DNA of 64,000 nt. Origin: an uncultured Elusimicrobia bacterium (GTDB lineage: Bacteria; Elusimicrobiota; Elusimicrobia; Elusimicrobiales; UBA9959). The stretch spans positions 1,389-65,388 of the forward strand of contig CAISZM010000001.1 in the NCBI GenBank assembly GCA_903889965.1, in the 5' to 3' direction. The notes under the pieces were generated by a model, which did not search any database, was not told the DNA's origin, and worked only from the letters and a program-made list of their open reading frames with translations. Of this stretch, positions 1 through 64,000 are shown one piece after another (within the stretch, counting starts at the first letter, position 1; the number at the start of each line of letters is the position of its first letter). The position numbers were made by a program, and so were the translations under genes.

Positions 1-1775
1 CCGGATCTGACAAGCGGCAGAGGTCCGGCAACAGCCGTCATGCCGCTAAGATACTTGTAGCCTATCTTGTCCGGCATCCGCACAGCTTCCCCCTGCAGCT
101 TAGCCGTCCATTCCCCGGTATTGTGGTAGGCCAGATCGAAAGTATGCTCCTTATCGGCGGATACCATGTCCAGCACCAGCACAAGCTCGCGGCCGATCAG
201 GGCGACAGCCCTGCGGTAGGCAACGCCGGGATAAATGGGCCCAGCGTCCGCAAGTACCCCGCTCCATGACGAAGTGGAGATGAAGGCCAGGCTGCTCCCG
301 GTGGCAGGAGCCTGGTCAGCCTCGTCCACCACCAGCGTATTGTGCGCTATCGATGTCCTGCGCCATTGCCCGTGTATCGGCGCGCCATACAGCCCGGTGC
401 CGGGATCAAAGCCTAAAATAGCCGCGCTGCTGTAGAGTATGAAATTCAGCTTGTCGGGATGTCCATGTCCGCCGCCGTGCGGGCCGTATTTAAGACACAG
501 CCAGGTGGCGTTCTTGCCCTTGCCTTTGCGCAGGACGGCGTAACCCGCGCCGGTATAATTGCGGCTGCCCGGTTCGGTTTGCGTGGCGGAGGCCGGCAGG
601 GGGTAAACGCCGGCTATGAGCGCCTGCAATGAATCGCGTTTAGTCCCGCCGAGGATCCCGGCGAAAGCCGTATCGCCGTAATGTGCGAGGCCCAGCTCGT
701 AAAGCGGGGCCTCGCTCAGGAGATTTACCGCCGATGAATCGTTGAAGGCCGGTAAAGTCATGTCCGGCAGGGCGAACTCCAGCGGAGCTTTGAACATCCT
801 GTAATAACTGTTTCCGCCGGCTGTATAACCGTAAATGTCCAGGCCGCAGCGCCGCCCGGCTTCTGCCAGCGGGGCGACGGCGCTCATCGTGTAAAAATGA
901 TAGGTCCACGAGCCTTCATACCACTGCCCGTCGCCGTTGATGCCTTTGGCGATCTGGGCGTAGAAGCCGTGTTCCGAAGCGAGCGCGTCGGACACCAGCG
1001 CCTCATCGCCCAGCAGAAGGCCCGCCAGGGCGACCGCGGAATTCTTCCAGCACTGGATATTGTGTATCTCCATCTTGTGCCTGAGTATCACCTGCGCGGC
1101 CGGCCGGAAAAGGCCTTCCGCAAGACGCTTGCGGTCGGCGCCGCTCAATCTATCCCAGATAAGATCCGCCCCCTGGCACATGGGGATAAGCCATGTGGAC
1201 TCGTCTAAAGTCTGCGCCATCACGCGTCCGGCGCTGGCGGTATCCTTACCTTTAATGTCATGCAGGGGGTATGCGCGGTATCTTTCGGCGTAAGCCAGAA
1301 GTATTTCGCGCGCTTTGTCCGCGTATTTCCGCTGTGAGGTCAGGCGATATATAAAGCCCAGATCCCTGACGGCGGCGGAATAGGAGTTGTGGATGTTCCC
1401 CAGCAGGACGTCGTCATATGGCCAGCCGGTGTAGACCCTGCCGCAAACCGGGCACTTGTGCGTGGCGGAGGAAACCGTGACCAACCGCGCGCCGTCGTCC
1501 GCGCAGGCATAATAATGGCCCCACTGCCCGCCGCGTTCCGGAAGCCCGGTTTTTTTCAACACCCACTCGTCCGCCTTTTTGACCATGGCGGAGTAGCGCG
1601 CTTTAAGGACGGGGTCTTTTTCAATTCTGGCCTTGATGGCGGGTATCTCGGGGTCGGTGATCAACAGGCGCGGATGCGCGGGCAGCGGAGGCAGGGATCC
1701 TGTTCCGGGGGGCTGTGCGGATAATATGCCTGTAAAAAGGCACAACAGCGATAGCGTAATGGGTGATATTTTCAT
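1..1775 (-). CDS. Heparinase II/III-like polysaccharide lyase family protein, secreted; 3' end lies beyond the window start (partial)
   Basis: Absent from the ORF track because it is open to the window edge. My reverse-complement translation from ATG 1775 gives MKISPITLSLLCLFTGILSAQPP (signal peptide). Near the edge it gives ...KYGPHGGGHGHPDKLNFILY...RTSIAHNTLVVDE, which is the heparinase II/III C-terminal signature. This frame has no stop down to position 3. Confidence 0.6.
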   Translation of the reverse strand, partial: MKISPITLSLLCLFTGILSAQPPGTGSLPPLPAHPRLLITDPEIPAIKARIEKDPVLKARYSAMVKKADEWVLKKTGLPERGGQWGHYYACADDGARLVTVSSATHKCPVCGRVYTGWPYDDVLLGNIHNSYSAAVRDLGFIYRLTSQRKYADKAREILLAYAERYRAYPLHDIKGKDTASAGRVMAQTLDESTWLIPMCQGADLIWDRLSGADRKRLAEGLFRPAAQVILRHKMEIHNIQCWKNSAVALAGLLLGDEALVSDALASEHGFYAQIAKGINGDGQWYEGSWTYHFYTMSAVAPLAEAGRRCGLDIYGYTAGGNSYYRMFKAPLEFALPDMTLPAFNDSSAVNLLSEAPLYELGLAHYGDTAFAGILGGTKRDSLQALIAGVYPLPASATQTEPGSRNYTGAGYAVLRKGKGKNATWLCLKYGPHGGGHGHPDKLNFILYSSAAILGFDPGTGLYGAPIHGQWRRTSIAHNTLVVDEADQAPATGSSLAFISTSSWSGVLADAGPIYPGVAYRRAVALIGRELVLVLDMVSADKEHTFDLAYHNTGEWTAKLQGEAVRMPDKIGYKYLSGMTAVAGPLPLVRS

Positions 1776-1855
1776 TGGTGACCGGCTTTGCCGGGGTCTT
1801 TTTTGTTTTGTATAGTTAAATATGTCGTCTTCCATCGGGAGTCCCGCTGAAAATT

Positions 1856-4159
1856 ATGCCATATAAAGATGCTCCGCATAACGAGCCGGTAAAAGGCCCC
1901 GGCTTCGCCGCTTTTATAGACTTACACGACTCCACCTACGCCTGGGACCAGAACGCGGATACGGCGGCCGAAATGATACGGGAACTCTACAAGTCGGTAG
2001 AGGCGGCCGTGGACAAGTACAATGGGCATGTCGGGAATTTTACTGGCGACGGTTTCCTGGTGCTTTTCACCAGCGTGGAAAGCAGTATTTTGTGCCTGAG
2101 CCGGATCATACAGGATTGGGAAAAGACCCGGGTGAAGTATATTGAAAAATTTTCCGTCGCCGGGGTGTCCGTCCCGGACGGCCATTTCCTGGCTCTGCGC
2201 ACCGGTATCTCTTTCGGTAATTTCGGTCCCCTGGCTATAAAAAACACGACCCACTATTCGGGTTCCGGCATAAATAAGGCCCAGCGCTGCGAGGCCGCGT
2301 CAAAAGAGTACTTCAGGCGGGAGACAATAGGGCAGCTTGTCTCCCCGAATTACGTTTTTGTGGACAGCAGCGCCGAAAACCTCATTAACGTAAGGAGCGA
2401 TTTTTCTATTTCGGAACAATTGCCGGCGCAATTTAAGGGATATTCCCAGACTCACGTGTCGGTGGACAAGCCCGAGTTCGAATCCAGGAAACAGTTCATT
2501 TATGCCGTCTGGCCCAGGGAAAAGGCCGGCTCAGCCGGGAAATCGGGGACCGAATTGGAGAAACTGGCCCTGGCCCAGACGAAGGCGGATATAGGCGACA
2601 GGCTTGTGCTGGCGGCGCAAACGATAAGGTCCGCCAGGATGTACCACGAATTGTCCGAGTCGGCCATGGGGAAGAACCGCAGAAAGCTGCTTGAAGAAGC
2701 GGTCAAAGCCTACCAGGATGCCTTGAAGTCTTACACCCCCGATTCGTCCCCGGGCGATTATGCCAATGCGCAGAATAATCTCGGCAGCGCGCTGTTCGAC
2801 CAGGCTTCCACTCTGGCGGGAGGGGAAAAGAGACAAAAACTCGAGGAAGCGGTAGCGGCGCACAATGAAGCGCTGAAAATATACACCATTACCTCGGCTC
2901 CCGACGACTATGCCCGCGCACAAAGCGGCCTTGGAAGAGTTTTCAGTTTCCAGGCCGACATCCTGGCCGGCGAGGATAAGAAGAAAAAACTCAGGGATAC
3001 GCTGACCGCTTACAAAGAATCTTTGCGGGTCTGGACACTCGCTTTAAACCCGGCCGGTTATGCCTCGGGCCAGCGCAACCTCGGTTCGGCGCTGGCGGAC
3101 CAGGCCATGCTTATGGCCGGCGAAGAGAGGAAACAAACGCTCAATGAGGCCGTTCTGGCGTACAGGGAATCCCTGCGGGTAAAGACGTTCGAAGCAAACC
3201 CGGAAGACTATGCCTTCACGCAGCAGCGGCTCGGTTCTACCTTGAGGGATCAGGCCACGCTTCTTTCCGGGGAAGAGAGGCGGAAAAAACTTGAGGAGGC
3301 GGCGACGGCGCTCAAAGAAGCCCTGCGGGCCTACACTTACGATTCCTCGCCCAACGAATATGCCGGGTCACAAAACAATCTGGGAAACACCCTCAGGGAC
3401 CAGTCACTGACCCTTGCCGGTGAAGAAAAAAAGCAAAAACTTAAAGAGGCCGTCACGGCGTATAAAGAAGCCCTCCGGGTATATACTTTTGACGCATCCC
3501 CGTCCTATTATGCCATGACGCAGAACAATCTCGGCAACTCAATAAGGGGCGAGGCCGTTTTTTTTCCGCGTGAAGAGCGTGTGCGTATATTCGACGAAGC
3601 GATAGCGGCCTACGCCAAGGCGCTGCGGGTCTACACTTTCGAGTCCACCCCCGCCTACTACGCCGGGGTGCAGAACAATCTTGGCGAGGCGATGTGGGAA
3701 AGGGCCGGTTGTTCCGCCGGGGAAACGAAACGGGAAAAATTAAACGAAGCTATTGCCGCCTACAACGAAGCGCTGCGCGGTTACGATCTTTCCTCGTTCC
3801 CGGGCGCCTATGCGCTGGTCAAATATAATATCGGCAATGCCTCCAGGGATATGGCGGGAACCCTGGCCGGCTTGGAAAAACAAAAAAAGCTGGAAGACGC
3901 GGTAGCGGCGTACACGGAAACCCTGCGGGTTTTTACCTTTGAGTCGGCGCCCTGCGACTATGCCGACGCGCAGATAGGCCTTTCGGAAGCATTGGCCGGC
4001 CAGGCGGAGCTCCTGGCGGGGCATGAAAAGAAAGAGAGGCTTATAAAAGCTTTGTCGGCCTGCGCCGAAGCCATGAGGGTCTATACCGAAACCGATTATC
4101 CTGACCGCTGCATTGAGCTGAAAAAGAGAGCGGCGGAATTGAATTCATATCTGCGGTGA
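1856..4159 (+). CDS. Class III nucleotidyl-cyclase-like domain fused to a long TPR-like repeat array (767 aa, soluble)
   Basis: The N-terminal ~165 aa carry cyclase-homology motifs in canonical order: FAAFIDLHDST, GNFTGDGFLVLF, LRTGISFGNFGP, SGSGINKAQRCE. Residues ~277-767 are ten ~49-aa repeats. There is no TM helix or signal peptide. Confidence 0.7.
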   Translation: MPYKDAPHNEPVKGPGFAAFIDLHDSTYAWDQNADTAAEMIRELYKSVEAAVDKYNGHVGNFTGDGFLVLFTSVESSILCLSRIIQDWEKTRVKYIEKFSVAGVSVPDGHFLALRTGISFGNFGPLAIKNTTHYSGSGINKAQRCEAASKEYFRRETIGQLVSPNYVFVDSSAENLINVRSDFSISEQLPAQFKGYSQTHVSVDKPEFESRKQFIYAVWPREKAGSAGKSGTELEKLALAQTKADIGDRLVLAAQTIRSARMYHELSESAMGKNRRKLLEEAVKAYQDALKSYTPDSSPGDYANAQNNLGSALFDQASTLAGGEKRQKLEEAVAAHNEALKIYTITSAPDDYARAQSGLGRVFSFQADILAGEDKKKKLRDTLTAYKESLRVWTLALNPAGYASGQRNLGSALADQAMLMAGEERKQTLNEAVLAYRESLRVKTFEANPEDYAFTQQRLGSTLRDQATLLSGEERRKKLEEAATALKEALRAYTYDSSPNEYAGSQNNLGNTLRDQSLTLAGEEKKQKLKEAVTAYKEALRVYTFDASPSYYAMTQNNLGNSIRGEAVFFPREERVRIFDEAIAAYAKALRVYTFESTPAYYAGVQNNLGEAMWERAGCSAGETKREKLNEAIAAYNEALRGYDLSSFPGAYALVKYNIGNASRDMAGTLAGLEKQKKLEDAVAAYTETLRVFTFESAPCDYADAQIGLSEALAGQAELLAGHEKKERLIKALSACAEAMRVYTETDYPDRCIELKKRAAELNSYLR
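2684..4156 (+). repeat. Ten tandem ~150-bp coding repeats (TPR-like units) inside the cyclase-TPR CDS
   Basis: The protein repeats with a period of ~49-50 aa. Consensus is about KLEEAVxAYxEALRVYTxExxPxxYAxxQNNLGxALxDQAxLLAGEEKxx, for example KLEEAATALKEALRAYTYDSSPNEYAGSQNNLGNTLRDQSLTLAGEEKKQ. Confidence 0.8.
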
Positions 4160-4266
4160 TCCCAGGATCTCCCCAGGTCCGCAGGCGGACCAGCGCCGCT
4201 CGATCGTCGCCGGCCCACGCGCAGGCCGCTGAAATCAAATATACACGTTCTGTCCGGCAGGGGGGC

Positions 4267-5595
4267 ATGAAACCGGCCCGCAAAACATGGTTCAGCTTGC
4301 GGGATTTATTTTGTAAACTGACGATAATGTCCCCTCTCAAAACACGCAACAAGCTGCTGAAGCCTTCCCAGGCCATTCACGCGCTGCACCCGGAGGTGCC
4401 GAAGAACGAGGTCATACACGCTTTGCGCGAACGCGTCAAGGAGTTGACGGCGCTGCATTCAACGGTCTGCGTGCTGCAGGACGACAGTCTTTCCACCAGG
4501 GAGGTTCTTGACCGCGTGGTCAAGCTCGTCCCGCCGGCATGGCAGTACCCGGAGATCACCTCGGGACGTATAATTGTCGGGGACTGCGAAGGCCGGAATC
4601 GCGGTTTCAGGCGTACACGCTGGCTGCAGGCCTGCGATTTCCGCGTAAGCCCCAAGCTGACCGGACGCATAGAGGTTTATTACCGCAAAAAAATGCCCAA
4701 AGAGGCTGAAGGCCCGTTTCTCGCCGAAGAGCGCAACCTTATTAATTCCCTGGCCGACATGCTCAGGGTCTATTTTGAGCGCAAGCTGGCCTCAAAGGCC
4801 CTGATGGACGCCCACAAAGACCTGGAGCGCCGTGTGACGGAACGTACGGCGGAGCTGCAAAAGCTCAATTTCGCGCTCAAGAACGAGGTAAGGGAGCGCG
4901 AACTGCGGCAAAATGAAATACTTTCGTACCAGGAAAAACTTAAAGGCCTCTCTTCCGAGCTTATATTGACCGAGGAACGCGAACGCAGGGAGATCGCCAC
5001 GGATCTGCACGATATCATAGGCCAGACCCTGGCCATGGCTAAAATGAAGGCGGGGGTTTTGCGCGGCTACTGCTCAGCCGCCGAGGCCTCCGGCGAACTG
5101 AAGAACCTTTCGGGCTTTATAGACGAGGCGATACTTGCCACCCGCAACCTCACCTTCCAGCTCGCTTCTCCCATACTTTATGAACTGGGGCTTGAGAGCG
5201 CCCTGGAGCGGTTGGCCGAGGATACCCGCAAACGCCACGGCCTGGCGGTAAGTTTCCGCGCCGAGGGCGGACGCCTGCCATTGCCGACCGAGACCAGCGT
5301 GCTTATATTCAAGTCCGCGCGGGAGCTGCTTATCAACGCAGTGAAACATTCCGGCGCTTCAGAGGTAAAGCTGCGCGTGCGCCGCGCCGGCGGCAGGATA
5401 ACCGTAACGGTGAGGGATAACGGCCGCGGGTTTAACCCGGTGGCCGCCTCGGTTTATGACGGCGCCAAGGGCGGGTTCGGGCTTTTCTCCATCAGGGAGA
5501 AAGTCTCGCGTCTGGGAGGGGCTTTCCGGCTGAGCTCCCAACCGGGTTCGGGCACGCTCGCTGTAATAACAGCGCCTCTCGGCAAGGACAAATAA
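4267..5595 (+). CDS. Cytoplasmic sensor histidine kinase, HisKA_3 (NarX/DegS-like) type
   Basis: H-box EERERREIATDLHDIIGQTLA. ATPase motifs VTVRDNGRGFNP and GGFGLFSIREKVSRLGGAFRLSSQPGSGT. It has a coiled-coil linker and a ~170-aa N-terminal domain of unrecognised type with no TM helix. The ORF is open from GTG 4156, overlapping the upstream stop. I chose ATG 4267, preceded by AGGGGG, but the start is uncertain. Confidence 0.8.
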   Translation: MKPARKTWFSLRDLFCKLTIMSPLKTRNKLLKPSQAIHALHPEVPKNEVIHALRERVKELTALHSTVCVLQDDSLSTREVLDRVVKLVPPAWQYPEITSGRIIVGDCEGRNRGFRRTRWLQACDFRVSPKLTGRIEVYYRKKMPKEAEGPFLAEERNLINSLADMLRVYFERKLASKALMDAHKDLERRVTERTAELQKLNFALKNEVRERELRQNEILSYQEKLKGLSSELILTEERERREIATDLHDIIGQTLAMAKMKAGVLRGYCSAAEASGELKNLSGFIDEAILATRNLTFQLASPILYELGLESALERLAEDTRKRHGLAVSFRAEGGRLPLPTETSVLIFKSARELLINAVKHSGASEVKLRVRRAGGRITVTVRDNGRGFNPVAASVYDGAKGGFGLFSIREKVSRLGGAFRLSSQPGSGTLAVITAPLGKDK

Positions 5596-5597
5596 CT

Positions 5598-6245
5598 ATG
5601 GTTAAAAAGATATTGATCTGTGACGACCACAAGATATTCCGCGAAGGTCTGCGGGCATTGCTGGAAAAACAGACCGACATAAAGGTGGTGGGCGAAGCAA
5701 GGGACGGAATAGAGGCGGTGCGTCTCGCCGGGGAGCTTGCCCCGGATATCGTCATAATGGATATTTCAATGCCGGGCCTGAACGGTATAGAAGCCTCGCG
5801 TAAAATCGCCAAGGCGCATAAGGCGGCGCGCGTTGTGGCGCTTTCAATGCATAATGACCGGAAGTATGTTACCGAGATCTTTAAAGCGGGCGCACGCGCC
5901 TACCTGCTTAAGGATTCGGCCTTTGAGGAACTTCTGGACGCGATAAAAGCCGTGAACTGCGGCCGTTTTTTCCTGAGCGCCGGTATTACCAGCCTGGTGC
6001 TGAGCGATTACATCAAGGGCTCTGCCGGAGACCCCCGCAGCCCGTTCATCATGCTTTCTTCACGCGAAAGGGAAGTGCTGCAGCTCCTGGCTGAAGGCCT
6101 GCGGACCAAGGAGATATCGCACAAACTGGATTTGAGCATTAAGACCGTCGAGACCCACCGCAAAAAGATCATGGAAAAAATAGGGATACAGAGCATTGCC
6201 GGCCTCACCCGTTACGCGGTGAAAGAGGGGCTGGTAAGTTTGTAA
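5598..6245 (+). CDS. NarL/FixJ-family response regulator (REC + LuxR-type HTH)
   Basis: KILICDDHKIFREGLRALL and DIVIMDISMPGLNGIEA (receiver). LSSREREVLQLLAEGLRTKEISHKLDLSIKTVETHRKKIMEKIG (LuxR HTH). It starts 2 nt after the kinase stop. Confidence 0.9.
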   Translation: MVKKILICDDHKIFREGLRALLEKQTDIKVVGEARDGIEAVRLAGELAPDIVIMDISMPGLNGIEASRKIAKAHKAARVVALSMHNDRKYVTEIFKAGARAYLLKDSAFEELLDAIKAVNCGRFFLSAGITSLVLSDYIKGSAGDPRSPFIMLSSREREVLQLLAEGLRTKEISHKLDLSIKTVETHRKKIMEKIGIQSIAGLTRYAVKEGLVSL

Positions 6246-6311
6246 TGTCCCTGTTCCCCGGAGAACTGGCTGCGATACCATGGCCGCCCGTAAGGTTTTT
6301 CCACCATACCC

Positions 6312-6328
6312 ATCAGGGAATCCCTGAT
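6312..6328. promoter_or_regulatory. 17-bp perfect palindrome ATCAGGGAATCCCTGAT upstream of amtB, candidate regulator site
   Basis: Read directly from the sequence. Its centre lies ~31 bp upstream of the TATAAT at 6351-6356, roughly -40 to -45 if that hexamer is the -10 box. Confidence 0.3.
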
Positions 6329-6350
6329 ACCGCCGTTCCGTCGCAATCCG

Positions 6351-6383
6351 TATAATTTATTCGCGGGGATAGCTGCCGCGAAT
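6351..6383 (+). promoter_or_regulatory. Putative -10 box (TATAAT, 6351-6356) followed by inverted repeat ATTCGCGG-N9-CCGCGAAT (6359-6383) in the amtB leader
   Basis: The hexamer and the 8-bp arms were read directly. The repeat sits between the putative -10 and the GGAGGGAG ribosome-binding site before ATG 6407. Confidence 0.3.
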
Positions 6384-6406
6384 ATAAATACGGAGGGAGA
6401 TCCTAT

Positions 6407-7618
6407 ATGTTTGATACCGGAAATACCGGGTTTATGCTCGTGTCGACAAGCCTCGTCATGCTCATGACCCCCGGACTTGCCTTTTTTTACGGCGGGCTTG
6501 TGGGCCGCAAGAACGTGCTGGCCATAATGATACAGAGTTTCGTGTCGATGGGCGTAACCACGATCCTGTGGTACGCTTTCGGCTACTCGCTGTGTTTCAG
6601 CGGCGGGCAGGGCGCGGTGATCGGCAATCTGGACATGGCCTTTATGCACGGCATAACCCCCATGACCGCCTTCACCGGGTCCAGCAGCATACCTTTGTTG
6701 GTGTTCTTCGCTTATCAGATGATGTTCGCCCAGATAACGCCGGCGCTCATCACCGGGGCTTTCACCAACCGCATCAACTTTAAGGCCTACCTGATATTCC
6801 TGGTCCTGTGGCTGATATTTGTGTACTTCCCTCTGGCGCACATGGTGTGGGGCGGAGGCCTGATGTCCAAGTGGGGCGTGCTCGATTTCGCCGGAGGCAT
6901 AGTGGTCCATGCTACCGCGGGTTTTGCCGCTCTCGCATCCGTGTTCTTCGTGGGCAAACGCAAGGTGGCGGACTCCGGCGCGCATAGCATCCCCCTGGTG
7001 GCGCTGGGAACGGGTTTGCTCTGGTTCGGGTGGTACGGTTTTAACGCCGGCAGCGAACTGAAGGTGGACCCTGTAACGGCTCTGGCCTTTGTAAACACCG
7101 ATGTCGCCGCTTCCTTCGCGGCTATAACCTGGCTGTTCATCGCCTGGTCGCTGGAAAAGAAGCCCAAGTTCGTGGGCCTGCTGACGGGTTCCATAGCGGG
7201 CCTGGCTACCATAACCCCGGGCGCCGGCTATGTTACCACTAAAGCCGCAGTGTGCATCGGCATTCTTGCCAGCGTAGTCTGTTACATGGCCGTGAACATG
7301 AAGAATAAACTGGGCTGGGACGACGCTCTTGATGTGTGGGGCGTGCATGGCGTGGGCGGCGTGCTGGGCGTGATAATGCTTGGAGTGTTCGGCACTACGG
7401 CTGTAAACGCGGCTGGAGCCAACGGCCTTTGGCACGGCGATGCCGTGTTCTTCTTCAAGCAGGTGATAGCGGTAACAGCTACGGCCATTTACGCCTTCCT
7501 GTTCTCCTACGGCATGCTGTTCGTTATAAACCTGTTCACTCCGGTAAGGACAGAGGAAAAAGAGGAAGAGGCCGGTTTGGACGAGGCGCAACACGGCGAG
7601 ACGGCCTACCTGCATTAA
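6407..7618 (+). CDS. amtB: Ammonium transporter (Amt family)
   Basis: 403 aa, polytopic. Amt signatures present: LDFAGGIVVHATAGFAALA, LLWFGWYGFNAGS, WDDALDVWGVHGVGGVLG. Confidence 0.95.
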   Translation: MFDTGNTGFMLVSTSLVMLMTPGLAFFYGGLVGRKNVLAIMIQSFVSMGVTTILWYAFGYSLCFSGGQGAVIGNLDMAFMHGITPMTAFTGSSSIPLLVFFAYQMMFAQITPALITGAFTNRINFKAYLIFLVLWLIFVYFPLAHMVWGGGLMSKWGVLDFAGGIVVHATAGFAALASVFFVGKRKVADSGAHSIPLVALGTGLLWFGWYGFNAGSELKVDPVTALAFVNTDVAASFAAITWLFIAWSLEKKPKFVGLLTGSIAGLATITPGAGYVTTKAAVCIGILASVVCYMAVNMKNKLGWDDALDVWGVHGVGGVLGVIMLGVFGTTAVNAAGANGLWHGDAVFFFKQVIAVTATAIYAFLFSYGMLFVINLFTPVRTEEKEEEAGLDEAQHGETAYLH

Positions 7619-7631
7619 CGGCGCAGCGAAT

Positions 7632-7667
7632 TGCCCGTCCGGGAAGCTGTCCGGGCGGGCATTTTTA
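7632..7667 (+). terminator. Rho-independent terminator/attenuator-like hairpin between amtB and the next gene
   Basis: Stem GCCCGTCCGG (7633-7642) pairs with CCGGGCGGGC (7651-7660) with one G-U pair. The loop is 8 nt and ATTTTTA follows. Confidence 0.5.
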
Positions 7668-7687
7668 TGTCACTTGGAGGGGGAAAC

Positions 7688-8425
7688 ATGAGAATACCTT
7701 ATCTTACCGCCGCGATACTCCTGCTAGCCTCGCTGACCGCGAAAGCCACTCCTTCCACGCAGATCTGGATACCGTCGACCGATATACAGAAGTACAAGAG
7801 CCTGCATCTCAATATCGATAATTATGTGGCGGCTCAAAAAGAGCCCGGCGGATTATGGAAAGCCCCTGTTTTTGTGGCCGGCCCCACAATCGGCGTGCTT
7901 CCTTATGAAAAGATCCAGGCAGAGGCAGGTTTTGACTTGATGAGGAGCGGTTTGCCTTCCGATAACTATCCTTTCTATTTTCACGCCAAGGTCGGTGCTC
8001 CGGAAGGCGCCGTTTTTCCCGGCTCTCCGGCGCTGGCTATCGGCGGTTATAATTTCGGCCTGAAACGCGAGGTTACCGATCAGAACATCATTTACGGCCT
8101 GGCCGCAAAGAACCTTCCCGCGATAGGCAGGCTTTCAGCCGGATACTATTCGGGAAATAAAAAATTGCTTCTGGATGAAAATGGGAAGAAGGCCGATACG
8201 GGCGTACTTCTCTCCTGGGACAGGGTATTAAGCGAGGTTTCGGACAAGCTTTGGGCGGCGGTGGATTATCAGGGCGGGGAATCGCCGCTTGGCGCGTTCA
8301 ACTTCGGGGTTTCATGGACCTTCGCGCCGGATACGAGCGTAATACTCGGTTACGACATGTACAATAACGTAAAAGTGGCCGGGCGCGATACCTTTACCGT
8401 ACAGCTGGATATCAATCTCTGGTAA
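7688..8425 (+). CDS. Putative outer-membrane beta-barrel protein (245 aa)
   Basis: ATG 7688 follows GGAGGGGGA. Signal peptide MRIPYLTAAILLLASLTAKA. Alternating hydrophobic pattern with a C-terminal aromatic end ...FTVQLDINLW. No family recognised. Confidence 0.5.
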   Translation: MRIPYLTAAILLLASLTAKATPSTQIWIPSTDIQKYKSLHLNIDNYVAAQKEPGGLWKAPVFVAGPTIGVLPYEKIQAEAGFDLMRSGLPSDNYPFYFHAKVGAPEGAVFPGSPALAIGGYNFGLKREVTDQNIIYGLAAKNLPAIGRLSAGYYSGNKKLLLDENGKKADTGVLLSWDRVLSEVSDKLWAAVDYQGGESPLGAFNFGVSWTFAPDTSVILGYDMYNNVKVAGRDTFTVQLDINLW

Positions 8426-8536
8426 AAAACAAGCCAAGACGCGCAGGATCTGAATTACCCCGGGTAAGGACCCGGTACCTTGTTGCGCGTCGGCAGGGCG
8501 CTCCGGCGGCCGGTATCCGTTATGCCGCGGCGCCCG

Positions 8537-10411
8537 TCAATTGAAGAACTGCATCAAGGCCGCCAGCGCCGGCAGCAGGATCGATCCCACCATCGCCTCT
8601 CCCGCCACCAGGCCCGAGGCCAGGGGCGTAGCGTAATGCCCGAAAGACCCGTTCTCCTCCGGCGAGAAATGGTGCCATACGGCCGAGATCACGCTGCCTA
8701 TGGCCATGCCGATGTTCAGGGTGGCCGGCAGGATAAGCGCGAAGCCCAGCGCCGCCGGTATCGGCACCCACCAGAAGCGGCTCACCTCGTGGCCCTTCTC
8801 GTTGGTCTTCTTGAAAGCGAGCAGCAGCTCGAAGAAGACGCCGATGAAGATGGCTATGATGGACGCCTCGAGCGCGCCGTGCGGGAGGAAGGACAGGCCT
8901 TTCTCCATCACGATGGCGAGGGTGGCTATCTTGAGGCCCGTGGGGGCGGCCAGCTGGCCCGGGTTCAGGCCTATGCCGTAGGTGCGCTCCAGCAAATTGA
9001 ACATGAACGGCGTCAGTATAGCGCCTATCGGTATCACTATCAGCTGGGCCAGTATCAGGGTCTTGAACTTGCCGCCCAGGCGCTGGGCCACCCAGAACGA
9101 GGGCACCACGTTCTCCGAGGTGGCCTGCGGGTTTGCGCTGATGTAGGCGGCGGTGAGGTTGGACCTGATCTGGGCCGGCCAGAGCAGGCCGAACATGAAC
9201 TGCGTGGCGTTGGCCATCAGCGAGACCGGCCCGGAGCCGGTGATACCCAGCACGCGCAGGCCGGCGATGATAAGGATGGGCTGGATGGCTACCGCCAGCA
9301 GCACCTGCTGCCAGGGCATGGAGAACCAGGAGCTGGTCATCCAGACCAGCAGCGTGACGGTGATGGCGATGCCGGTGATGGTCCACCAAAGAGGTATAGT
9401 CTCGTCGGCCAGGGACTTGAATTCGTGCTTCTCGAACTTTACCTTGTCCCGGTGCATGAAATGGAGGACCAGCGGGATTATGATGCTGGTCAGCGCGGCG
9501 GCTATCATCATGGCCGTGGCCGGCCACATCATCCACTGGACCACGTACTTGAAGTGGGAGGCGGCGCCGGCGAACTCGCCGGCTTTGCCGCAGGTGGTGT
9601 TCAGGAAATCCATTGCCTGCGCCTTCTTCGCGCCATCCAGGCCGCCCACTGAATTGAGAGTGCTCAGGCAGCTGCCGAAATTCTCCTGGGTCACTCCGGA
9701 GAGGGCGGAGTACTTGGCCACGGTCTCGCCGAAGGCGCTTACCAGCCAGGTGCCCAGCAGGCCGGAGAGGCCTACGGAGAGCGGCACCAGCATGCCTATG
9801 CCGCAGGCCGCGAATTCCGCCCCGAGCGCGATGTTCAGGGCGGAGTTGCCCACGATGGAGGGTATGACTCCCAGCCCGTCGCGCAGGAAGGTCAGGAAGC
9901 CGGCCACGCCGGTGCTGACCAGCAGCACGCCGCGCTTGGTCTTGGTGATGGCCGTGGCCTTGGGGTCAGTCAGCGTCTGTGCCACGCTGAGCGTCGCCTT
10001 GCTGACCGGCCACGGTATGGAATGGTCCTTCAGTATGGAGCTCCTCGGGAGGATACCCATGAACACGCCGAGGTTTGCGGAGACGAGCAGCCAGATGAAC
10101 ATCTGCCAGGTGGTCAGGTTGAAGCCGATATTGCGGCCGAAGACGTTCTGTATATAGTAGAAAGCAGCGAGGATGACTACCATGAAGGCTATGCTGGACA
10201 CGAGGCCTATCATGGTCTGGATGATATTCAGCTCGATGGCGAGCGCCTGGCCCTCCATGCGCTTGCCCAGCACGTAGGCGGCCAGGAACATGCCGCCCAT
10301 GGTGAGGTCCACGCTCTGCCCGAGCTTCAGCGTCACGTAAGGGGTAGCCGCCGCGGCTATGGCGCATAACAAGCCGCCCAGCAGTAAAAGCCGCCAGTTC
10401 AATTCTTTCAT
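8537..10411 (-). CDS. OPT-family (oligopeptide transporter superfamily) membrane transporter
   Basis: 624 aa, very hydrophobic with many TM helices. Segments resemble bacterial OPT proteins as I remember them, for example LASGLVAGEAMVGSILLP near the C-terminus. Confidence 0.6.
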   Translation of the reverse strand: MKELNWRLLLLGGLLCAIAAAATPYVTLKLGQSVDLTMGGMFLAAYVLGKRMEGQALAIELNIIQTMIGLVSSIAFMVVILAAFYYIQNVFGRNIGFNLTTWQMFIWLLVSANLGVFMGILPRSSILKDHSIPWPVSKATLSVAQTLTDPKATAITKTKRGVLLVSTGVAGFLTFLRDGLGVIPSIVGNSALNIALGAEFAACGIGMLVPLSVGLSGLLGTWLVSAFGETVAKYSALSGVTQENFGSCLSTLNSVGGLDGAKKAQAMDFLNTTCGKAGEFAGAASHFKYVVQWMMWPATAMMIAAALTSIIIPLVLHFMHRDKVKFEKHEFKSLADETIPLWWTITGIAITVTLLVWMTSSWFSMPWQQVLLAVAIQPILIIAGLRVLGITGSGPVSLMANATQFMFGLLWPAQIRSNLTAAYISANPQATSENVVPSFWVAQRLGGKFKTLILAQLIVIPIGAILTPFMFNLLERTYGIGLNPGQLAAPTGLKIATLAIVMEKGLSFLPHGALEASIIAIFIGVFFELLLAFKKTNEKGHEVSRFWWVPIPAALGFALILPATLNIGMAIGSVISAVWHHFSPEENGSFGHYATPLASGLVAGEAMVGSILLPALAALMQFFN

Positions 10412-10663
10412 GTTGTCACCTCATGGTCTCGGCACGTATAATGATCGGAAGTGGATCGTACAATTCCGCGAAACACTCTTCCTTATAAAAAGTATTCCCG
10501 CCTAGTATGTTTACTTATGATACAAAAAGAGGACCGCTTGCCGAAAGGATGGCCTGTTCCGGCCTTCACCCGGAAAAACAGGCCGGCTGAAAGTTGTTAA
10601 AATAGATATAGTCTCGAAAAAGGTCGGAAACATGCAGGGACAAATTAAGATGACGGTTTTATT

Positions 10664-12154
10664 ATGAACGATCGTTTCGCGGTCCGCGCCCTGCTCGCCG
10701 CCGGCTCCGTCATGGTGGTGCTGGCGGCGGCGCCTTACCGCATGTTCGACCTCGACCGCTTCTTCGCGCCCAAAGAACTGGTGCTGCACGCGGCCACGCT
10801 CGCCCTGGCGCTCCTGAGCCTGCGCGGCGTGAAGGCGCTCAAATTTAACCGTATCGATATGCTGCTCGTCCTGTACCTGGCACTCAGCTTCGCCAGCGCG
10901 CTGTTCGCGGCCGACCACTGGCTATCCGCGCGCGCTCTGGCGATCACGCTCTCCAGCGCGGGATTGTTCTGGGCCTCGCGCTCCGCCGCGGATGCCGGAG
11001 CTCGCCGCACGATAGTGGCGGCCGCGGCTGGGGCGGCGGTGATCGGCGCCGCCATGTCGCTGGCGCAGGCTTACGGCATATCAAGCGGCTTCTTCAGCCT
11101 CAATCGCATCCCGGGGGGGACCCTGGGCAACCGTAATTTCATGGCGCACCTTGCCGTCCTCGGAGTTCCGGCTCTCATCCTCGCCGTTCTCACCGCGCGC
11201 CGCTCCTGGGCCGCGGCCGCCGGCGCCGTGGGGCTGGCGATCATCACGGGCGCACTGGTGCTTTCACGCTCGCGCGCGGCCTGCCTGGGCCTGGCCGCCG
11301 GGGCGGCTGTGCTGGCTTTCGGGCTCTGGCGGGGGCGCAGCCTCTGGAACGATACGAAAACGGCGTTCCGGTTGAGGTCACTGGTGCTCGCCGCCGCGGC
11401 GGGGGTGCTGGCCGCGCTGCTCCTGCCGAACACGCTGGAGTGGAAGAGCGAATCCCCGTACCTCGACACGGTTACAGGCCTGGTGAACTACCACGGGGGG
11501 AGCGGACACGGGCGCCTCGTCCAGTACTCGAGAACGCTGCACATAGCGGCCGTGCATCCGCTGCTTGGCGTGGGGCCGGGCAATTGGGCGGTCGCTTACC
11601 CGAAGTACGTCGTGCTTTACGATCCCTCTATAGACTACGCTACCGGGACGACCATAAACCCGTGGCCGAGCAGCGACTGGATGGCGATAGTCTCCGAGCG
11701 CGGTGTGCCGGCGCTGGCCGCGATACTGCTTGTATTCATCGGTTTGCTCGCCGGCGCATGGCGGCGCGCCGCTCAGGCCGCGAGCTCAGGCGAATATCTG
11801 GAAGGGCTTACGCTGGCGGCTACCCTGGCGGCGACAGCGGTGGTCGGGTGCTTCGACGCCGTGCAGCAGCTCCCGGCGCCCTCGTTCATAGCCTGGGCGC
11901 TTTTCGGCGGGCTCGCGGCGTCCTCTCCGGCTCTGCGGTCGGTGGCTCTCTCGCAGCGAGGCCGGCGGCGGCTGGCGGCGTCGGTGGCGCTAATCGGGGC
12001 GGCGGCGGTGCTGCGCAGTTCGGGGCAGGTGGCCGCGATGGCTGTCTTCAGCAAGGCGCGTTCGGCAGCGCAATGCACTAAAGCGGCGCGGCTGGACCCC
12101 GGCAATGCCAGGATCCGTTCGCGCTGCGCGGCCCTGCGGGAGAGGGGATACTAG
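10664..12154 (+). CDS. O-antigen ligase/polymerase-like (Wzy_C family) membrane protein
   Basis: 496 aa, polytopic. Characteristic loop region LVLSRSRAACLGLAAGAAV and HPLLGVGPGNWAVAY. Confidence 0.65.
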   Translation: MNDRFAVRALLAAGSVMVVLAAAPYRMFDLDRFFAPKELVLHAATLALALLSLRGVKALKFNRIDMLLVLYLALSFASALFAADHWLSARALAITLSSAGLFWASRSAADAGARRTIVAAAAGAAVIGAAMSLAQAYGISSGFFSLNRIPGGTLGNRNFMAHLAVLGVPALILAVLTARRSWAAAAGAVGLAIITGALVLSRSRAACLGLAAGAAVLAFGLWRGRSLWNDTKTAFRLRSLVLAAAAGVLAALLLPNTLEWKSESPYLDTVTGLVNYHGGSGHGRLVQYSRTLHIAAVHPLLGVGPGNWAVAYPKYVVLYDPSIDYATGTTINPWPSSDWMAIVSERGVPALAAILLVFIGLLAGAWRRAAQAASSGEYLEGLTLAATLAATAVVGCFDAVQQLPAPSFIAWALFGGLAASSPALRSVALSQRGRRRLAASVALIGAAAVLRSSGQVAAMAVFSKARSAAQCTKAARLDPGNARIRSRCAALRERGY

Positions 12155-12271
12155 GCCGTGCCGCTGTCCGGGATCACCCGGCTGTAAAATGCTTAAATGA
12201 GTTAGGGGAAAAGGTTAACGATCTGTCCCATCTCCAGTGTAAGGCAACCGGTATAACACGGGAGGCGGCAT

Positions 12272-12685
12272 ATGAAAACTGTAATTGCGGTAATAGGCCT
12301 GGCATTGATGCCTTTTGGTATATTCGGGTGCGGTCCTGAAAAAGCGGTGGACAATATCGATCTACCCTTCATAAACGACCCGGAGGTGATAGGCGACTGG
12401 GTCAGTGTGGACTTCGTAGTCGAACCCTCGCTTTTTAAACCCCGCAAAAAAAACTCCGCGGATGATTTCTACCTGGAGGGGCTTACCTTCCTGCCGGCTG
12501 GCAAGATGCCGCAAAATTATTGGACCTGGACCAAGGGCGTGGTGATGCATAGCGGGGATAAGACCGCGAGCGCGTACACTATTAAAGAAATTGCCGGCCA
12601 CACATACATGTTCTTTGAGTGGAAGAGCATCGATTACATTATCCACCACATGAAACCTAAATACTACGTGCTGGTGAAGAAATAG
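12272..12685 (+). CDS. Hypothetical lipoprotein (137 aa)
   Basis: Lipobox-like N-terminus MKTVIAVIGLALMPFGIFGCG. RBS GGGAGG upstream. Lower G+C than the flanks. Confidence 0.5.
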   Translation: MKTVIAVIGLALMPFGIFGCGPEKAVDNIDLPFINDPEVIGDWVSVDFVVEPSLFKPRKKNSADDFYLEGLTFLPAGKMPQNYWTWTKGVVMHSGDKTASAYTIKEIAGHTYMFFEWKSIDYIIHHMKPKYYVLVKK

Positions 12686-12890
12686 CTGCCCGGTGCGGCA
12701 GGCAGCCGCGAGAGCGCGGAACACCAGGGGCAGCCGCCTGTAACTAGTTTGAAGCGCAGGTTTTTAACTTTTGGCTATTGATCCTTAGAATGGTCAACTA
12801 GTTGAGGGCGGAGTTTGAAAAAAAGAGTCATATGTGATGCGCAAGCGGGACGGTGGATAAAGTTTTATTTTAATATGACAGGAGGTTTAT

Positions 12891-13469
12891 ATGGACGTGA
12901 AAGAGGCTATCGAGAAGAGGCGGTCTTACAGGGCTTTTATGCCGGTGGAAGTTACGGACGGGATGATAAAGGAATTGGCTGCGGCTGCGCAACTGACGGC
13001 TTCGTGCTTTAACAACCAGCCGTGGAAATTCGTCTTTGTACGGTCGAAGGAGGCTCTCGCTAAGGTCCATGATTGCCTGAGCAAAAACAACGACTGGGTA
13101 AAGGACGCCTCGGTAATAATAGCCGCTTTTGCCCGGAAAGATTACGACTGCGTGATAAAAGAGAGGGAGTATTATCTTTTCGACCTGGGGATGGCGGTTT
13201 CGGCCATGCAGCTGCGCGCCACCGAGCTCGGGCTGGTGGCGCATCCCATAGCGGGTTTCGATAATGAAAAAGTGAGGCTGGCGCTGGGGATACCGGAAGG
13301 GAATATGGTTATCACCTTGGTGAACCTGGGTAAAAAAAGCGATGATATGAGATCCCTTACGCCGCAGCAGGCGGGGATGGAAGGCGGGCGGCCGCCGCGG
13401 CTGGCGCTCGAGAATATTTACAGCATGGATTCATACGACGAAAAACTGGCTGTAAAACCCGCGCATTGA
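12891..13469 (+). CDS. Nitroreductase family protein
   Basis: AIEKRRSYRAF near the N-terminus, CFNNQPWKFVFV, and GLVAHPIAGFD. 192 aa, typical of the family. Confidence 0.8.
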   Translation: MDVKEAIEKRRSYRAFMPVEVTDGMIKELAAAAQLTASCFNNQPWKFVFVRSKEALAKVHDCLSKNNDWVKDASVIIAAFARKDYDCVIKEREYYLFDLGMAVSAMQLRATELGLVAHPIAGFDNEKVRLALGIPEGNMVITLVNLGKKSDDMRSLTPQQAGMEGGRPPRLALENIYSMDSYDEKLAVKPAH

Positions 13470-13559
13470 AGTAATGAAACGGCGCGGGTACCTTTTGGCG
13501 CAACTTTGCCGGTGCTTTTTTGTTTGGTATAGTTAGAGCAAATAGCGGGGAGGTATATT

Positions 13560-13937
13560 ATGTCCACTGAGGGGAAAAAACGGCATGGCTGCTTGACGGC
13601 CTGGCTGGTTCTTATGATCGTTATGAATTCCCTGGCGGCTCTTGTTTATCTGCTGGGAAACGCTATTCTCCGCAGATCGTTCCCCAACGCCCCCGGGTGG
13701 GTGTTTTCCGTTCTTCTTATGGTGAGCGTGTTTAACCTGGTGTGCGCTATCGCCCTGTTTAAATGGAGGAAGTGGGGCTTCTGGGGTTTTTTAGCATCCA
13801 GCGTGATAGGGGTTGTTATCAATAGCAAGATGGGCTTTGGTTATACCGAGACCATTTCCGGCTTTACCGGCGTATTTATTCTGTACGGGATACTGCAAAT
13901 CGGCAAGGACAAAAAAGGGTGGCCCCAGTTGGAATAG
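13560..13937 (+). CDS. Hypothetical small membrane protein (125 aa, about 4 TM)
   Basis: Hydrophobic helices (LTAWLVLMIVMNSLAALVYLL, VFSVLLMVSVFNLVCAIALF and others). RBS GGGAGG upstream. Confidence 0.45.
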   Translation: MSTEGKKRHGCLTAWLVLMIVMNSLAALVYLLGNAILRRSFPNAPGWVFSVLLMVSVFNLVCAIALFKWRKWGFWGFLASSVIGVVINSKMGFGYTETISGFTGVFILYGILQIGKDKKGWPQLE

Positions 13938-13986
13938 ATCGAACATGTGTGAAAAATTGCGGGATCCGGGCAAGAGGTTACAGACG

Positions 13987-14535
13987 ATGAGCGAACATTT
14001 TCCCACTTTTATTAAAATCTCAAAAGGCAGCAGGAGCCTTTTTACATGGTTCCTTCACGCGGGTGAGGGTCCGGGCGCCCTGTCCTATTTTGCCATAGCG
14101 CTGCGCAGCACGCTCTGGACCACGGTCTTATGGGTTCCGGGTCTCGTTAGTTTATTCGGCTTCCTCGGTAACACCGGTTCTGAGGCATTGCTGTTCCTTC
14201 CTGTTATCTTTTTTCCATTAGGGTTCCTTATCGCCTATATCGCCTCCGAAAATTCAACTGGCATGCGGGATGCGCTGCTCAGGAGTCTCAGTTCGGTCGC
14301 GATCTTCGTTGTTATAAATGTCCTGCTATTCTTTTCGTTAGTTATACTCCCGTCTGCATATGCGTTTGTCATGATTCTGCATGTTCTTTCTTATATGCCC
14401 CCGGATAATCAGGAGGCGTATATCGGGCTGGTTTGGTTTGGCAGTTTGTTAGTGGCCTTGGGTTTCCTCTTTTTCGCGGGTTTAGGCGGAGCGGCTCGCT
14501 TAATGTATGACCGCCGCCGGGCAAACCGTAAGTAA
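13987..14535 (+). CDS. Hypothetical membrane protein (182 aa)
   Basis: The ORF is open from 13813 but overlaps the previous gene. ATG 13987 (MSEHFPTF...) is the first non-overlapping start. It has several TM helices and a basic C-terminus. Confidence 0.4.
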   Translation: MSEHFPTFIKISKGSRSLFTWFLHAGEGPGALSYFAIALRSTLWTTVLWVPGLVSLFGFLGNTGSEALLFLPVIFFPLGFLIAYIASENSTGMRDALLRSLSSVAIFVVINVLLFFSLVILPSAYAFVMILHVLSYMPPDNQEAYIGLVWFGSLLVALGFLFFAGLGGAARLMYDRRRANRK

Positions 14536-14752
14536 AGATGCCGGCCTTTTCCAAGTAACAGAGAATAAAAACCCGCCTTTTTAGTCCTGATAAAAAACTG
14601 TCGGCCAAAGTACCTAAAACGGATAGGCCAAAAAACAAATCCTCTTTGGGCCCTCCTGCTCATGCTTAATATGTACAGAGTGGTTACAATATATAAGCGG
14701 TAATAATGTTCGTTCGTAATTGATGGAGCAGGATTAGGAGATAAAAAACAAT

Positions 14753-15619
14753 ATGGTGAAAATACTATTCACGGCGGTCCTGGCGGTGGCGGCCCAGGGA
14801 GTATACGCGGCCGATTTCAACGATTTACAGGCCCTCAAAGCGAATAATATCGCTAAGGCGGCTAATGAAGGCGCTGTCCTGTCCGTCCCCGCGGCCGATA
14901 ATGCCGCCGGCGCGCCTGCCAAACAGGTAGAGTGGGTAGCCATCAACGGCGGTAAGTTCATGATGGGCAACGACAGCCTGGCCGAGGCCAAGCCGAGCCA
15001 CGAGGTTACCGTTAAAGCCTTCGAGATGTCCAAATCCGTGGTGACGGTAGAACAATACGCGGAATGCGTTAGCAAAGGCGTGTGCTCCGAGCCGGTAACC
15101 GCCGACATGGACAATGAGAATTTCTGCAACTGGGGCTTGGCGGACCGCAAGGATAACCCCGTGAATTGCCTTGATTGGGACCAGGCGAACCAGTACGCCA
15201 GGTTCAAGGGAGCGCGGCTGCCCACCGAAGCGGAATGGGAATACGCGGCCAAGAGCGGCGGCAAGGACCAGGCTTATCCCTGGGGCAATGACGCCCCCAA
15301 CTGCGACAATGTCGTGATGTATGCCGGCGCTTACTGCAGCCGTATCTACACGGCGCCGGTGTGCTCGAAGCCCGCCGGGAATACCGCGCAGGGTTTGTGC
15401 GATATGGCCGGGAACGTGTGGCAGTGGGTCGAGGACACTTACCAGGGTTCGTACAAAGGCGCGCCGGTCGACGGCAGCGCGGTAGAGGGCCAGGGCCTGC
15501 GCGTGATGCGCGGCGGCGAGTTCCCCTGGTGGACACCCAGCTATTTCCGTACCGATGACCGCTACTCCATGGAACGCGGTTCCCGCAGTTCCTATGTCGG
15601 TTTCCGCATCGCGAGATAA
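14753..15619 (+). CDS. Formylglycine-generating-enzyme (SUMF1/FGE-sulfatase domain) family protein, secreted
   Basis: Signal peptide MVKILFTAVLAVAAQGVYA. Motifs: HEVTVKAFEMSKSVVTVEQYAECV, NPVNCLDWDQANQYARFKGARLPTEAEWEYAA, GNVWQWVEDTY, RVMRGG, YVGFRIAR. Confidence 0.8.
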   Translation: MVKILFTAVLAVAAQGVYAADFNDLQALKANNIAKAANEGAVLSVPAADNAAGAPAKQVEWVAINGGKFMMGNDSLAEAKPSHEVTVKAFEMSKSVVTVEQYAECVSKGVCSEPVTADMDNENFCNWGLADRKDNPVNCLDWDQANQYARFKGARLPTEAEWEYAAKSGGKDQAYPWGNDAPNCDNVVMYAGAYCSRIYTAPVCSKPAGNTAQGLCDMAGNVWQWVEDTYQGSYKGAPVDGSAVEGQGLRVMRGGEFPWWTPSYFRTDDRYSMERGSRSSYVGFRIAR

Positions 15620-15654
15620 ACCAAGGTAAAGAAAAGTTTATTTACCTTTTCATG

Positions 15655-15691
15655 AAAAAAGACCCCGGCCGGTATGCCGGGGTCTTTTTTT
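15655..15691. terminator. Bidirectional rho-independent terminator between convergent genes
   Basis: A-run, then GACCCCGGC (15661-15669), a 6-nt loop, GCCGGGGTC (15676-15684), then TTTTTTT. Confidence 0.8.
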
Positions 15692-15739
15692 GTCAGTCCG
15701 TAAGAGGGGGAAAAGGTGTCTGTTCCCTTTTATCCCTTA

Positions 15740-15979
15740 TTACGGCTTCTGAGGAGGAATATCCTCGGGCGGTTCGGTCTGAGGCGGAATATCCGGGGAT
15801 GGTTCGGCGTGTATGTATTTAACTTTGGCCGGATTCTTCGCGTTCGTTGCCCCTATACCGCACCTGGGGCAGCGGCGCAGGCAATCTTTGTACGTGTTGG
15901 CGGGCGGAACATTGTTAGCGTTTACCGGGCCCATGGCCTTGCCGCAGCCGGGGCACCGCAGTCTGGGTAATGTGATCAT
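15740..15979 (-). CDS. Hypothetical small zinc-ribbon protein (79 aa)
   Basis: CPGCGK...CPRCG spacing typical of a 4-Cys zinc ribbon, with a Pro-rich repeat tail (PDIPPQTEPPEDIPPQKP). Confidence 0.4.
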   Translation of the reverse strand: MITLPRLRCPGCGKAMGPVNANNVPPANTYKDCLRRCPRCGIGATNAKNPAKVKYIHAEPSPDIPPQTEPPEDIPPQKP

Positions 15980-16015
15980 ATTTTAATTTTCGCGGGCTCC
16001 TTCCGCTTTTTCCTC

Positions 16016-16375
16016 CTACCTTTGGACGTGCAGGCGGAACAGTTCCCAGAAGAGCGCGGCTAAAATAAGCAGCGCTATCAGGATCGTCCTGGCGCGGGCC
16101 GATATGCCGGACGGCTTTATGGGCGCCGCGGAGGAGCCGGCGGACCCGCCGGGGGCTCCGGCCTGGTGTTTTATGTTCAACTTTATCTCAAAATGTTTCT
16201 TGACGCTGACATGGCTCCCCTGCCCGGACGCAACCGCGCCGGCGGCCGCGGTTTCAGCCGCTGAACGGGCGGTTTCCAGCTGGCGGCGCGCGATCTCGCG
16301 GTATTTTTCCGGTATATCGTTAATATTGCGGTATTCCACGCCTTCGATGGTTATCTTGAAGTCTTCACCGTCCAT
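16016..16375 (-). CDS. Hypothetical tail-anchored membrane protein (119 aa)
   Basis: Soluble N-terminal part, Gly/Ala/Ser-rich linker, and a C-terminal TM helix ILIALLILAALFWELF. No family recognised. Confidence 0.35.
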   Translation of the reverse strand: MDGEDFKITIEGVEYRNINDIPEKYREIARRQLETARSAAETAAAGAVASGQGSHVSVKKHFEIKLNIKHQAGAPGGSAGSSAAPIKPSGISARARTILIALLILAALFWELFRLHVQR

Positions 16376-16691
16376 ATAGCGCTATTATACCATACCGTTT
16401 TTCCATAAGATGTTTGCGCCGGTACGTTGTTTTCGGCAGCAAAAGGAATCTTGAGCATTCCCATGCGCCCGGGAAATCCCAAGGCGAAGAGCCTGCGCCA
16501 TGCCGCCCCAGGCGGAAGGCAAAAGATCCGCGTTGTTTCTAACCTGCGGGCCGCCATGGGCCTTAAGGGTAAATTATAGCGGCCAAAAAAATCCCGTTGC
16601 CGGGCCTTACGGCCCTTTAAAAGCCGCGGTTCCTGAGGTAAATTATAGGCGGGCGGGTCGTTTATCCGCAGCCTCTCACGGAGGACCATAA

Positions 16692-17318
16692 ATGAATAGT
16701 AAATCGATAGCGCTGCTTCTTTGTTTTGGTTTTGTCGCCTCGGCCAGGGCCGAAATAAATTTTGACAAGGGAGTCTCCACTAAAGACGCCGCCTCCGCCT
16801 TCAATGAGCGTAAAGCGGCGCCGCTCCCCGAAGCGGCTTTCCCGGAAAAAATATCATCCCGTTTCGACACTTCGGGGTGCTCGGTCCAGGCTGAAACCCG
16901 CCAGCAGGGCCCTGTCTCCGTGACCGTAACGCCCATACCCCGCAATAACTGCTGGAATCTGGGCGATGGCAATATATCCGTAGAATACAAATGGACCCAG
17001 GCCAACAGCTCCGTTCCGGAAAAAAACAATATCGGCTTCTGGTTTTCCCTGAATAGCGCGGCGCAGTTTAAGAAGGCGTCCTCCTATAATTGCAAACCCG
17101 CCCCGCAGGGCGGGTATAGTCCCGACACCAGCGGCAATTCCTATTATGTCTGCGCGGCGTCGGCTTATTTCCAGTTCAGCGCCTACCCGCGCCTCCTGGA
17201 TTTCGCTTACAACCAGGGCGGCGGCCGGAACGTGTGGGATACGCAGGTAGCGGTTTCCCTGGACGACAACGGGAATTGGGACAGCCTGAACGGGAAGAAT
17301 TATTCATTTCGTTTCTGA
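16692..17318 (+). CDS. Hypothetical secreted protein (208 aa)
   Basis: Signal peptide MNSKSIALLLCFGFVASARA. RBS ACGGAGG upstream. No family recognised. Confidence 0.5.
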   Translation: MNSKSIALLLCFGFVASARAEINFDKGVSTKDAASAFNERKAAPLPEAAFPEKISSRFDTSGCSVQAETRQQGPVSVTVTPIPRNNCWNLGDGNISVEYKWTQANSSVPEKNNIGFWFSLNSAAQFKKASSYNCKPAPQGGYSPDTSGNSYYVCAASAYFQFSAYPRLLDFAYNQGGGRNVWDTQVAVSLDDNGNWDSLNGKNYSFRF

Positions 17319-17693
17319 TAAACCCGGCGCCAGCAGTTGCCAAAGTCCTTATCGGGCTTGCGATGAAACCTACGCACGGAAAGCCGGCAGATGAGAAATC
17401 GTGAACAGGCCGGCCCGGGAATCCCCTCCGAGGTTCACGGATGCTTTCGCGAAATGAGCCGCGAAAACAGCGCTGAGATATAAGGTGTAAAACACATAGT
17501 ATCTTTGCGTGTCCATACTAGGCGGTATGCTCGGCCTTTTAGTATTATTGAGTCTATTCCGGGCACCAGGCAGGGGGAAAACCTGGCATTAAAGACGCGG
17601 ACACGGGGATGTTTAACCGGTCCGGCTCCTGTAAAAATATCAGCCAGCATACGCGGCGCAGGCGAATTCTACATTACCCGCTAAGGACCATAC

Positions 17694-18509
17694 ATGAACG
17701 TAATAAAACCGGTTAACAGGCGCATCACGATAGAAGACCTGCACACACCAGAATGGATGGATATCGTCCTGGAAATGCATTCCATGATGAATGTCCCGCG
17801 GAAAAAGATGTGCCAGTTCGGTTATTGCACGGACAGGAAAAGCCTGGTCCATCGCGCCGAATTCGAATCTTTAAAGCATTGGGAGTATCCCTGGCTTATA
17901 AAACACGGGGAATTTAAGCCCGGGGCTAAAATACTCGATTGCGGCTGCGGCCGCGGCATTCTGCAATTCTACCTGGCAAAAAAAGGTTACGACATAACAT
18001 CCGTGGATATCAGCACCCTTAAAGCCCATCAGGTCCAGGGGTTCTGGAACATCGTGAGGAAGTTGGGCTTGCCGATCCGGGAGGACAAGGCCTCCGCGAT
18101 GAAAGCCATGGCCCGCCGTTACGGCACTTCCGTGGATTTCCATGTGGCGAATATCGCCCGTCTTCCTTTCGCGGACGAGACCTTCGACCATGTTTATTCC
18201 ATTTCCGTGCTTGAGCACATGGCAAAGGGCGAGGATGTGATGGCCATAAGGGAGATGAGCCGGGTCCTGAAAAAAGGCGGGACGATGTTCGTCACCGTGG
18301 ATTTTTCGCCGGTTAAAATGGAGATGAAGGCCTACACCAAGGAAGATATACTTGCCCTGATATCGGCTTCGGGGCTGCAGTTCGACAACGAGTACGATTT
18401 CGAGGTCCATGACTGGGATAAATATCTGAACGAGTTGACCGCCGCGTTCAGCAAGAAAAATAAATGCCAGGTGTCGTCGGCCGCGTTCATGCTGAAAAAG
18501 GCGGCGTAA
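17694..18509 (+). CDS. Class I SAM-dependent methyltransferase
   Basis: Motif I ILDCGCGRGILQFYLAKKGYDITSVDIS, then FDHVYSISVLEHM and LKKGGTMFVTV. Confidence 0.8.
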   Translation: MNVIKPVNRRITIEDLHTPEWMDIVLEMHSMMNVPRKKMCQFGYCTDRKSLVHRAEFESLKHWEYPWLIKHGEFKPGAKILDCGCGRGILQFYLAKKGYDITSVDISTLKAHQVQGFWNIVRKLGLPIREDKASAMKAMARRYGTSVDFHVANIARLPFADETFDHVYSISVLEHMAKGEDVMAIREMSRVLKKGGTMFVTVDFSPVKMEMKAYTKEDILALISASGLQFDNEYDFEVHDWDKYLNELTAAFSKKNKCQVSSAAFMLKKAA

Positions 18510-18555
18510 AGAACGGCCTGGGGGAACTTTAAAAGCGGGGGTAAATAAGGAAGAT

Positions 18556-19398
18556 ATGCCCGGTGACGATTTTTCGAGCCAGCTTATAAAAGCCCGCACG
18601 GCGGCGGGGTTCGATACCGCTTATAAATTCTACCACCGCAACGGCGGGCGGAAACATTTCGGTTTCACTTTTGTGCATTACATGCGCATAGAGAAAGGCG
18701 CCTCCGTACCCAGGCCCGAATGGATGGAGCGGATAATGGTGGCCCTGCGGCTGCTGCCTACCCAGGCGGAGGCCAGGGAGCTGCTGGCCGGCTACCTGCG
18801 CGGCATGCTGGGCGGGGGGCACGGCGCGGAGTACGTGCTGGGCCCGCTCCTGTCCGGGCTGGAAAGCCGGCCGGGACAGCAGGGCTCGATGCAATGGATG
18901 AAGGCGCATTCCTCGGTGCACATGACACCCGCAGAATTCTCCGCGATGGCCGCGAGCGAGACCGCCTACTGGTGCGGCGAAGCCCTCTGCAGCGACGGCG
19001 GCAGCTGGACCCCCGCGGAACTGGCCGGGAAGCTCTCGCTGGACACGAAAGCGGCCGCCAAGGCGCTGGAATCCCTGAAGAAGGCCGGCATAGCCGTAAA
19101 GACCCCGGCCGGAAAATACAAATGCCGCCACCAGGGGAAGTTCTTCACGTACCCCGGCCGGCTGGAAGGCATGGCGCCGCAGCTGCTTGCGGTGACCGGC
19201 TACCTGGACAAGGCGGCCAGATCCGATTTCTTCGAACGGTTCGAACTGGTCCGCGCCGAAGAGGGCGCGATGTCGAACTACAGGCTGCAACTGGCCCAGG
19301 TCATGGACGGGGCTAACGCCTACGCCACGCGTTCCGCCGGGGAAAAAACCGGTTTCTACCTTATAGAGCTCCGTATGCGCAAACTTAAACCTTTCTGA
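18556..19398 (+). CDS. Hypothetical protein with possible N-terminal HTH and central winged-helix (regulator-like)
   Basis: FSSQLIKARTAAGFDTAYKFY...YMRIEKGASVP resembles an XRE-type HTH. WTPAELAGKLSLDTKAAAKALESLKKAGIAV resembles a winged helix. The assignment is weak. Confidence 0.35.
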   Translation: MPGDDFSSQLIKARTAAGFDTAYKFYHRNGGRKHFGFTFVHYMRIEKGASVPRPEWMERIMVALRLLPTQAEARELLAGYLRGMLGGGHGAEYVLGPLLSGLESRPGQQGSMQWMKAHSSVHMTPAEFSAMAASETAYWCGEALCSDGGSWTPAELAGKLSLDTKAAAKALESLKKAGIAVKTPAGKYKCRHQGKFFTYPGRLEGMAPQLLAVTGYLDKAARSDFFERFELVRAEEGAMSNYRLQLAQVMDGANAYATRSAGEKTGFYLIELRMRKLKPF

Positions 19399-19571
19399 CG
19401 GGCCGCGGGCGGGATGGTAACAATATCTGTTACCAAAACCGCCCTTACGCTGCCACTTCGTTCTGGGTCCAAAGACCGGGCTTTTTTTCCCTAATGTCTC
19501 AAGCGCCGACCCGTCGGACCCGCTATACTATATTAAGCAGCAGTTCAGTCGGGGGATTAAAGGAGAAGAAC

Positions 19572-20351
19572 ATGAAAATACTGATCAGCGCGGCCTGTAT
19601 ATTTACGCTTGGAAGCCAGTTGAAGGCTTTAGACCTGCCTTCGGTAAATGCCTCGGACGTGCGCGCCATCAGCGCGGAGACCGTCATGCCGCCCGCGGCC
19701 GCTCCTGCCGTGGTTTCCTCTCAGGACCATTCGGACCCCGGGATCGCCGCTAAGATATCCGTCATCAGGCTCGGTACGGGGGCGGAAAAATCTTCCCTGG
19801 GCGGAAATACCGCCGTCATTACCCCCGGCTGCCACCAGCCCATTGTCTACATTAAGGGCGGGGATATATACAGGGACAACTTCCTGCTGGGACGCAACGC
19901 CGTCGATTTTAAGACCGCCTGCTCGGGCGACGTAGCCTGGACCGGCAACGGCAAGATATACAAGAACACCGGCATGATAGGCCGCGACCCGGTCGAGTAC
20001 AAGATGGCTTCGGGGAACGGCGATATCGTCTGGGTTCAGGACGGCGGTAAGTTGTTCAAGAACACTCTGCACCTCGGTGACGGTCCCGTCTCGTTCGAAG
20101 TAGCCGCCTTGACCGGCGACGTGGCCTGGGTAAACGCCGGCGGGGATGTTTACAAAAATATAAGCCGTCTTGGACATGAAGCCGTAGACTTCGGCATAGC
20201 CGACATGACCGGGGATGTGGCCTGGACGGACAGCAAGGGCTCTCTTTACAAGAACTACGGAGTCATCGCGCATGGCGCCTCCGGGGTGCAGTTATACCCG
20301 GATGGAAGGCTGCTCTGGAACGATGAGAATGGCGGTTACCATATCAGGTGA
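19572..20351 (+). CDS. Secreted protein with 5-6 tandem ~32-aa repeats (beta-propeller-like)
   Basis: ATG 19572 follows AAGGAG. Signal peptide MKILISAACIFTLGSQLKA. Repeats are of the form GDVAW(T/V)xxGG(K/D)(I/V/L)YKNxxxxGxxxVxF. Confidence 0.6.
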   Translation: MKILISAACIFTLGSQLKALDLPSVNASDVRAISAETVMPPAAAPAVVSSQDHSDPGIAAKISVIRLGTGAEKSSLGGNTAVITPGCHQPIVYIKGGDIYRDNFLLGRNAVDFKTACSGDVAWTGNGKIYKNTGMIGRDPVEYKMASGNGDIVWVQDGGKLFKNTLHLGDGPVSFEVAALTGDVAWVNAGGDVYKNISRLGHEAVDFGIADMTGDVAWTDSKGSLYKNYGVIAHGASGVQLYPDGRLLWNDENGGYHIR

Positions 20352-20386
20352 GCCGCCGCCCGCTGTATACTGAATACGGCGGCATA

Positions 20387-20416
20387 AGGCCCCGGCGGGA
20401 AGCCGGGGCCTTTTTG
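20387..20416 (+). terminator. Rho-independent terminator
   Basis: AGGCCCCGGC / GCCGGGGCCT stem with a 5-nt loop, followed by TTTTT. Confidence 0.75.
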
Positions 20417-20549
20417 TACCCGGTATTATTCCGGACGGACCGGCCGCGGTATATCCGCCGCTAAAAAGGGTAGAATAGCCGTGGCAGCTGTTTCGGGGGA
20501 TCAGGAAAAATTATCGTACCCTGCCGGCCTACGGGCCGCGATCCGTGTC

Positions 20550-21401
20550 ATGAAAAAATATAATACCGGTTCATCCTCGCTGGCCTATGAGTGTTTCGGA
20601 CCTGAAGACGGGATCCCCATGGTATTCCTGCATGGCGCCACGGTGGACCATGTCTCCATGAAGAACACTTTTGAGGAATACTTCTCCGGCCTGGACCGCG
20701 AATACAGGCGTGTCTACGTGGACTTACCCGGACACGGGGTTTCCGATTATTCTTTCTTCAGGGCTGATGTGGACAATATGCTCAATGAGGTGGGGGCTTT
20801 CCTGCAGGGGAATTTCGCGAACCCGCCATGCCTGGTCGGCTATTCCATGGGCGGTTTTCTGGCGCTCAAGCTGGCGGAAAAAACGCCTTACCCGGCCATA
20901 TTTCTGGTAGCTCCCCCGGTCTACACCGACAACGACAGGATCGATAAGCCGCCGACGGCGGGGCCGGCCGCGGACGAGTTGAACGAAGAAGAGAGGGGGA
21001 GCGCGGACCGCAGGTATCTGCTGCTGGCGGCGAAAAAGACAGCGGTTACGCTGAAAAGATACAAGGCCAATCTGGCGGCCGGATTCTCCCCGGGGCGCTG
21101 GCTGTACCAGGCCAAATTTTTCCATAACGCCGCTTCGGCGGACATGACCATCGATCCCGGCCGGATCGTGTCGAGAACGGCCTTTCTGGTGGGCCAGCGC
21201 GACCTGCTGGTCGGCTACAGGGACCAGTTCGAGCTGTCTTCGAGGCTGAAGTTCTCGGAGTACCATTCTTTTAACGACTGCGGGCACTTCCTGCCGATAG
21301 AATGCCCGCAATTCGGGAGTATTTTCCGGAACTGGCTGGCCGCCGCGGCGCAGGACTTCCCCACGGAGGCCGCGGCCGCGCCGGCGCAGGTGAAGCTTTA
21401 A
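20550..21401 (+). CDS. Alpha/beta-hydrolase fold protein
   Basis: PMVFLHGATVDH and the nucleophile elbow VGYSMGGFLAL, with a C-terminal ...NDCGHFLPIECP (catalytic His region). The ORF is open from GTG 20481. I prefer ATG 20550. Confidence 0.75.
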   Translation: MKKYNTGSSSLAYECFGPEDGIPMVFLHGATVDHVSMKNTFEEYFSGLDREYRRVYVDLPGHGVSDYSFFRADVDNMLNEVGAFLQGNFANPPCLVGYSMGGFLALKLAEKTPYPAIFLVAPPVYTDNDRIDKPPTAGPAADELNEEERGSADRRYLLLAAKKTAVTLKRYKANLAAGFSPGRWLYQAKFFHNAASADMTIDPGRIVSRTAFLVGQRDLLVGYRDQFELSSRLKFSEYHSFNDCGHFLPIECPQFGSIFRNWLAAAAQDFPTEAAAAPAQVKL

Positions 21402-21405
21402 TGCA

Positions 21406-21429
21406 GGGACCGGCCGGCGGTCCTTTTTG
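21406..21429 (+). terminator. Rho-independent terminator
   Basis: GGACCG / CGGTCC stem with a 5-nt loop, then TTTTT, immediately after the stop at 21401. Confidence 0.6.
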
Positions 21430-21492
21430 ATCGCATGAGCCGGCTTTTATTGCGCGTTTATCCCGCAGGGAGCGATCAAGGGGAGCTTTACC

Positions 21493-21882
21493 GTGGCGAA
21501 AATAATGGTCGTGGACGACGAGAAAGCCATCGTGTACCTTATAAAGGTGCTGATGGAACGCGAGGGGTTCGAGGTGATGGAAGCCTACGACGGCCTGGAA
21601 GCCTATAGGGCGCTGACCGGCGCCGATCCCGCCGCTCTCCCGGACGTTATTATCCTCGACGCTATTATGCCAGGGATGGACGGCTACACATTGCAGTCCA
21701 GGCTGCGGGAAACGGAGCGGCTTAAAAATATACCCGTCATCATCCTCACCGGCAAGGATAGCCGGACCAGGGAGCTGTTCGCCCTTTCGGACAACGTGTT
21801 CTCTTTCCTGGAAAAGCCTTTTGAGCCGAAAGACCTGGTTAAAATTACGAAGGACGCGCTGGGATCGCCAAAGCGGGCCTGA
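21493..21882 (+). CDS. Single-domain response regulator (REC only, CheY-like)
   Basis: IMVVDDEKAIVYLIKVLMEREGFEV, VIILDAIMPGMDGY, PVIILTGK. 129 aa with no output domain. GTG start. Confidence 0.85.
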   Translation: MAKIMVVDDEKAIVYLIKVLMEREGFEVMEAYDGLEAYRALTGADPAALPDVIILDAIMPGMDGYTLQSRLRETERLKNIPVIILTGKDSRTRELFALSDNVFSFLEKPFEPKDLVKITKDALGSPKRA

Positions 21883-21899
21883 ATTTAAGGGTTGGGACC

Positions 21900-23618
21900 A
21901 TGGATAATACTTCCGCCAGTAAAGTTTTTAAAGGAGTCGGCGCTTCAAAAGGCGTAGGCGTAGGGCGGATATTTATCCTGCAGGATTACGGCTCCCTCGT
22001 CAGCCGGAAAGCGCTTCCGGACAGGCCGGAGGCCGAACTTCTCCGCTACCGGGCCGCCAAGGAGCGGGTGTGGCTCCGCTTCCGTCAGGACGCGGCGCAC
22101 ATTTTCAAAGAGCTGGGCCCCGGCAACGGCAATATACTGGACGTGCATGCCCTTATACTGAAAGACCAGGTCCTGAACCAGGAAATAGAGCTGCTCATAA
22201 ATAACGGCAAAAAGGCCGAAGTGGCCGTGGAAACGGTTTTCCGCGAATTATCGGACCGCCAGAAACTGGCGAAGAACGAATACCTGCAGGAGCGGTTCAC
22301 CGTATCGCGCGATATAGGAAGGCAGCTGGTAATAGAGCTGCTCGGCGTACACCGCCTTGAGGTAGTGAGGGGAAAGGGGGACGTGATAATAGTCGCGCGC
22401 GAACTTACTCCTTTCGCGCTGGCCGAACACCCCGACAATATAAAAGGCTTCGCGGTGCAGACCGGCGGGCCTACCGGCCACGCCGCCATACTGGCGCGCG
22501 CCTACAATATCCCGATGGTGCTGGGCATCCCGGACATAGAAAAGGCGGCGCAGGACGGCGCCCAGGCCGTGCTGAACGGCTCCACCGGCGAGCTTATTAT
22601 AAATCCTCTGCCGGAAGTTCTGGCGGATAGTCTGCGGCTCCGCGACCGGGAACTAGTGGCCGCGGACAAGGCCCGGGCCGAAAACGCCTCGCCGCAAACG
22701 AAAGACGGCCGCCGCGTGGATCTGCTGATGAACATAGAGACCACCCGCAATCTGGACGTTTCCAACGCAAACGGGGCCGACGGCGTGGGGCTCTTCCGGT
22801 CCGAATTCCTGTTTATGCACAGGGAAACACCGCCCACCGAGGAAGATCAGTTCCGGGAGTTCGAGAAGGTGGCGAAAGCCTTCTTCCCCCGCAAGGTGGT
22901 CATCCGCACGGTGGATTTCGGCGGGGATAAACAGCCGCCAGCCGGCCTGGAAACCGGGAATTCCTCCTATTCCGGCCTGCGGGGGATAAGGTTTTGCCTG
23001 GCGCACGAGGAGTTTTTCGAAACCCACCTGAGGGCCATACTGCGCGCCGGCGCCGCGGGCAATGTCAGCGTGATGTTCCCGATGGTGCCCGGACTCGAGA
23101 CTTTCCGGAAAGCCAAGGCGCTGCTTAAAAAGGCCAAGGATAAGCTTGAGGCGGAGGGTTTTAAGCTTGGGGCCATGCGGACGGGCATAATGATAGAGGT
23201 GCCGTCCGCCGCTTTAACTGCCGGTGCCCTGGCGCGGGAGGCCGATTTTTTCAGTATAGGCACCAACGACCTTTTGCAATACACCCTCGGCATAGACCGG
23301 GAGGATTCCTCCTACTCCGGCTACGGGCTGTTCCTGCCGCCCAGCATGATACAGCTGGTGCAGCTGGTAGTCGAATCTGCCCATGAAAGGAAGAAACCTG
23401 TCGCGGTCTGCGGGGAACTTGCGCACCATACGCTGGCGGTGCCGCTGCTTATCGGCCTTGGCGTGGATGAGCTGAGCATGGACGCTTCGCATATCCCCGC
23501 TACGCGGCATGATATACGCGCGCTTTCCTACGCCGCGTGCCGGGAGCTGGCGCAAAAAGCGCTCGCGCTGGAAACCCCCGCCGAGATCAGGGAGCTGCTG
23601 AAAAACGCTTTGAAGTAG
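21900..23618 (+). CDS. ptsI: Phosphoenolpyruvate-protein phosphotransferase (PTS enzyme I)
   Basis: Active-site His region GGPTGHAAILARAYNIPMVLG, then GVGLFRSEFLFM, IRTVDFGGDK, FFSIGTNDLLQYTLGIDR, AVCGELA. Confidence 0.9.
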   Translation: MDNTSASKVFKGVGASKGVGVGRIFILQDYGSLVSRKALPDRPEAELLRYRAAKERVWLRFRQDAAHIFKELGPGNGNILDVHALILKDQVLNQEIELLINNGKKAEVAVETVFRELSDRQKLAKNEYLQERFTVSRDIGRQLVIELLGVHRLEVVRGKGDVIIVARELTPFALAEHPDNIKGFAVQTGGPTGHAAILARAYNIPMVLGIPDIEKAAQDGAQAVLNGSTGELIINPLPEVLADSLRLRDRELVAADKARAENASPQTKDGRRVDLLMNIETTRNLDVSNANGADGVGLFRSEFLFMHRETPPTEEDQFREFEKVAKAFFPRKVVIRTVDFGGDKQPPAGLETGNSSYSGLRGIRFCLAHEEFFETHLRAILRAGAAGNVSVMFPMVPGLETFRKAKALLKKAKDKLEAEGFKLGAMRTGIMIEVPSAALTAGALAREADFFSIGTNDLLQYTLGIDREDSSYSGYGLFLPPSMIQLVQLVVESAHERKKPVAVCGELAHHTLAVPLLIGLGVDELSMDASHIPATRHDIRALSYAACRELAQKALALETPAEIRELLKNALK

Positions 23619-23691
23619 TATAGGCGGGGGACTGCCGGAACATGAAAAGGAATGCGCGGGAATGTTATACTATGCTCTCAAGGGGAAAATA

Positions 23692-25347
23692 ATGGCAAGC
23701 AAAATATTATCGGCGCTTTTGATCCTGTCGGCGTTCTGCGCTCCGGGCTTCGCGGCTTCTAACGCCGGGAAATGGGATTTCCGGGACGAGACCATTTACT
23801 TCGTGATGACGGACCGGTTCGTGGACGGCGACACCGGGAATAATAATATCTACGGCGACGAATACCAGCCCGGCAACCTGAAATACTACCAGGGCGGCGA
23901 TTTTAAGGGCCTGATACAGAACCTGGACCACATAAAGGACATGGGTTTCACGGCCATATGGATAACCCCGCCCGTAATGCAGCCCCCGGGGCGCTACCAG
24001 AACCAGGACGGCTCTTACGACGCCGCGGGCTACCACGGCTACTGGGCCTGGGATTTTTCGAAGATAGACCCGCACCTGGAATCCAAAGACGCCACTTACG
24101 CCGACCTGATAAGCGCCGCGCACTCTAAAGGCATCAAGATAATACAGGACATAGTGGCCAACCACGGCCACGGCGGCTACGTGAACCCGTCGGTGAAGTG
24201 GTACGACCGCAAGGGGCAGGTATTCGGCCTGGGGAAGATGTTCGATTATAACAACGACACGCAGAACTGGTTCCACCACAGCGGGCCCGCCATAGCCGAC
24301 CTGCTCGACTTCAACGAGGACAACCCGGAAACGGTCAAATGGTTCGTGGATATTTACAAGGGCTACCAGAACATGGGCGTGGACGCGTTCAGGCTGGACA
24401 CCGTGGCCTGGCTGAAGCCGGAATTCTGGAAAACCTTCACCACCGAACTGCATAAGAACAAGAAGGATTTCTTTATGTTCGGGGAGGTGTGGACGAACGG
24501 CGACTACAACTGGCTGGCGAGCTACACCAACCTGGTCCCAGGCGATTCTATGAACTCGGCCATGAGCGTGCTGGATATGCCGGGGTCAGCCATGAGCAGC
24601 TGGGGACAGCTTGAGCAGGTGTTCAAGGGCGGGGACTATACCCGGGTGGACAGCGTGCTGGCGCAGGACGCTAAATATAAGGACGCCACCTACCTGGTGA
24701 CCTTCATGGACAATCATGACAAGCCGCGCTTTAACGGCCCCGGCTGGGACGGCAGCTCCGCCACCACCGAACAGTATTTCGACGCCCTGAACTATTATTT
24801 CACCGCTCGCGGAATTCCCTGCGTCTATTACGGCACCGAGGTGGAGATGATGGGAGGCAACGACCCGGACAACAGGAAATATCTGGGTACGGACGGGATA
24901 AGAGCCTCAAAAACGGATCCCGTCTACCTGCATCTTAAAAAGCTCAACGCTGTGCGGCGCGCCAGCCCCGCCCTGATGAAGGGCGTCCAAACGCGGCTGT
25001 ACTCTTCCAGGGACCAGTACGCCTTTAAACGGGAATTCAACGGTGAAACCGTTTTTGTGTTCCTTAATAAGGACATGAACGGGGCTTCCGTGTCGCTGGG
25101 AAATATCCCTCCCGCAAGCTATACCGATATCTACAGCGGCGAAACATTCGCCGTGAAAAAGGGCCGGTTCCAGATCAATATACCGGCGCATGGCGTACGC
25201 GTGCTCACCAGCGGCGCCATCAAGGGGGAGCCCTGGAGCCTGCCCGAGAACAAGGACATCGACTTGAAGGCCGCCCCCGCCGCGAAGGACACGGAGTCTT
25301 CCATAGAGGGTGAGGTTAGCCTGCGCGGCTGGCAGGCCAGGCCATAG
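23692..25347 (+). CDS. Secreted GH13 alpha-amylase family glycoside hydrolase
   Basis: Signal peptide MASKILSALLILSAFCAPGFA. GH13 conserved regions: DIVANHG, GVDAFRLDTVAWL, FMFGEVW, TFMDNHDKPRF. Confidence 0.9.
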   Translation: MASKILSALLILSAFCAPGFAASNAGKWDFRDETIYFVMTDRFVDGDTGNNNIYGDEYQPGNLKYYQGGDFKGLIQNLDHIKDMGFTAIWITPPVMQPPGRYQNQDGSYDAAGYHGYWAWDFSKIDPHLESKDATYADLISAAHSKGIKIIQDIVANHGHGGYVNPSVKWYDRKGQVFGLGKMFDYNNDTQNWFHHSGPAIADLLDFNEDNPETVKWFVDIYKGYQNMGVDAFRLDTVAWLKPEFWKTFTTELHKNKKDFFMFGEVWTNGDYNWLASYTNLVPGDSMNSAMSVLDMPGSAMSSWGQLEQVFKGGDYTRVDSVLAQDAKYKDATYLVTFMDNHDKPRFNGPGWDGSSATTEQYFDALNYYFTARGIPCVYYGTEVEMMGGNDPDNRKYLGTDGIRASKTDPVYLHLKKLNAVRRASPALMKGVQTRLYSSRDQYAFKREFNGETVFVFLNKDMNGASVSLGNIPPASYTDIYSGETFAVKKGRFQINIPAHGVRVLTSGAIKGEPWSLPENKDIDLKAAPAAKDTESSIEGEVSLRGWQARP

Positions 25348-25408
25348 CCCCGCGCATTGAGATAAGTAAAATATTACCGGAGTATCAGCTTCTCCTACCT
25401 GGAAATGT

Positions 25409-25436
25409 AAAAAGCCCCTTAACCAAGGGGCTTTTT
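25409..25436. terminator. Bidirectional terminator between convergent genes
   Basis: AAAAGCCCC / GGGGCTTTT stem with loop TTAACCAA. A- and T-runs flank it on both sides. Confidence 0.7.
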
Positions 25437-25487
25437 ACATTTGGGGGGCAGCCTTTAGTATTGCCAGGCTGGCTCCGCGGCGGCTGG

Positions 25488-26273
25488 TCAGGGCTTGATC
25501 GTGTAGCCCAGGCCGCCGGCGGGCTGTACGGACGGTAAGATGTCATCTTTCGTGAACGGGATATTGTCATCGCCGACGCTGAACAAATAATACTGGTTCG
25601 GGTTGATCAGCTCGTAGTAAAGCATCCTGGGAGCGCCGCTGGCATCGGTGCGGGACGGGTCATACGCGATGGCGGCCGACCCGGCAGGCAGGGAACCGAT
25701 CAATTCGTTCAGGCTCTCCGGGTATTTCCCGGTCTTCACCTTGTAAAACTCTATCGCCTGTACCGCCTGGTCCGCCACGGTCACCGTCAGCTTCGACCGC
25801 AAGTCGGCAAAAACCCCGGTGCGCCTGACCAGGCCAAAATAATATAAAGAGCCGAACAGGAGCAGGGACAGGAGGATACCGCACATGCCGATAAAAGCGA
25901 GTTTGGGCCCGCCTTTTCTCGCCGTGAATATGCCCCAGATGATGGCGGCAATGCCGAACACGATCCCGATGCCCGGAATGAAAGACAGCCCCGCGATGAC
26001 GTAAGGGAATGCGCCAAGGTTCTTATTCCCTTCAGCTTTCCATTCCGCCTGCCAGGCGTCGTCTCCCTGTACAGCGGCGCCGCAGGACCCGCAGAATTTA
26101 GCTTCGGGGCTGTTTTCAGCCTGACATTTTTCGCATTTCACGGCCGTTCCCGCGCCGGCATCGGGGTTCCCGGGGGCGGCGGCGTTTCCGGGCCGGCCGC
26201 ACGGTGCCCCGCATTTGCCGCAAAAACCGGCATCATCCTCGTTTTGAAAACCGCATTTACCGCATTCTTTCAT
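25488..26273 (-). CDS. Double zinc-ribbon / 2-TM / GspG-like (pseudopilin globular domain) fusion protein
   Basis: CGKCGFQNEDDAGFCGKCG and CEKCQAENSPEAKFCGSCG form two zinc ribbons. Two long hydrophobic segments follow. The C-terminus AIEFYKVKTGKYPESLNELI...YYELINPNQYYLFSVGDDNIPFTKDDILP resembles the T2SS GspG C-terminal domain. Confidence 0.55.
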   Translation of the reverse strand: MKECGKCGFQNEDDAGFCGKCGAPCGRPGNAAAPGNPDAGAGTAVKCEKCQAENSPEAKFCGSCGAAVQGDDAWQAEWKAEGNKNLGAFPYVIAGLSFIPGIGIVFGIAAIIWGIFTARKGGPKLAFIGMCGILLSLLLFGSLYYFGLVRRTGVFADLRSKLTVTVADQAVQAIEFYKVKTGKYPESLNELIGSLPAGSAAIAYDPSRTDASGAPRMLYYELINPNQYYLFSVGDDNIPFTKDDILPSVQPAGGLGYTIKP

Positions 26274-26496
26274 GATCCTCTCCTGGCCGCCCTACGGACC
26301 TGTCAACCGCGGCTCAACTGAAAATAACGGGGAGTGTGTAACCGTCCCGTATAATTGAAACATATTTTAAAACTTAAATCAGCCGGCAGCCCGGTTCCCG
26401 GGAATAAAGCCGGCGGCGAAAAGACCGCGCCGCCCATTCACCCGGGGAACCTCTGAGTTGTCATCCCCATCGACGCCGCTCCGGTAGTTCGCCGGG

Positions 26497-27621
26497 ATGT
26501 TGAAGGTGATTTTATATAATGAGTGGATGCATTTTATCCCCAGCCCGCCTTTATCGGCCGGACGAGCCCCGCGTATATCGGCCGCAGCCAACTTAAGCGT
26601 ATACGGGACAGCGCACGCCGCGGTGGATTGCGCGTGCGTCGCGGTGGTTTTCAGTATTTTTTCCGGTGGGCAGGTGTCCGGCCAGGCTTTCGCCGGATTG
26701 TTCATCCTGTACAATGTGCTGGCGTTCGGATCGCAGCCGATCTTCGGATTCGCGGCGGACAGTTTCCGGGCGCCCCGTTTTGCGGCGGTCGGGGGCTGCG
26801 CCCTGGCGGCGGCCGCCGCCGGAATGGCCGCGTCTTTTCCGACCGCGGCGATCATCGCGGCCGGGCTCGGCAACGCCGCGTTCCATGTTGGCGGAGGAAC
26901 TATCGCTTTAAGTCTTGATCCCGGAAAAGCGGCGGCGCCCGGCATATACGTAGCCCCCGGCGCGCTTGGCGTTCTTGCCGGCACGCTGCTGGGCAGGCAC
27001 TGGAATTCAGCGGCCTGGCCGGTTATCGCGGCGCTGGGGCTGTTATGCGCGCTTATGCTGGGTGTAAGAACGCCCGCGGTAAATTACGGCCGGCGGGCGG
27101 CCGCGGAACCTCCCCGGTTTAAACTTATCCTGGTTTTGGCCCTTGTCGCCATATTCGGCCGCGCGCTGGCAGGCACGGCGCTGGTTTTCCCCTGGAAAAG
27201 CCATATGGAACTGCTGGTCGCGCTTACAGCGGCGACAGCGGCTGGTAAGGCTTTCGGCGGCGTGCTTGGGGATCTTTTCGGCTGGCTGAGGACTTCGGTC
27301 GCGGCGCTGCTGCTCTCTATTCCTTTCATCGTGTTCTTTCCGCATCTGGCTGTTCTCGCCATCTTCGGCGTGTTCTTATTCAATATCGCCATGCCTATAA
27401 CGCTTGCTTTGATCTCCGGGCTCCTGCCCGGGAATCCCGGGTTCGCCTTCGGCCTTACCTGCCTCGCCCTGCTCGCCGGCTCGCTGCCCTCGTTCAACGC
27501 CATATTGCTGCCGGTCCTGGGCGGAAAATGGATAGTGTTTTCGGTCGCGTGCCTGGCCGCGCTCTCGCTTTATGCAGCTTTGAAAAACTACGTGCCGGGA
27601 GAAATAAAATGCGTAAATTGA
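26497..27621 (+). CDS. Hypothetical polytopic membrane protein (about 10 TM)
   Basis: 374-aa ORF, Ala/Gly/Leu-rich with hydrophobic helices throughout. The start is uncertain. No family recognised. Confidence 0.45.
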   Translation: MLKVILYNEWMHFIPSPPLSAGRAPRISAAANLSVYGTAHAAVDCACVAVVFSIFSGGQVSGQAFAGLFILYNVLAFGSQPIFGFAADSFRAPRFAAVGGCALAAAAAGMAASFPTAAIIAAGLGNAAFHVGGGTIALSLDPGKAAAPGIYVAPGALGVLAGTLLGRHWNSAAWPVIAALGLLCALMLGVRTPAVNYGRRAAAEPPRFKLILVLALVAIFGRALAGTALVFPWKSHMELLVALTAATAAGKAFGGVLGDLFGWLRTSVAALLLSIPFIVFFPHLAVLAIFGVFLFNIAMPITLALISGLLPGNPGFAFGLTCLALLAGSLPSFNAILLPVLGGKWIVFSVACLAALSLYAALKNYVPGEIKCVN

Positions 27622-28025
27622 CCGTCTTGAAAGCCGCGGGTGTGTTTTTCTTGTTCGCCTCCTCGGGCCTGGTCTTCCCCGTGGCGGCCCGGGCCGATGT
27701 GTCGCCATGGCCGCGGCCCAGGGATAATAGTAAGGAGGCCCCTCCGCGGCCCGAGCCGGCCTATCCCGAGAAGGTCCCCGGGAGATACGTGATTAAGCTG
27801 ACGCGTTCCGCCTGGGACGTGGAACCCGCTCCTTCGCCCACGGTAGTTCCGGAGGTTTCAACCGTGGCGACGGTTGCGGCCGTCCCGGCGGCTCCGGAGA
27901 AGGAAGCGCCGGTCAATACACCGTCCTTTTCCGCCTACGCTGTAAACGGAGCGATAATACTGCTGGCGATAGCGGGTTCTTTCGCCATACTTGTTAAGAT
28001 CAGGCGAAAAAATGGCGGAAAATAG
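27609..28025 (+). CDS. Hypothetical secreted Pro-rich protein with C-terminal TM + basic tail
   Basis: Signal peptide MRKLTVLKAAGVFFLFASSGLVFPVAARA, a Pro-rich middle, and the C-terminus AIILLAIAGSFAILVKIRRKNGGK. It overlaps the upstream gene by 13 nt. Confidence 0.5.
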   Translation: MRKLTVLKAAGVFFLFASSGLVFPVAARADVSPWPRPRDNSKEAPPRPEPAYPEKVPGRYVIKLTRSAWDVEPAPSPTVVPEVSTVATVAAVPAAPEKEAPVNTPSFSAYAVNGAIILLAIAGSFAILVKIRRKNGGK

Positions 28026-28359
28026 CGCCCTTCTCCTGCCCGCCCTGGCGTTAACCATTTTTATCGAGACAGGGGTAGCCTGGCTGCTGGCTTACCGGCG
28101 GAAGACGGAAATAGCCGCGGTTATTTGCGTAAACGTCATCACCAACCCGGCGCTGAATTATTTTTTGCTGCTCAAAGGCGTATTTGGCGCAGCTCCGGCT
28201 ACTCTCCTGCTGGTTTTGTTTCTGGAAGCGGGGATAGTGTTCGTGGAATGGCTGCTCCTCTGGTTCGCGCTCAGGCGAGACCCTTTGAAAATACTTTTCC
28301 TTTCATTCGCTATGAACGCCTGTTCGTATCTTGCCGGCGTTATCCTCTTTTCGCGCTAA
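28012..28359 (+). CDS. Hypothetical small membrane protein (115 aa, about 4 TM)
   Basis: MAENSALLLPALALTIFIETGVAWLLAY... It overlaps the upstream gene by 14 nt and a strong terminator follows. Confidence 0.45.
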   Translation: MAENSALLLPALALTIFIETGVAWLLAYRRKTEIAAVICVNVITNPALNYFLLLKGVFGAAPATLLLVLFLEAGIVFVEWLLLWFALRRDPLKILFLSFAMNACSYLAGVILFSR

Positions 28360-28403
28360 GATAATTCCTGCCGGGTAAAAAAATATTATCCAGCCTTAAC
28401 CAT

Positions 28404-28437
28404 AAAAAAAGGCGCCCCGGTGGGGCGCCTTTTTTTA
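28404..28437. terminator. Bidirectional rho-independent terminator
   Basis: AAAAAAA, then GGCGCCCC with a 3-nt loop and GGGGCGCC, then TTTTTTT. It lies between convergent genes. Confidence 0.8.
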
Positions 28438-28453
28438 TGCGGCGGCAGCTGGG

Positions 28454-29095
28454 TCAGTGCAGAGGTATGTAGGTAACGCCGGCCTCGTACATGGAACCGT
28501 TCTCGCACGGTACCATATATGATTCCAGTACGGTATAGCCCTTGGCTTCGTAATTCAGTTTGGTGGTTTCCACCCAGAAGCGCATGGTCGCGCCGGTGTA
28601 GGCGTTGGCGTCATTGCTGATGGTCTCGGTTTTTATCGCCATGCCTTTGGAATCGTTGCGGAAATATTCAACCAGGCTGCCTCCGCCATCCAGGTCGGAG
28701 CGGCGTATCGCTACCATGCCCAGCCCCAGCAGCTTGAAAGTTATTTCCCTGGCGGGGGTGTTCTTGAAGAGTACGCTGTCGGCGCGGTAGCCGCCGGGGG
28801 TGTAGGTGTAGGTGATATGAAGACGGGAAAAACCGTGTCCGGTCCCGTCCTGGACCCAGACGTCGGTTACGGGTATGTTCATGCGCGCGAATTCGTTGAG
28901 GATGCCCGGCTCGGCGGCCTGGAGTTCCTCTATGGTCTTGAAGCCGGGTTCGTACATCAGCGCCTGCGTTCCGGCCTTGTCGGAAGACAGGACCGCCGGC
29001 GGGGCGCCCGCGGCGTTCTTAAAATTGTATTCGGCTGCCCCGGCGGAGGCCGAAGCGCAAATCACCGCGATGAGGGCGAGGAGTATCTTTTTCAT
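28454..29095 (-). CDS. Hypothetical periplasmic/secreted protein (213 aa)
   Basis: Signal peptide MKKILLALIAVICASASAGA. No family recognised. Confidence 0.5.
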   Translation of the reverse strand: MKKILLALIAVICASASAGAAEYNFKNAAGAPPAVLSSDKAGTQALMYEPGFKTIEELQAAEPGILNEFARMNIPVTDVWVQDGTGHGFSRLHITYTYTPGGYRADSVLFKNTPAREITFKLLGLGMVAIRRSDLDGGGSLVEYFRNDSKGMAIKTETISNDANAYTGATMRFWVETTKLNYEAKGYTVLESYMVPCENGSMYEAGVTYIPLH

Positions 29096-29309
29096 TTTTT
29101 CCTTTTTTGGGCGGCCATAACTGCGGCCTTACTGAAAGTTTAACAGAATGCGCGGATCCGCATAAGAGGCTTTCGGGCAGTTTACGACAGACTTAGGACC
29201 CAGATAAAAAGCCGGAGGGCCCAGTGGCGGGGCCTTTTTGTATTTTCGGGATGCTGAATATTAACTCCGTAAAATGTAAAATAGTCTTGACTCCCCGTTA
29301 ACCGCAACA

Positions 29310-30839
29310 GTGACAGGAGACCAGGTGAAATCAGACTTTATGGCGCCATCAGGAAGACCCGACCCCGTCATTATTGCCGGCGGTATGGGGGTGCGCATTT
29401 CCTGGTGGGGCATGTCACGGGTGGTTTCGGCGCTTGGCGGGCTGGGTGTGGTCTCCGGTACGGGGCTCGAGGTAGTGTACCCCCGGCTGCTGCAGGACGG
29501 GGACCGGGACGGCCACGTGCGCCGGGCCTTCGGCGAACTGGCCCGCCGCCAGCCTAACCTGGCCAGCCCGCTGCGCAAGCTTTTATCAAAATACTACATA
29601 GAGGGCGGCCGCCGGCCCGGCGAACCATATAAACCCGTGCCTATCTGCCGGCTTACCCGGGTAGATGGTTTCCAGGGAGCGGATTCCTTCTGGGAACTGT
29701 CCGGCGAGATGCAGGTGCTGGTGCTGGCGGCTAACTTCGCAGAAGTCTGGCTGGCTAAAGAGGGGCATAGCAAGCCTGTCGGCATAAATTTCCTGCGCAA
29801 GGTGGAGCGGCCGCTTCCCTGGGCTCTCTACGGGGCAATGCTGGCCGGGGCTGATTACGTTCTGACCGGGGCCGGCAGCCCGGACGAGCTGCCCGGGATG
29901 ATAGAGAAATTATCAAGGCACGAGCCCGCGGCCATGTCGCTTAAGATCTTCGGGGCGCGTTCCGATTCCGGCGGTTTTTACGCCCTTGCGCGGCCGCAGT
30001 CGCTCAATACCGGCGGCGCGGCGCTGCCTTCTCCTAAATTTATAGCCATCGTTTCCTCTTTCGGCCTGGCCAAAGAGCTTGCCGGCAAGCCCTCGACCAG
30101 GCCCTACGGTTTTATAGTTGAGGGTTCCGAGGCCGGAGGGCACAGCGCGTCCCCTGCCAAGGCCAGTTTCGACGGCGGCGGCCGCCGGACGCTGGTGTAC
30201 ACCGAGAAGGACCAGGCCGATATAGCGGCCATAGCCGGGCTCGGCCTGCCTTTCTGGCTGGCCGGGGCTTACGCCAGCCATGTGCGCCTGCGTTCGGCTT
30301 TATCCATGGGCGCGGCCGGCATACAGTTCGGGACCCTGGCCGCCCTTTCAGCGCAGTCCGGCCTGGCGCCCTGGCTGAAGTCCAAAGTTCTGAAGCTGCT
30401 GGCGGGGGGTAAACTGGAGATTTCGAACCTGATGGTTTCGCCCACGGGTTTCCCTTTCAAGGTGGCGCAGGTTCCCGGCACTATTTCCGACGAGGCGGTT
30501 TACCTGGCGCGGGAGCGCCGCTGCGACATAGGCCTGCTGCAGGTCAACTATCTTAAGCCCGGAGGGGAGCTTGGCTACCGCTGCCCGGCCGAGCCGGTGG
30601 CCGCTTTCATCGCCAAGGGCGGGCGGGCGCAGAACACGGAGGGCCGCGTATGCCTGTGCAACGCCCTGCTGGCAGCCGCCGGGCTTGCGCAGTCGCGCCC
30701 GGACGGCTACGTCGAGCCGCCTATAGTCACGCTGGGCGAGGACCTGGACTCCGCCAAGGACCTGGTGGCTAAGCTGCCCGCGGGGCAGGAAACCTACAGT
30801 ATAGTTCAAGCCCTGAAGCTGCTGCGCAAGTCCGCCTGA
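29310..30839 (+). CDS. Nitronate monooxygenase / NPD-like FMN-dependent oxidoreductase family protein
   Basis: PVIIAGGMGVRISWWGMSRVVSALGGLGVVSGTGL and FIVEGSEAGGH are typical of the 2-nitropropane dioxygenase-like TIM-barrel family. The start is ambiguous: GTG 29310, GTG 29325 after AGGAGA, or ATG 29340. Confidence 0.55.
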   Translation: MTGDQVKSDFMAPSGRPDPVIIAGGMGVRISWWGMSRVVSALGGLGVVSGTGLEVVYPRLLQDGDRDGHVRRAFGELARRQPNLASPLRKLLSKYYIEGGRRPGEPYKPVPICRLTRVDGFQGADSFWELSGEMQVLVLAANFAEVWLAKEGHSKPVGINFLRKVERPLPWALYGAMLAGADYVLTGAGSPDELPGMIEKLSRHEPAAMSLKIFGARSDSGGFYALARPQSLNTGGAALPSPKFIAIVSSFGLAKELAGKPSTRPYGFIVEGSEAGGHSASPAKASFDGGGRRTLVYTEKDQADIAAIAGLGLPFWLAGAYASHVRLRSALSMGAAGIQFGTLAALSAQSGLAPWLKSKVLKLLAGGKLEISNLMVSPTGFPFKVAQVPGTISDEAVYLARERRCDIGLLQVNYLKPGGELGYRCPAEPVAAFIAKGGRAQNTEGRVCLCNALLAAAGLAQSRPDGYVEPPIVTLGEDLDSAKDLVAKLPAGQETYSIVQALKLLRKSA

Positions 30840-30946
30840 TTTCTATAATTCCTTAATAAAAAAGCAAAGAAAGGCCCAGTAATAAAGGCCTTCCTTCCGT
30901 TCTGCCATCTGTACGGCGGGTTAAACTGCTGATTTAACCCGTAAGC

Positions 30947-31948
30947 TTAGCCTTTAAAGGCCATGACCGCGAGTTCGTAGGTGGCGGCGGAGATCAGGGC
31001 CGCCGCCGGTATGGTGATTATCCAGGCCCAGACTATCTGGCCGGCTATGCCCCATTTTACCGCGCGTATGCCTTTGAGCGTGCCGACGCCGACTATGGAA
31101 CCGGTGATCGTGTGCGTGGTGCTTATCGGCACGCCTATGGCCGAGGCGCCGAACAGCACCAGCGAGGCTCCGAGCTCGGCGCAGAAACCGTCCACCGGGC
31201 GCAGCTTCGAGAGCTTATTCCCCATGGTCTTTACTATACGCCAGCCGCCCGTCATGGTGCCCAACGCTATGGCCGCGTGGCAGGCCAGCACTATCCAGAG
31301 CGGGATATGGAATTCCTTACCCAGGTAGCCGGCGCTGAATAGAAGGCCGGCTATAATGCCCATCGTCTTCTGCGCGTCGTTGCCTCCGTGGCCAAGGCTG
31401 TAGGCCGCGGCCGACAGGAGCTGGCCTTTGCGGAACAGGTGGTCTACCTTCGCCGGGGTGGAGCGGGCGAAGAGGTTGTAGACTATCGCGCCGAAAGTAA
31501 GCCCCAGCAGCATTCCCACCACGGGAGAGATCACTATGAAGGCCAGGGTCTTCATTATGCCCTGCACTACCAGCGCGCTTGGGCCGGCTTTTACAAGCGC
31601 GGCGCCGATGAGGCCTCCCACCAGGGCGTGCGACGAACTGGAGGGGATGCCGAAATACCAGGTGGCGAGGTTCCAGGAGCAGGCGCCCATAAGCGTTCCG
31701 AATATAACGTAGCTGTCTACCTGAGCTATGTCGACTATCCCCTTGCCTATGGTGCCGGCCACGTGCAGGCCGAAGAAGGCGAAGGCGATGAAGTTGAAGA
31801 AAGCCGCCCAGAGCACCGCGTACCTGGGTGAAAGCACGCGGGTGGCCACTATAGTGGCTATGGAATTGGCGGCGTCGTGGAAGCCGTTCAGGAAGTCGAA
31901 CAGGAGCGCCAGTCCGACAAGGAAGATTATGGCTACGGTATTATCCAT
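30947..31948 (-). CDS. pit: Inorganic phosphate transporter, PiT (PHO4) family
   Basis: NGFHDAANSIATIVATRVLSP and GHGGNDAQKTMGIIAGLL, the duplicated PiT signature. 333 aa, polytopic. Confidence 0.9.
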   Translation of the reverse strand: MDNTVAIIFLVGLALLFDFLNGFHDAANSIATIVATRVLSPRYAVLWAAFFNFIAFAFFGLHVAGTIGKGIVDIAQVDSYVIFGTLMGACSWNLATWYFGIPSSSSHALVGGLIGAALVKAGPSALVVQGIMKTLAFIVISPVVGMLLGLTFGAIVYNLFARSTPAKVDHLFRKGQLLSAAAYSLGHGGNDAQKTMGIIAGLLFSAGYLGKEFHIPLWIVLACHAAIALGTMTGGWRIVKTMGNKLSKLRPVDGFCAELGASLVLFGASAIGVPISTTHTITGSIVGVGTLKGIRAVKWGIAGQIVWAWIITIPAAALISAATYELAVMAFKG

Positions 31949-32567
31949 GTTTCACCAGTATGGACTCGATTACTTTCGCCACGTGCTCGCAGTTATCCAG
32001 CGTCCCTTCGGCCACCTCGTACATCTCTTTCCACTTTATGACCATCATCGGGTCCTTCTCGGTCTCGAAAAGGCTGCTGATGGCTTTTTCGCGCAGCGCG
32101 TCGCCCAGGTTCTCCAGGCGGTTCACCTCTATGCAATGGTCAAGCACGCGGCGGGCTTTTTTCGTGTCGTGCATGTGCTTTACGGCGTTAGAAAGGGCGG
32201 CCGCGGACTGGTCTATCAGGTCGATGAACTGGGAAAAATACGTTTCGCCCGGGTCCAGTTTATAGAGCCTCATGCGGCTGGCCATCGCGTTAAGCAGGTC
32301 CAGGACGTCGTCGAGCTGGTTGGCCAGGGCGAAGATATCCTCACGGTCTATCGGGGTTATAAAGGTGCGGTTGAGCATGTCCGCGATCTCGTGCATGAGG
32401 GTGTCGCCTTCGTGTTCCAGGTCGTGCATCTTCCTGGCGGCGAGTTCGTTCATCACCCCGTCCTTGAGTACGGACTTGAAATATCCAGAGGCCTTCACAA
32501 GGTTCTCGGCCTGCAGGCTGAGGTAGTCGAAAAACTTCACTTCCTTGGGCATGAAATTAAGGGCCAT
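31941..32567 (-). CDS. PhoU-like phosphate transport regulator (DUF47 / TIGR00153 type)
   Basis: The 208-aa helical protein MALNFMPKEVKFFDYLSLQAENL... overlaps the pit start by 8 nt. DUF47-PiT is a classic pairing. Confidence 0.8.
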   Translation of the reverse strand: MALNFMPKEVKFFDYLSLQAENLVKASGYFKSVLKDGVMNELAARKMHDLEHEGDTLMHEIADMLNRTFITPIDREDIFALANQLDDVLDLLNAMASRMRLYKLDPGETYFSQFIDLIDQSAAALSNAVKHMHDTKKARRVLDHCIEVNRLENLGDALREKAISSLFETEKDPMMVIKWKEMYEVAEGTLDNCEHVAKVIESILVKHG

Positions 32568-32675
32568 AGTTTCCTCCTTCGCTCGTCTTGAGGATAGTTT
32601 AAGAAAAGCGCGTGAAGGCCGTTTAAAGCCCGTGTAAAATATATGTAAAGAGTTGCGGCGGGGAAACAGGGAGGG

Positions 32676-33893
32676 TCAGGTATTCGGTAATGTAAACCAG
32701 AAGGTGGAGCCGCGGCCTTCGGCGCTTTCGACGCCCGCGCTGCCGCCGTGCAGTTCTACAAGGTGCTTGACTATGGAAAGGCCGAGGCCGGTGCCGCCCA
32801 TTTCCCTGGAGCGGGCCTTGTCGACGCGGTAGAAACGCTCGAAGATCCTTGGCAGGTGCTCCGCCGGTATGCCGGCGCCCGTATCTTCCACTATAACTTT
32901 TACGCCGCCGCCTTCGGCCATGGCCGAGATGTTTATCTTCCCGCCTTCCCGGTTATATTTAGCGGCATTGTCCAGCAGGTTTATAAGTACCTGCGAAAGC
33001 TTGTCGCGGTCGGCGTACACCTTAAGCCCGGCAGGGACCTTATCCGATACGGAAACCCTCTTTTTGGCCAGCACTGACTCCAGGCTTCCTGCCGTTTCGT
33101 CCACGAGTTCCTTCAAGTCCAGGGCGGCCTTCTCTACGGCGGCGCGGCCCGACTCGGCGTACGAGATCTTCAGCAGGTCGTTAACTAAATTATCCAGGCG
33201 CATGGCCTGCTCGCATATGCTGCGGGCGAAGCCAGGGCCGTGTTCCCTGTCCTCCAGGGCGCCGTTAAGCAGCGTCTCGGCGCACCCTCTTATCGCCGTA
33301 AGCGGGGTTTTAAGTTCATGCGAGACATTGGCCACAAAATCACGCCGCATGGCCTCAAGCTTGCGCGGCCCGGTAATATCTCTCGCCACAAGCACGCAGC
33401 CGCGCACGGCGCCCTCCTCTACGATAGGCGAAGCGCTTACGCTTAAAACCGTGCCGGGGGAGGCCGGCGGTTCTATTTCCAGGAAAACGGGAGCGGCGCT
33501 CAAAAGGGCCTTTATGGCCGCGGAGGATAATTCGGGGCCGGCTGGCATGCCGGACAGGCGCATGCCCTCGGCGTTAAATCCGCGCGCGCCCATCAGTTCG
33601 CGTCCCCGCGGGTTGATGCGGGTTATTACACCCGAGCCGTCCGTGACCACTATTGCTTCGGACATGTCGCGGAAAGCCGCCTCAAGCTCAAGCCGCCGCA
33701 CTTCCGCTTCGCGCATTCTCGCGCTTATCTCTCCCGCCATGTAGTTGAGGGTCTCAGAAAGCTTTTTCAGCTCGCCGAAGGAACCGCCCGGGATGCGGTA
33801 GCCGAAATCCCCGGCGGCGAAGCGCTTTGAACCTTGTATTATCTCCCCGAACTGCCTTCCGACCAGCAATTGGAGGGCGGACAAAATATTCAT
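32676..33893 (-). CDS. phoR: PhoR-like sensor histidine kinase without TM region (partial HAMP-PAS-HisKA-HATPase)
   Basis: [18 protein letters not shown] (H-box) and [48 protein letters not shown]. The start overlaps the phoB-like stop by 4 nt. There is no hydrophobic N-terminus. Confidence 0.8.
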
Positions 33894-34585
33894 TTATTTT
33901 CCGGTTCGAACCTGTAGCCGTAGTTCTTCACGGTCACTATGCGGCGGCCTTCGGCGCCTATCTTTTTGCGCAATGTGCCGATGTGCACGTCCACGGTGCG
34001 GGTCTCTATCTCCATGGCGGCGTCCATCGCCCAGGCCCTTTCCAGCAGGGTTTCCCGCGACAGCACTTTACCTCCGGCGGCCATCAGCGCTTTTAAGAGC
34101 TCAAATTCGCGGGCAGTGAGGTCCGCGGGCTTTCCCTTAACGAGGGCCAGCACCCGCGCGCAGTCAAGTTCCAGGTTCCCGGCGCGGTAGACCTCCCGGA
34201 CTTCGGCCGCGGGCACAGCCCGGCGCAGCACGGCTTTTACCCGGGCCAGCAATTCTTTAACGCTGAAAGGCTTGGTTATGTAATCATCAGCGCCCACGCC
34301 GAGGCCTACCAGCTTGTCCGACTCTTCGCCTTTGGCGGTAAGCATAATTATAGGTATGGCCGCGGTCCTGGGATCAGTTTTTACGCGGCGGCAGACTTCC
34401 AGGCCGTCGAGGCCCGGCAACATCAGGTCGAGGAGGATCAGGCCGGGCAGCTCTTTAGCGGCCAGCGCGGGGGCCGCCGCCCCGTCATGGACCGCGGCCA
34501 CGCGGTAGCCCTCTTTTTTTAGGTTATATTCCAGCATCCTGGCGATATCCTTTTCATCCTCAACGATAAGTATTTTCTTTTCCAT
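33890..34585 (-). CDS. phoB: OmpR/PhoB-family response regulator
   Basis: ILIVEDEKDIARMLEYNLKKEGY, LILLDLMLPGLDG, IIMLTAKGEESD. Winged helix LTAREFELLKALM...RTVDVHIGTLRKKI...GYRF. Confidence 0.85.
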   Translation of the reverse strand: MEKKILIVEDEKDIARMLEYNLKKEGYRVAAVHDGAAAPALAAKELPGLILLDLMLPGLDGLEVCRRVKTDPRTAAIPIIMLTAKGEESDKLVGLGVGADDYITKPFSVKELLARVKAVLRRAVPAAEVREVYRAGNLELDCARVLALVKGKPADLTAREFELLKALMAAGGKVLSRETLLERAWAMDAAMEIETRTVDVHIGTLRKKIGAEGRRIVTVKNYGYRFEPENK

Positions 34586-34606
34586 AAAGGCCGGTCAGGT
34601 AATTAT

Positions 34607-34636
34607 TATGGCAAAAGGCCGGTTCACTTTGCCATA
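34607..34636. promoter_or_regulatory. Inverted repeat TATGGCAAA-N12-TTTGCCATA upstream of the phoB-like gene
   Basis: 9-bp perfect arms read directly. It lies 22-51 bp upstream of the ATG at 34585 (minus strand). Confidence 0.25.
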
Positions 34637-34694
34637 TCGAAACCTCCTGCAGCTATTTCTTTGCCGGCCTGGCGTGGCGTATTAGTTCAATAGC

Positions 34695-34725
34695 AATAAA
34701 AATGGGGACCAGAAGCGGTCCCCAT
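34695..34725 (-). terminator. Rho-independent terminator after the porin-like gene
   Basis: On the minus strand: ATGGGGACC, a 6-nt loop, GGTCCCCAT, then TTTTTATT. Confidence 0.7.
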
Positions 34726-34744
34726 TTCTTTCAATTGGCCGGGT

Positions 34745-35959
34745 TTACCACTTGACCATGGCCTTAAGTATCGGCCCGTAGTGCATGAGGTAGGGGAAAG
34801 GGTCCGCGCGGACGTGGGCGGTGTCCTTTTTACCCAGGATGTCCCCGCCGCCGAAGGAGAAGTCCACCTGGCCGCCGAAGTTGTAGCCGAGGCCCACTGA
34901 CAGCGTGGCGGCTTTAAGGTCGCCGCTCCACATGGCGCCCATGGTGACGTCGTAGTCTACGGCTATGGCGGTCAGCGACCGGTTGGAGATGGTCGTCCCG
35001 GGATTGTTTTCCGCCAGCCAATGGGCGGCGTCGGCGCTTATTTTCAGCGCGCCGGCGCCTATCTTGTCCTGCGAAGTGGCCCAGAAGCCGAAGCCTTTAG
35101 CGTCCGACATCGCGGCCGCGGCCAGGGTATCAAAGCCGAACATGGCGGTATATATCTTGTATTCCGCGTCGTCCTGGTAAACGGCATTCCCGTAAACGAT
35201 ATCGTTCCTGGAAGGGCTGTACAGTTCGGCGTTTACCTGCACCGGCATGGAGTATGAATTGTAGCCGAGGCCGTAATAGAAGCCGCCGATGGGGTTTTCC
35301 GGGCTGCCGACCACGCCTTTCTTGGGGCTGCTCCAGTAGAGCAGGTCTATGTTAGTGTATTTATTATCGAATTTCATGGTGGCGGGCATATCGCCGGGCC
35401 TTAGGCCCGTCCAGGTGGCTGTGCCGCGCAGTTTGCTGTTCTGCACCCGCAGCACGAACTTTTTGTAGCCGATGAAACCCATGAAGCGGTTCAGCTTGCC
35501 TACCATGTTATTGTCCACATCCGCGCTGGCGCCGACTTTCAGGCCGGTTTTATTGTGCCACAAGCTGCCCTCGTAAGTAGAGAGGGAAGACTGGTCGAAA
35601 TCCAGCGAAAGATAGTCGTGATACGAAACGAACTGGCCGGATTTCCAGGTATTGGTCGGCACGATGGCGAAGCCCAGCAGGGTCTGGACGGCGGGCGTTT
35701 TTGATCTCGGTTCCGGCTGTTCAAAGGGATTGGTCAGCTTTGCGGGGACCGGAGCCGGCGTCACGGCGGGCGCGGCGGGGGCCGGCACAGCAGCGGGTTC
35801 GGCTGCGGGGGCTTCGGCCGCGGGGGTCGCGGTTGCGGCAGGCGCGGCAGCGGCGTCCGCCGGGGTTACGGCGGAAGTCCTGCTCCTGAGATCCTGGGCG
35901 CCCGCCGGGAGCGTTGCGCAGGTGAACAGTAATGTCAGTATAACCGGAATGCTTTTCAT
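34745..35959 (-). CDS. Putative outer-membrane beta-barrel protein/porin with Ala/Pro-rich N-terminal linker
   Basis: ATG 35959 (MKSIPVILTLLFTCATLPAGA) follows AGGAG, although the ORF is open from 35986. An AAPAATATPAAEAPAAEPAAVPAPAAP linker is followed by a beta-rich body. The C-terminus is ...KAMVKW. Confidence 0.5.
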   Translation of the reverse strand: MKSIPVILTLLFTCATLPAGAQDLRSRTSAVTPADAAAAPAATATPAAEAPAAEPAAVPAPAAPAVTPAPVPAKLTNPFEQPEPRSKTPAVQTLLGFAIVPTNTWKSGQFVSYHDYLSLDFDQSSLSTYEGSLWHNKTGLKVGASADVDNNMVGKLNRFMGFIGYKKFVLRVQNSKLRGTATWTGLRPGDMPATMKFDNKYTNIDLLYWSSPKKGVVGSPENPIGGFYYGLGYNSYSMPVQVNAELYSPSRNDIVYGNAVYQDDAEYKIYTAMFGFDTLAAAAMSDAKGFGFWATSQDKIGAGALKISADAAHWLAENNPGTTISNRSLTAIAVDYDVTMGAMWSGDLKAATLSVGLGYNFGGQVDFSFGGGDILGKKDTAHVRADPFPYLMHYGPILKAMVKW

Positions 35960-36164
35960 GTGGTTTCTCCTGTAAGTTATAGTCAATTATACATAAACCG
36001 CCGGTCGCGCGGACCGAAATGGCCGCTAAAAGGGGCGCAAAGGCTTTATTTCCGGGCCGTAAACGTATCAAGCGGCTTTCGCCGCCGGCCTGGTCCGCGC
36101 GATCGGGCTTAGTTGCTATAATCTAACAGAAGCCCCGGGTTTTTATTGCCCGGGCGGGCGACGA

Positions 36165-37283
36165 ATGATGAAACCACTTAAAGTACTGCATTGTACGGAG
36201 TCTTTTGGCTGGTCCGGTGGGGCCGCCCAAAGTCTTTGGCTGGCGTCCGAATTGAGGAAAAAGGGGATAGAGAACATCTTCGCCTGTCCGGCAGGCGGGG
36301 ACCTGGGTCAAAAAGTTAAAACAAGCGATTTTAAGATCATCGATTTTAACCCTGCCAGCAAGATGGACCTGCGGCTGGCTTTTAAGATGTCGAAGGTGAT
36401 AGATGAATTGAAACCCGACGTGGTGCATGCCCACCATCCCAAGGCCCACAATGTCTGCCTTGTAGCTAAGATCCTCTCAAAGCACAAGCCGGTGCTGGTC
36501 GTTTCCAGAAGGGTTTCCCACCGCCTTCCCGACAATTTCCTGGCGCGGCTGAAATATAAAACCAGATACGTCGACGGCTATCTGGCCGTCTGCGAACACG
36601 TGAAGCGGATCCTTGTGAACTACGGCATCGAAAAAGAAAGGATAGAGGTGGTCTACAGCGGAGTGGACAGGCTGAAATACCACCCGGAAAAAAAAGATAT
36701 TAAATTCAGCCGTCAGCTCGGGATCGGGGAAAACGATATCCTCATCTCCATCATCGCCAATTACAGCAGCGATAAAGGGCAGGATATACTGGTTAAAGCC
36801 CTCAGCGTCCTTCAAGGGGGGAGCTTTAAAGTCCTTTTCGCCGGAAGGAACACGGACGGGGAAGAATTAAAAAGCGCGTTCCTGAAGGAAGGCTTAAGCC
36901 TGGACCGCGGCATCTTTCTGGGGCTCAGGGACGACGTCGCCAGGATACTGAATATCAGCGATATAAGCGTGAATTCGTCCAGGACCGAGGCCCTGGCCGG
37001 GAGCATACGCGAATCTTTGGCCTGCGGTGTTCCCGTAGTGGCCAGCGATGTCGGCGGCAACGGCGAGATACTGAAGGACGGCGTGAACGGCTTTTTGTTC
37101 GAGAGGGGAAATTACCGGCAGCTCGCCGGAAAAATAGAAATGCTGATGAAGGACCCGGACCTGAGAAAAGAATTTGCGGCGAGGGGCGTGAGGTCCGTAG
37201 ACGAAAAATTCAGCGTGGAGAAGATGGCTGAAAACACCCTTAACTTCTATCTAAACAGGATAGGACTGGCCGGAAGGCGCTAA
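36165..37283 (+). CDS. Glycosyltransferase family 4 (GT-B fold)
   Basis: N-terminal GWSGGAAQSLWLASELRKKG and C-terminal E-x7-E region EALAGSIRESLACGVPVVASDVGGNGEILKDGVNGFLF. Confidence 0.85.
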   Translation: MMKPLKVLHCTESFGWSGGAAQSLWLASELRKKGIENIFACPAGGDLGQKVKTSDFKIIDFNPASKMDLRLAFKMSKVIDELKPDVVHAHHPKAHNVCLVAKILSKHKPVLVVSRRVSHRLPDNFLARLKYKTRYVDGYLAVCEHVKRILVNYGIEKERIEVVYSGVDRLKYHPEKKDIKFSRQLGIGENDILISIIANYSSDKGQDILVKALSVLQGGSFKVLFAGRNTDGEELKSAFLKEGLSLDRGIFLGLRDDVARILNISDISVNSSRTEALAGSIRESLACGVPVVASDVGGNGEILKDGVNGFLFERGNYRQLAGKIEMLMKDPDLRKEFAARGVRSVDEKFSVEKMAENTLNFYLNRIGLAGRR

Positions 37284-37287
37284 ACCT

Positions 37288-38109
37288 ATGTTCGGATGTA
37301 AAAGAACCCTCCCGGTCATCGCTTACCACCACGTGGCTCCCGACCGGGAGATAACGCCCGGGATCTTCGAGGCCCATCTGCGGCATTTCAGCGAAAAAGG
37401 CTATAAATTCCTGTCGGGGCATGACCTGCTCGATTTCCTGGGCGGTAAAGCACGACCGGGGAAGGCCGTCATGATCACTTTCGACGACGGTTACGCGGAT
37501 AACTGGGTGTACGCCTTCCCTCTCATACGGAAATACAGGGCTAAAGCCCTGATATTCCTGCCGACCTCCTATATACAGAACAGCGAAAATGTCCGGCCGA
37601 CTTCCGAAGAGGGCGGCGGTATATCCGATACCATAAAAAACGAAAGGGGCGCGGAAGGATTTTTAACCTGGGGCGAGGCGCGGAAAATGTCGGAAAGCGG
37701 GTTCATAGAGTTCGGCTCTCATACCGTCAGTCATAAAGATTTTAAAAAAGAAAATGAATACCGGACTGGAATAGGATACGAGCTCTCCGAATCTAAAAAG
37801 GTCATAGAAGACGCTCTGGGCAAAGAATGTTACCAAATGGCGTGGCCCTGGGGATATTATAAAAAGGAATGGCTGAAGTCCCTGGAGAACTGCGGATATA
37901 AACTGGCCTATCTTTATTCGCCGGGGCCGAACTCGGAGGGCTCCGACCCTTTTCTCGTATACAGGTCCGCCGCCCGCGCGTCCGGATGCTTTTTAAGGAA
38001 ATTCCGGCTGTATGAGAACTATTATTTCATGTTCCTTTATAAAAGGATCCATGGCATTGACGCGAGGATCAAGAGGAAGCTGAAATCGCTTTTTGGCAGG
38101 CTCTTCTAA
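37288..38109 (+). CDS. Polysaccharide deacetylase (CE4 / NodB-homology) family protein
   Basis: VMITFDDGYADNW and FGSHTVSHKDF motifs. It starts 5 nt after the GT4 stop. Confidence 0.75.
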   Translation: MFGCKRTLPVIAYHHVAPDREITPGIFEAHLRHFSEKGYKFLSGHDLLDFLGGKARPGKAVMITFDDGYADNWVYAFPLIRKYRAKALIFLPTSYIQNSENVRPTSEEGGGISDTIKNERGAEGFLTWGEARKMSESGFIEFGSHTVSHKDFKKENEYRTGIGYELSESKKVIEDALGKECYQMAWPWGYYKKEWLKSLENCGYKLAYLYSPGPNSEGSDPFLVYRSAARASGCFLRKFRLYENYYFMFLYKRIHGIDARIKRKLKSLFGRLF

Positions 38110-38198
38110 ACCACGGCGTTAGTTACCGATTTACCGATTTAATAACTTGCCGGGAGATACGGACTTGGTCCGCTTTTCCGGGGATGCCGGCGCGCGGC

Positions 38199-39476
38199 TC
38201 AGCGGCTGTGTATGCCGGCCGGCCTGATATCGGTGGGCCTTATGTCGGACGGTCCCGTAGTTTGAAATTGGCTTGTTTTCATCCGCGGTATGGCGGCGGA
38301 CCGGCCGTCGTCCGCTGTTTCAGCGCCCTTCGCGGAATAGGTCTTGATGAAGTCCGCTATCCTGCCCCCCTGCGCTTTATTGAAAAGTTCGGTCCTGGAC
38401 GGGGTGCGCGGGCCTGAAACCCCGGGCCTTTCAGCCGGGGCCGGGCCATCTAAAGCGCCGCTTGCCCCGCCCAAAACGGACAATACGGGCCAGGCGATGG
38501 CGAAGAGCAGCCCGAAGCACACCGCCGCCAGCCACACCATAAGCGAGATATTGAAAATTTTTACCAGCAGCTTGAGGCGGTGCAGGTGCCTGTCGTAATG
38601 CAGTTTGCCCCGGGCGATCAGGGTATCGTCGAGCCGCCCGGCTTTTTCGGCTATCTCCACGCTGTAACGGTCCTCTTTCGGCAACAGGGGAGCCAGGCTC
38701 GCCGAGAACCCCGTTCCCTTATAAAGCATTCCGGATGCGCGTGATAATCTCCAGTGGTCTATCGGGTCGTCCTGCGAGAACTGGAGCAGCACGTCCATCA
38801 TAGTTCCGAGCGGGAGCCCGGCCCTAAGCAGCAGGCCCATCGTGGTGTAAAGGTAATAAAACCTGCCTTCCTCGGAAGCGAACCGGAAACCGGGAAGCCA
38901 ATGCCCGGCGATAGAACCGAGTTTGCGCCCGGGGCCGGAGCGTATGAACATGCGGCCCGCAAGCAGCAGCGCGAGGACGAATAGCGTTAAGGGCGGCCAA
39001 TTCCGGTACAAAATCCCAGCGAAACGGGTAACCGCGAGAGCCCGCGGCGGCAGGGCCGCGCCCGCTTTCAAGAGCGGTTCGAGCACCATCGGGACGACCT
39101 TGAAGGAGACGAGCAGGAACAGCGCGCCGGCAAGGATGACGGCGAAGGCCGGGTAAACGAGCATGCGCTCCAGGCGCCGGCGGAACCGCACCCGGACATC
39201 CAGGCAGTCGGCGTAGAGCTCAAGGAATTCGTCCGTCTTTCCGCTCTCCTCCCCGGCACGGAGCAGGGCGATAAAGACCGGGGGGAATGCTTTCTGCGCG
39301 CCGAAGGCTTCGTGCAGCGCGGCGCCCCCGGAGGCCAGTTCATAGGCCCGGGTGACGACACTCCCGTACCTGCCGGACCTGGCCAGGCTCTCAAAAGCTT
39401 CGCTGAGCGGAAGCCCGCTGCGCACTGTGGAGACCAGCGCGCGGCAGAAATCAGTCAGCCTTTCATCCGATATCAT
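38199..39476 (-). CDS. Type II secretion / type IV pilus platform protein GspF/PilC-like, with ~90-aa C-terminal extension
   Basis: Two T2SSF-like halves (FCRALVSTVRSGLPLSEAFESLA...FPPVFIALLRAGEESGKTDEFLE, and a second copy with YSVEIAEKAGRLDDTLI) with TM helices between them. Confidence 0.65.
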   Translation of the reverse strand: MISDERLTDFCRALVSTVRSGLPLSEAFESLARSGRYGSVVTRAYELASGGAALHEAFGAQKAFPPVFIALLRAGEESGKTDEFLELYADCLDVRVRFRRRLERMLVYPAFAVILAGALFLLVSFKVVPMVLEPLLKAGAALPPRALAVTRFAGILYRNWPPLTLFVLALLLAGRMFIRSGPGRKLGSIAGHWLPGFRFASEEGRFYYLYTTMGLLLRAGLPLGTMMDVLLQFSQDDPIDHWRLSRASGMLYKGTGFSASLAPLLPKEDRYSVEIAEKAGRLDDTLIARGKLHYDRHLHRLKLLVKIFNISLMVWLAAVCFGLLFAIAWPVLSVLGGASGALDGPAPAERPGVSGPRTPSRTELFNKAQGGRIADFIKTYSAKGAETADDGRSAAIPRMKTSQFQTTGPSDIRPTDIRPAGIHSR

Positions 39477-39652
39477 ATCGGAAATATGATACCAAATCGG
39501 CGCTGCCCGGGCCTTTCCGCCGCGGCGGAGCGTGGGCGGTCCCGCTAAAAGTTATAATATGGTCTGCGGGGAAATATGCGGCGCGCGGGGAGCGCCATAT
39601 GAGCGGAAATCCGGTATTTATACCGTAGGTTAAAGCGTATCGAGGAGGCAGC

Positions 39653-40180
39653 ATGAGCGTATCGTCACACCTGAACCCGGAACCGGAGCGCCGGCTCTGG
39701 ATCATGTACGAGAATACGCGCCGCGCGCTGGAATGGACCGACATAAAGCTGGGGGCGCTTACGATCTTCGCCGCTTTCCAGATGGCGCTGATCAGGTTCA
39801 TCTCCCCGGAGGGGCTGGCGAGTTACGCCGCCATCGTGTTATTGGCCGTCATACTGCCCATAGGTATTCTCGCATTATCCCCTTTGATAGAAATGCCTAT
39901 ACGGGCGCCCTTGCTTGAACCCGGGGCCGACAAGCGCGGCTCGTCCGATTGCATGCTGGCCGTGGGCGACATAGCGAAACATCCGCAGATGGAGCTGGTT
40001 ATACTCCTCGACAAGTACCTCGGCGGGGGGATAACCGCCACGCAATACCACGAAGACATCGTGGGGCAGATCCTTACCAGCGCGCGGATCGCGACGCGCA
40101 AACGCCGGCTTTTCCTCGCGGTGTGCGTCCTGGCGGGAATTGCCCAGCTGTGCCTGATCGGGCAGCTCTTCCGGCATTAA
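39653..40180 (+). CDS. Hypothetical 3-TM protein (175 aa), architecture reminiscent of DUF5706/Pycsar-type or SLATT-type membrane effectors
   Basis: N-terminal helix ...ENTRRALEWTDIKLGALTIFAAFQMALI, a second TM YAAIVLLAVILPIGILALSPLI, a soluble helical segment ...YHEDIVGQILTSARIATRKRRLF, and a final TM LAVCVLAGIAQLCLIGQLF. The family call comes from memory of the domain layout only. Confidence 0.3.
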   Translation: MSVSSHLNPEPERRLWIMYENTRRALEWTDIKLGALTIFAAFQMALIRFISPEGLASYAAIVLLAVILPIGILALSPLIEMPIRAPLLEPGADKRGSSDCMLAVGDIAKHPQMELVILLDKYLGGGITATQYHEDIVGQILTSARIATRKRRLFLAVCVLAGIAQLCLIGQLFRH

Positions 40181-40227
40181 CTCCGTAAGTCCCCGCATCG
40201 ATCCGCAAAAAACGTCCGCCGTTAAAA

Positions 40228-40268
40228 TAAAAACCCCGGCCGCCTTTCAGGGCGCCGGGGTTCTTTGT
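40228..40268. terminator. Bidirectional terminator between convergent genes
   Basis: AACCCCGGC (40232-40240) pairs with GCCGGGGTT (40254-40262). An A-run lies upstream and TTCTTT downstream. Confidence 0.6.
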
Positions 40269-40283
40269 ATCGTGACTCTCGGC

Positions 40284-40703
40284 TTATGGCTGCTTGGTTG
40301 CCGGCGCCGCGTCTTTATGATGCTTTGCGGGATGATCTTTTCTGAATTGCGCTATTTCATCCTTGCATTTTTCCTGGAGAGATTTGACCGATTCTTTCTG
40401 GGCGGCTTTCATTTTATCCACGGCCGTTTTTATCTCTTCCTGGGGTTTTCCCTTCATGCTGTCCCTCAGGGCCTTGATCTCGTCAATGTTGTTTTTCTTC
40501 AGTTCGGCCATTTCGTCTATGTGCTTTTTCCTGAGTTCCACCAGTGTCATCGCTTTGTCAGGCGCGGCTGTGACCGCGGCCGGCAGTACGACTGCGCTAG
40601 TGCTGATCCTCGGTTCGTTCCCGGTGCTGGTGACTACTATGCTCCCGGCTTGGGCAAAAGCGCCAAACCCGGTTATTAACGCTATCGCGATCAATGTTTT
40701 CAT
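40284..40703 (-). CDS. Hypothetical periplasmic Lys/Glu-rich helical protein
   Basis: ATG 40703 follows GGAGG. Signal peptide MKTLIAIALITGFGAFAQA, then a charged helical region (LRKKHIDEMAELKKNNIDEIKALRDSMKGK...). This looks Spy/CpxP-like in style only. Confidence 0.45.
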   Translation of the reverse strand: MKTLIAIALITGFGAFAQAGSIVVTSTGNEPRISTSAVVLPAAVTAAPDKAMTLVELRKKHIDEMAELKKNNIDEIKALRDSMKGKPQEEIKTAVDKMKAAQKESVKSLQEKCKDEIAQFRKDHPAKHHKDAAPATKQP

Positions 40704-40774
40704 GGGTTCCTCCAAAAATATTCTGCTCTCCGTATATTACCATAAGTTCGGCCCGCAAAACATCGTATGGAGGG

Positions 40775-43258
40775 CTACAGCCATTTGTGCCTCGGGTAGC
40801 GCCTGGCCAGCTGCGGCCTGAGCTTGGGATAGCTTTCGGCCCAGAAACTTTTAAGGTCCTTGGTGACCTGTACGGGGCGCATGGAGGGGGCGAGTATATG
40901 TACCACCAGCGGCACCCGCCCCGCGGCTATGCGCGGCGTTTCGGTCAGCTGGAACAGGTCCTGTATCTTGGCTTCCAGGAACGGCTCCCCGTTCTTCGGG
41001 TAGCGTATCCTCGCCCTGCGCCCGCCCGGCATCTCCAGGCGCGCCGGGGCGTGCTTGTTTATAAGGCGGTTCTTCTCCCAGCCGAACCATTCTTCGAGCG
41101 CCGGCAGCACGGGCCTGCCTTTAGCTTCGGCCACGCTCCTGGCCCCCGAGCAGATCTCGGCTATAACAAGCTTTAGGTCTTCATCGGTAAGCGGCTCGAT
41201 CCCCAGGTCCGGGCAGGCTTTCGCGAGGAATTCCACCCTGGCAAGCCAATCGTCCACCTCTTCGTTCCAATTCTGGAATTTCTGCCTGCCTCCGGTAAAT
41301 TCCTCCGCGATCAGGTCGGAGGAAGGCTTGTCCGGTTTCGCGGCGGCTATCTCCCGGCGTATGGTAATGTCTCTGTAGAGCGTCAGCTTTTCCGTAACCG
41401 GCGTCAGCATGGTCTCGTCCAGCGCCGGGCGCGAGACCGTCCTTATGTCGGCGGGGAAGGCTTCCAGCAGCCACTCTTCCTTTATTTCGGCGGCGAAAGA
41501 GAGCGTTATATCCGCGCCGGTTTTTTGAAGGCTTTCCATCGCTTCCCCGGCGCAGATAAGCCGGGCGCCCGCGGCGGCGCTTTTGGGGGAGAGACGCGCC
41601 CGCCTGCCCCCCGGAAGCTGGTAACGGCCCCGCTCGGCCGAGAACAGCGCCCCCACCCTTTCGGGGAATGCCCTGAGGAAGCATTGCGCGGCCATGGATA
41701 TTTCCCGGGCCCCGCCCGGTTCCGCGCGTCCGGCCAGGCGTTTTCCCAGCCGCCAGGCGTCGCGGGCCGCGGCGTGTTTCAAACCGGCGCGCTGGCAGGT
41801 ATATGGGTCGAAATCCGAACCGGCGCAGGTTTCCAGCGCCCTTATTACCGCGGCCAGGTCGGAGCGCGTCCCGGCGCTTCGCGCGTCAGGGCCGGCTTCG
41901 TCCAGCCACAGGCCCCGCCCCTGCGCCGCGGCGGCGATGAGAGCGCATTCGTGGGCGCAGCCTAGCCGGGCTCCCTCCACCATCATCCTGGAGTACCTCG
42001 GGTGCAGCGGGTAGGCCGCCATGGCGCGGCCCTCCGGTGTAAGGTCTCCAGCGGCGTTCGCCGCGCCCAGGTCACGGAGCAGCTGCTCGGCGCGCGAGGA
42101 GTCCTGCCCCGAAGGCGGGTCGAGCCAGCGCAGCGAGCCGAAATCTTTGAAGCCGCAGGCCTTCAGCGTAAGCAGGGCTTCGCTCAGGTCCAGGCGCAGT
42201 ATCTCGGGCTGAAGCGAGGCCGGCCTGCCCGCGTTCTCGCGCTCGGTCCAGAGGCGGGCGCAGAGTCCGGGCGCCGTGCGGCCGGCGCGGCCGGCGCGCT
42301 GGGCCGCGGAGGAGGCGGCTATGTTCTCCGTAAAAAGCGTGTTAATGCCGCGGGCCCCGTCGTAACGGGCTATCCGCGCGAGTCCGCTGTCCACCACGGC
42401 CGTTACGCCTTCTATCGTAAGGGAGGTCTCGGCTATGTTCGTGGCGATTATGATCTTGCGCTTGTCCGAGGGAGCGAGAGCCGCGTCCTGCGCGCGCGGC
42501 GGCATATCGCCGTGCAGCGGCATTACGGAGAATTCCGAAAGGGCCGGGATGCCCGCTATAGCCGCGGCTGCGCGGCCGATCTCGTAGGCTCCGGGCATGA
42601 AGACCAGCGCGTGGCCGGCTTTTGCCGCGGGCAGAAGGCGGGCGCAGGTCCTGGCGGCGGCCTCCCAGGGAGGCAGCGCGGCCGTGGCGGGATCGCAATA
42701 GAGCGTGCGCACGGGGTGCATGGTTCCTTCGGCCGTCACCGTCCCGCAGGGGGACATGTAGGCGGCCAAAGCTTTTTCGTCGAGGGTGGCCGACATTACC
42801 ACTATCAGCAGGTCGGGTCTGGCGCCTTTCTGCAGCTCCAGGCAGGCCGCCAGGGTTATGTCGCCGTGGATGTGGCGCTCGTGGAATTCGTCGAGGATTA
42901 TGGCGGAATATTTAGTCAGGCGCGGGTCCGAGATCAGTTCCCGCAGCAGTATCCCCTCGGTCTCGAAAATTATGCGGGTTTCGCGGCCGGTCTTGTCTTC
43001 GAAGCGCACGCGGTAACCGACCTCGCCGCCCGAGGCCCCTCCGCGCTCTTTTGCCACGCGGTCGGCGAGCATGCGGGCGGCCAGGCGGCGGGGTTCCAGC
43101 ACGGCTATCCTGCCTTTCAACTTCCCGGAATCCAACAGGAGCTGCGGGACCTTGGTAGACTTGCCGGATCCCGGCGGCGAGGAAATTATCAGTCTGCGGC
43201 TTTTGGCCGCCGCCCGCAATATGCGCTCCGCGCACCGGAGTATGGGAAGTTGTTCCAT
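40775..43258 (-). CDS. hrpB: ATP-dependent RNA helicase HrpB (DEAH-box)
   Basis: SSPPGSGKSTKVPQ (Walker A), IILDEFHERHIHGD (DEFH box), VVMSATLD, and a long HrpB-type C-terminal domain. 827 aa. Confidence 0.9.
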   Translation of the reverse strand: MEQLPILRCAERILRAAAKSRRLIISSPPGSGKSTKVPQLLLDSGKLKGRIAVLEPRRLAARMLADRVAKERGGASGGEVGYRVRFEDKTGRETRIIFETEGILLRELISDPRLTKYSAIILDEFHERHIHGDITLAACLELQKGARPDLLIVVMSATLDEKALAAYMSPCGTVTAEGTMHPVRTLYCDPATAALPPWEAAARTCARLLPAAKAGHALVFMPGAYEIGRAAAAIAGIPALSEFSVMPLHGDMPPRAQDAALAPSDKRKIIIATNIAETSLTIEGVTAVVDSGLARIARYDGARGINTLFTENIAASSAAQRAGRAGRTAPGLCARLWTERENAGRPASLQPEILRLDLSEALLTLKACGFKDFGSLRWLDPPSGQDSSRAEQLLRDLGAANAAGDLTPEGRAMAAYPLHPRYSRMMVEGARLGCAHECALIAAAAQGRGLWLDEAGPDARSAGTRSDLAAVIRALETCAGSDFDPYTCQRAGLKHAAARDAWRLGKRLAGRAEPGGAREISMAAQCFLRAFPERVGALFSAERGRYQLPGGRRARLSPKSAAAGARLICAGEAMESLQKTGADITLSFAAEIKEEWLLEAFPADIRTVSRPALDETMLTPVTEKLTLYRDITIRREIAAAKPDKPSSDLIAEEFTGGRQKFQNWNEEVDDWLARVEFLAKACPDLGIEPLTDEDLKLVIAEICSGARSVAEAKGRPVLPALEEWFGWEKNRLINKHAPARLEMPGGRRARIRYPKNGEPFLEAKIQDLFQLTETPRIAAGRVPLVVHILAPSMRPVQVTKDLKSFWAESYPKLRPQLARRYPRHKWL

Positions 43259-43268
43259 CGCCTACATT

Positions 43269-44033
43269 CTATAACTTACCGGGCGCCCAGTCGTACATGG
43301 CCTCGGCGAAGAAGGCGGCGTGGTCCGAAAGGTCCCTCCACGGGCCCTTGTTCAGCACCTGCGCCTTGAGGATCCTGAACCCGCGCGTATAAATGCGGTC
43401 CAGCGGGAAGACCGGGGTACGGGAGGGGAAGGTGCGGAGTTTGCGGCCGTAAAGCTCGAGGCCTGCGTCCTTCATCAGCAGGCGCGTCTCCAGTTCGTCC
43501 TGCCTGTTCCTGCGCCATTCGTTGAAGTCCCCGGCCACTATGACGGGTTCGGTGTCGGGGACTACCCGGCGTATGTATTCGCAGATCCTGGTGAGCTGCT
43601 TCCCGCGCGAAAAGCTCAGCAGCCCCAAGTGCAGGCAGAAGCAGTGCAGCGGCGGTTTGCCTTCCGGCAGGGCGACGCGGGCGTATAGCATGCCCCTTTT
43701 CTCCACGCGGTTGGTGGAGATGTCCAGTTTTTCGGAATGCAGTATGGGGAAGCGGGAGAGTATGGCGTTGCCGTGATGTCCCGCGGTATAAACGGCGTTC
43801 TTGCAGTAGGCATGGCTGAACCCCGACTTTTCGGTCATGTACTCGTGCTGGGGCGCGGAAGGCCAGCCGAAGCACTTCCCGGCTTTGCGCAGGTTCTGTC
43901 CCACTACTTCCTGCAGGAAAATTATGTCCGCGCCCGTATCGTGCACGCTGTCGCGCAGTTCAGGCAGAACGAAGCGCTTGTTCAGCGCGGAAAAGCCCTT
44001 GTGGACGTTTATCGTAAGCAAGCTGAGTTTCAT
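43269..44033 (-). CDS. Endonuclease/exonuclease/phosphatase (EEP) family protein
   Basis: LLTINVHKGF, DIIFLQEV, VIVAGDFNEW, DLSDHAAF. Confidence 0.8.
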   Translation of the reverse strand: MKLSLLTINVHKGFSALNKRFVLPELRDSVHDTGADIIFLQEVVGQNLRKAGKCFGWPSAPQHEYMTEKSGFSHAYCKNAVYTAGHHGNAILSRFPILHSEKLDISTNRVEKRGMLYARVALPEGKPPLHCFCLHLGLLSFSRGKQLTRICEYIRRVVPDTEPVIVAGDFNEWRRNRQDELETRLLMKDAGLELYGRKLRTFPSRTPVFPLDRIYTRGFRILKAQVLNKGPWRDLSDHAAFFAEAMYDWAPGKL

Positions 44034-44054
44034 GGCCCCCCACGGCTATAATAC

Positions 44055-44087
44055 AAAAAAGCCCGGGTTTTTTGCCCGGGCTTTTTA
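44055..44087 (-). terminator. Rho-independent terminator downstream of ahcY
   Basis: AAAAGCCCGGG / CCCGGGCTTTT stem with a 7-nt loop and T-runs on both strands. Confidence 0.8.
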
Positions 44088-44100
44088 TCGCGCGCGAAGG

Positions 44101-45501
44101 TTAGTAGCGGTAATGGTCCGGCTTATACGGTCCGTCCACTTTTACCCCGATATATTCGGCCTGCTGCGCGGTGAGCTTCGTCAGCCTTACGCCTATCTTC
44201 CCGAGGTGCAGGCGGGCTACTTCCTCGTCCAGCTGCTTGGACAGCCGGTATACGCCCACGGACATCTTCTTGGTCCAGAGCTCTATCTGCGCGAGCGTCT
44301 GGTTTGAGAAGGAATTGCTCATGACGAAGGAGGGATGTCCCTTGGCGCAGCCGAGGTTCACCAGGCGGCCTTCGGCCAGCAGGTATATGGAGCGCCCGTT
44401 GGGAAGGTCGAAGCGGTCGACCTGGGGCTTGATATTTACCATCTTAACGCCCCGGGTCTCCTTAAGCTTCGAGACCTGTATCTCGTTGTCGAAATGGCCG
44501 ATATTGCAGACTATTGCCTGGTCCTTCATCTTCAACACGTGTTCCACGCGTATGATGTCGCGGTTCCCGGTGGTGGTGACGTACACGTCGCCCTCGCCCA
44601 GGGTGTCTTCCACCGTGGCCACTTCGAAGCCTTCCATGGCGGCCTGCAGGGCGCAGATGGGGTCTATCTCGGTGACTATGACGCGGGCGCCGAAGCCGCG
44701 GAGCGAACGTGCCGAGCCCTTGCCCACGTCGCCGTAGCCGCAGACCACGCAGACCTTGCCGGCTATCATCACGTCGGTGGCGCGCTTGATGCCGTCCGCA
44801 AGAGACTCGCGGCAGCCGTAGAGGTTGTCGAATTTTGATTTAGTGACCGAATCGTTCACGTTGATGGCGGGCACCATCAGTTCGCCGGCCTCGTGCATCT
44901 GGTATAGGCGGTGCACGCCGGTGGTGGTCTCCTCGGAAACGCCCCGCCAGTCCTTCACGGCCACGTGCCAGCGTTTCGGGTTTTTCTTAAGTTCAGCTTT
45001 AAGGCAATTGTTCAGTTCCAGTTCGTCCTCGCCGCCGGCCTTGGCGTCGAGGATCTTCGGGTTCTTCTCGGCCGCGAAGCCGCGGTGCATCATCATCGTG
45101 GCGTCGCCGCCGTCGTCCACTATAAGGTTAGGACCCTTGCCGCCGCCGAAGTTGAGCGCGCGGTCGGTACACCACCAGTATTCGGCCAGGGTCTCGCCCT
45201 TCCAGGCGAATACCGGTATGCCGGTCGCCGCTATGGCCGCGGCCGCCTGGTCCTGGGTGGAGAAAATGTTGCAGGAGCACCAGCGCACTTCGGCCCCCAG
45301 AGCCGCCAGGGTCTCTATCAGGACGGCGGTTTGCGTGGTCATGTGGAGGGAGCCCATGACGCGGGCGCCCTTCAGGGGTTTTTTAGCCGAGAACTTTTCG
45401 CGTATGGCCATCAGCCCGGGCATTTCTTTTTCCGCTATCTCTATTTCGCGGCGGCCCCACGCGGCAAGGCTCATGTCTTTTACTCTGTAGTCTGTATTCA
45501 T
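44101..45501 (-). CDS. ahcY: Adenosylhomocysteinase
   Basis: [31 protein letters not shown]..., [16 protein letters not shown], and the NAD-binding [13 protein letters not shown] 45501 follows AAGGAG, although the ORF is open to 45531. Confidence 0.95.
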
Positions 45502-45621
45502 TGTAGGTTTCTCCTTGGTCGCTGCGGGCATATGGCTCCTTTGCGTAAATCCTGTCTAAATTATAACTTTTTCTCCGCTGCGGGGGGAAACCCGAACCCG
45601 GCGGTTTTGTACAATTTAACA

Positions 45622-46323
45622 ATGTTTAAATACAAGCCGGCGCTGGCCCTGGCGGTCTGCGCCCTTTTAAGCGCCCCCGTATTTTCCGCCGACTGGGTAA
45701 TACCCCGCACCACTTACTATATAAGCGCGGAGCAGCAGGAACTGCCCGGCTTCCCGGCCCCTCCCGCCCCGGGTTCCGCGGCGGACCTCAGGGACTTGTC
45801 CGTCTTAAAGAGCTGGCAGTCCAGGCGTACTCCGGAACAGTGCGCGAAAGCGAACGCGGCCGCCAACGCCGGGTTCGAGGATTTTTTCCGGGGCATAAGT
45901 CCTTTCCCGTCTCCGCTCCCGGAGGGAGCCGCGGTCATATTTGCGCGGGTTAAGGCTGAAACCGACGGCGCGGCCGCGGGGATAAAGGAAAGGTTCAAGA
46001 GGGACCGGCCTTTTCTGCGCGACGCGTCCCTTGAGCCCTGCCTTGGCAGGATAGGCGGCCTGTCATATCCCAGCGGCCACGCGGCCATCTCGCGGATGTT
46101 CGCGCTGATGCTGGGGGACCTGGTCCCGGCCCGGAAAAAAGAGTTTCTGGCCCGCGCCGACACCGCGGCGCTTGAAAGGGTTATAGGCGGCGTCCATCAC
46201 CCTTCGGATATCGCCGCTGGGAAAGAACTTGCCGACAGGCTCTACCGCGCTTACCGCGAAAGCCCGGCCTTCCGCGCGGACATGGCGGCTCTGCGGGGCA
46301 TGCTGAAAAAGGACGCGCGGTGA
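45622..46323 (+). CDS. PAP2-family (class A acid phosphatase-like) periplasmic phosphatase
   Basis: Signal peptide MFKYKPALALAVCALLSAPVFSA. PAP2 motifs LSYPSGHAAISRMFAL and RVIGGVHHPSDIAAG. The listed ORF start (44911) is an antisense-of-ahcY extension. Confidence 0.8.
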   Translation: MFKYKPALALAVCALLSAPVFSADWVIPRTTYYISAEQQELPGFPAPPAPGSAADLRDLSVLKSWQSRRTPEQCAKANAAANAGFEDFFRGISPFPSPLPEGAAVIFARVKAETDGAAAGIKERFKRDRPFLRDASLEPCLGRIGGLSYPSGHAAISRMFALMLGDLVPARKKEFLARADTAALERVIGGVHHPSDIAAGKELADRLYRAYRESPAFRADMAALRGMLKKDAR

Positions 46324-47720
46324 AAGACCTCACTACCGGCAACGAGGGACGCCTGCTCTGGGATTTTACGGTTCCCATGCTCATAGGGAACGTCTTCCAG
46401 CAGTCCTACAACCTCGTGGACAGTATAATAGTCGGGCGCGTCATAGGGAAATCCGCGCTTGCCGCGGTAGGGGCCAGCTTTCCCATCATTTTCCTTTTAG
46501 TTTCGCTCATTATCGGCGCCACGATGGGGTTCTCCATACTGATATCGCAGTTCTTCGGAGCCAAAGATACGGGAAGCGTCCGGCGGGCCGTCGATACCGC
46601 CTACGTATTCCTCTTCAGCGCCTCGCTGCTCGCCACCGCGGCCGGGCTGGCGTTCTCCGGGAGCATACTGGCGCTCTTGAACACGCCCGCGGATATTTTC
46701 CCGCAGGCGCTGGTGTTTTTGCGCGTGACCTTCGGCGGGCTCGTTTTCCTCTTCGGCTTCAACTGTGTAAGCGCCGTGCTGCGCGGCCTGGGGGATTCCA
46801 AGACGCCGCTTTACTTCCTGGTATTTTCCACTCTTCTGAATATTTTGCTGGTTATAATCTTCGTCAAGGTGCTGCGCTGGGGCATAGCCGGTTCGGCCTG
46901 GGCCACAGTGGCCGCTCAGGGAGTTTCTTTCCTGCTGGCGGCGGCCTACCTCGACAGGACTAACCCGATGCTGAGGTTCCGGTTCAGGGGGTTCGAATTC
47001 GACCGTGTCATTTTCAGGAAAAGCATGTCTATCGGGCTCCCGTCGGGGGTGCAGCAGATGCTGGTGGCCGCGGGCATGATGGCCTTGACGCGCATAGTCA
47101 ACGGTTTCGGCACGGACGCGGTGGCTGCCTATACCGCCGCCGGGCGCATAGACACTTTCGCGGTGATGCCCGCCATGAACCTTTCCGCCGCGATCTCCAC
47201 TTTCGTAGGTCAGAATATCGGCGCCGGGAAAATGGAGCGCGTGAAAAAAGGCTTTAAAACGGCGCTTTACATCTCGGGGGCCACCTCGCTGCTGACAACG
47301 CTGGCCGTGGTGGTTTTCGGCTGGCGGCTTATCTCGATGTTCAACCCGGACCCGGCGGTGGTGAGCATAGGGGCGCGTTACCTGCTGATAGTAGGCGGCT
47401 TCTACGCGGTTTTTTCCTGCATGTTCGTTATAAACGGAGCTCTGCGCGGGGCAGGCGACGCTTTCGTCCCGATGATAATCACGGTGCTGTCGCTGTGGGT
47501 CATAAGGCTGCCGGTTTCGTCCTTTCTTTCCGGGAGGATAGGTACCGACGGCATCTGGTGGGGCGTGCCTATAGCCTGGTGCGCCGGCCTGGCGCTTGCC
47601 GCCGGCTATTATTCTACGGGGCGCTGGAAGCGGCTGTCGCTGGTGAAACCCCGTGTAGAGCCGGTGGTGCTGCCTCCGTCCGAGGAAGAGGAAGCTGAGT
47701 GGAACGTTTCGGCCTTTTAG
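46320..47720 (+). CDS. MATE-family efflux transporter
   Basis: LWDFTVPMLIGNVFQQSYNLVDSIIVGRVIGKSALAAVG and an ALRGAGDAFVPM repeat-half motif. 466 aa with 12 TM-like segments. Confidence 0.9.
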   Translation: MKDLTTGNEGRLLWDFTVPMLIGNVFQQSYNLVDSIIVGRVIGKSALAAVGASFPIIFLLVSLIIGATMGFSILISQFFGAKDTGSVRRAVDTAYVFLFSASLLATAAGLAFSGSILALLNTPADIFPQALVFLRVTFGGLVFLFGFNCVSAVLRGLGDSKTPLYFLVFSTLLNILLVIIFVKVLRWGIAGSAWATVAAQGVSFLLAAAYLDRTNPMLRFRFRGFEFDRVIFRKSMSIGLPSGVQQMLVAAGMMALTRIVNGFGTDAVAAYTAAGRIDTFAVMPAMNLSAAISTFVGQNIGAGKMERVKKGFKTALYISGATSLLTTLAVVVFGWRLISMFNPDPAVVSIGARYLLIVGGFYAVFSCMFVINGALRGAGDAFVPMIITVLSLWVIRLPVSSFLSGRIGTDGIWWGVPIAWCAGLALAAGYYSTGRWKRLSLVKPRVEPVVLPPSEEEEAEWNVSAF

Positions 47721-47728
47721 GAGGGTTT

Positions 47729-48088
47729 GTGGGCGACAATGACAGGCTTGTGTATTCGAGCGGTCCCGACGGAAAAGTGAGCTGCCCCAACTGCGGGCGC
47801 ACGCCCTGCGTCTGCCCTGGAGGGCTTGCCGGCGAGCTCCGCCGGAGGACCCAGACCGAACCTGTGCGCGTTTCTTTCAGGAGAACGGGCAAGGGCAGCG
47901 GCCTTACGCTGGTTGAAAGGCTTCCCATGCACCCGGCGGGCAAGGAAGAACTGCTGAAAAAATTCAAGGTGCGGCTGGGCACCGGCGGTACCGTGAAGCA
48001 GGGCGTTCTTGAGATACAGGGGGACCGCAGGGATCTTATAAAAGCCGAGCTTGAGGCCGCCGGGTATAAGGTGAGGCTGATAGGCTGA
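47729..48088 (+). CDS. yciH: SUI1/eIF1-family translation initiation factor-like protein (YciH)
   Basis: VRVSFRRTGKGSGLTLVERL...KVRLGTGGTVKQGVLEIQGDRRDLIKAELEAAGYKVRLIG. GTG 47729 follows AGGAGG. An alternative GTG lies at 47699. Confidence 0.8.
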   Translation: MGDNDRLVYSSGPDGKVSCPNCGRTPCVCPGGLAGELRRRTQTEPVRVSFRRTGKGSGLTLVERLPMHPAGKEELLKKFKVRLGTGGTVKQGVLEIQGDRRDLIKAELEAAGYKVRLIG

Positions 48089-48092
48089 CGCG

Positions 48093-49868
48093 TCAGGAAG
48101 CCCGCCAGTACCATTCTATCTGCACCGGGCTAGGCGCGCCGTCCTTCGCCGCCGCCCCGCCCTTTTCCTGATCAATGCGCGGCAGTATGTCGCGCAGTTT
48201 CCAGCAGCCGTCCTCCCTGCCGAAAACCCAGTATTCCGTGAAAGGCGCGGGCGCCTCGTCGCGGTGCAGCAGTTTCCCGTTGCGCCGCATGGCGCGCAGC
48301 GCCGTAGCAGTGAGCCTGGCGGTGAATTCGTCCGGGCCCGTTTTATCCTTTCCTGACGGGTTGGTCAGTACTATCTCCGCCCTGCGCGTGAAAAGACCGG
48401 CGAATTCGAAAGAGAAACCATCGGTCCGCCGTTCCTGCATTATATTTTTAAGCCTGGCCATGGTTTCGGCCGAAGCGAAATCCGCGCTAAGGATGGAACT
48501 GTCGTTCCTGCCCCAGGCTTCGTAGACGTTCTCAAAAGCCAGGGTGGCGGCTATCTCCATCCTTTGCCTGTCCCAGATATCGCCGTCCCGGGCCGCAGCC
48601 GTTTTCTCCGGGGCGGGAGGCTCGGCCGGCATGGGCGAAGAAGCGCCTGCAGCCGCCGCGGCCAGCGGTACGGCGGCGGCTGGAGAATAAGTCGGAAAAA
48701 CAGCCCGGGATACGGCGGGGGAGATAAAGGCATCCTGTGGTTCTTCCGGCAGATTCGAGGAATTCAGAAAGTCTAATTCTCCGGCTTGGTCTATACGCGC
48801 AAGCGCCCAGCGGTCGTTAAAGCGATAGAAGGTCCAGAATTCCTGGAAGGGGGCGGGCTCAGTGTCGCCGCGCAAGCGGGTATGGGTATTTGCGTCAACT
48901 GTGTAATCCAGCGCGGAGGCCGTGATAAGGACGGTAAAAGAGCGGCCTTCTTTTTGGGCGGGACAACGCACCTGCACGAAATCTATCTCTATTACCCGGA
49001 CATCCTCCATCATGTTTATCTCGCCGCGCGCCCTTATGGCCTCTACCTTGTCGCAATGTTCGGCGTAGAGATCCGGCATCATGTCGCCGCGGAGCGTGCT
49101 GTAGTCGCGCGCCTGCCACGCGATCTGCGCGCGGAGGAAAATATCTTTTACGCGCTCTTCAATGGCGTCCGGGTTGAGATCCGGGTCGCGGCCCGAAAGG
49201 CTCTGCATGATCGCGCGCGTTTTTTTATCCCTGGCTGCAAAGATGTCCCTGCGCAGGACAATGCCCTGGCCGCCGTTGTAGTCTTCGGTGTTATTGGGCT
49301 GGCGGAACAGCTCCCTCAGTACCGTTATTGCGATAAGGATCAAATAGAAAAGAGAGTTGCCCCGTCCGCCGCCCTTATTGTGGACGATAAAACCGCCGGC
49401 TATAAAAGTGTGCGGGGGGGTTACTTCAAGGTTGTAAACTTCGCTCAGTCCGCCGGTCTTTATGGACAATATCTTCGTCCACACGCAGCGTCCCCCGGCC
49501 AGGAAGGCCGCTTGCATTTCAACCGTCAGATCTCGGGCTTCCACGAAGCCGTCCCGCGTAAGAAGGGGGTGTTCGGCCGTAGTGGTCAGGCTGCCTTTCC
49601 CGGTAATGACGACCAGCAGCCGGTCGGTCTTTTTGTGGGTTCTTTTTACATCGGCCTGGACCAATCGCCCGCCGGAAAAAGCGAATACCCTGTCTCCGGC
49701 CTTTACCTTCTCTATGGGCACGTCGCCCGCCGCGGTCGCAATAAGAGTGCCGGCCGGGAAGCAGCCCCCGCCTCCCCCGCCACCCCCGCCTCCTCCGCCG
49801 CCCCCGGCCCTGGACCAGGCGGGCGCCGACGGCGCGAGCAGGATAGCCGCGATCAGCAGGTATTTCAT
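48093..49868 (-). CDS. Signal peptide - Gly14 - Hint (bacterial intein-like) domain - TM - two Tim44-like domains (591 aa)
   Basis: MKYLLIAAILLAPSAPAWS, then 14 Gly, then CFPAGTLIATAAG...TTTAEHP...VYNLEV..HTFIAGGFIVHN-KGGG. A TM helix LFYLILIAITVL follows, then ...AWQARDY...FQEFWTFYRFNDRWALARIDQ and ...AWGRNDS...FTEYWVFGREDGCWKLRDILP. Confidence 0.7.
   Translation of the reverse strand: MKYLLIAAILLAPSAPAWSRAGGGGGGGGGGGGGGCFPAGTLIATAAGDVPIEKVKAGDRVFAFSGGRLVQADVKRTHKKTDRLLVVITGKGSLTTTAEHPLLTRDGFVEARDLTVEMQAAFLAGGRCVWTKILSIKTGGLSEVYNLEVTPPHTFIAGGFIVHNKGGGRGNSLFYLILIAITVLRELFRQPNNTEDYNGGQGIVLRRDIFAARDKKTRAIMQSLSGRDPDLNPDAIEERVKDIFLRAQIAWQARDYSTLRGDMMPDLYAEHCDKVEAIRARGEINMMEDVRVIEIDFVQVRCPAQKEGRSFTVLITASALDYTVDANTHTRLRGDTEPAPFQEFWTFYRFNDRWALARIDQAGELDFLNSSNLPEEPQDAFISPAVSRAVFPTYSPAAAVPLAAAAAGASSPMPAEPPAPEKTAAARDGDIWDRQRMEIAATLAFENVYEAWGRNDSSILSADFASAETMARLKNIMQERRTDGFSFEFAGLFTRRAEIVLTNPSGKDKTGPDEFTARLTATALRAMRRNGKLLHRDEAPAPFTEYWVFGREDGCWKLRDILPRIDQEKGGAAAKDGAPSPVQIEWYWRAS
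49377..49763 (-). other. Hint/intein-like autoprocessing module (aa 36-164 of the CDS)
   Basis: It starts with Cys (TGC, 49761-49763) and ends with His-Asn (49377-49382). The +1 residue is Lys, so canonical splicing chemistry is absent. Confidence 0.6.
49764..49805 (-). repeat. 42-nt run of 14 consecutive Gly codons (C/G-only low-complexity tract)
   Basis: The plus strand reads CCCCCGCCTCCCCCGCCACCCCCGCCTCCTCCGCCGCCCCC, lying between the Cys codon and the Ala-Arg-Ser-Trp end of the signal peptide. Confidence 0.9.
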
Positions 49869-50137
49869 CAGCGCAGGGCCGCTAAGACCCCGGCGAGTAC
49901 GGCGGCCGCGATTATTATGCTGACGCCCAGTATGGCGGCCGACACTATGCGCCCGAAATAGTCGCCCACGGCCCGGTTGCCGCGTATTATTTCCTTGCCT
50001 TCGTCTATGTTCGGGGTCAGTTTATTGAGGAGCGCGGGTATGCGCGATGAGAACCAGATGAGCAGGAAACCGCCCGCGGCGCCTCCGACCAGCGCGAAGA
50101 CCAGCGCCCAAGTGATGTTTGCCAGCGTTTCGTACAT
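49868..50137 (-). CDS. DUF350-family small membrane protein (89 aa)
   Basis: ITWALVFALVGGAAGGFLLIWF...LTPNIDEGKEIIRGNRAVGDYFGRIVSAAILGVSIIIAAAV matches my memory of DUF350. Its stop overlaps the downstream ATG (ATGA). Confidence 0.6.
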   Translation of the reverse strand: MYETLANITWALVFALVGGAAGGFLLIWFSSRIPALLNKLTPNIDEGKEIIRGNRAVGDYFGRIVSAAILGVSIIIAAAVLAGVLAALR

Positions 50138-50147
50138 AAGCCTCCGT

Positions 50148-50181
50148 GACCGTAAAAGCGTAGTCTATATTTTTTACGGTC
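50148..50181 (-). promoter_or_regulatory. Perfect 10-bp inverted repeat GACCGTAAAA-N14-TTTTACGGTC abutting the DUF350 ribosome-binding site
   Basis: Read directly. On the minus strand the 3' arm is followed by ACGGAGGCTT-ATG (start 50137). Confidence 0.35.
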
Positions 50182-50402
50182 CAAAGTCATCCCTGCCGGT
50201 GAAAATGCGCTTGCGGCCGGTTATTTTTAAATAAAGCCCTCTTCCCTCGGGGCGTCCCGGGAGAGGTAAAAAGGTGCCCCGCGGCGTTTAAAATGCTAAA
50301 ATATAAGTCCGGCAGTTCCGGTTGGCCTGGTTTTCCCGTTTTACAGTTCCCGGCAAATTTTACTGCTACAGTTCACAGACCCGCACTGCGGGAACAGCTT
50401 CT

Positions 50403-52217
50403 ATGATAACGCTAAGGAACGTCTCCAAATCTTTCGGTTCGCAGGTCCTCTTCGAGGACGCCTCCCTGCAGATAAACGAGGGCGAGCGCTTCGCGCTGGT
50501 CGGGCCCAACGGCTCCGGCAAGTCCACTCTTTTCAAGATGATGCTGCGCGCCGAGGAGGCGGACGAGGGCGAGATACAGTTCAAGAAGGGCGTGGTGGTG
50601 GGGTACCTGCCGCAGGAGAACGCCCCCATCGAGGAAGGCACCGTGGTGGAGGTGACCTTGGACGGCGTGGAGGATTACGACGGCCGTATAGAGGCTGAAG
50701 CCAAAGCCATACTGATGGGGCTGGGTTTTAAAGTCACGGATTTCACGCGCAGGGTGAACACCCTGAGCGGCGGCTGGGCGATGCGCGTGGCGATGGCGAA
50801 GCTCCTGATCAAGAAGCCCGACCTGCTCCTGCTCGACGAGCCCACCAACCACCTGGACCTGGACTCGCTGCTGTGGCTGCAGCAGTACCTGGCCGGCTAC
50901 CAGGGCGCCATTTTCGTTATCTCCCACGACCGCGCCTTCGTCAACACCGTCTGCAACGCCATAGTTTCCGTGCAGGAAAAAAACCTCCGGGTCTATTACG
51001 GGGACTACGAGAATTTCCTCGCGCAGCGCGAATCCGAGAAGGAAAAGATATATTCGGCCTGGCGCCTCCAGCAGGAACAGGTAGACCAGATGAAGGATTT
51101 TATCGCCCGCAACAGGGCGCGGGTATCCACGGCTTCCCGCGTGCAGAGCATGATAAAGCGCCTGGACAAGCTGGAACTCATAGAGCTGCCGGCCGAGGTG
51201 AAGACGGTGAAGATCCGCTTCCCGCAGCCCGGCCGTACCGGCACCAAGGTGCTGGAGCTTAAGGACGTAAGCAAGATCTACGAGGTTCCCGGCCACGAGC
51301 CTATAAAGGTCTACGAGAATTTCAACTTCGAGCTGCAGCGCGGCCAGAAGATGGCCTTCGTCGGCCACAACGGCGCCGGGAAATCCACGCTTTTAAAAAT
51401 GCTGGCGGGCGTGATAGAGCCGGATTCCGGCGAGCGCGTGCTGGGGCTGAACGTGAAGACCGGCTATTTCTCCCAGCACCGCGAGGGCATACTGGACCCG
51501 CGCAAGACCGTCCTGCAGGAAGCCATGGACAATGACCGGATGAACCCGGAGCTGGTGGTGCGTACCGTGCTCGGAACCTTCCTGTTCCCGGGCGACAACG
51601 TTTTCAAGAAGACCGCCGTGCTCTCCGGCGGCGAGAAGAGCCGCCTGATGCTGGTGAAGCTGCTCATGGACCCGCCCAACGTCATACTTATGGACGAGCC
51701 CACCACGCACCTGGATATGGCTAGCGTGGACGCGCTTATAGGAGCCCTGAAGGAATTCGAAGGCACCCTCTGCTTCATCAGCCACGACATTTATTTTATA
51801 AACGCCCTGGCCGATTCCGTGGTGCACATCGAACAGGGCAAGACCACCGTCTACCCCGGCAACTACGACTATTTCCGCTACCGCCAGGACCAGATACAGG
51901 CAGCGGACGCCGCGCACCAGAAAAATAATCCGCCGGCTCAGGCCGCGCCGGCCCCGTCAACTGACTGGGAGGCTAAAAAGCGCCTGGAAGCCGAAGGCAG
52001 GAAAAAAGTGCGCCGCGTGGAAACGCTGCACAAGGAAATAGCCTATTCCCGCAAGACGGTGGAAACCCTGGCGGCCAAAATGTCCTCGCCCGAAATTTAC
52101 TCGGATTACAGGCAGGTGAAGGAACTCGGCGACAAGATACACGCCCTGGAAGCCAAGATCTCCGCGTACACCGAGGAGCTGAAGACGCTGGAGAGCGCAA
52201 ACGTAACCGCGCAATAG
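50403..52217 (+). CDS. ABC-F family ATPase (two ABC domains, no TM; Uup/YheS/EttA-like)
   Basis: LVGPNGSGKSTLFK / LSGGWAMRVAMAKLL and FVGHNGAGKSTLLK / LSGGEKSRLMLVKLL, with a C-terminal coiled coil. I prefer ATG 50403 (MITLRNVSKSF) over TTG 50322. Confidence 0.9.
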   Translation: MITLRNVSKSFGSQVLFEDASLQINEGERFALVGPNGSGKSTLFKMMLRAEEADEGEIQFKKGVVVGYLPQENAPIEEGTVVEVTLDGVEDYDGRIEAEAKAILMGLGFKVTDFTRRVNTLSGGWAMRVAMAKLLIKKPDLLLLDEPTNHLDLDSLLWLQQYLAGYQGAIFVISHDRAFVNTVCNAIVSVQEKNLRVYYGDYENFLAQRESEKEKIYSAWRLQQEQVDQMKDFIARNRARVSTASRVQSMIKRLDKLELIELPAEVKTVKIRFPQPGRTGTKVLELKDVSKIYEVPGHEPIKVYENFNFELQRGQKMAFVGHNGAGKSTLLKMLAGVIEPDSGERVLGLNVKTGYFSQHREGILDPRKTVLQEAMDNDRMNPELVVRTVLGTFLFPGDNVFKKTAVLSGGEKSRLMLVKLLMDPPNVILMDEPTTHLDMASVDALIGALKEFEGTLCFISHDIYFINALADSVVHIEQGKTTVYPGNYDYFRYRQDQIQAADAAHQKNNPPAQAAPAPSTDWEAKKRLEAEGRKKVRRVETLHKEIAYSRKTVETLAAKMSSPEIYSDYRQVKELGDKIHALEAKISAYTEELKTLESANVTAQ

Positions 52218-52296
52218 AAATTGGGGTGAGGCGGTTGCCACGGGGACCAGAGCGCAAAAACAGTCGCAGACGGGGGCTTTGTTTCGCACACCGTGC

Positions 52297-52520
52297 TCAC
52301 CCTTCCCCGTCTCAGGCTCGTCGCTTACGCAAGCCTCGCCTTCCGACAGGGTTTTGCTAACCCGGTCCCCGCGGCAGCCGCAGGGAAAGTGGTTTTGGGG
52401 CGGCGAGGGTATGGGTTCGGAGGGCCCTCACGGAGGCCGACGCTTGCGTAAGCGCGGAGGCCGAGTGGGGAGGGCGGCCACGGTGTGGCCGACCCGGTGC
52501 CCGACGGGCCCATACCCTCG
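52297..52520. repeat. Nested/interleaved inverted repeats in the 360-bp ABC-F/typA intergenic region
   Basis: Arm A (~52297-52346, core CGCTTACGCAAGC 52322-52334) is complementary to arm A' (~52430-52478, core GCTTGCGTAAGCG 52442-52454). B, CGAGGGTATGGG (52404-52415), is complementary to B', CCCATACCCTCG (52509-52520). There is also a small hairpin GGCCAC-GGT-GTGGCC (52476-52490). Confidence 0.6.
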
Positions 52521-52577
52521 GCGACCCCCGCTTGGCCGGCGTGGACATTAGAGGATTTTAAGGAGCAACAACAAAAC

Positions 52578-54416
52578 ATGCAACATGACACAGCAAAGCG
52601 CCGGCACGACCTGCGCAACATAGCCATCATCGCCCACGTCGACCACGGCAAAACCACGCTTCTCGACGCCATGCTCAAGCAGACCGGCGCCTTCCACGAC
52701 AAAAGCGGCGAGGAAGCCATCTGCATCATGGACTCCAACGACCTCGAAAGGGAGCGCGGCATCACCATTCTCTCCAAGAACACCTCCGTGCGCTACGGCG
52801 ACACCACCATACACATCGTTGACACCCCCGGCCACGCCGACTTCGGCAGCGAGGTTGAGCGCGTGCTCAGGATGGTGGACGGGGTACTGCTCCTGGTCGA
52901 CGCCCTCGACGGCCCCATGCCGCAGACCCGCTTCGTCCTCAAAAAATCCCTCGCGCTGGGCCTGAGGCCTATCGTCGTGGTGAACAAGATAGACCGTCCC
53001 AACTGCGACCCGCACGCCACGCTCGACAAGATCTTCGCCCTCTTCATGGAGCTTGGCGCCACCGACGCGCAGCTGGATTTCCCGACCATATACGCCGTGG
53101 GCCGCGACGGCTGGGCGACGCACGACTTCAAGGTGAAGACGAACGACCTTAAGCCGCTTTTCGAGACCATCATAAAGCACGTCCCGGGGCCCCTGGACCT
53201 CGACGACCAGCCGCTCAGGCTGCTGGTGACCATGCTGGACTACAGCTCTTACACCGGGCGCATAGGCGTGGGCCGCATCGTGCAGGGCAAAATAACTTCC
53301 GGCCAGCAGGTCTCCATGGGTTCCCCAACCTCCCAGCCGGTCACGCGCAAGGTGACACAGCTGCTCGGCTACAAGGGCATGGAGAGGGTAGTGATAAAGG
53401 AAGCCCGCTCCGGCGACATCGTGGCCATATCGGGACTTGAAGGCGTGGAGGTCGGCGATACCATTTCGGACGCGGAAAACCCGGGAATGCTGCCGGGGCT
53501 GGAGATAGAGCAGCCCACGGTCTCGATGGAATTCTTCGCCAACGACGGCCCCTTCTCGGGGCGCGAGGGCAAATTCGTGACCGCCACGCAGCTGCGCGAC
53601 CGGCTTTACCGCGAGCAGCAGATCAACGTGGGGCTTAAAGTCGAGGAGATACCCGGACAGAGCGGCTTCAAGGTTTCCGGCCGCGGGGAACTGCACCTCG
53701 CCATACTTATCGAGACCATGCGGCGCGAGGGCTTCGAGCTATGCGTCTCCAAGATGGTCGTGATAACCCACCTGGAGAACGGCGTAAGCGTCGAGCCGGT
53801 GGAACTCCTGATGCTGGACTCCCCGGCGGAGTTCCAGGGCGCGGTGATGAACGGCCTGGGCGCGCGCGGCGCGCAGCTTAAGAACATGACGATCGGCGAG
53901 GATGGCCGCGTAAGGTTCGAGTATGTCATTTCCTCGCGGGCGCTTATCGGTTTTAAATCGGAATTCCTGACCTTTACCAAGGGTTCGGGCCTGATGCACC
54001 ACAGTTTCCACGGCTTTCTCCCGGAAGGCGGCTTCAACCGCCCGAACCGGAACGGGGTATTTATAGCCAAGGAATCCGGCAAGTCAGCCGGCTACGCCCT
54101 CAACGGACTGCAGGACCACGGCATAATGTTCATCGGAGCCGGCGAGGATGTTTACCTGGGCCAGATAGTAGGCGAACATTGCCGCGCCAACGACCTTGTC
54201 ACCAACCCGTGCAAGGAAAAGAAGCAGACCAATATGCGTTCCTCCACCTCCGACATGTCCATAGTCCTGACCCCTCACCGCCAGATGAGCCTGGAGCAGG
54301 CCATAGAGTACGTCGAGGAAGACGAGTTCGTGGAAGTGACGCCGAAGAGCCTGCGCCTGCGCAAGAAGGTGCTGGACCACAGCCTGCGCAAGCGCGGCGA
54401 AAAGGTTGACGATTAA
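52578..54416 (+). CDS. typA: Translational GTPase TypA/BipA
   Basis: [42 protein letters not shown], plus the BipA-type C-terminal domain. ATG 52578 follows AAGGAG. Confidence 0.95.
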
Positions 54417-54570
54417 CCTGGATCCTGCAGTTCAGAATGCTTTACACTGAAAAAATATGGGAACAGAATTATTCTGCAGGATTCCCCGCGAAGCGGGCGG
54501 AGGGCCAAGCGCTATGCGCGCCAGGCCCGAGGAGGCGTATACCTCCCGAAGGGCGCTCGCTGTGCGGGCG

Positions 54571-54592
54571 GAAAGTTGCAGCTGCAACTTTC
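54571..54592. promoter_or_regulatory. 22-bp perfect palindrome GAAAGTTGCAGCTGCAACTTTC 10 nt upstream of ATG 54603
   Basis: Read directly. It is either an operator-like site or a leader hairpin that occludes the start region. Confidence 0.35.
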
Positions 54593-54602
54593 AGGTTAAA
54601 CC

Positions 54603-55001
54603 ATGAAAAGGGGAATAGCGGCGTTTCTGTCGGCAGCCTGCTTCGCTGTCCCGGCCCTGGCGGCCGGAGCGGAGGCCGCGCCCGCGGCTCCCCGCAACTA
54701 TTTCCTGGAACTTTACATCCCGCAGATACTGGCGGTGATGGCCGGGCTGGTCCTGTTGTCGCACGCCGCCGAAAAAAGGTTCCCGGACCGGAAACCGGCC
54801 TTGCGCAAAGCCTGGAACTGGCTGCTTCTTCTCTCTTTCGCCTTTTGCGTGCTGCCCGGTCTGTGCCTTTTAATACCGCTGGGCAAGACCATTAAATACC
54901 TGCTTCTCGATATACACGTATGGGCCGGGGCCGTCTGCGTCTGCGCCGGAACATACCATGCCTGCCGGCGTTTCAGCGGCCTGTTCGGCCCGCGCAGGTA
55001 G
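54603..55001 (+). CDS. Hypothetical membrane protein (132 aa)
   Basis: Signal-like MKRGIAAFLSAACFAVPALAAGA and 3 TM helices. The His-containing last helix DIHVWAGAVCVCAGTYHACRRF resembles a DUF4405-style domain (weak). Confidence 0.4.
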   Translation: MKRGIAAFLSAACFAVPALAAGAEAAPAAPRNYFLELYIPQILAVMAGLVLLSHAAEKRFPDRKPALRKAWNWLLLLSFAFCVLPGLCLLIPLGKTIKYLLLDIHVWAGAVCVCAGTYHACRRFSGLFGPRR

Positions 55002-55163
55002 CTTCCCGGGAAAGTCCCGGAAATCGGTCGCGACCTCCCTTGTAACTTCTCCCGAATATTGATAGATTGTTCCCGTGGCCTGATAAACGCGCTTATCTTT
55101 AAGCGGGCGCGCGGGTGCGGCGGTCCGTCCCGTAAAATTTTTAGTGAGTGTAAGGTTTCCCCG

Positions 55164-56495
55164 ATGCGCTTTTTCAGTGTGTTATTGCTTTTCTTCGCGC
55201 TGCCGCTGCCTTCCGCGGCCGGCGGCGCCTGCACGGCTTCTTTCGGCTCAGGCTCAGAGGGCTGCGAGTATCCGGGCTCCGGCTCCGGCGCGGCGAAAGA
55301 CCCTTTCCTGCTGGAACTGGAACACAGAAGCTTTTTGTATTTCTCGGAGAACGCCGACCCCCGTACCGGGCTGGTAAAGGACAGGTCGGCCGCGGACGGC
55401 TCGCAGGCCGGGGGGGACGGCGTGGCCAGCGCGGCGGCCACCGGTTTCGGGCTGAGCGCCCTGTGCGTCGGGGCCGAGAACGGGTGGATCCCGGCCGCGG
55501 AAGCGGCGGCCCGCGCGCGAAAAACGCTTGAATTCCTCGTAGAGCGCTCCACCTCGGTGCACGGCTGGTACTACCATTTTGTGGATCAGTCCGACGGCGC
55601 GCGGGCCTGGAACAGCGAAGTTTCCTCCATAGACACCGGCTTCCTCCTTGCCGGCGCGCTCACGGTAAAGGGATGTTTTCCGGAGGACCAGTCTATCGCT
55701 TCCCTGTCGGACGAGCTCTACTCACGGGTGGATTTTAAATGGATGCTCAACGGGGGGCGTGCGCTCTCGCACGGCTGGTACCCCGAGAGCGGGTTCATCT
55801 GGCACAGGTGGGACACGCAGAGCGAGCACCTGCTGCTCACCCTGCTGGCCATCGGCTCCCCGCGGAACGCGGCGCCCCCGGACCTGTGGAAGGCTTGGAA
55901 ACGCGAGGCGCGCTCATACGGCCCCTACAAATACGCGGGAACCGCCGCGCCGCTCTTCGTGCATCAGTACTCGCACGCCTGGTTCGATTTCAGGCATGTG
56001 CGGGACACCGAAGACCCGTCCGCGGACCTGTTCCTGAATTCCGCGGTGGCTACCGAGGTCCATAAGCAATTCTGCGTGGACATCTCCTCGGCTTTCAAGT
56101 CTTACAGCGCCGATGTGTGGGGAATTACCGCCTCGGACGGCGAGGGCGCCTATCACGGCTGGGGAGGTCCGCCCGCCACTTCGGATATAAACGGCACTGT
56201 GGTGCCCTGCGCAGCCGGCGGCTCGCTCATGTTCTCCCCTGAAATAACCCTGCCGGCGCTAAAGGAAATGCGGGAGCGCTGGGGCGGGCGTGTATGGAAA
56301 CGCTACGGCTTTGTGGACGCCTTTAATCCGCTTTCGGACTGGTACGATAACGACACCCTCGGCATAGACGCAGGCATAACACTCCTGAGCGCGGAGAACC
56401 TGCGCTCGGGGAAAGTCTGGCGCTGGTTCATGTCTAATCCCGAACCGCGCAAGGCGATGCAGCTTACCGGCCTCGGGCCTTCCGGGGCCCGTTAG
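55164..56495 (+). CDS. Secreted DUF3131/GH144-like (putative beta-1,2-glucanase type) glycoside hydrolase
   Basis: Signal peptide MRFFSVLLLFFALPLPSAAG. Motifs: RSFLYFSENADPRTGLVKDRS, AATGFGLSAL, HGWYYHFVD, EVSSIDTGFLLAGAL, HLLLTLLAIGSP. Confidence 0.55.
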   Translation: MRFFSVLLLFFALPLPSAAGGACTASFGSGSEGCEYPGSGSGAAKDPFLLELEHRSFLYFSENADPRTGLVKDRSAADGSQAGGDGVASAAATGFGLSALCVGAENGWIPAAEAAARARKTLEFLVERSTSVHGWYYHFVDQSDGARAWNSEVSSIDTGFLLAGALTVKGCFPEDQSIASLSDELYSRVDFKWMLNGGRALSHGWYPESGFIWHRWDTQSEHLLLTLLAIGSPRNAAPPDLWKAWKREARSYGPYKYAGTAAPLFVHQYSHAWFDFRHVRDTEDPSADLFLNSAVATEVHKQFCVDISSAFKSYSADVWGITASDGEGAYHGWGGPPATSDINGTVVPCAAGGSLMFSPEITLPALKEMRERWGGRVWKRYGFVDAFNPLSDWYDNDTLGIDAGITLLSAENLRSGKVWRWFMSNPEPRKAMQLTGLGPSGAR

Positions 56496-56573
56496 ATCCC
56501 GTCAGTTCCAACGGCGTTTTAAGCGAAAATACTGTCCGCCGCGCGTCGCGCACGCGGACAGGTTAAAGGCTTC

Positions 56574-57795
56574 ATGAGATTCTTAACCCGCGGTCAAGGC
56601 GGCGCCGCCGAACTCCTGAAGGTGGCGTATCCGCTTATACTTTCCACCGCCTCGGGTACCGTGATGCAATTCGTGAACCGCGTGTTCCTGGCGCATTACA
56701 GCCCGGACGCGCTGGCGGCCTGCGTGCCGGGCGGCATACTCAGCTTCACTTTCCTCTGTTTTTTTATGGGCACGGCCACGTACACCAACGCTTTCGTGGC
56801 GCAGTATCACGGCAGGGGGAAAACCGCCAGCGTGTCGGTGGCCGTATGGCAGGGGGTGTGGCTGGCGCTGGCCAGCGGGCTTGTGCTGCTGCTGCTGACG
56901 CCGGCCGGGTTTTACATCATAGACCATTCCGGCCATGCCGCGTCCGTGCGCGCGCTGGAAAGGCCTTATTTCGCCATCCTGAACGCTTTCGCCGTTTTCC
57001 CCGTCCTTAACACTGCCCTGGCGGCTTTTTTTATAGGCAGGGGGAAGACCAAGGTCCCGATGGCCGTTAATATCGCGGGCAACGCCCTTTGCGTACTCGC
57101 CTCCTGGCTCCTGATATTCGGGGCGGGGCCCGTGCCCGCAATGGGGATAAAAGGCGCCGCCTGGGCCGCCGCCTCCGGCCAGATTCTGATGACCGTACTC
57201 TACCTGCGCGCCATATTTTCCGCCTACAACCGCCGACGCTTCCGCACCGCGCGCCTGGCCGGGATACATACCGGACTTTTCCTCCGCATGATAAAATACG
57301 GCGCGCCCAACGGCGCGGGTTTTTTTCTGGACATCGCCTCCTTCGGCGCTTTCATCTTCATCATAGGGGGCATGGACGAGATATCGCTGGCCGCGAGCAA
57401 TATCATCGCTTCCATAAACATGCTGGCTTTCATGCCCGTCATAGGCCTGGGGCTGGCCACGCTGACGCTGGTCGGCAAGTATATAGGGATGAAAAAGCCG
57501 GACGTTTCCGTGCGCGTGGCGCATAACGCCGTCCGCCTTGCCGGAATTTACGCGCTAACGCTCGGCGCGCTGTTCGTGGTCGTGCCCGGCCTCTTCATAA
57601 ACATCTTCGGCTCCGGGAATTCGGCGGAGTACGCGCAGATACTGGCCAAAAGCCGGCCGCTAATGAAGGTGCTGGCCGTGTTCATCTTCTTCGACGCCGT
57701 GGGCATAATCTTCGCTGACGCGCTGCGGGGGGCGGGAGACACGCGTTTCCAGATGCTTGGCGCCAGCGCGGCGGCCTGGCTGCTCGTCCCGATGC
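56574..57795 (+). pseudogene. MATE-family efflux transporter, 3'-truncated at the junction (roughly the last 45-50 aa missing)
   Basis: Typical MATE N-terminus LLKVAYPLILSTASGTVMQFVNRVFLAHYSPDALAA and second-half [14 protein letters not shown]. After ...AAAWLLV the frame runs into unrelated sequence and stops at 57872. Confidence 0.75.
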
Positions 57796-57800
57796 GCCAC
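57780..57800. other. Breakpoint between two truncated, unrelated genes (contig join / chimera / rearrangement scar)
   Basis: MATE homology ends at about 57790. Chorismate-synthase homology is readable from about 57800 in another frame ([40 protein letters not shown]...). There is no stop, start, intergenic spacer or mobile element between them. Confidence 0.7.
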
Positions 57801-58459
57801 TTGAAGATCTGTGGCACCTTGCCGCCAATTCGGAGCTGTTTTGCTGTGATGCGGTTGCCGAGCTGGAAATGATGCGGATGATCGACCATGCTAAATCCGG
57901 CGGTGATACCCTGGGGGGTGTGGTGGAGGTGCAGGTGTCCGGCGTTCCGCCAGGTCTGGGCAGTTATGTCCAGTGGGACCGCAAGCTGGATGCGCGCCTG
58001 GCAATGGCGCTGATGAGCATACAGGCCATCAAGGGGGTTGAGGTGGGCATTGGTTTCGAGGTTGCCCGTTTCCCCGGTTCACAGGTACACGACGAGATTT
58101 TTCGCGATGCCGGTCGTCTTGATCAGGGGGCCGCCAGCGCCTATTTCAGGTATACCAACAGGGCCGGTGGTATTGAGGGTGGCATGTCAAATGGTGAAAT
58201 AATCGTGCTGAGGGCTGCCATGAAGCCGATCCCGACCCTCTATACCCCGTTGCGATCGGTTGATATCCAAACGCACGAACCATTCGAGGCTGTCGTGGAG
58301 CGTTCCGATACCTGTGCGGTGTCTGCAGCTCTTGTGGTGGCCGAGGCGGTGGTGGCCATTGAGATTGCCAATGCTTTTCTGGAAAAATTCGGAGGAGACT
58401 CGCTACGCGAGATACGACGCAATTATGATGGGTTCCGTGAGCAGATTCGCAATGTATGA
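57797..58459 (+). pseudogene. aroC: Chorismate synthase, C-terminal ~220 aa only (5'-truncated at the junction)
   Basis: [52 protein letters not shown] and the C-terminal ...[21 protein letters not shown]. The N-terminal ~170 aa of a normal AroC are absent. Confidence 0.85.
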
Positions 58460-58970
58460 CCGTCCCGTTATCCTGACCGGTTTTATGGGCAGCGGCAAGA
58501 GCAGTGTCGGGCGGATTCTGGCAAGGTCCCTGGGATGTCCGTTTATTGATCTGGATGCGGTGATTGTTGCCGATGCGGGGAAATCGATTAACGAAATATT
58601 TAGTGATGAGGGGGAGAGTGCCTTTCGGGTCAGGGAAAGCACCTGTCTTGAGCGGATCCTGTCGGACGGCCTGAAAGTAATTGCATCCGGCGGGGGTGTG
58701 GTGATCGCCGAATCGAATCGTCGCTTGATGCGCAAGAGGGGATTCGTGGTCAACCTGACGGCATCGTTATCCACGATCTTGGCCCGCCTGGAAGGGGCTG
58801 CCGACCGGCCGCTGTATGCCGGTCTGGATGCCGCAAGTCGTGTCAGGGTGTTGCTGGAAGAACGAAAACAATTTTATGCCGATGCTGATATTAGAATTGA
58901 CACGGACAAAATTTCCGTGGAAGATGTGTCGGCAAAGATTTTGAGGATTTTAAAGGGGTTGCCCGCGTGA
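58452..58970 (+). CDS. aroK: Shikimate kinase
   Basis: [24 protein letters not shown] (P-loop). 172 aa. It overlaps the aroC stop by 8 nt. Confidence 0.9.
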
Positions 58971-60046
58971 GTTCGCTGACTGTCAACCTGGGCGAAAACA
59001 CTTATGATATTCGGATCGATTGCGGTTCGCTGTCATCGCTCGGTAGCCAGTGCGCCGAACGAGGGCTGGCGGGGCGCGTTGCGTTGGTTACCAACCCGGC
59101 GGTCGCTGCTCTCTACGCCGATCAGGTCAGACAAGCACTGGCTGAAGCCGGCAACGATGTTACCCTGATCGAGATTCCAGATGGCGAAGAATACAAAAAT
59201 TCAACAACCCTCAATCGGGTCTATGATGAGCTGATCGAAGCGGGACTTGACCGCAATTCATTCATCGTTGCCCTGGGGGGCGGGGTGGTGGGCGATTTGG
59301 CCGGATTCGCGGCGGCAACCTATCTGCGCGGCATCCCTTTCGTACAGGTGCCGACGACTCTGCTGGCTCAGGTCGACAGCAGCGTAGGGGGCAAGACCGC
59401 CATTGACCACCCGCGTGGAAAAAATCTTATTGGCGCCTTCTTCCAGCCGAGGCTGGTGCTGATCGACACGGATACATTGAAGACACTTCCGTTACGTGAA
59501 TTCCGTGCCGGCTTGGCCGAAGTTGCTAAATACGGGATTGCCCTCGACAATGGTTTTTTTGAATTTTTGGAGCAGAACAACGTCAGCATCCAGAAGATGG
59601 AGCAGGAAAGCCTGGTGCGGGTTATCCTGACTTGCTGCCAACTGAAGGCCCGGATCGTAGAGATGGATGAGAAGGAATCCGGTCTGCGCGCGATCCTCAA
59701 TTACGGACATACCTTGGGGCATGCCATTGAGACCCTGGCGGGTTACCGCCAAATGGTGCATGGTGAGGCTGTGGCGCTCGGAATAGTGCTTGCCGCCCGG
59801 ATCAGCAGAACACTCGGGTACTGTAACGATCACGATGTTAACCGTATCACAACACTCTTGTCAGGTTTCGGACTTGAGCTTTCTCCGCCGCGGGTCGAGG
59901 CCGACCGTTTGCGCGACGCCCTGTTGAAGGACAAGAAAAGCCGCAGTGGCAGTATAAGTTTCATATGCAATCGTGGTATCGGTGACTATGTCGTGGAAAA
60001 ACTATCAACTGAGCAACTGCTCATCCTAAGCGGATTGGAGGTCTGA
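58967..60046 (+). CDS. aroB: 3-dehydroquinate synthase
   Basis: GGGVVGDLAGFAAATYLRGIPFVQVPTTLLAQVDSSVGGKTAIDHP and NYGHTLGHAIE. Confidence 0.95.
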   Translation: MSSLTVNLGENTYDIRIDCGSLSSLGSQCAERGLAGRVALVTNPAVAALYADQVRQALAEAGNDVTLIEIPDGEEYKNSTTLNRVYDELIEAGLDRNSFIVALGGGVVGDLAGFAAATYLRGIPFVQVPTTLLAQVDSSVGGKTAIDHPRGKNLIGAFFQPRLVLIDTDTLKTLPLREFRAGLAEVAKYGIALDNGFFEFLEQNNVSIQKMEQESLVRVILTCCQLKARIVEMDEKESGLRAILNYGHTLGHAIETLAGYRQMVHGEAVALGIVLAARISRTLGYCNDHDVNRITTLLSGFGLELSPPRVEADRLRDALLKDKKSRSGSISFICNRGIGDYVVEKLSTEQLLILSGLEV

Positions 60047-60049
60047 ATC

Positions 60050-60973
60050 ATGCTGCAAGACAGTGCATCGTTCTGGTCTGATATCAAAATGTATGAGGAG
60101 CGGTTGGCACAGGATCCCGATTCATACCTCTTTGCGCGGTTGGCAGAGATCTATCTGAAGGTTGACCTGATAGATGATGCCCTTCATATCGCACGTCGGG
60201 GGGTTGAAAAGTACCCGGCCTATATCACCGGTTTACGTGTCCTTGCCATGGCCTGTTACGCCAAAGGGCTGCATGACGAGTGCCGCCGGGCCTTGGAAAC
60301 GGTTGTCGCGGCTATCCCGGAAGACGCGCAGGTTCAGAGGCTGTTGGGAAAATTGCTGGTTGCGGACGGGAATAGCGAGGCGGCCAAGAAGGTACTTCTC
60401 ACAATTCTGGATTTCAACCCTGACGATCTGGAGTGCCGGGAGGAAATCCTGGCGCTTGAACAGGTTTCCATCCTGCCTGTGATGGAGTCCTCCGAAATTT
60501 CACTTCTCGAAGCTGGTGCGGAACTCGCTGACTCGGTTGTTCAGGAGTTTGTGGATGATGACGAGATCATCGATCTTCAAGAATCTGATATAGTTGAGGA
60601 GTTTGATCTGGAAAAAATGGCTCCTCCCGCAACAACAGCCGAACGTCTTGATCCGCTCTCGACTGCTACCTTGGCGGAGTTGTACGTTCAGCAGGGGTTT
60701 ACCGACAAGGCGTTGAATATTTATCGGTCCGTGTATGCTGTGGATCCGACGAACAGTGATGTTCAAACCCGGATTGCCGAACTTGAAGCCAGAGAAGCTG
60801 CGGCAGCGGCTTTTCCTGTGATGTCGGATAGTGCCGATACCATTTCCGGTACCGTTTCTCAAGAGTCTTCAGTGTTTCCGCAGGGTATTCACGTGCAGGG
60901 TGCAACTGACGATGTTGTATCCACGCTGGAAGGGTGGCTTGAAAACATCAGGAGGATCAAGGCATGTCGCTAA
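60050..60973 (+). CDS. TPR-domain protein with acidic linker (307 aa)
   Basis: TPR-like helices at both ends (YLFARLAEIYLKVDLIDDALHIARRGVEKYP..., LAELYVQQGFTDKALNIYRSVYAVDPTN). Confidence 0.55.
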   Translation: MLQDSASFWSDIKMYEERLAQDPDSYLFARLAEIYLKVDLIDDALHIARRGVEKYPAYITGLRVLAMACYAKGLHDECRRALETVVAAIPEDAQVQRLLGKLLVADGNSEAAKKVLLTILDFNPDDLECREEILALEQVSILPVMESSEISLLEAGAELADSVVQEFVDDDEIIDLQESDIVEEFDLEKMAPPATTAERLDPLSTATLAELYVQQGFTDKALNIYRSVYAVDPTNSDVQTRIAELEAREAAAAAFPVMSDSADTISGTVSQESSVFPQGIHVQGATDDVVSTLEGWLENIRRIKACR

Positions 60974-61326
60974 GGGAAACACTGGCTGGAATCATTGAAA
61001 ATATTGAAGGGGGATGTGCCATTAGCATCATGGCTAGCGATGGCATCCCCATTGACGAAGTTGTTCTGAACCAGGCCGGATTTGATCTGCAGCTCCTGAC
61101 GGTTGAATATGCTACACTCCTCAAGGATATAAGGCGGGTTGTCGAGGTTCTCAAGGTTGGTGAACTGGAGGAAATCTCCGTAACGACCGGTCAGTTGTAT
61201 GTCGTTATCCGCATACTGAGTGATGAGCTGTTTGTGGTTCTGATCATGACCCGGGATGGCAATTTTGGCAAGGGGCGCTATCTGCTGCGCATCAATTCAG
61301 ACGGATTGGCCAACGTGCTGCGATAA
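60964..61326 (+). CDS. Roadblock/LC7 (MglB-like) domain protein
   Basis: 120 aa with a pattern typical of Roadblock/LC7: ...[17 protein letters not shown]...[42 protein letters not shown]. Confidence 0.5.
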
Positions 61327-61328
61327 CC

Positions 61329-61760
61329 ATGCGATATCTTGTTTTGCACGGACCCAATCTGAATCTCCTCGGTAAACGCGAACCGGCTGTTTATGGAACC
61401 CTCACGCTGGAAGAGATAAATAACGCGATCGCCTGCCTGGCAGCCGAATTGGGGTGCTGTGTCGAGTTCCTGCAGTCAAATGCCGAGGGTGAGTTGATCG
61501 ATGCCATTCAGGCCGCTGCCGGAATTTTTGATGGAATTGTAATTAATCCGGCTGCTTACACCCATACCAGTGTTGCCATTCGTGATGCTCTGGCTTCGGT
61601 TGGCCTGCCCTTTGTCGAGGTGCATCTGTCAAATGTCTATCGTCGAGAAGAATTCCGTCATAAAAGCCTGACCGCACCGCTCGCATTGGGACAGATCTGC
61701 GGTTTTGGTGTTCAGAGCTACCTCTTGGGATTGCGGGCTATTATGACGAGTACACAATAA
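61329..61760 (+). CDS. aroQ: Type II 3-dehydroquinate dehydratase
   Basis: [52 protein letters not shown]. Confidence 0.95.
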
Positions 61761-61834
61761 AAATATGCGCAGACGGGAATTCTTGCGGTGCATTGCCGCG
61801 GGTTCAAAAATGTTTGCGCCAATGGAATAAACGT

Positions 61835-62902
61835 ATGCTAAAAGACAGGCGCGCCAAACTGGAGCGCTTTTTCACTTCCCATAAAATCGAAGCAATCCTG
61901 ATTTCGAGCATGCTGAATATCCGTTACCTTTCCGGTTTCACCGGATCGGAAGGGGTGCTGCTATTGACCCGTGACCGGTTTTGGCTACTGTGCGATTCGC
62001 GGTACACAAATCAGGCCTTGGCCGAGGTGCAGGCTGGAGAAATCCGCCAATTTTCAGAAAAACAGGATTCTGTCAGAGAACTGATTGAGGAGCTGAAGCT
62101 TCAGCGCATCGGTTTTGAGTCGGCCCATACTACCGTTGCCGCATTCATGGAATTTTCCGGCAAGTTGACTGGTTGTGAACTGGTACCGATCAATGCAAAT
62201 CTGGATCAAATCCGTTCCTGCAAGGATCAGGATGAAATCGGACGACTCGGCGATGTCGCACGACTGGCGTCAGAAGCCTTTCAGGCTACCGTCGGACTGA
62301 TCAGGCCCGGACTCAGTGAGGTGGATCTTGCCCGTGAACTGGAGTTCGAGATGCGAAGGCGTGGCGCCGATGGTCGAGCTTTCGATTTTATCGTTGCCTC
62401 GGGTGAACGGGGAGCAATGCCGCATGCCCGAGCCACGGATAAGTTGATACGCTCCGGTGAGTTGGTGACAATCGATTTTGGTGCGGTGAAAGATGGCTAT
62501 TATTCCGATGAAACCCTGACCGTGGCAGTAGGAAAACCTGGTGATCGTGCTCGCGAGATATATGATATAGTCAAGGGCGCCCATGATCGGGCTGTTTCAT
62601 CGGTCAAACCCGGTATGACCTGTCGTGATCTGGACGCGGTTGCCCGCGATTATATTCAAGAGTGCGGATACGGTGAGTACTTCGGTCATGGCCTGGGACA
62701 TGGAGTTGGCCTGGAAATTCATGAAAAACCGACTGTTTCTCCCCGCAGCGACATGACGATCGACGAGGGTATGGTCTTCACGATTGAACCGGGTATCTAC
62801 ATACCGGGATTTGGCGGCATCAGAATCGAGGACACAGTGGTGGTCCTTGCCGATGGCTGCCGCCTGCTGACACAGGTTCCGAAAGAATTGATAATGGTAT
62901 GA
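61835..62902 (+). CDS. M24-family Xaa-Pro aminopeptidase/dipeptidase
   Basis: Creatinase-like N-domain plus the pita-bread motifs VTIDFGAVKDGYYSD, HGLGHGVGLEIHEKP, GIRIEDTVVV. I prefer ATG 61835 over TTG 61793. Confidence 0.85.
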   Translation: MLKDRRAKLERFFTSHKIEAILISSMLNIRYLSGFTGSEGVLLLTRDRFWLLCDSRYTNQALAEVQAGEIRQFSEKQDSVRELIEELKLQRIGFESAHTTVAAFMEFSGKLTGCELVPINANLDQIRSCKDQDEIGRLGDVARLASEAFQATVGLIRPGLSEVDLARELEFEMRRRGADGRAFDFIVASGERGAMPHARATDKLIRSGELVTIDFGAVKDGYYSDETLTVAVGKPGDRAREIYDIVKGAHDRAVSSVKPGMTCRDLDAVARDYIQECGYGEYFGHGLGHGVGLEIHEKPTVSPRSDMTIDEGMVFTIEPGIYIPGFGGIRIEDTVVVLADGCRLLTQVPKELIMV

Positions 62903-62981
62903 AACCGGATTTTCTCCCGTGTGGAGCCGGAAAACCGGTATCACCTATATAGTTGCAGGATTTAATTCAAAGGAGACGGAA

Positions 62982-63458
62982 ATGGATGTTAAAGATTTAA
63001 AAGTTCTGATAAAAATGATTACTGAAACCGATATTACAGAATTCGAGATGGATAGCTCGGATGTTAAAATCATCATTCGTCGCGGTGCAAAAACAGAGTA
63101 TGTCAACGTGGCCACCGTGCCCGCGGCATATAATCCGTTTCAGTCTGTACCATCCCCTGCGACAGTGTCGACGGCATCATTCGCACCGGTGTCGGTTTCC
63201 GAGCCAGTTCCGGAAATCGGCGATGCAATCAATTCTCCGATCGTGGGTACTTTCTACTGTGCCCCTGAACCAGGTGCCGCACCCTATGTTGAGGTTGGCC
63301 AGGTGGTGGAAAAGGGTCAGATGCTCTGCATAGTCGAGGCGATGAAACTGATGAATGAGATCGAGGCCGAGTTCCGCTGCAAGATTCTCAGGGTTTGTAA
63401 GGAAAATGCGCAGCCGGTGGAATTCGGCGATGCGTTGTTTATTGTAGAGAGGCTTTAA
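62982..63458 (+). CDS. accB: Acetyl-CoA carboxylase biotin carboxyl carrier protein
   Basis: Biotinylation motif [15 protein letters not shown] with an Ala/Pro-rich linker. ATG 62982 follows AGGAGA. Confidence 0.95.
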
Positions 63459-63463
63459 TAATC

Positions 63464-64000
63464 ATGTTTCATAAAATACTGATTGCCAATCGGGGCGAAA
63501 TAGCCGTTCGCATCATTCGTGCCTGCAAGGAACTGGGCATCAAAACGGTCGCGGTTTACTCCCAGGCCGACAGCAACTCATTGCACGTCAAACTTGCCGA
63601 CGAGAGTGTCTGTATCGGTCCGGCCTCCAGCGCCCTGAGCTACCTGAATATCAAAGCTCTTATAAGCACGGCTGAACTGACTGATGCAGAGGCAATTCAT
63701 CCCGGTTATGGTTTTTTGTCGGAAAACGCCAATTTTGCCGAGATCTGTGAAAAGTGCGGCATAACATTTATTGGCCCCAGTTCTGAGAGCATGAGGATCA
63801 TGGGAGATAAGATCAGCGCCCGCCAAGCTGTTGTCAAACAGGGAGTTCCCATCCTGCCGGGTGCTACAGGCGGGGTTGATACGGTTGATGAGGCAATCAG
63901 GATATCCAAGGAAATCGGCTTCCCGGTGATAATCAAAGCCACTGCCGGCGGTGGTGGCAGGGGCATGAAGATCGTCCATTCCCAGGCGGCTCTGGCGACC
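63464..64000 (+). CDS. accC: Acetyl-CoA carboxylase biotin carboxylase, N-terminal 179 aa (runs off window end)
   Basis: Absent from the ORF track because it is open to the window edge. My translation gives [37 protein letters not shown]...[16 protein letters not shown]...[16 protein letters not shown]. Confidence 0.95.

Follow-up and report, generated by a model that had tools for sequence, protein, structure and literature searches.

Near the start of the 64,000-nt stretch of Elusimicrobia DNA that we analyzed (here, the window), a gene for a nucleotidyl-cyclase-like head fused to a tetratricopeptide repeat (TPR) tail lies just upstream of the genes for a histidine kinase and a response regulator. 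This arrangement raises two questions: whether the head is a class III cyclase that could make a second messenger, and whether the protein works together with the two-component pair beside it. Our answer is that the 767-aa protein belongs to a rare, very divergent class III cyclase subfamily for which catalysis is predicted. We give a probability of roughly 60% to the whole reading taken jointly, in which a class III cyclase regulated by its TPR array acts alone in the cytoplasm, independently of the neighboring cassette.

The three open reading frames described in an earlier note on this DNA are all present, at 1856-4159(+) (767 aa), 4156-5595(+), and 5598-6245(+); the features that we assigned to the region are collected in Table 1. 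An intergenic region of 80 nt separates the cyclase-TPR gene from a divergent gene on the minus strand, which starts at 1775, and the neighbors of the cyclase-TPR gene in the window are a heparinase-like gene and the kinase and regulator genes. We saw no signal peptide or transmembrane segment in the 767-aa protein, which is soluble. The NTPase module is indeed missing, in that Pfam, NCBIfam, and PADLOC searches of the protein returned no such domain, and neither Pfam nor the structural model revealed an ATPase or helix-turn-helix (HTH) module within the polypeptide; the GerE HTH is encoded separately, in the regulator gene. In the AlphaFold model, the cyclase domain is followed by one helix and then by the repeats, with nothing between them. 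The closest relative, 78% identical, was found in a protein collection from which the window protein itself is absent, and NCBI annotates it as a hypothetical protein.

Table 1. Features of the cyclase-TPR locus and the downstream cassette, in window positions
Feature	Position	Strand	Evidence and remarks
Candidate promoter TTGCCG-17-TATAGT	1788..1816	+	Consensus scan only; 40 nt 5' of cyclase-TPR start codon
Cyclase-TPR gene	1856..4159	+	767 aa; ORF and full-length AlphaFold model (pLDDT 90.7, pTM 0.70)
Class III cyclase-homology domain (CHD), residues 14-220	1895..2515	+	Family profile vs PDB, Foldseek, alignment, family conservation table
Long helix connecting CHD to repeats, residues 231-269	2546..2662	+	Secondary structure, AlphaFold model
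TPR-like alpha-solenoid, residues 272-767	2669..4156	+	Motif spacing, TPR_12, AlphaFold helices, Foldseek
Conserved motif TTTTGTAAACTGACG	4309..4323	+	Ends 3 nt before kinase start; invariant in window and three orthologous loci
HisKA_3 histidine kinase, soluble, 422 aa from conserved start	4327..5595	+	Pfam; start from orthologue N-termini
NarL/LuxR-type response regulator, 215 aa	5598..6245	+	Response_reg 1.8e-29, GerE 2.1e-19
Ammonium transporter Amt, third cassette gene	6407..7618	+	Ammonium_transp 6.6e-112; 84-89% identical and syntenic in L023-L027
245-aa signal-peptide protein, fourth cassette gene	7688..8425	+	70-75% identical orthologues after amt in L023, L024, L026

The Pfam model that the earlier note had proposed as a check on the cyclase head, Guanylate_cyc (PF00211), did not match the window protein at E ≤ 1, and only 1 of 22 family members matched it at E ≤ 0.01. 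We did not take this miss as a refutation, because the evidence from profiles and structure is clear. A search of PDB sequences with the single protein gave weak matches, all of them to class III cyclases. With a family profile, the genuine matches were again class III cyclases in every case, including Ma1120 (E = 1e-6) and CyaB (2.4e-5) and, more weakly, OaPAC/photoactivated cyclases (about 8e-4) and trypanosome GRESAG4 (1e-3). The designed repeat protein dTor_9x31L, nominally the top match of the profile, is an artefact made up of eight weak repeats over one short segment, each with E > 25. We then compared the AlphaFold model of the CHD (pLDDT 84.4, pTM 0.83) with the PDB by using Foldseek, and the top 50 matches were all class III cyclases (E = 7e-11 to 2e-8, probability 1.0), among them CyaC (7e-11), Rv1900c (1.7e-10), Cya2, CyaB, and Ma1120 (TM scores up to 0.85), five enzymes whose E values lie between 7e-11 and 1e-8. 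Profiles and structure, though not the Pfam model, bear out the description of the protein as a TPR tail with a class III cyclase-like head. The head is present at the N terminus as described, but its extent had been put at about 165 aa, whereas the domain runs from about residue 14 to residue 220. Most of what had been read as a linker of about 110 aa is the C-terminal third of the CHD and contains the conserved strands YVFVDSSAENLI, AQFKGY, and IYAVWP.

As had been supposed, the class III cyclase motifs are present: FIDLHDST, GNFTGDGF, and INKAQR each line up with catalytic columns of the class. Compared with canonical Lys/Asp cyclases, the metal-binding residues D22 and D65 fall in invariant columns, and R115 (phosphate) and the pair N140/R144 (transition state) fall in conserved columns that are invariant or nearly so; K194 is also present in the CHD of the window protein. 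Within the family, conservation is 19/19 for D65, 18/19 for R144, 17/19 for both D22 and R115, 14/19 for N140 (Ser in some members), and 12/19 for K194. The family also has invariant residues of its own that are unrelated to catalysis (F62, W88, R92, W219, and P220) and a signature consisting of GNFTGDGF, WE..R, and AVWP.

The base-specifying positions are as unusual as the earlier note had suggested. N61 occupies the position of the purine-specifying Lys, since HMMER pairs GHVGNFTGDGF with GHVVKSQGDGF of Ma1120 and the alignment with canonical Lys/Asp cyclases agrees, and the latter alignment places H133 in the Asp column. With N61 and H133, the window protein has neither of the canonical base pairs (Lys/Asp for ATP, Glu/Cys-Ser for GTP). 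Across the family, the first position is Asn in 18 of 19 members, and the second is His in 8 and Asp in 7 of the 19. Because the pair is Asn/His instead of Lys/Asp, the substrate is not readable from the sequence. The suggestion that these residues make the nucleotide specificity noncanonical is weakened by Rv1900c, whose CHD strand EVNTAGDGF aligns with VGNFTGDGF in a PDB sequence alignment and has Asn at the Lys position. Rv1900c carries Asp at the second specificity position and is reportedly an adenylyl cyclase. Asn at the Lys position thus does not imply unusual specificity, and because Rv1900c has the same residue there, N61 and H133 do not disqualify the window protein from class III. 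Given this precedent, the product would most likely be cAMP, possibly with side activities.

The family is small: a search of 1.8 billion representatives yielded about 22 clusters at E ≤ 1e-30. Its members are scattered over Elusimicrobia, Planctomycetota, Methylomirabilia, Betaproteobacteria, and Myxococcota, and we found the family in about 11 of 185,579 species genomes, in five phyla. Three relatives (P0027, P0032, and L034:4398-7682) are cyclase-TPR-HisKA-HATPase-receiver fusions, and these are catalytically degenerate: L034 carries D22C, R115S, and N140I, and the other two are likewise degenerate. The three clearly noncatalytic relatives indicate that the CHD fold can serve another role in the family, and they raise the alternative that the CHD of the window protein is itself a pseudo-enzyme, a nucleotide-binding or dimerization scaffold in a TPR adaptor that makes no second messenger. 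We regard this as unlikely. It would accommodate the great divergence of the domain and its escape from PF00211, the noncanonical specificity residues, the less than strict conservation of K194 and N140, the invariant noncatalytic residues, and the occurrence of the degenerate versions in the same subclade. However, both metal-binding Asp residues, R115, N140, and R144 are kept in the window protein and in its close unfused relatives that span both sites, all of which have FIDL[HY]DST and GSGINKAQR. Residue loss is confined to the kinase fusions, as expected if the residues matter in unfused proteins, and retention when unfused together with loss upon fusion is consistent with unfused proteins being selected for catalysis.

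We confirmed the TPR array (TPR_12 E = 3e-16; 59.8 bits, curated cutoff 30.1), with one correction to its earlier description as ten repeats of about 49 aa. The period is exactly 50 aa, a spacing that recurs nine times, and motif spacing gives nine full units (residues 279-728) and a C-terminal cap. The AlphaFold model contains ten helical hairpins, each with two helices of roughly 19 residues, plus a C-terminal capping helix. The array does not match the canonical 34-residue TPR unit and is a long-helix TPR-like variant. The solenoid model matched the TPR domain of LGN/Pins in Foldseek (TM 0.73-0.79) and in this respect resembles a peptide-binding solenoid of the LGN type.

Downstream, the domains of a NarL-class two-component system were confirmed: HisKA_3 (4.6e-10) and HATPase_c (9e-14) in the kinase, and a receiver and GerE in the regulator. 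The best NCBIfam matches of the two proteins (MctS/MctR, UhpB, and NarQ) fall well short of the cutoff in every case. The kinase reading frame is mechanically open across the cyclase stop codon, as had been pointed out, but the N termini of orthologues (MSPxxKxRNKLLKPSQ) correspond to the Met codon at 4327, and with this start the two genes are 167 nt apart; the regulator does start 2 nt past the kinase stop. More than 50 orthologues of the kinase, 72-92% identical, occur in Elusimicrobia, whereas relatives of the cyclase-TPR protein are very few. Orthologues of the regulator (84-92% identical) follow the kinase at L023-L027. These five loci belong to three other genomes of Elusimicrobia; they have the kinase-regulator-Amt cassette with different genes upstream of it, and the cyclase is present at none of them (0/5). 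The 245-aa gene, whose product has no Pfam match, is part of the cassette at three loci, in two of the three other genomes. Upstream of the kinase, three orthologous loci share TTTTGTAAACTGACG with the window and are otherwise unrelated in sequence, so that this motif is a candidate promoter of the kinase operon's own, possibly giving a leaderless transcript.

The earlier note proposed that the cyclase-TPR protein may feed the adjacent two-component pair, and by the note's own standard of conserved linkage this did not hold up: at none of about 39 family loci is a relative of the window kinase, regulator, or Amt found nearby. When we clustered all ORFs within 4 kb of these loci, no conserved partner gene emerged; the only clusters were shadow ORFs on the antisense strand and groups whose contigs were redundant or closely related. 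The genes around the family loci are housekeeping or envelope genes, and insertion contexts vary, with one family gene lying amid a molybdenum-cofactor operon. In our reading, the cyclase-TPR gene is an accessory gene in unrelated contexts across genomes. Nevertheless, the locus has features that would suit an input module acting on the HisKA_3 kinase and NarL regulator through a cyclic nucleotide or by docking, as a split version of the fusions. The genes are on the same strand, we found no terminator-like site in the 167-nt gap, which leaves room for co-transcription by read-through, and the window protein ends in ELKKRAAELNSYLR, the exact point where the three fused relatives run on into the kinase dimerization helix. 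Weighing against this idea, in addition to a linkage that, among the family loci, only the window shows and a cassette that does without the cyclase elsewhere, the fused kinases are of the HisKA type and the neighbor is HisKA_3, with only weak HATPase similarity common to both. A tblastn search of the window with the L034 kinase tail found nothing left of a fused kinase downstream of the cyclase-TPR stop codon; it returned generic HATPase similarity only, in the neighboring kinase (E = 4e-4) and in another kinase at about 32685-33338(-). Moreover, the fused cyclase domains are degenerate and that of the window is intact, and the position of the conserved TTTTGTAAACTGACG, just 5' of the kinase start codon, speaks for a promoter separate from that of the cyclase-TPR gene. 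We consider the input-module explanation improbable. The two-component system belongs with the downstream Amt gene, its adjacency to the cyclase-TPR gene looks accidental, and the cyclase-TPR unit and the kinase-regulator-Amt-245-aa cassette are most likely functionally independent.

A further possibility is a conflict or defense role, in which the TPR tail of a single-protein sensor-effector senses a foreign protein and the head answers with a signaling nucleotide, perhaps a cyclic pyrimidine, for a receptor encoded elsewhere. The scattered distribution, variable insertion contexts, and repeat numbers that differ between close relatives (about 4, 7, or 10) are in keeping with such a role, as are partial PADLOC matches to PycC in 8 of 19 members (best 2.6e-6) and TPR-S matches in 7 of 22 members (best 1.3e-8; 2.3e-4, below cutoff, for the window protein). 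In addition, the specificity positions of PycC clade E, F100, R142, and Q144 (PMC11224242), correspond to F20, N61, and T63 of the window protein. Against it, the PycC matches are restricted to the first 57 residues of a domain of about 205; for the window protein itself, PDLC02367 (E = 1e-5) covers residues 19-74 only, and PDLC00734 (0.012) covers residues 20-146. Canonical adenylyl cyclases outscore PDB 7r65, which we take to be a PycC structure, in the family-profile search (E = 0.33 for 7r65), and Asn at the Lys position has the adenylyl cyclase precedent of Rv1900c. We found no full PADLOC match or defense-gene neighborhood for the cyclase-TPR gene, and a phmmer search of the window for a cNMP receptor with an approximate Escherichia coli CRP query, which has low sensitivity, gave nothing below E = 2. 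Given the lack of an NTPase module, an adjacent cNMP-binding effector, or a conserved partner, and given the housekeeping or envelope neighbors, we think a defense role very unlikely. STAND/Avs membership was rejected because the protein has a C-terminal repeat sensor but no central P-loop NTPase (NACHT, NB-ARC, or AAA), and Pycsar membership because there is no adjacent cNMP-binding effector (PycTM or PycTIR). Of our findings, just two, the scattered distribution and the variation in repeat number, favor the STAND/Avs-like sensor-effector layout of which the protein had reminded the earlier note. We likewise think it very unlikely that the family is an NTPase-less analogue of STAND-type immune sensors with Pycsar-like chemistry, in which a pocket of the Asn/His or Asn/Asp type yields a nucleotide signal that is not cAMP.

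For the stand-alone cyclase that we favor, we propose that the CHD forms the usual head-to-tail homodimer with two active sites at the interface. In each, D22 and D65 would hold two metal ions, R115 and K194 would hold the phosphates, and N140/R144 would stabilize the transition state. The long helix would join the CHD to the TPR superhelix, built of ten hairpins of 50 residues each. The most likely role of this superhelix is self-association or the binding of a protein or a peptide; either event may determine how the cyclase dimer is arranged and, through this, how active it is. The downstream cassette appears to use its own promoter.

On this reading, the locus adds to the class III cyclases a small subfamily that standard domain models miss, with no usable PF00211 match in any of the 22 members that we examined. 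It is also a case of misleading gene adjacency, in which the two-component system next door in fact belongs to a conserved kinase-regulator-Amt cassette. The intact and the degenerate, kinase-fused cyclase domains form a natural series on the reuse of a cyclase dimer as a regulatory module. The importance of the protein would rise sharply if its product were not cAMP or if it were gated by a foreign protein; nothing that we found requires either.

Among known systems, the minimal soluble class III adenylyl cyclases Ma1120 (Mycobacterium avium), the best sequence-profile match, and CyaC (Spirulina platensis) are the best structural matches (TM up to 0.85, target-normalized). Both metal-binding Asp residues, the Arg, and the Asn/Arg pair of these enzymes align with the window protein; unlike it, they have the canonical Lys/Asp pair and no TPR. 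The CHD of Rv1900c/LipJ (Mycobacterium tuberculosis; PDB 1ybt, 1ybu) has the same class III fold and, like the window protein, is of the soluble homodimeric type with Asn for the purine-specifying Lys in an xxNxxGDGF strand. The Rv1900c model is also the only NCBIfam model that touches the window CHD. The two proteins are about 16% identical, and Rv1900c differs in having an N-terminal alpha/beta-hydrolase domain and no TPR. It also has His in place of the catalytic Asn, a position at which the window protein keeps N140. Pycsar PycC resembles the window CHD as a divergent class III domain with specificity residues other than Lys/Asp and with partial PADLOC matches; however, these matches are weak, the cyclase-TPR gene has no PycTM/PycTIR neighbor, and the specificity residues of its CHD differ from those of every described PycC clade.

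The closest parallels in architecture are soluble polypeptides with an N-terminal cyclase and a C-terminal TPR. One of them, Rv0386, reportedly has noncanonical substrate-specifying residues, Gln/Asn. Class III adenylyl cyclases with C-terminal TPR include A7NMN0 of Roseiflexus castenholzii (PMC9552081), and the Rv0386/LA_4008 type combines cyclase, AAA ATPase, and TPR, with or without a LuxR HTH (PMC3789758). We rejected an identity with the Rv0386-type cyclase-ATPase-TPR-LuxR proteins, since the AAA/NB-ARC ATPase and the LuxR HTH are both absent from the 767-aa protein. Compared with these cyclase-TPR proteins, it has no ATPase/HTH, is PF00211 negative, and has a 50-aa repeat period and a family signature of its own. 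The cyclase-TPR protein is thus a previously unmodeled member of an already known kind of protein.

We used several lines of evidence to identify the N-terminal domain of the 767-aa cyclase-TPR protein. Pfam Guanylate_cyc, the model with which the earlier note proposed to check the domain, failed to match the protein at E ≤ 1, and the sole NCBIfam match was LipJ, over 41 residues with E = 0.012. When the first 266 residues were compared with PDB sequences, all of the weak matches were class III cyclases. A search of 5.8 billion clustered proteins yielded only 11 homologues, from which we built a family profile to run against the sequences of solved structures. The profile matched Ma1120 at 1e-6, CyaB at 2.4e-5 (profile positions 16-148), and photoactivated cyclases at about 8e-4 (positions 26-165). 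A designed repeat protein, nominally the best profile match, was rejected as an artifact of eight sub-threshold repeats. In a Foldseek search of the PDB with an AlphaFold model of residues 1-221 (pLDDT 84.4, pTM 0.83), class III cyclases made up all 50 best matches, among them CyaC (E = 7e-11), Rv1900c (1.7e-10), Cya2, and CyaB, and the target-normalized TM of Ma1120 was up to 0.85. Because of the family-profile matches to solved cyclases and the all-cyclase Foldseek matches, the homology of this domain to the class III cyclase-homology domain (CHD), as judged from sequence and predicted structure, is secure. The earlier note had correctly spotted a real, divergent cyclase-TPR protein.

The CHD extends from about residue 14 to 220, with the C-terminal strands of the cyclase fold formed by the conserved segment YVFVDSSAENLI ... 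AQFKGY ... IYAVWP. These conserved strands lie inside the supposed linker of the earlier division into 165 aa plus a 110-aa linker, which is therefore wrong in detail. The connector between CHD and repeats consists of about ten disordered residues, then one long helix (231-269). In the repeat region, the motif L.EA..AY.EAL[RK] is repeated nine times, exactly 50 residues apart (279-728), before a shorter cap, and the full-length AlphaFold model (pLDDT 90.7) contains ten hairpins, each made of two roughly 19-residue helices. The TPR_12 match is significant (3e-16); TPR-S falls under its cutoff for the window protein and matches 7 of 22 family members. No long tandem repeat was found at the DNA level in the repeat-coding DNA, which marks the repeat units as old and diverged. 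Among solved folds, the nearest are TPR superhelices of the LGN/Pins type (TM 0.73-0.79), which bind extended peptides.

When 1.84 billion representatives were searched exhaustively with the profile, 22 clusters passed E ≤ 1e-30 and 45 passed E ≤ 1e-10; weaker matches than these grade into ordinary class III cyclases. Nearly all strong matches have a cyclase domain followed by TPR repeats in 400-780 aa, and the close relatives group by size at about 465, 620, and 770 aa, with about 4, 7, and 10 repeats, respectively. In 185,579 species genomes, only 11 convincing loci were found, and all 11 lie in metagenome-assembled genomes (MAGs): four in Elusimicrobia (with up to 82% identity in the cyclase domain), two each in Planctomycetota and Betaproteobacteria, one in Sandaracinaceae, one unclassified, and the remainder in Methylomirabilia. 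A scan of JGI metagenomes yielded 21 family loci.

Residues were assigned by alignment with canonical Lys/Asp cyclases recovered in the representative search. D22, D65, R115, and R144 occupy invariant columns of this alignment, N140 occupies a near-invariant one, and the Lys and Asp columns are occupied by N61 and H133. Among 19 family members, D65 is found in all, N61 and R144 in 18 each, D22 and R115 in 17 each, N140 in 14, and K194 in 12, while position 133 is His in 8 and Asp in 7; F62, W88, R92, W219, and P220 are family-specific invariants. The nucleotide specificity may be non-canonical, as the earlier note suggested, but the residues at the Lys/Asp positions do not force this. In Rv1900c/LipJ, the CHD segment EVNTAGDGF aligns residue for residue with VGNFTGDGF of the window protein, with Asn at the Lys position in both, and Rv1900c reportedly acts as an adenylyl cyclase and, to a small extent, also as a guanylyl cyclase. 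Because of this precedent, Asn at the Lys position is by itself no sign of exotic specificity. In clade E of PycC, the three equivalent structural positions, taken relative to D102 and D146, are F100, R142, and Q144 (PMC11224242); the window protein has F20, N61, and T63 there. Two more distant cyclase domains from the representative search (P0040 and P0063) likewise have Asn in place of the Lys, in the motif ENFTGDG[FH], and in P0040 the cyclase is fused to ...YA.TQNNLG... type repeats like those of the window protein, with a period near 50 aa; the combination of Asn-type cyclase and long TPR therefore reaches beyond the core family.

Genes at the cyclase-TPR locus
Feature	Window position	Strand	Length or position	Pfam domains
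Divergent upstream gene, signal peptide	3-1775	-	591 aa; runs off window start	Alginate_lyase + Heparinase II/III C-terminal domains
Cyclase-TPR ORF	1856-4159	+ (as next two ORFs)	767 aa	
Kinase ORF (mechanical extent)	4156-5595	+		HisKA_3 + HATPase_c
Regulator ORF	5598-6245	+		Response_reg + GerE
Ammonium transporter (Amt)	6407-7618		next after regulator	Ammonium_transp (6.6e-112)

The linkage to the kinase/regulator pair suggested by the gene order is unsupported, which is the chief negative finding of the analysis. At the loci retrieved around homologues, no kinase or regulator adjoins the gene; about 39 family loci searched by tblastn with the window kinase, regulator, and Amt contained no match at E ≤ 1e-5 (for the first 22 loci, the kinase cutoff was E ≤ 1e-3); and clustering all neighboring ORFs of the family loci revealed no conserved partner gene. 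The closest genome is a groundwater MAG of Elusimicrobia, where a 773-aa orthologue lies between MoaC and a MOSC-domain gene in a one-strand cluster for molybdate transport and molybdenum cofactor, LysR-ModABC-MoeA-MoaA-MoaC-[cyclase-TPR]-MOSC-MoaB (L010:1839-11210). At other family loci, the gene adjoins NifS/NifU, a PLD-type enzyme, or unrelated genes.

The window kinase has more than 50 orthologues in Elusimicrobia (72-92% identity), and kinase-regulator-Amt recurs in three different genomes (five loci, L023-L027), where no cyclase is present and the genes upstream differ (GNAT acetyltransferase, KdpDE, or periplasmic binding protein). In three of the five loci, and in two of the three genomes, Amt is followed, as in the window, by a signal-peptide protein of 245 aa that lacks a Pfam match. 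Orthologue N-termini place the kinase start at 4327, 167 nt past the cyclase stop, and a 15-nt block, TTTTGTAAACTGACG (4309-4323), ends 3 nt 5' of this ATG. The block is invariant in four loci (the window and, just upstream of position 7001, L023, L025, and L026), and the rest of the upstream sequence is unrelated. We infer from this sequence conservation a candidate promoter of the cassette's own, possibly producing a leaderless mRNA; the block could hold a -10-like element (TAAACT), with transcription starting at or next to the ATG, or be a regulator binding site. Because the cassette is conserved without the cyclase, the cyclase loci lack the cassette, and the cassette has its own upstream block, we assign the two-component system to amt and regard the cyclase-TPR gene as an accessory gene whose place upstream is accidental. 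The cassette (window 4327-8425; L023-L027) is a candidate nitrogen- or ammonium-responsive unit. Pfam has no match to the N-terminal sensor region of the kinase, which is about 150 aa long (RERVKELTALHSTVCVLQDD...); homologues of the whole kinase, with about 45% identity across more than 90% of the query, are found in Zixibacteria, Eisenbacteria, Edwardsbacteria, and Thermoanaerobaculaceae. Elsewhere in the window, positions 12001-14000 and 58001-64000 have a G+C content of 51-55%, compared to about 59-62% in the rest, and a high GC skew (0.10-0.18), and may be acquired or differently expressed regions.

Coupling of the window cyclase-TPR to its adjacent kinase nevertheless has a counterpart among its relatives, three of which are cyclase-TPR-HisKA-HATPase-receiver(-like) fusions of 930-1094 aa: the protein matches P0027 and P0032, and L034:4398-7682 (1094 aa), which shares 54% identity with the window protein in the cyclase domain. 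The C terminus of the window protein falls at the exact point where the fusions run on into the kinase dimerization helix. In the fusions, a pseudo-cyclase-TPR module appears to be used as the N-terminal input of a hybrid histidine kinase, so a cyclase-TPR module is able to drive a histidine kinase. The kinases in the fusions, however, are of the HisKA type, whereas the window neighbor is HisKA_3, and we assign such coupling a low probability. The fusion cyclase domains have lost catalytic residues (D22C, R115S, and N140I in L034), and FIDL[HY]DST and GSGINKAQR are retained in every close unfused relative with sequence across both sites. At the level of sequence, the restriction of these losses to fusions is an argument for a working enzyme in the unfused form. 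Fragments resembling the extreme C-terminal tail of the kinase fusions lie beside two short unfused cyclase-TPR genes: a 91-aa ORF with 52% identity (L001:5929-6201, minus strand) and a 23-residue segment with 57% identity (L009:1759-1827), possibly left over from a fusion gene that broke up. Another histidine-kinase-like region of the window (~32685-33338, minus strand) shares 27% identity over 236 aa with the HisKA/HATPase part of the L034 fusion.

Fold, residue conservation, architecture, and absence of linkage were established in this analysis; beyond them, we favor a cyclase-TPR protein that would be functionally independent of the neighboring operon. It would act as a cytoplasmic homodimeric class III cyclase, dimerizing and most likely producing cAMP. 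The C-terminal TPR superhelix may set cyclase activity via ligand binding or self-association, with the signal presumably passed to the cyclase through the 231-269 helix.

Membership in defense systems is not supported, neither for STAND, as in the STAND/Avs-like reading of the earlier note, nor for Pycsar: the protein has no NTPase, there is no cNMP-binding effector, and its gene is surrounded by housekeeping or envelope genes. PycC matches are only partial. A cyclase domain with terminal TPR repeats is already known from Roseiflexus A7NMN0 (PMC9552081). The Rv0386/LA_4008 type likewise combines cyclase and TPR but adds an ATPase (PMC3789758), unlike the window protein. The architecture itself is known, and the window protein is a divergent version of it that existing models do not cover.

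Follow-up and report, generated by a model that had tools for sequence, protein, structure and literature searches.

Near-invariant cut sites around the Hint domain of a bacterial membrane protein point to a reaction, so far undescribed, in which the domain would excise itself and re-join its flanks and which, judged from sequence conservation, would depend on lysine. The protein is encoded together with a small DUF350-type membrane protein in a window of 64,000 nt, by which we mean the whole stretch of DNA that was analysed. We propose that the Hint domain forms a Gly35~Cys36 thioester, that Asn164 cyclises and that the amine of Lys165 captures the acyl group, by which the Hint would be excised and the preceding oligoglycine re-joined; our confidence in this mechanism is evenly divided.

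Results

Locus and partner gene

The locus consists of two minus-strand open reading frames, one of 591 aa at 48093..49868 and one of 89 aa at 49868..50137. The initial annotation had described an ATGA stop/start overlap between them; the overlap is present, but the motif reads TGATG and only 1 nt (base 49868) is shared. Via this TGATG overlap the 89-aa gene is translationally coupled to the downstream Hint/Tim44 gene. A GGAGG Shine-Dalgarno-like motif, read from the sequence, lies upstream of the DUF350 start codon at 50141..50145 (minus strand), and a scan for promoters and terminators gave nothing above background. The window neighbours of the gene pair are housekeeping genes. A defence or toxin system was rejected, with no PADLOC matches and no toxin or immunity genes nearby. 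No further Hint domains were found in the 64,000 nt.

The 89-aa product is a DUF350/YjfL-like protein with two TM helices and the conserved loop TPNIDEGKEIIRGNRAVGDYFGR. It is regarded as half-size because it aligns to one half of the 133-position Pfam model DUF350 (PF03994), and over this half alignment it reaches 21.3 bits against a cut-off of 26. Of its 33 orthologues, 25 match PF03994 at E ≤ 0.01 and one (L003) exceeds the cut-off with 30.8 bits. The orthologues are 45–79% identical between phyla, and where a locus includes upstream DNA, a DUF350-type gene nearly always lies directly 5′ of the Hint/Tim44 gene. LemA is a frequent third partner of the DUF350 and Tim44-like module.

Domain structure of the 591-aa protein

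The 591-aa protein (48093..49868; all features below are likewise on the minus strand) reads MKYLLIAAILLAPSAPAWS-RA-G14-C36FPAGT...TTTAEH100P...GGFIVH163N164-K165GGGRGNS and then enters a TM segment. It comprises a signal peptide, Arg-Ala-Gly14, the Hint domain, Lys, a Gly-rich linker and the TM helix, and its C-terminal half holds a first Tim44-like domain, an Ala/Pro-rich linker, a second Tim44-like domain and a C-terminal helix.

The predicted Sec-type signal peptide (residues 1–19, MKYLLIAAILLAPSAPAWS; 49812..49868) has a Lys in the n-region, a hydrophobic core and a small-x-small c-region, and AlphaFold2 (AF2) predicts a helix at residues 2–14. From the sequence we infer cleavage by signal peptidase I before Arg20; the pattern A-x-A/G/S followed by R at the predicted signal-peptide end recurs across the Hint/Tim44 family. 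The N-extein that would remain, Arg20-Ala21-Gly22..Gly35 with 14 Gly (49764..49811), is the predicted acyl donor. Its Gly codons are mixed (GGG/GGC/GGA/GGT), so that the run is not a pure slippage repeat and a slippage artefact was rejected. A lipoprotein reading of Gly-Gly-Gly-Cys was also rejected, because Arg and 4–15 Gly stand between hydrophobic core and Cys, and variants lacking the Cys carry a plain Ala-x-Ala site.

The Hint domain spans residues 36–164 (129 aa; 49377..49763), carries Cys36 (codon 49763-49761), the block-B motif Thr97-x-x-His100 and the terminal His163-Asn164, and has no endonuclease insert. Lys165 (49374..49376), the predicted acyl acceptor, occupies the +1 position and is followed by GGG. 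Because Cys1 and the terminal His-Asn are present without Cys, Ser or Thr at +1, as already noted in the initial annotation, this Hint belongs to the type-A bacterial intein-like (BIL) domains. Pfam assigns it to PT-HINT with 34.7 bits (cut-off 27.7) and to Hint_2 with 29.9 bits (cut-off 28.4), and the best PDB sequence match is 2lwy (3.3e-10). AF2 and Foldseek return a Hint fold: the 10-residue block means are 91–98 for residues 41–160, the block 31–40 reaching 80 owing to the Gly run, and target-normalised TM-scores lie at 0.74–0.90 for the ten best PDB matches, among them mini-inteins, 2lwy and 6y75. A Pfam Sortase match in P0070 (26.4 bits, cut-off 26.6) has no significant stretch and lies inside a Hint; it was dismissed as spurious.

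The predicted TM helix (residues 172–188, SLFYLILIAITVLRELF; 49305..49355) coincides with an AF2 helix at 172–188 and with a hydrophobic segment aligned in all homologues, and probably acts as a stop-transfer anchor that leaves the C-terminal part in the cytoplasm. Pfam Tim44 (PF04280) matches the protein with 83.8 bits (cut-off 29.6; E = 1.8e-23) in two stretches. The better stretch, 221–360, falls in Tim44-like (NTF2-like) domain 1 (residues ~207–361; 48786..49250), with AF2 block means mostly above 90. The second marks Tim44-like domain 2 (residues ~434–562; 48183..48569), for which AF2 predicts helices and strands over 434–562 with most 10-residue blocks above 90 (range 74–97). At the C-terminus follows a conserved helix with the motif DGAPSPVQIEWYW (48096..48128; AF2 helix 581–590), in which the columns D576, Q583, W586 and Y587 are nearly invariant. 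The NCBIfam models TimA NF033778 (15.6 bits against 200) and Tim44/TimA adaptor NF033779 (36.2 against 80) both stay below cut-off, and NCBIfam holds no specific model for the whole architecture. No PDB sequence relatives of the Tim44 part were found.

Of the earlier domain calls, Hint, TM helix and two Tim44-like domains prove right, with Hint and Tim44 above their Pfam cut-offs; the DUF350 call is supported by the orthologues, the window protein itself scoring below the cut-off and L003 above it. The predicted topology, previously called odd, corresponds to an ordinary type-I arrangement with a cleavable signal peptide, an exported Hint, one TM helix and cytoplasmic Tim44 domains.

Family distribution and Hint arrays

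The 591-aa protein has more than 212 homologues, and a wider set comprises 445 representatives of 50%-identity clusters at E ≤ 1e-30; with these numbers chance is ruled out. The gene pair is spread over at least 9 phylum-level groups, including the cultured Legionella massiliensis, and host protein, insertion point and partner gene are all conserved across phyla. Family members carry 0, 1, 2, 3, 4 or 5 Hints. Relatives outside Elusimicrobia mostly have two to five in tandem, three or four being commonest, and the single Hint in the window is a reduced form of this ancient array of usually 3–4 tandem Hints. The tandem Hints are position-specific orthologues, each position being orthologous across phyla, and copies within one protein are just 30–34% identical; a recent selfish duplication of the Hint was rejected on these grounds.

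The segments around the Hints are short. In Elusimicrobia the N-extein reads R-A-G(5-15), and 87 surveyed proteins have exactly R-G4. Inter-Hint segments consist only of Lys-Gly(1-5); in 80 of the 85 three- and four-Hint arrays, Hint 1 and Hint 2 are separated by exactly Lys-Gly. This constant linker and the fixed length of Arg-Gly4 would suit an array that serves to free Arg-Gly4, Lys-Gly and Lys-Gly3 as small-peptide products, where a Lys-Gly thioester with a free α-amine could cyclise to a diketopiperazine. We consider this highly improbable, since single-Hint forms have no downstream Hint to free the Lys and Lys+1 is still invariant in them, and the idea derives purely from chemical reasoning.

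Conservation of the cut sites

The initial annotation had called for a test of the junction between Gly run and Cys. Gly/Ser|Cys...His-Asn|Lys junctions are found in 383 of 384 copies with Cys1, and 150 of another 151 representatives show them as well. The deviating sequences comprise a broken gene, a truncated fragment and a copy that has Ser in place of Cys1 but keeps Lys+1. His-Asn occurs in all 394 family copies and Cys1 in 384. Among the 384 Cys1-bearing copies the columns of Cys1, block-B Thr (99%) and His (100%) and His-Asn are 99–100% conserved. All residues for thioester formation and Asn cyclisation are thus retained, which counts for excision and re-joining.

This degree of conservation also bears on the possibility that the Hint is merely a structural, inactive periplasmic ectodomain or a polymorphic-toxin PT-HINT in a toxin-delivery protein. 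PT-HINT is the best Pfam Hint model, and some database names read ‘polymorphic toxin-type HINT’. However, besides the conserved catalytic residues, the locus is syntenic and housekeeping-like, and the Hint is followed by a TM helix and two Tim44-like domains rather than by a toxin domain, a polymorphic C-terminus or an immunity-like gene. We therefore give the inactive or toxin reading very little credence.

Across more than 530 family copies neither Arg nor Gly nor Ala occurs at +1, and Lys+1 is invariant also in the single-Hint forms, including that of the window. The initial annotation had seen in Lys165 only the lack of a Cys, Ser or Thr nucleophile, whereas Lys+1 is nearly invariant across the family. 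Because Arg never replaces Lys here, charge alone does not explain the conservation. In related tandem-Hint proteins outside the DUF350/Tim44 family Arg is sometimes found at +1, which would fit an electrostatic instead of a nucleophilic role of this position.

Natural variants lacking Cys1 or the Hint

Ten copies, in about three separate places of the neighbour-joining (NJ) tree, lack Cys1. In all ten the Arg-Ala-Gly(n) N-extein and Lys+1 are gone as well, and in eight also the block-B Thr, while His-Asn is kept in all ten. Since Lys+1 is lost with Cys1 while His-Asn stays, Lys+1 appears to be tied to thioester formation rather than to the cyclisation of Asn, although this co-loss represents only about three independent events.

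The Hint as a whole was lost at least 3 times in the NJ tree. Hint-less orthologues keep the signal peptide and Arg-Ala-Gly(n), and P0062, one of them, shares the synteny of the window. Once Cys...His-Asn and the following Lys-Gly-Gly-Gly are taken out of Hint-bearing relatives, the tails of the two kinds are collinear, and P0023 and P0058 are 75% identical over the C-terminal part. The syntenic Hint-less orthologues resemble the predicted ligated product.

The main rival to re-joining is cleavage without ligation. Here the Hint would cut at one or both of its ends by thioester hydrolysis at Gly35|Cys36 and cyclisation of Asn164, the oligoglycine peptide and the Hint would be shed, and the Tim44 protein would be left with a Lys-Gly-Gly-Gly N-terminus. 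Every catalytic residue needed for cleavage is present, the Cys1-less variants with their retained His-Asn suggest that C-terminal cleavage alone is useful, and reviews describe the products of published type-A BILs as mainly N- and C-cleavage products (PMC4031507, PMC7765530), which counts against ligation. Cleavage alone leaves unexplained, however, why +1 is Lys rather than Arg, Gly or Ala and why this Lys disappears together with Cys1, and the discarded N-extein would keep a fixed Arg-Gly4 or Arg-Ala-Gly(n) that is common to Hint-less orthologues. We consider cleavage only a serious though somewhat unlikely explanation. The initial annotation had expected cleavage rather than splicing; the near-invariance of Lys+1, its loss together with Cys1, N-extein and block-B Thr, and the likeness of Hint-less syntenic orthologues to the predicted product lead us to favour ligation by aminolysis splicing over shedding.

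The thioester might also be attacked by an amine outside the protein. The cleavage motif of Hedgehog proteins is Gly-Gly|Cys-Phe, and the junction in the window is identical to it. In the Hedgehog or BUBL manner, the Gly~Cys thioester would be attacked by another molecule, for instance by an amine of a lipid or of peptidoglycan or by a Lys of another envelope protein, with covalent attachment of the oligoglycine peptide (or, in tandem forms, of the Hint units upstream) to this acceptor. According to PMC8616854, BUBL BIL2 puts a Gly-ended Ubl onto lysines of other proteins, and our tandem BILs, with their Gly at −1, recall the arrangement in BUBL. Yet the inter-Hint segments of Lys-Gly(1-5) hold no cargo domain, no sterol- or adduct-recognition region follows the Hint, no candidate acceptor gene is conserved nearby, and His-Asn would be unneeded although it is invariant. 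Transfer to an outside acceptor is thus quite improbable.

Discussion

In our model of Lys-dependent excision and re-joining, the locus would form a two-gene inner-membrane module in which the half-size DUF350 protein with its two TM helices is co-translated with a type-I Hint/Tim44 protein, whose short Gly-rich exported tail would hold one type-A BIL Hint cassette. After Sec export and removal of the signal peptide before Arg20, the Hint would fold in the periplasm and an N-S acyl shift at Cys36 would give the Gly35~S-Cys36 thioester. Cyclisation of Asn164 would then cut the His-Asn|Lys165 bond and the amine of Lys165 would attack the Gly thioester, either as the freed α-amine, as proposed for type-A BILs, or as the ε-amine, as reported for the ciliate BUBL BIL2. 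As a result, Arg-Ala-Gly14 would be joined to Lys-Gly-Gly-Gly...TM-Tim44 and a free 129-aa Hint released, and the mature protein would resemble the Hint-less orthologues. In most relatives outside Elusimicrobia the same chemistry may be repeated over two to five tandem Hints.

Precedents exist for both amines: splicing by type-A BILs is possible through attack of the freed amine on the thioester (PMC4031507), and for Tetrahymena BUBL1 BIL2 an isopeptide between a Lys ε-amine and the C-terminus is reported (PMC8616854). On the other hand, the Arg-Gly(n) N-extein could be conserved simply because signal peptidase and the −1 site require it. A passenger that does nothing but remove itself accounts poorly for the ancient, position-specific arrays of 3–4 Hints, which persist although they are easily lost. 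We speculate, as an unlikely extension of the model, that Lys+1 is a true side-chain nucleophile and that the periplasmic Hints perform isopeptide splicing, in which the Gly-ended acyl group passes to the Lys ε-amine and tandem arrays act as an ATP-free acyl relay. Such a relay would build a branched oligoglycine/lysine structure at the N-terminus of the Tim44-like protein or pass it to other envelope amines. It would be a bacterial extracytoplasmic counterpart of ciliate BUBL conjugation without E1 or E2 enzymes and would define a new class of protein splicing by Lys at +1.

BILs are known from variable secreted proteins, in which their function is hard to pin down, whereas here they occupy a fixed site of a conserved single-copy membrane protein in many phyla. 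Because nature supplies controls (Hint-less, Cys1-less and 1–5-Hint forms) and a cultured host, Legionella massiliensis, the question is directly testable. If Lys-mediated ligation holds, the rule Gly|Cys...His-Asn|Lys would extend splicing chemistry beyond Cys, Ser and Thr and could supply ligation tools for Gly-Lys junctions and for use outside the cytoplasm. Our analysis also brings to notice a very conserved and abundant membrane module of DUF350 and Tim44-like proteins, often with LemA; that the DUF350/Tim44 core serves a lipid- or membrane-associated function is only a guess.

Comparison with known systems

In line with the initial annotation, which could not match the locus to any described system, literature searches for Hint or intein with Tim44 and for Tim44-like proteins with bacteria found no paper on the whole architecture, and those for DUF350 with Tim44 and DUF350 with LemA gave matches that are unrelated by their titles and abstracts. 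The components have known relatives. With the DUF350/YjfL proteins (UPF0719; some sources use the name YjfL family) the 89-aa protein shares the PF03994 matches of its orthologues, but it has half the length of the Pfam model and two TM helices, and its type is a very tightly conserved subfamily that pairs specifically with the Hint/Tim44 gene. The Tim44 C-terminal family (PF04280; COG4395; bacterial TimA-type) shares the two Pfam Tim44 stretches and the weak NF033779 match. Here, in contrast, the domain is duplicated and a conserved C-terminal QIEWYW helix is added, DUF350 serves as partner, and an exported tail with the Hint forms the N-terminus.

Class 1 mini-inteins (for example Npu/Ssp DnaB; PDB 4o1r, 1mi8) are the best structural matches of the Hint, with target-normalised TM-scores of up to 0.88–0.90. 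As in their case, some orthologous genes carry the element and others lack it, in the manner of occupied and empty sites. The Hint described here differs by the lack of a +1 Cys/Ser/Thr, replaced by Lys165, and of a homing endonuclease, by its position in a low-complexity Gly tail instead of a conserved active site, and by being exported rather than cytoplasmic. The C-terminal (Hog) domain of Hedgehog, represented by 6tyy among the Foldseek matches, shares the Gly|Cys-Phe scissile motif and a thioester at Gly. It differs in that our Hint lacks a sterol-recognition region and ends in His-Asn followed by Lys-Gly-Gly-Gly and a TM helix, and that the N-terminal part is a peptide of 5–16 residues and not a signalling domain.

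BIL2 of the Tetrahymena thermophila BUBL1 polyubiquitin-like locus (PDB 6y75/6tmm; Chiarini 2021, as described in PMC8616854) is a Foldseek match with E ~2e-9 and is reported to use a lysine amine as acyl acceptor to form an isopeptide. It shares Gly at −1 and the arrangement of BILs in series with our relatives of 2–5 Hints, the window protein having one Hint after Gly14. While BUBL is eukaryotic and cytoplasmic and carries ubiquitin-like cargo between its BILs, the proteins described here belong to the bacterial periplasm, their inter-BIL segments are just Lys-Gly(n), and the Lys is the +1 residue itself.

With the type-A BILs (Amitai 2003; Dassa 2004; structure 2lwy, Aranko 2013; summarised in PMC4031507 and PMC7664689) the Hint has in common the compact fold without endonuclease, Cys1, block-B TxxH, the terminal His-Asn and the lack of a +1 Cys/Ser/Thr. 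Ligation by attack of an amine on the thioester once Asn has cyclised has been proposed for these domains too (PMC4031507). Described BILs, however, lie in hypervariable regions of non-conserved secreted bacterial proteins (PMC7765530), whereas in the present family conservation over at least 9 phylum-level groups extends to host protein, insertion point and gene partner, the tandem arrays are ancient and position-specific, and the junction is fixed as Gly|Cys...His-Asn|Lys-Gly.

Architecture of the Hint-Tim44 protein

The two genes described in the initial annotation are present in the window: 49868..50137(-) codes for an 89-aa DUF350-like protein and 48093..49868(-) for the 591-aa Hint-Tim44 protein. 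The latter is composed, in this order, of the signal peptide MKYLLIAAILLAPSAPAWS, the dipeptide RA, a G14 run, the Hint domain C36FPAGT...TTTAEH100P...GGFIVH163N164, the stretch K165GGGRGNS, a transmembrane (TM) segment and two globular domains. Both of its domain assignments were borne out by Pfam, Tim44 with E=1.8e-23 in two stretches and Hint with 34.7 bits for PT-HINT (cut-off 27.7) and 29.9 bits for Hint_2 (cut-off 28.4). The predicted topology, which had been called odd, is a normal type-I arrangement. The G14 run is encoded by mixed codons and is thus held at the amino-acid level.

The AlphaFold2 model of the protein has a mean pLDDT of 82.9, with values >90 for Hint residues 41-160. 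Its helix at residues 172-188 is interpreted as the TM segment; two alpha/beta domains (residues ~207-361 and ~434-562) follow, and residues 581-590 form another helix at the C-terminus. The motif DGAPSPxQIEWYW in this C-terminal region (residues 581-591, window 48096-48128(-)) is near-invariant across phyla. The helix may serve at the membrane interface or in the binding of a partner. Foldseek matches in the PDB were DnaB and other mini-inteins, a bacterial intein-like domain (BIL) of Clostridium thermocellum (2lwy) and BIL2 of the Tetrahymena BUBL1 locus; 2lwy was also the top PDB sequence match of the Hint, and the PDB sequence search with the Tim44 part gave no relative. Two antisense ORFs over the Hint-Tim44 gene, 48786-49961(+) (391 aa) and 49462-49923(+) (153 aa), were rejected as high-G+C by-products. 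The shorter one encodes poly-Pro where the other strand has the Gly14 codons, and comparable antisense ORFs occur in related loci (cluster c2).

Distribution and partner genes

The protein search yielded 212 relatives of the Hint-Tim44 protein, HMMER, run in full against 1.84 billion cluster representatives, yielded 445 at E<=1e-30, and the scan of species-representative genomes yielded 183 encoding stretches. These stretches stem from Elusimicrobia, Verrucomicrobiota, Lentisphaerae, Kiritimatiellaeota and Planctomycetota, and also from Syntrophales, Desulfarculales, other deltaproteobacteria, Nitrospirota, Myxococcota and Gammaproteobacteria, the last including the cultured Legionella massiliensis LegA, whose orthologue (locus L050) bears three Hints. 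NCBIfam holds no model fitting the protein, and our literature search found no paper joining Hint or intein with Tim44. P0001, a 483-aa relative on a 1815-bp JGI metagenome contig, is 100% identical to residues 109-591, so the same or a near-identical organism has been sampled elsewhere too. The window's gene order (BipA, ABC-F / DUF350, Hint-Tim44 / SUI1, MatE, PAP2, AdoHcy hydrolase) is the same in Elusimicrobiales MAGs, which marks the window as elusimicrobial; at window 43269-54416 the syntenic neighbourhood also takes in a gene of the exo/endonuclease-phosphatase family beyond the AdoHcy hydrolase gene, and BipA is of the BipA/TypA type.

The DUF350 score of the 89-aa protein itself, 21.3 bits, is below the cut-off of 26, but PF03994 is matched by 25 of 33 orthologues, one of them above the cut-off, and the protein appears to be a half-length DUF350 with two TM segments. 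With 45-79% identity between phyla, its conservation greatly exceeds that of the Tim44 protein; it carries the motif TPNIDExKEIxRGNxAVAxYFGR and forms at least 2366 clusters at 90% identity. Its gene lies directly upstream of the Hint-Tim44 gene in nearly all loci with upstream DNA; conversely, all three DUF350-like members chosen for long contigs have a Hint-Tim44 gene next. Instead of the reported ATGA overlap, the two window genes meet in TGATG at 49868, with 1 nt common to both, and spacing in relatives ranges from a short overlap to a gap of ~145 nt. Such spacing is consistent with the pair being co-expressed as one operon, translation being directly coupled only in loci whose two genes abut. 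The DUF350 gene is directly preceded by LemA (PF04011, 5e-46) in ~22 deltaproteobacterial loci, giving a three-gene unit of LemA, DUF350 and Hint-Tim44 (L041:549-1199(+); L086:4217-4810; L087:4405-4959; L088:4405-4959). The window locus has no LemA gene, and the loci compared share no other conserved neighbours of the pair.

Conservation and co-loss at the Hint junctions

The first survey covered 394 Hint copies, 384 of them with Cys as first residue (Cys1). The junctions Gly/Ser-Cys...His-Asn-Lys, with cuts at Gly/Ser|Cys and His-Asn|Lys, were found in 383 of these 384; the sole exception has Met after the terminal His-Asn (position +1) and belongs to a gene disrupted by a frameshift in locus L022. 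At L022:5920-7635 and L086:5313-7930 the Hint-Tim44 gene is split into two or three ORFs, reflecting either frameshifts in the assembly or a pseudogene. The junction rule also held in 150 of 151 copies of another set of representatives, where the odd cases are a truncated fragment and a copy whose first residue is Ser and whose +1 residue is still Lys. Arg never replaces Lys+1 in Cys1-bearing family copies. The N-extein, the segment between signal peptide and Cys1, is Arg-Ala-Gly(5-15) in Elusimicrobia and exactly Arg-Gly4 in 87 surveyed proteins.

The ten copies without Cys1 occupy about three separate places in the neighbour-joining (NJ) tree of the Tim44 part. All ten lack the Arg-Ala-Gly(n) N-extein, the signal peptide abutting the Hint, and all have Tyr or Arg in place of Lys+1; eight have lost the block-B Thr. 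The block-B His and the terminal His-Asn are kept in every one. Lys+1 thus goes with the part of the active site that forms the thioester, not with the part that cyclises Asn.

Proposed reaction of the Hint domain

All catalytic residues of a type-A BIL are conserved in the Hint of the window family, and we consider the window Hint probably active. Relatives bear generic database names, "TIM44-like domain-containing" or "polymorphic toxin-type HINT". An inactive or toxin-type Hint is a very slim prospect.

As described in PMC4031507 and PMC7664689, type-A BILs form an N-terminal thioester and undergo C-terminal cleavage through Asn cyclisation; their flanks can be ligated if the freed amine attacks the thioester, but cleavage dominates. 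For the window protein we infer full excision plus ligation, a reading to which we give an even chance. After export, Cys36 would form a thioester with Gly35, Asn164 would cyclise and an amine of Lys165, alpha or epsilon, would take the acyl group; the Hint would depart and the oligoglycine would remain on the protein. Position +1 is strictly Lys, to the exclusion of Arg and of small residues, which hints that the side chain plays a part. PMC8616854 describes a Lys(epsilon)-C-terminus isopeptide made by BUBL BIL2. Transfer of the oligoglycine to an outside acceptor would draw on the same thioester; we regard it as quite improbable.

The main rival, cleavage without ligation, agrees with what dominates in described type-A BILs, and has to be weighed against the Hint-less orthologues. 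The NJ tree of the Tim44 part shows at least three origins of such proteins within the one-Hint clade, and they retain the signal peptide and Arg-Ala-Gly(n); one of them, P0062, has exactly the gene order of the window. Hint-bearing P0023 and Hint-less P0058 share 75% identity in the C-terminal part, and their tails are collinear except for [Cys...His-Asn]-Lys-Gly-Gly-Gly, so a Hint-bearing protein, once spliced as predicted, would resemble a Hint-less orthologue. Cleavage without ligation appears rather unlikely to us.

Tandem Hint arrays

The architecture of the relatives differs solely in Hint number. Most elusimicrobial members have one Hint and some none; arrays of three or four, spaced by 2-6 residues, prevail in the majority of the other phyla, and two-Hint and five-Hint forms also occur. 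Tandem Hints within one protein are only 30-34% identical, each being closest to the same-position Hint of other phyla, and the array is therefore ancient and without recent duplication; the window Hint (CFPAGT...) belongs to the last-position type. Arrays can grow by unit duplication: the order in P0110 is H1-H2-H1-H2, and near-identical recent repeats are among the five Hints of P0122. In P0127 and P0150, which have at least four Hints, an extra segment of ~250 aa, Cys-rich in P0127, separates the last Hint from the TM helix.

Given the repeated losses in Elusimicrobia, a self-removing passenger alone does not explain the retention of three to four distinct Hints with intact active sites across phyla. 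The array probably serves some purpose, for example in regulated maturation or in sensing, or by supplying free Hints or peptides. That the module is a small-peptide factory seems highly improbable.

Comparison with known systems

A class 1 intein is ruled out by the missing +1 nucleophile, a Hog domain by the presence of His-Asn and the lack of a sterol region, and a PT-HINT toxin by the lack of a toxin domain after the Hint. The window Hint belongs to the Hint superfamily and by its sequence falls within the definition of type-A BILs. In tandem-Hint relatives without Tim44 domains from the HMMER scan (P0218, P0250, P0225, P0236, P0243), proteins that consist largely of Hints, His-Asn is followed by Lys or Arg, and the Lys rule may therefore mark a wider BIL subgroup. 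P0218 combines eight Hints with a Pro-rich tail; the junctions in P0250, which has four Hints and ends in Gly/Pro sequence resembling collagen, include HN|KCC and HN|RCC; P0236 has a prepilin-like N-terminus, and P0243 comes after a subtilase with PKD domains. In contrast to described BILs, the window family carries its Hint at a constant position in a conserved protein, has ancient tandem arrays and keeps an invariant Lys at +1.

Follow-up and report, generated by a model that had tools for sequence, protein, structure and literature searches.

Near 57.8 kb of the window, as we call the whole 64,000-nucleotide stretch of DNA analysed here, the gene of a MATE efflux transporter runs directly into the middle of a chorismate synthase gene (aroC), and the question is whether this fusion belongs to the genome of an organism or arose in the making of the contig. 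The original prediction was a contig join or an assembly chimera. We found support for it in a taxonomy split at the join, in intact parent genes that match the two sides at 99.99-100% nucleotide identity, in the bluntness of the join and in the junction ORFs, which stand on one public contig. Together, our results indicate, with a probability of about 0.9, that the 66,915-bp contig in the public record is a technical chimera, in which DNA of two members of one community has been joined. That the feature is a technical artefact by one route or another we regard as very highly probable.

The join can be placed to the base. When the window was compared base by base with two independent contigs, L004 for the left parent and L006 for the right parent, the last left-parent base was 57785 and the first right-parent base was 57786, with 0 nt of overlap and 0 nt inserted between the two parent identities. 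The cut falls on the boundary between codons 404 and 405 of the MATE gene and, in aroC, after the first base of codon 170. The 40-mer that spans the junction reads GCGGCGGCCTGGCTGCTC to the left of the join and GTCCCGATGCGCCACTTGAAG to the right of it. Two genes cut head to tail, in different frames and with nothing between them, had been described at this point, and this description is right, as the parent identities abut at 57785/57786. A repeat search around the join at 57,785 returned none, a search of the whole 64-kb window found no tRNA, and no promoter-like or terminator-like sites were found at the join; the earlier statement that no promoter, repeat or mobile gene lies between the two genes holds accordingly. 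Inspection of the join by eye revealed no adapter or transposase-end remnants at this site of zero inserted bases. The features on either side are collected in Table 1.

Table 1. Features on either side of the join, with window coordinates and the evidence for each
Feature	Position	Strand	Evidence or remark
Glycoamylase-like gene (443 aa, PF10091), last intact gene of the Elusimicrobia block	55164..56495	+	Anchor for finding native contigs
MATE efflux transporter gene, codons 1-404 of native 460	56574..57785	+	P0241 alignment, L004/L005, Pfam MatE
Blunt junction	57785..57786	.	Three-way base comparison; coincides with global tetranucleotide-distance maximum
Artefactual tail of the chimeric MATE ORF: 28 aroC codons read out of frame, and stop	57786..57872	+	Translation
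Chorismate synthase (aroC) 3' fragment: last two bases of codon 170 and codons 171-393	57786..58459	+	L006, P0248, Pfam
P0247, 196-aa aroC remnant ORF, native residues 198-393	57869-58459	+	Public protein record
aroK, shikimate kinase, 172 aa, intact	58452..58970	+	Pfam SKI, E 7.8e-44
aroB, 3-dehydroquinate synthase, 359 aa, intact	58967..60046	+	Pfam DHQ_synthase and DHQS_C
TPR protein, 307 aa	60050-60973	+	Pfam TPR families
Conserved 120-aa protein (p120)	60964-61326	+	Same position in Geobacter-type genomes
aroQ	61329-61760	+	Pfam DHquinase_II
M24 peptidase	61835-62902	+	Pfam Peptidase_M24
accB	62982-63458	+	Pfam Biotin_lipoyl
accC, 5' part	63464 to window end (64000)	+	Pfam Biotin_carb_N

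To the left of the join, the chimeric MATE ORF (P0001, 56574-57872, 432 aa) agrees with a native MATE protein (P0241, 460 aa) at every one of residues 1-404 and departs from it from residue 405 on, and the Pfam MatE match in P0001 has residue 401 as its last. From codon 405 onward the native gene continues with FVPGTWYITHRAG..., which differs from the tail of the chimeric ORF. The MATE ORF had been called cut short, and against P0241 it is, but by 56 aa and not by the 45-50 aa originally estimated. We retrieved the contigs of the parents by exact-protein look-up of genes neighbouring the join. The glycoamylase-like protein was found on 4 independent contigs, and on those that are long enough a complete MatE gene (460 aa) comes next, with genes for a PUA/SAM methyltransferase and a dCMP deaminase after it. 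The complete MatE gene encoding P0241 was found on a 10.7-kb contig, again with the PUA/SAM methyltransferase and dCMP deaminase genes after it. Two of the retrieved contigs, L004 and L005, match window positions 49125-57785 at 99.988% identity, with a single mismatch at 53136; beyond 57785, L004 runs on for 105 nt and L005 for 73 nt with different, native MATE sequence. The carriers of the native MATE gene are L004, L005 and an ERZ1426631 contig. MATE homologues at 70-86% identity carry Elusimicrobia names, and the gene order in Elusimicrobia MAGs is ABC-F, BipA, (PAP2), MatE, PUA/SAM methyltransferase, further genes and dCMP deaminase, with which the window agrees up to the cut.

The ends of these two contigs deserve a remark of their own. 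L004 and L005, of which one is a metaSPAdes-style scaffold and the other a k141 MEGAHIT contig, both begin exactly at window position 49,125, inside a gene, and both end at positions equivalent to 57,858-57,890 of the window, just past a G7 run. For the 591-aa ORF that lies across position 49,125 we found no exact protein record, probably owing to a different called start codon. The recurrence of these dead ends suggests low coverage or strain variation there, and it may be the reason why a chimeric bridge could form at 57,785.

To the right of the join, the aroC frame of the window corresponds to residues 171-393 of a native AroC (P0248, 393 aa), with 223 of 224 residues matching and codon 170 split by the join, and of the 327 positions of the Pfam Chorismate_synt profile only 156-327 are matched. 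That aroC begins mid-protein, in another frame and with about 170 N-terminal residues gone, had been read correctly from the window (the loss is 170 against P0248), but its start lies at 57786 and not at about 57800. Window positions 57786-59483 match L006:644-2341 at 100% identity. This contig (JGI contig 3300022555|Ga0212088_10119231) carries the full 393-aa aroC at 136-1317 and continues upstream of the match for a further 643 nt, in which the 5' half of aroC lies. Proteins identical to AroK, AroB and AroQ are encoded on a 21.7-kb contig, where the gene of a complete chorismate synthase (393 aa) lies upstream and the downstream order is the same, and an AroK-identical protein occurs on contigs from JGI, Logan and ENA. 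The native aroC is carried by L006 and by an ERZ1426827 contig. By Pfam, the genes of the right block (57,786-64,000) are housekeeping genes only.

The homologues of AroC belong to Desulfuromonadales/Geobacteraceae, and the best GTDB loci for AroC, at 73-78% identity, are all from Geobacter, Geobacteraceae or Desulfuromonadaceae. A Geobacter-type order of the downstream genes had been proposed. We examined it by tblastn with the window proteins, and all nine genes, in the order aroC-aroK-aroB-TPR-p120-aroQ-M24-accB-accC, are present in 14 of the 16 Geobacter, Geobacteraceae or Desulfuromonadaceae loci examined, so the proposal holds; in 4 of these 14 loci the aroK match spans merely about 30 aa. 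aroC is full-length in all 14. The other two loci have a partial order, with L017 stopping after p120 and L023 being without aroK and aroQ. The 120-aa protein had been named "roadblock"; it has no Pfam match above threshold, and its match to MAPKK1_Int is weak (E 0.0014, 18.9 bits vs a cut-off of 25).

Two further observations concern the relatives of this block. Every Geobacter-type locus examined (loci L010-L055) has a TPR protein and an overlapping 120-aa protein placed between aroB and aroQ, inside the shikimate operon. In several Geobacter/Desulfuromonadaceae genomes, the gap between aroC and aroB is just ~100-200 nt, namely in L010 (L010:9179-9344), L013, L015 and L017 and in L023, L044 and L055, with AroK matched over ~30 residues or not at all, and the other relatives and the window have a full 172-aa aroK between aroC and aroB. 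The short gap may represent a lineage-specific loss or relocation of shikimate kinase.

The composition of the DNA changes at the same place as the gene content. GC falls from ~0.61 to the left of the join to ~0.52 to the right of it, and GC3 is 0.66-0.83 in nine left genes vs 0.50-0.62 in nine right genes, which bears out the remark that codons ending in A or T are more frequent downstream. Tetranucleotide usage of the right block correlates with that of the left 57.8 kb at r = 0.52, while nine left chunks correlate among themselves at 0.85-0.97, and a scan of adjacent 4-kb windows puts the strongest tetranucleotide break of the entire stretch at 57,750-58,250. In translated similarity, Elusimicrobia loci end at 57785-57788 and Geobacter loci begin at 57770-57779, and neither set matches the other side. 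Profiles of GC and tetranucleotides for each side, together with a taxonomic assignment for each side, had been proposed as checks; the profiles differ, with the break at 57.75-58.25 kb, and the taxonomy is Elusimicrobia on the left and Geobacter/Desulfuromonadaceae on the right. As judged from homologues, synteny and composition, the two sides come from different phyla.

As a control we used the break at ~12.2 kb, which ranks second in the window by tetranucleotide usage. We rejected it as a second chimera, since two independent contigs, L008 and L009, run across its left boundary at 100% identity. This shows that the approach recovers real boundaries where they are present. The break opens a block of low GC at 12,150-18,550 (0.47-0.58 vs 0.60-0.71 on either side) with intergenic boundaries and small intact genes for a lipoprotein, a nitroreductase-like protein, membrane proteins, an FGE-sulfatase-like protein and a methyltransferase, and this block is probably a real accessory island.

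The join at 57,785, for its part, is part of the public record. P0001 (432 aa) and P0247 are both on record for one 66,915-bp NCBI/ENA contig, and we therefore rejected the idea that the join was made in preparing the window, as the chimeric ORFs stand in the deposited sequence itself. This contig reaches up to 2.9 kb past the window. For each of the two proteins, exact look-ups among some 15 billion proteins, which miss partial ORFs on short contigs, gave a single contig, and the flanking proteins recur on 2-5 contigs (ENA, JGI, Logan). In clustering at 90% identity, it is P0001 and not the native P0241 (460 aa) that represents the cluster. A scan of JGI metagenome contigs for the 42 nt to the left and the 41 nt to the right of the join returned no match, but it also missed L006, a known carrier of the 41-nt pattern, so that the negatives from JGI metagenomes carry no weight as absence. 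In GTDB genome contigs, the 41 nt that directly follow the join had no match, and neither the source bin nor an identical donor is a species representative there.

The native contigs of both parents carry BUCK21-1/SAMEA68727xx labels. A dataset of metagenomes from stratified lakes was assembled with MEGAHIT from 2x150-bp reads, both sample by sample and in lake-wise co-assemblies, with MetaBAT used for the binning (PMC8121793). Going by the labels on the contigs of the two parents alone, we infer that the source contig comes from this stratified-lake dataset, and its assembly is probably one of a sample or of a whole lake in ENA project PRJEB38681. Since the join is blunt, it needs either a physically chimeric template or a concatenation by software. 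In the reading that we favour, the bases up to 57,785 would come from an Elusimicrobia genome and those from 57,786 onward from the genome of a Geobacter-type member of the Desulfuromonadales. The most likely route would begin in the library, with two fragments ligated at blunt ends into one chimeric molecule. This molecule would have been read at least twice, for example as overlapping mates or PCR duplicates, and could have linked two contigs at low-coverage dead ends of the de Bruijn graph, and the foreign tail of ~6-9 kb would then have been binned with the 58-kb Elusimicrobia part. The independent contigs of the left parent stop 73-105 nt past the breakpoint, which fits a dead end in that region. 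Neither truncated gene mirrors the biology of either organism.

The same junction could in principle be biological, as the product of a real and very recent inter-phylum transfer in which at least 6.2 kb of Desulfuromonadales DNA was end-joined into an Elusimicrobia MATE gene. Non-homologous end joining can give blunt joins without microhomology, and the donor and recipient populations do co-occur in one sample series, but a transferred block that is 100% identical to free-living donor contigs over every compared stretch, with zero amelioration and a composition that is wholly donor-like, speaks against such an event. The transfer would also have destroyed both boundary genes and have begun mid-gene in an essential pathway, and an integrase, a transposase, a tRNA and a repeat are all absent. 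Viewed as a genomic island, the block has no mobility signature and both boundary genes are cut; its far boundary lies beyond the window. The junction does exist in the deposited contig, and an assembler does not normally make a join without reads that span it, but the junction ORFs are confined to that single contig and the native MATE and native aroC genes were found independently of it. We consider such a transfer very improbable. If true, the join would be a snapshot of inter-phylum transfer before selection or amelioration.

Software offers another way to a blunt join: once the assembly was finished, two contigs could have been strung together with no N spacer between them, by a scaffolder, by a submission script or in the preparation of the window. 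The last of these is ruled out by the public records of P0001 and P0247, and the concatenation of a whole bin would have given a record of megabase size and not one of 67 kb. Perfect bluntness is what concatenation yields, and the independent left-parent contigs do end within about 100 nt of the breakpoint, but MEGAHIT, the assembler of the presumed dataset, does no scaffolding. We give a join after assembly a very slim chance, and a zero-gap join by software is less likely than a chimeric library molecule. Such a join is still an artefact, and it alters the route to our verdict and not the verdict itself. Finally, inter-genome chimeras in de Bruijn assemblies most often go back to a repeat or a conserved stretch, but a misassembly in which the assembler switched genomes inside a stretch common to both has next to no chance here and was rejected, because the parents have 0 nt in common at 57785/57786 and thus no sharing of k-mer length, MatE and chorismate synthase are unrelated, and no repeats lie near the join.

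A technical chimera formed from two members of one community has close counterparts. GUNC, metaMIC and DeepMAsED are tools aimed at inter-genome chimeric contigs in metagenome assemblies and MAGs. Like such contigs, this one shows an abrupt switch of taxonomy and composition within a single contig, with genes cut at the breakpoint; both parental loci are intact elsewhere in the community, and the major block carries the minor one into a bin. Unlike most of them, in which the switch falls in a conserved or repeated stretch common to both genomes, the join at 57,785 has 0 nt in common. Chimeric inserts made in vitro by blunt ligation of end-repaired fragments, PCR template switching or MDA likewise join unrelated sequences at an arbitrary point, with a junction seen once, although microhomology is usual in PCR and MDA chimeras and is absent at 57,785. 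What the locus has in common with genomic islands and with transfer by illegitimate recombination is a block of foreign composition that adjoins native DNA. The comparison can be made within the window, as the probable real island at ~12.2-18.5 kb has intergenic boundaries, intact genes and a left boundary reproduced in independent assemblies. In contrast to that island, the join at 57,785 cuts both genes, the foreign block beside it matches a co-occurring donor at 100%, and the join was found in no other assembly by exact-protein look-ups, which are blind to partial ORFs.

Several consequences follow for the use of this record. Two artefactual proteins stand in public collections, one a "MATE" of 432 aa that ends in a nonsense tail, the other a "chorismate synthase" of 196 aa, and the public bin with this contig holds about 6-9 kb of foreign DNA. 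A blunt chimera resolved to the base and without common sequence could be a test case for chimera-detection tools. Given the verdict of a chimera, genes are not to be linked across 57,785, and P0001 and P0247 are flagged as artefacts. The original prediction had warned that any gene links across the join are unsafe, and this warning stands, as the parents differ on either side of 57,785. The feature is not biological, and its biological importance is close to nil. For the organisms involved, inference on operons, synteny and metabolism must stop at 57,785, and the shikimate and acetyl-CoA carboxylase genes at 57.8-64 kb are those of a Geobacter-type organism and not those of the Elusimicrobia.
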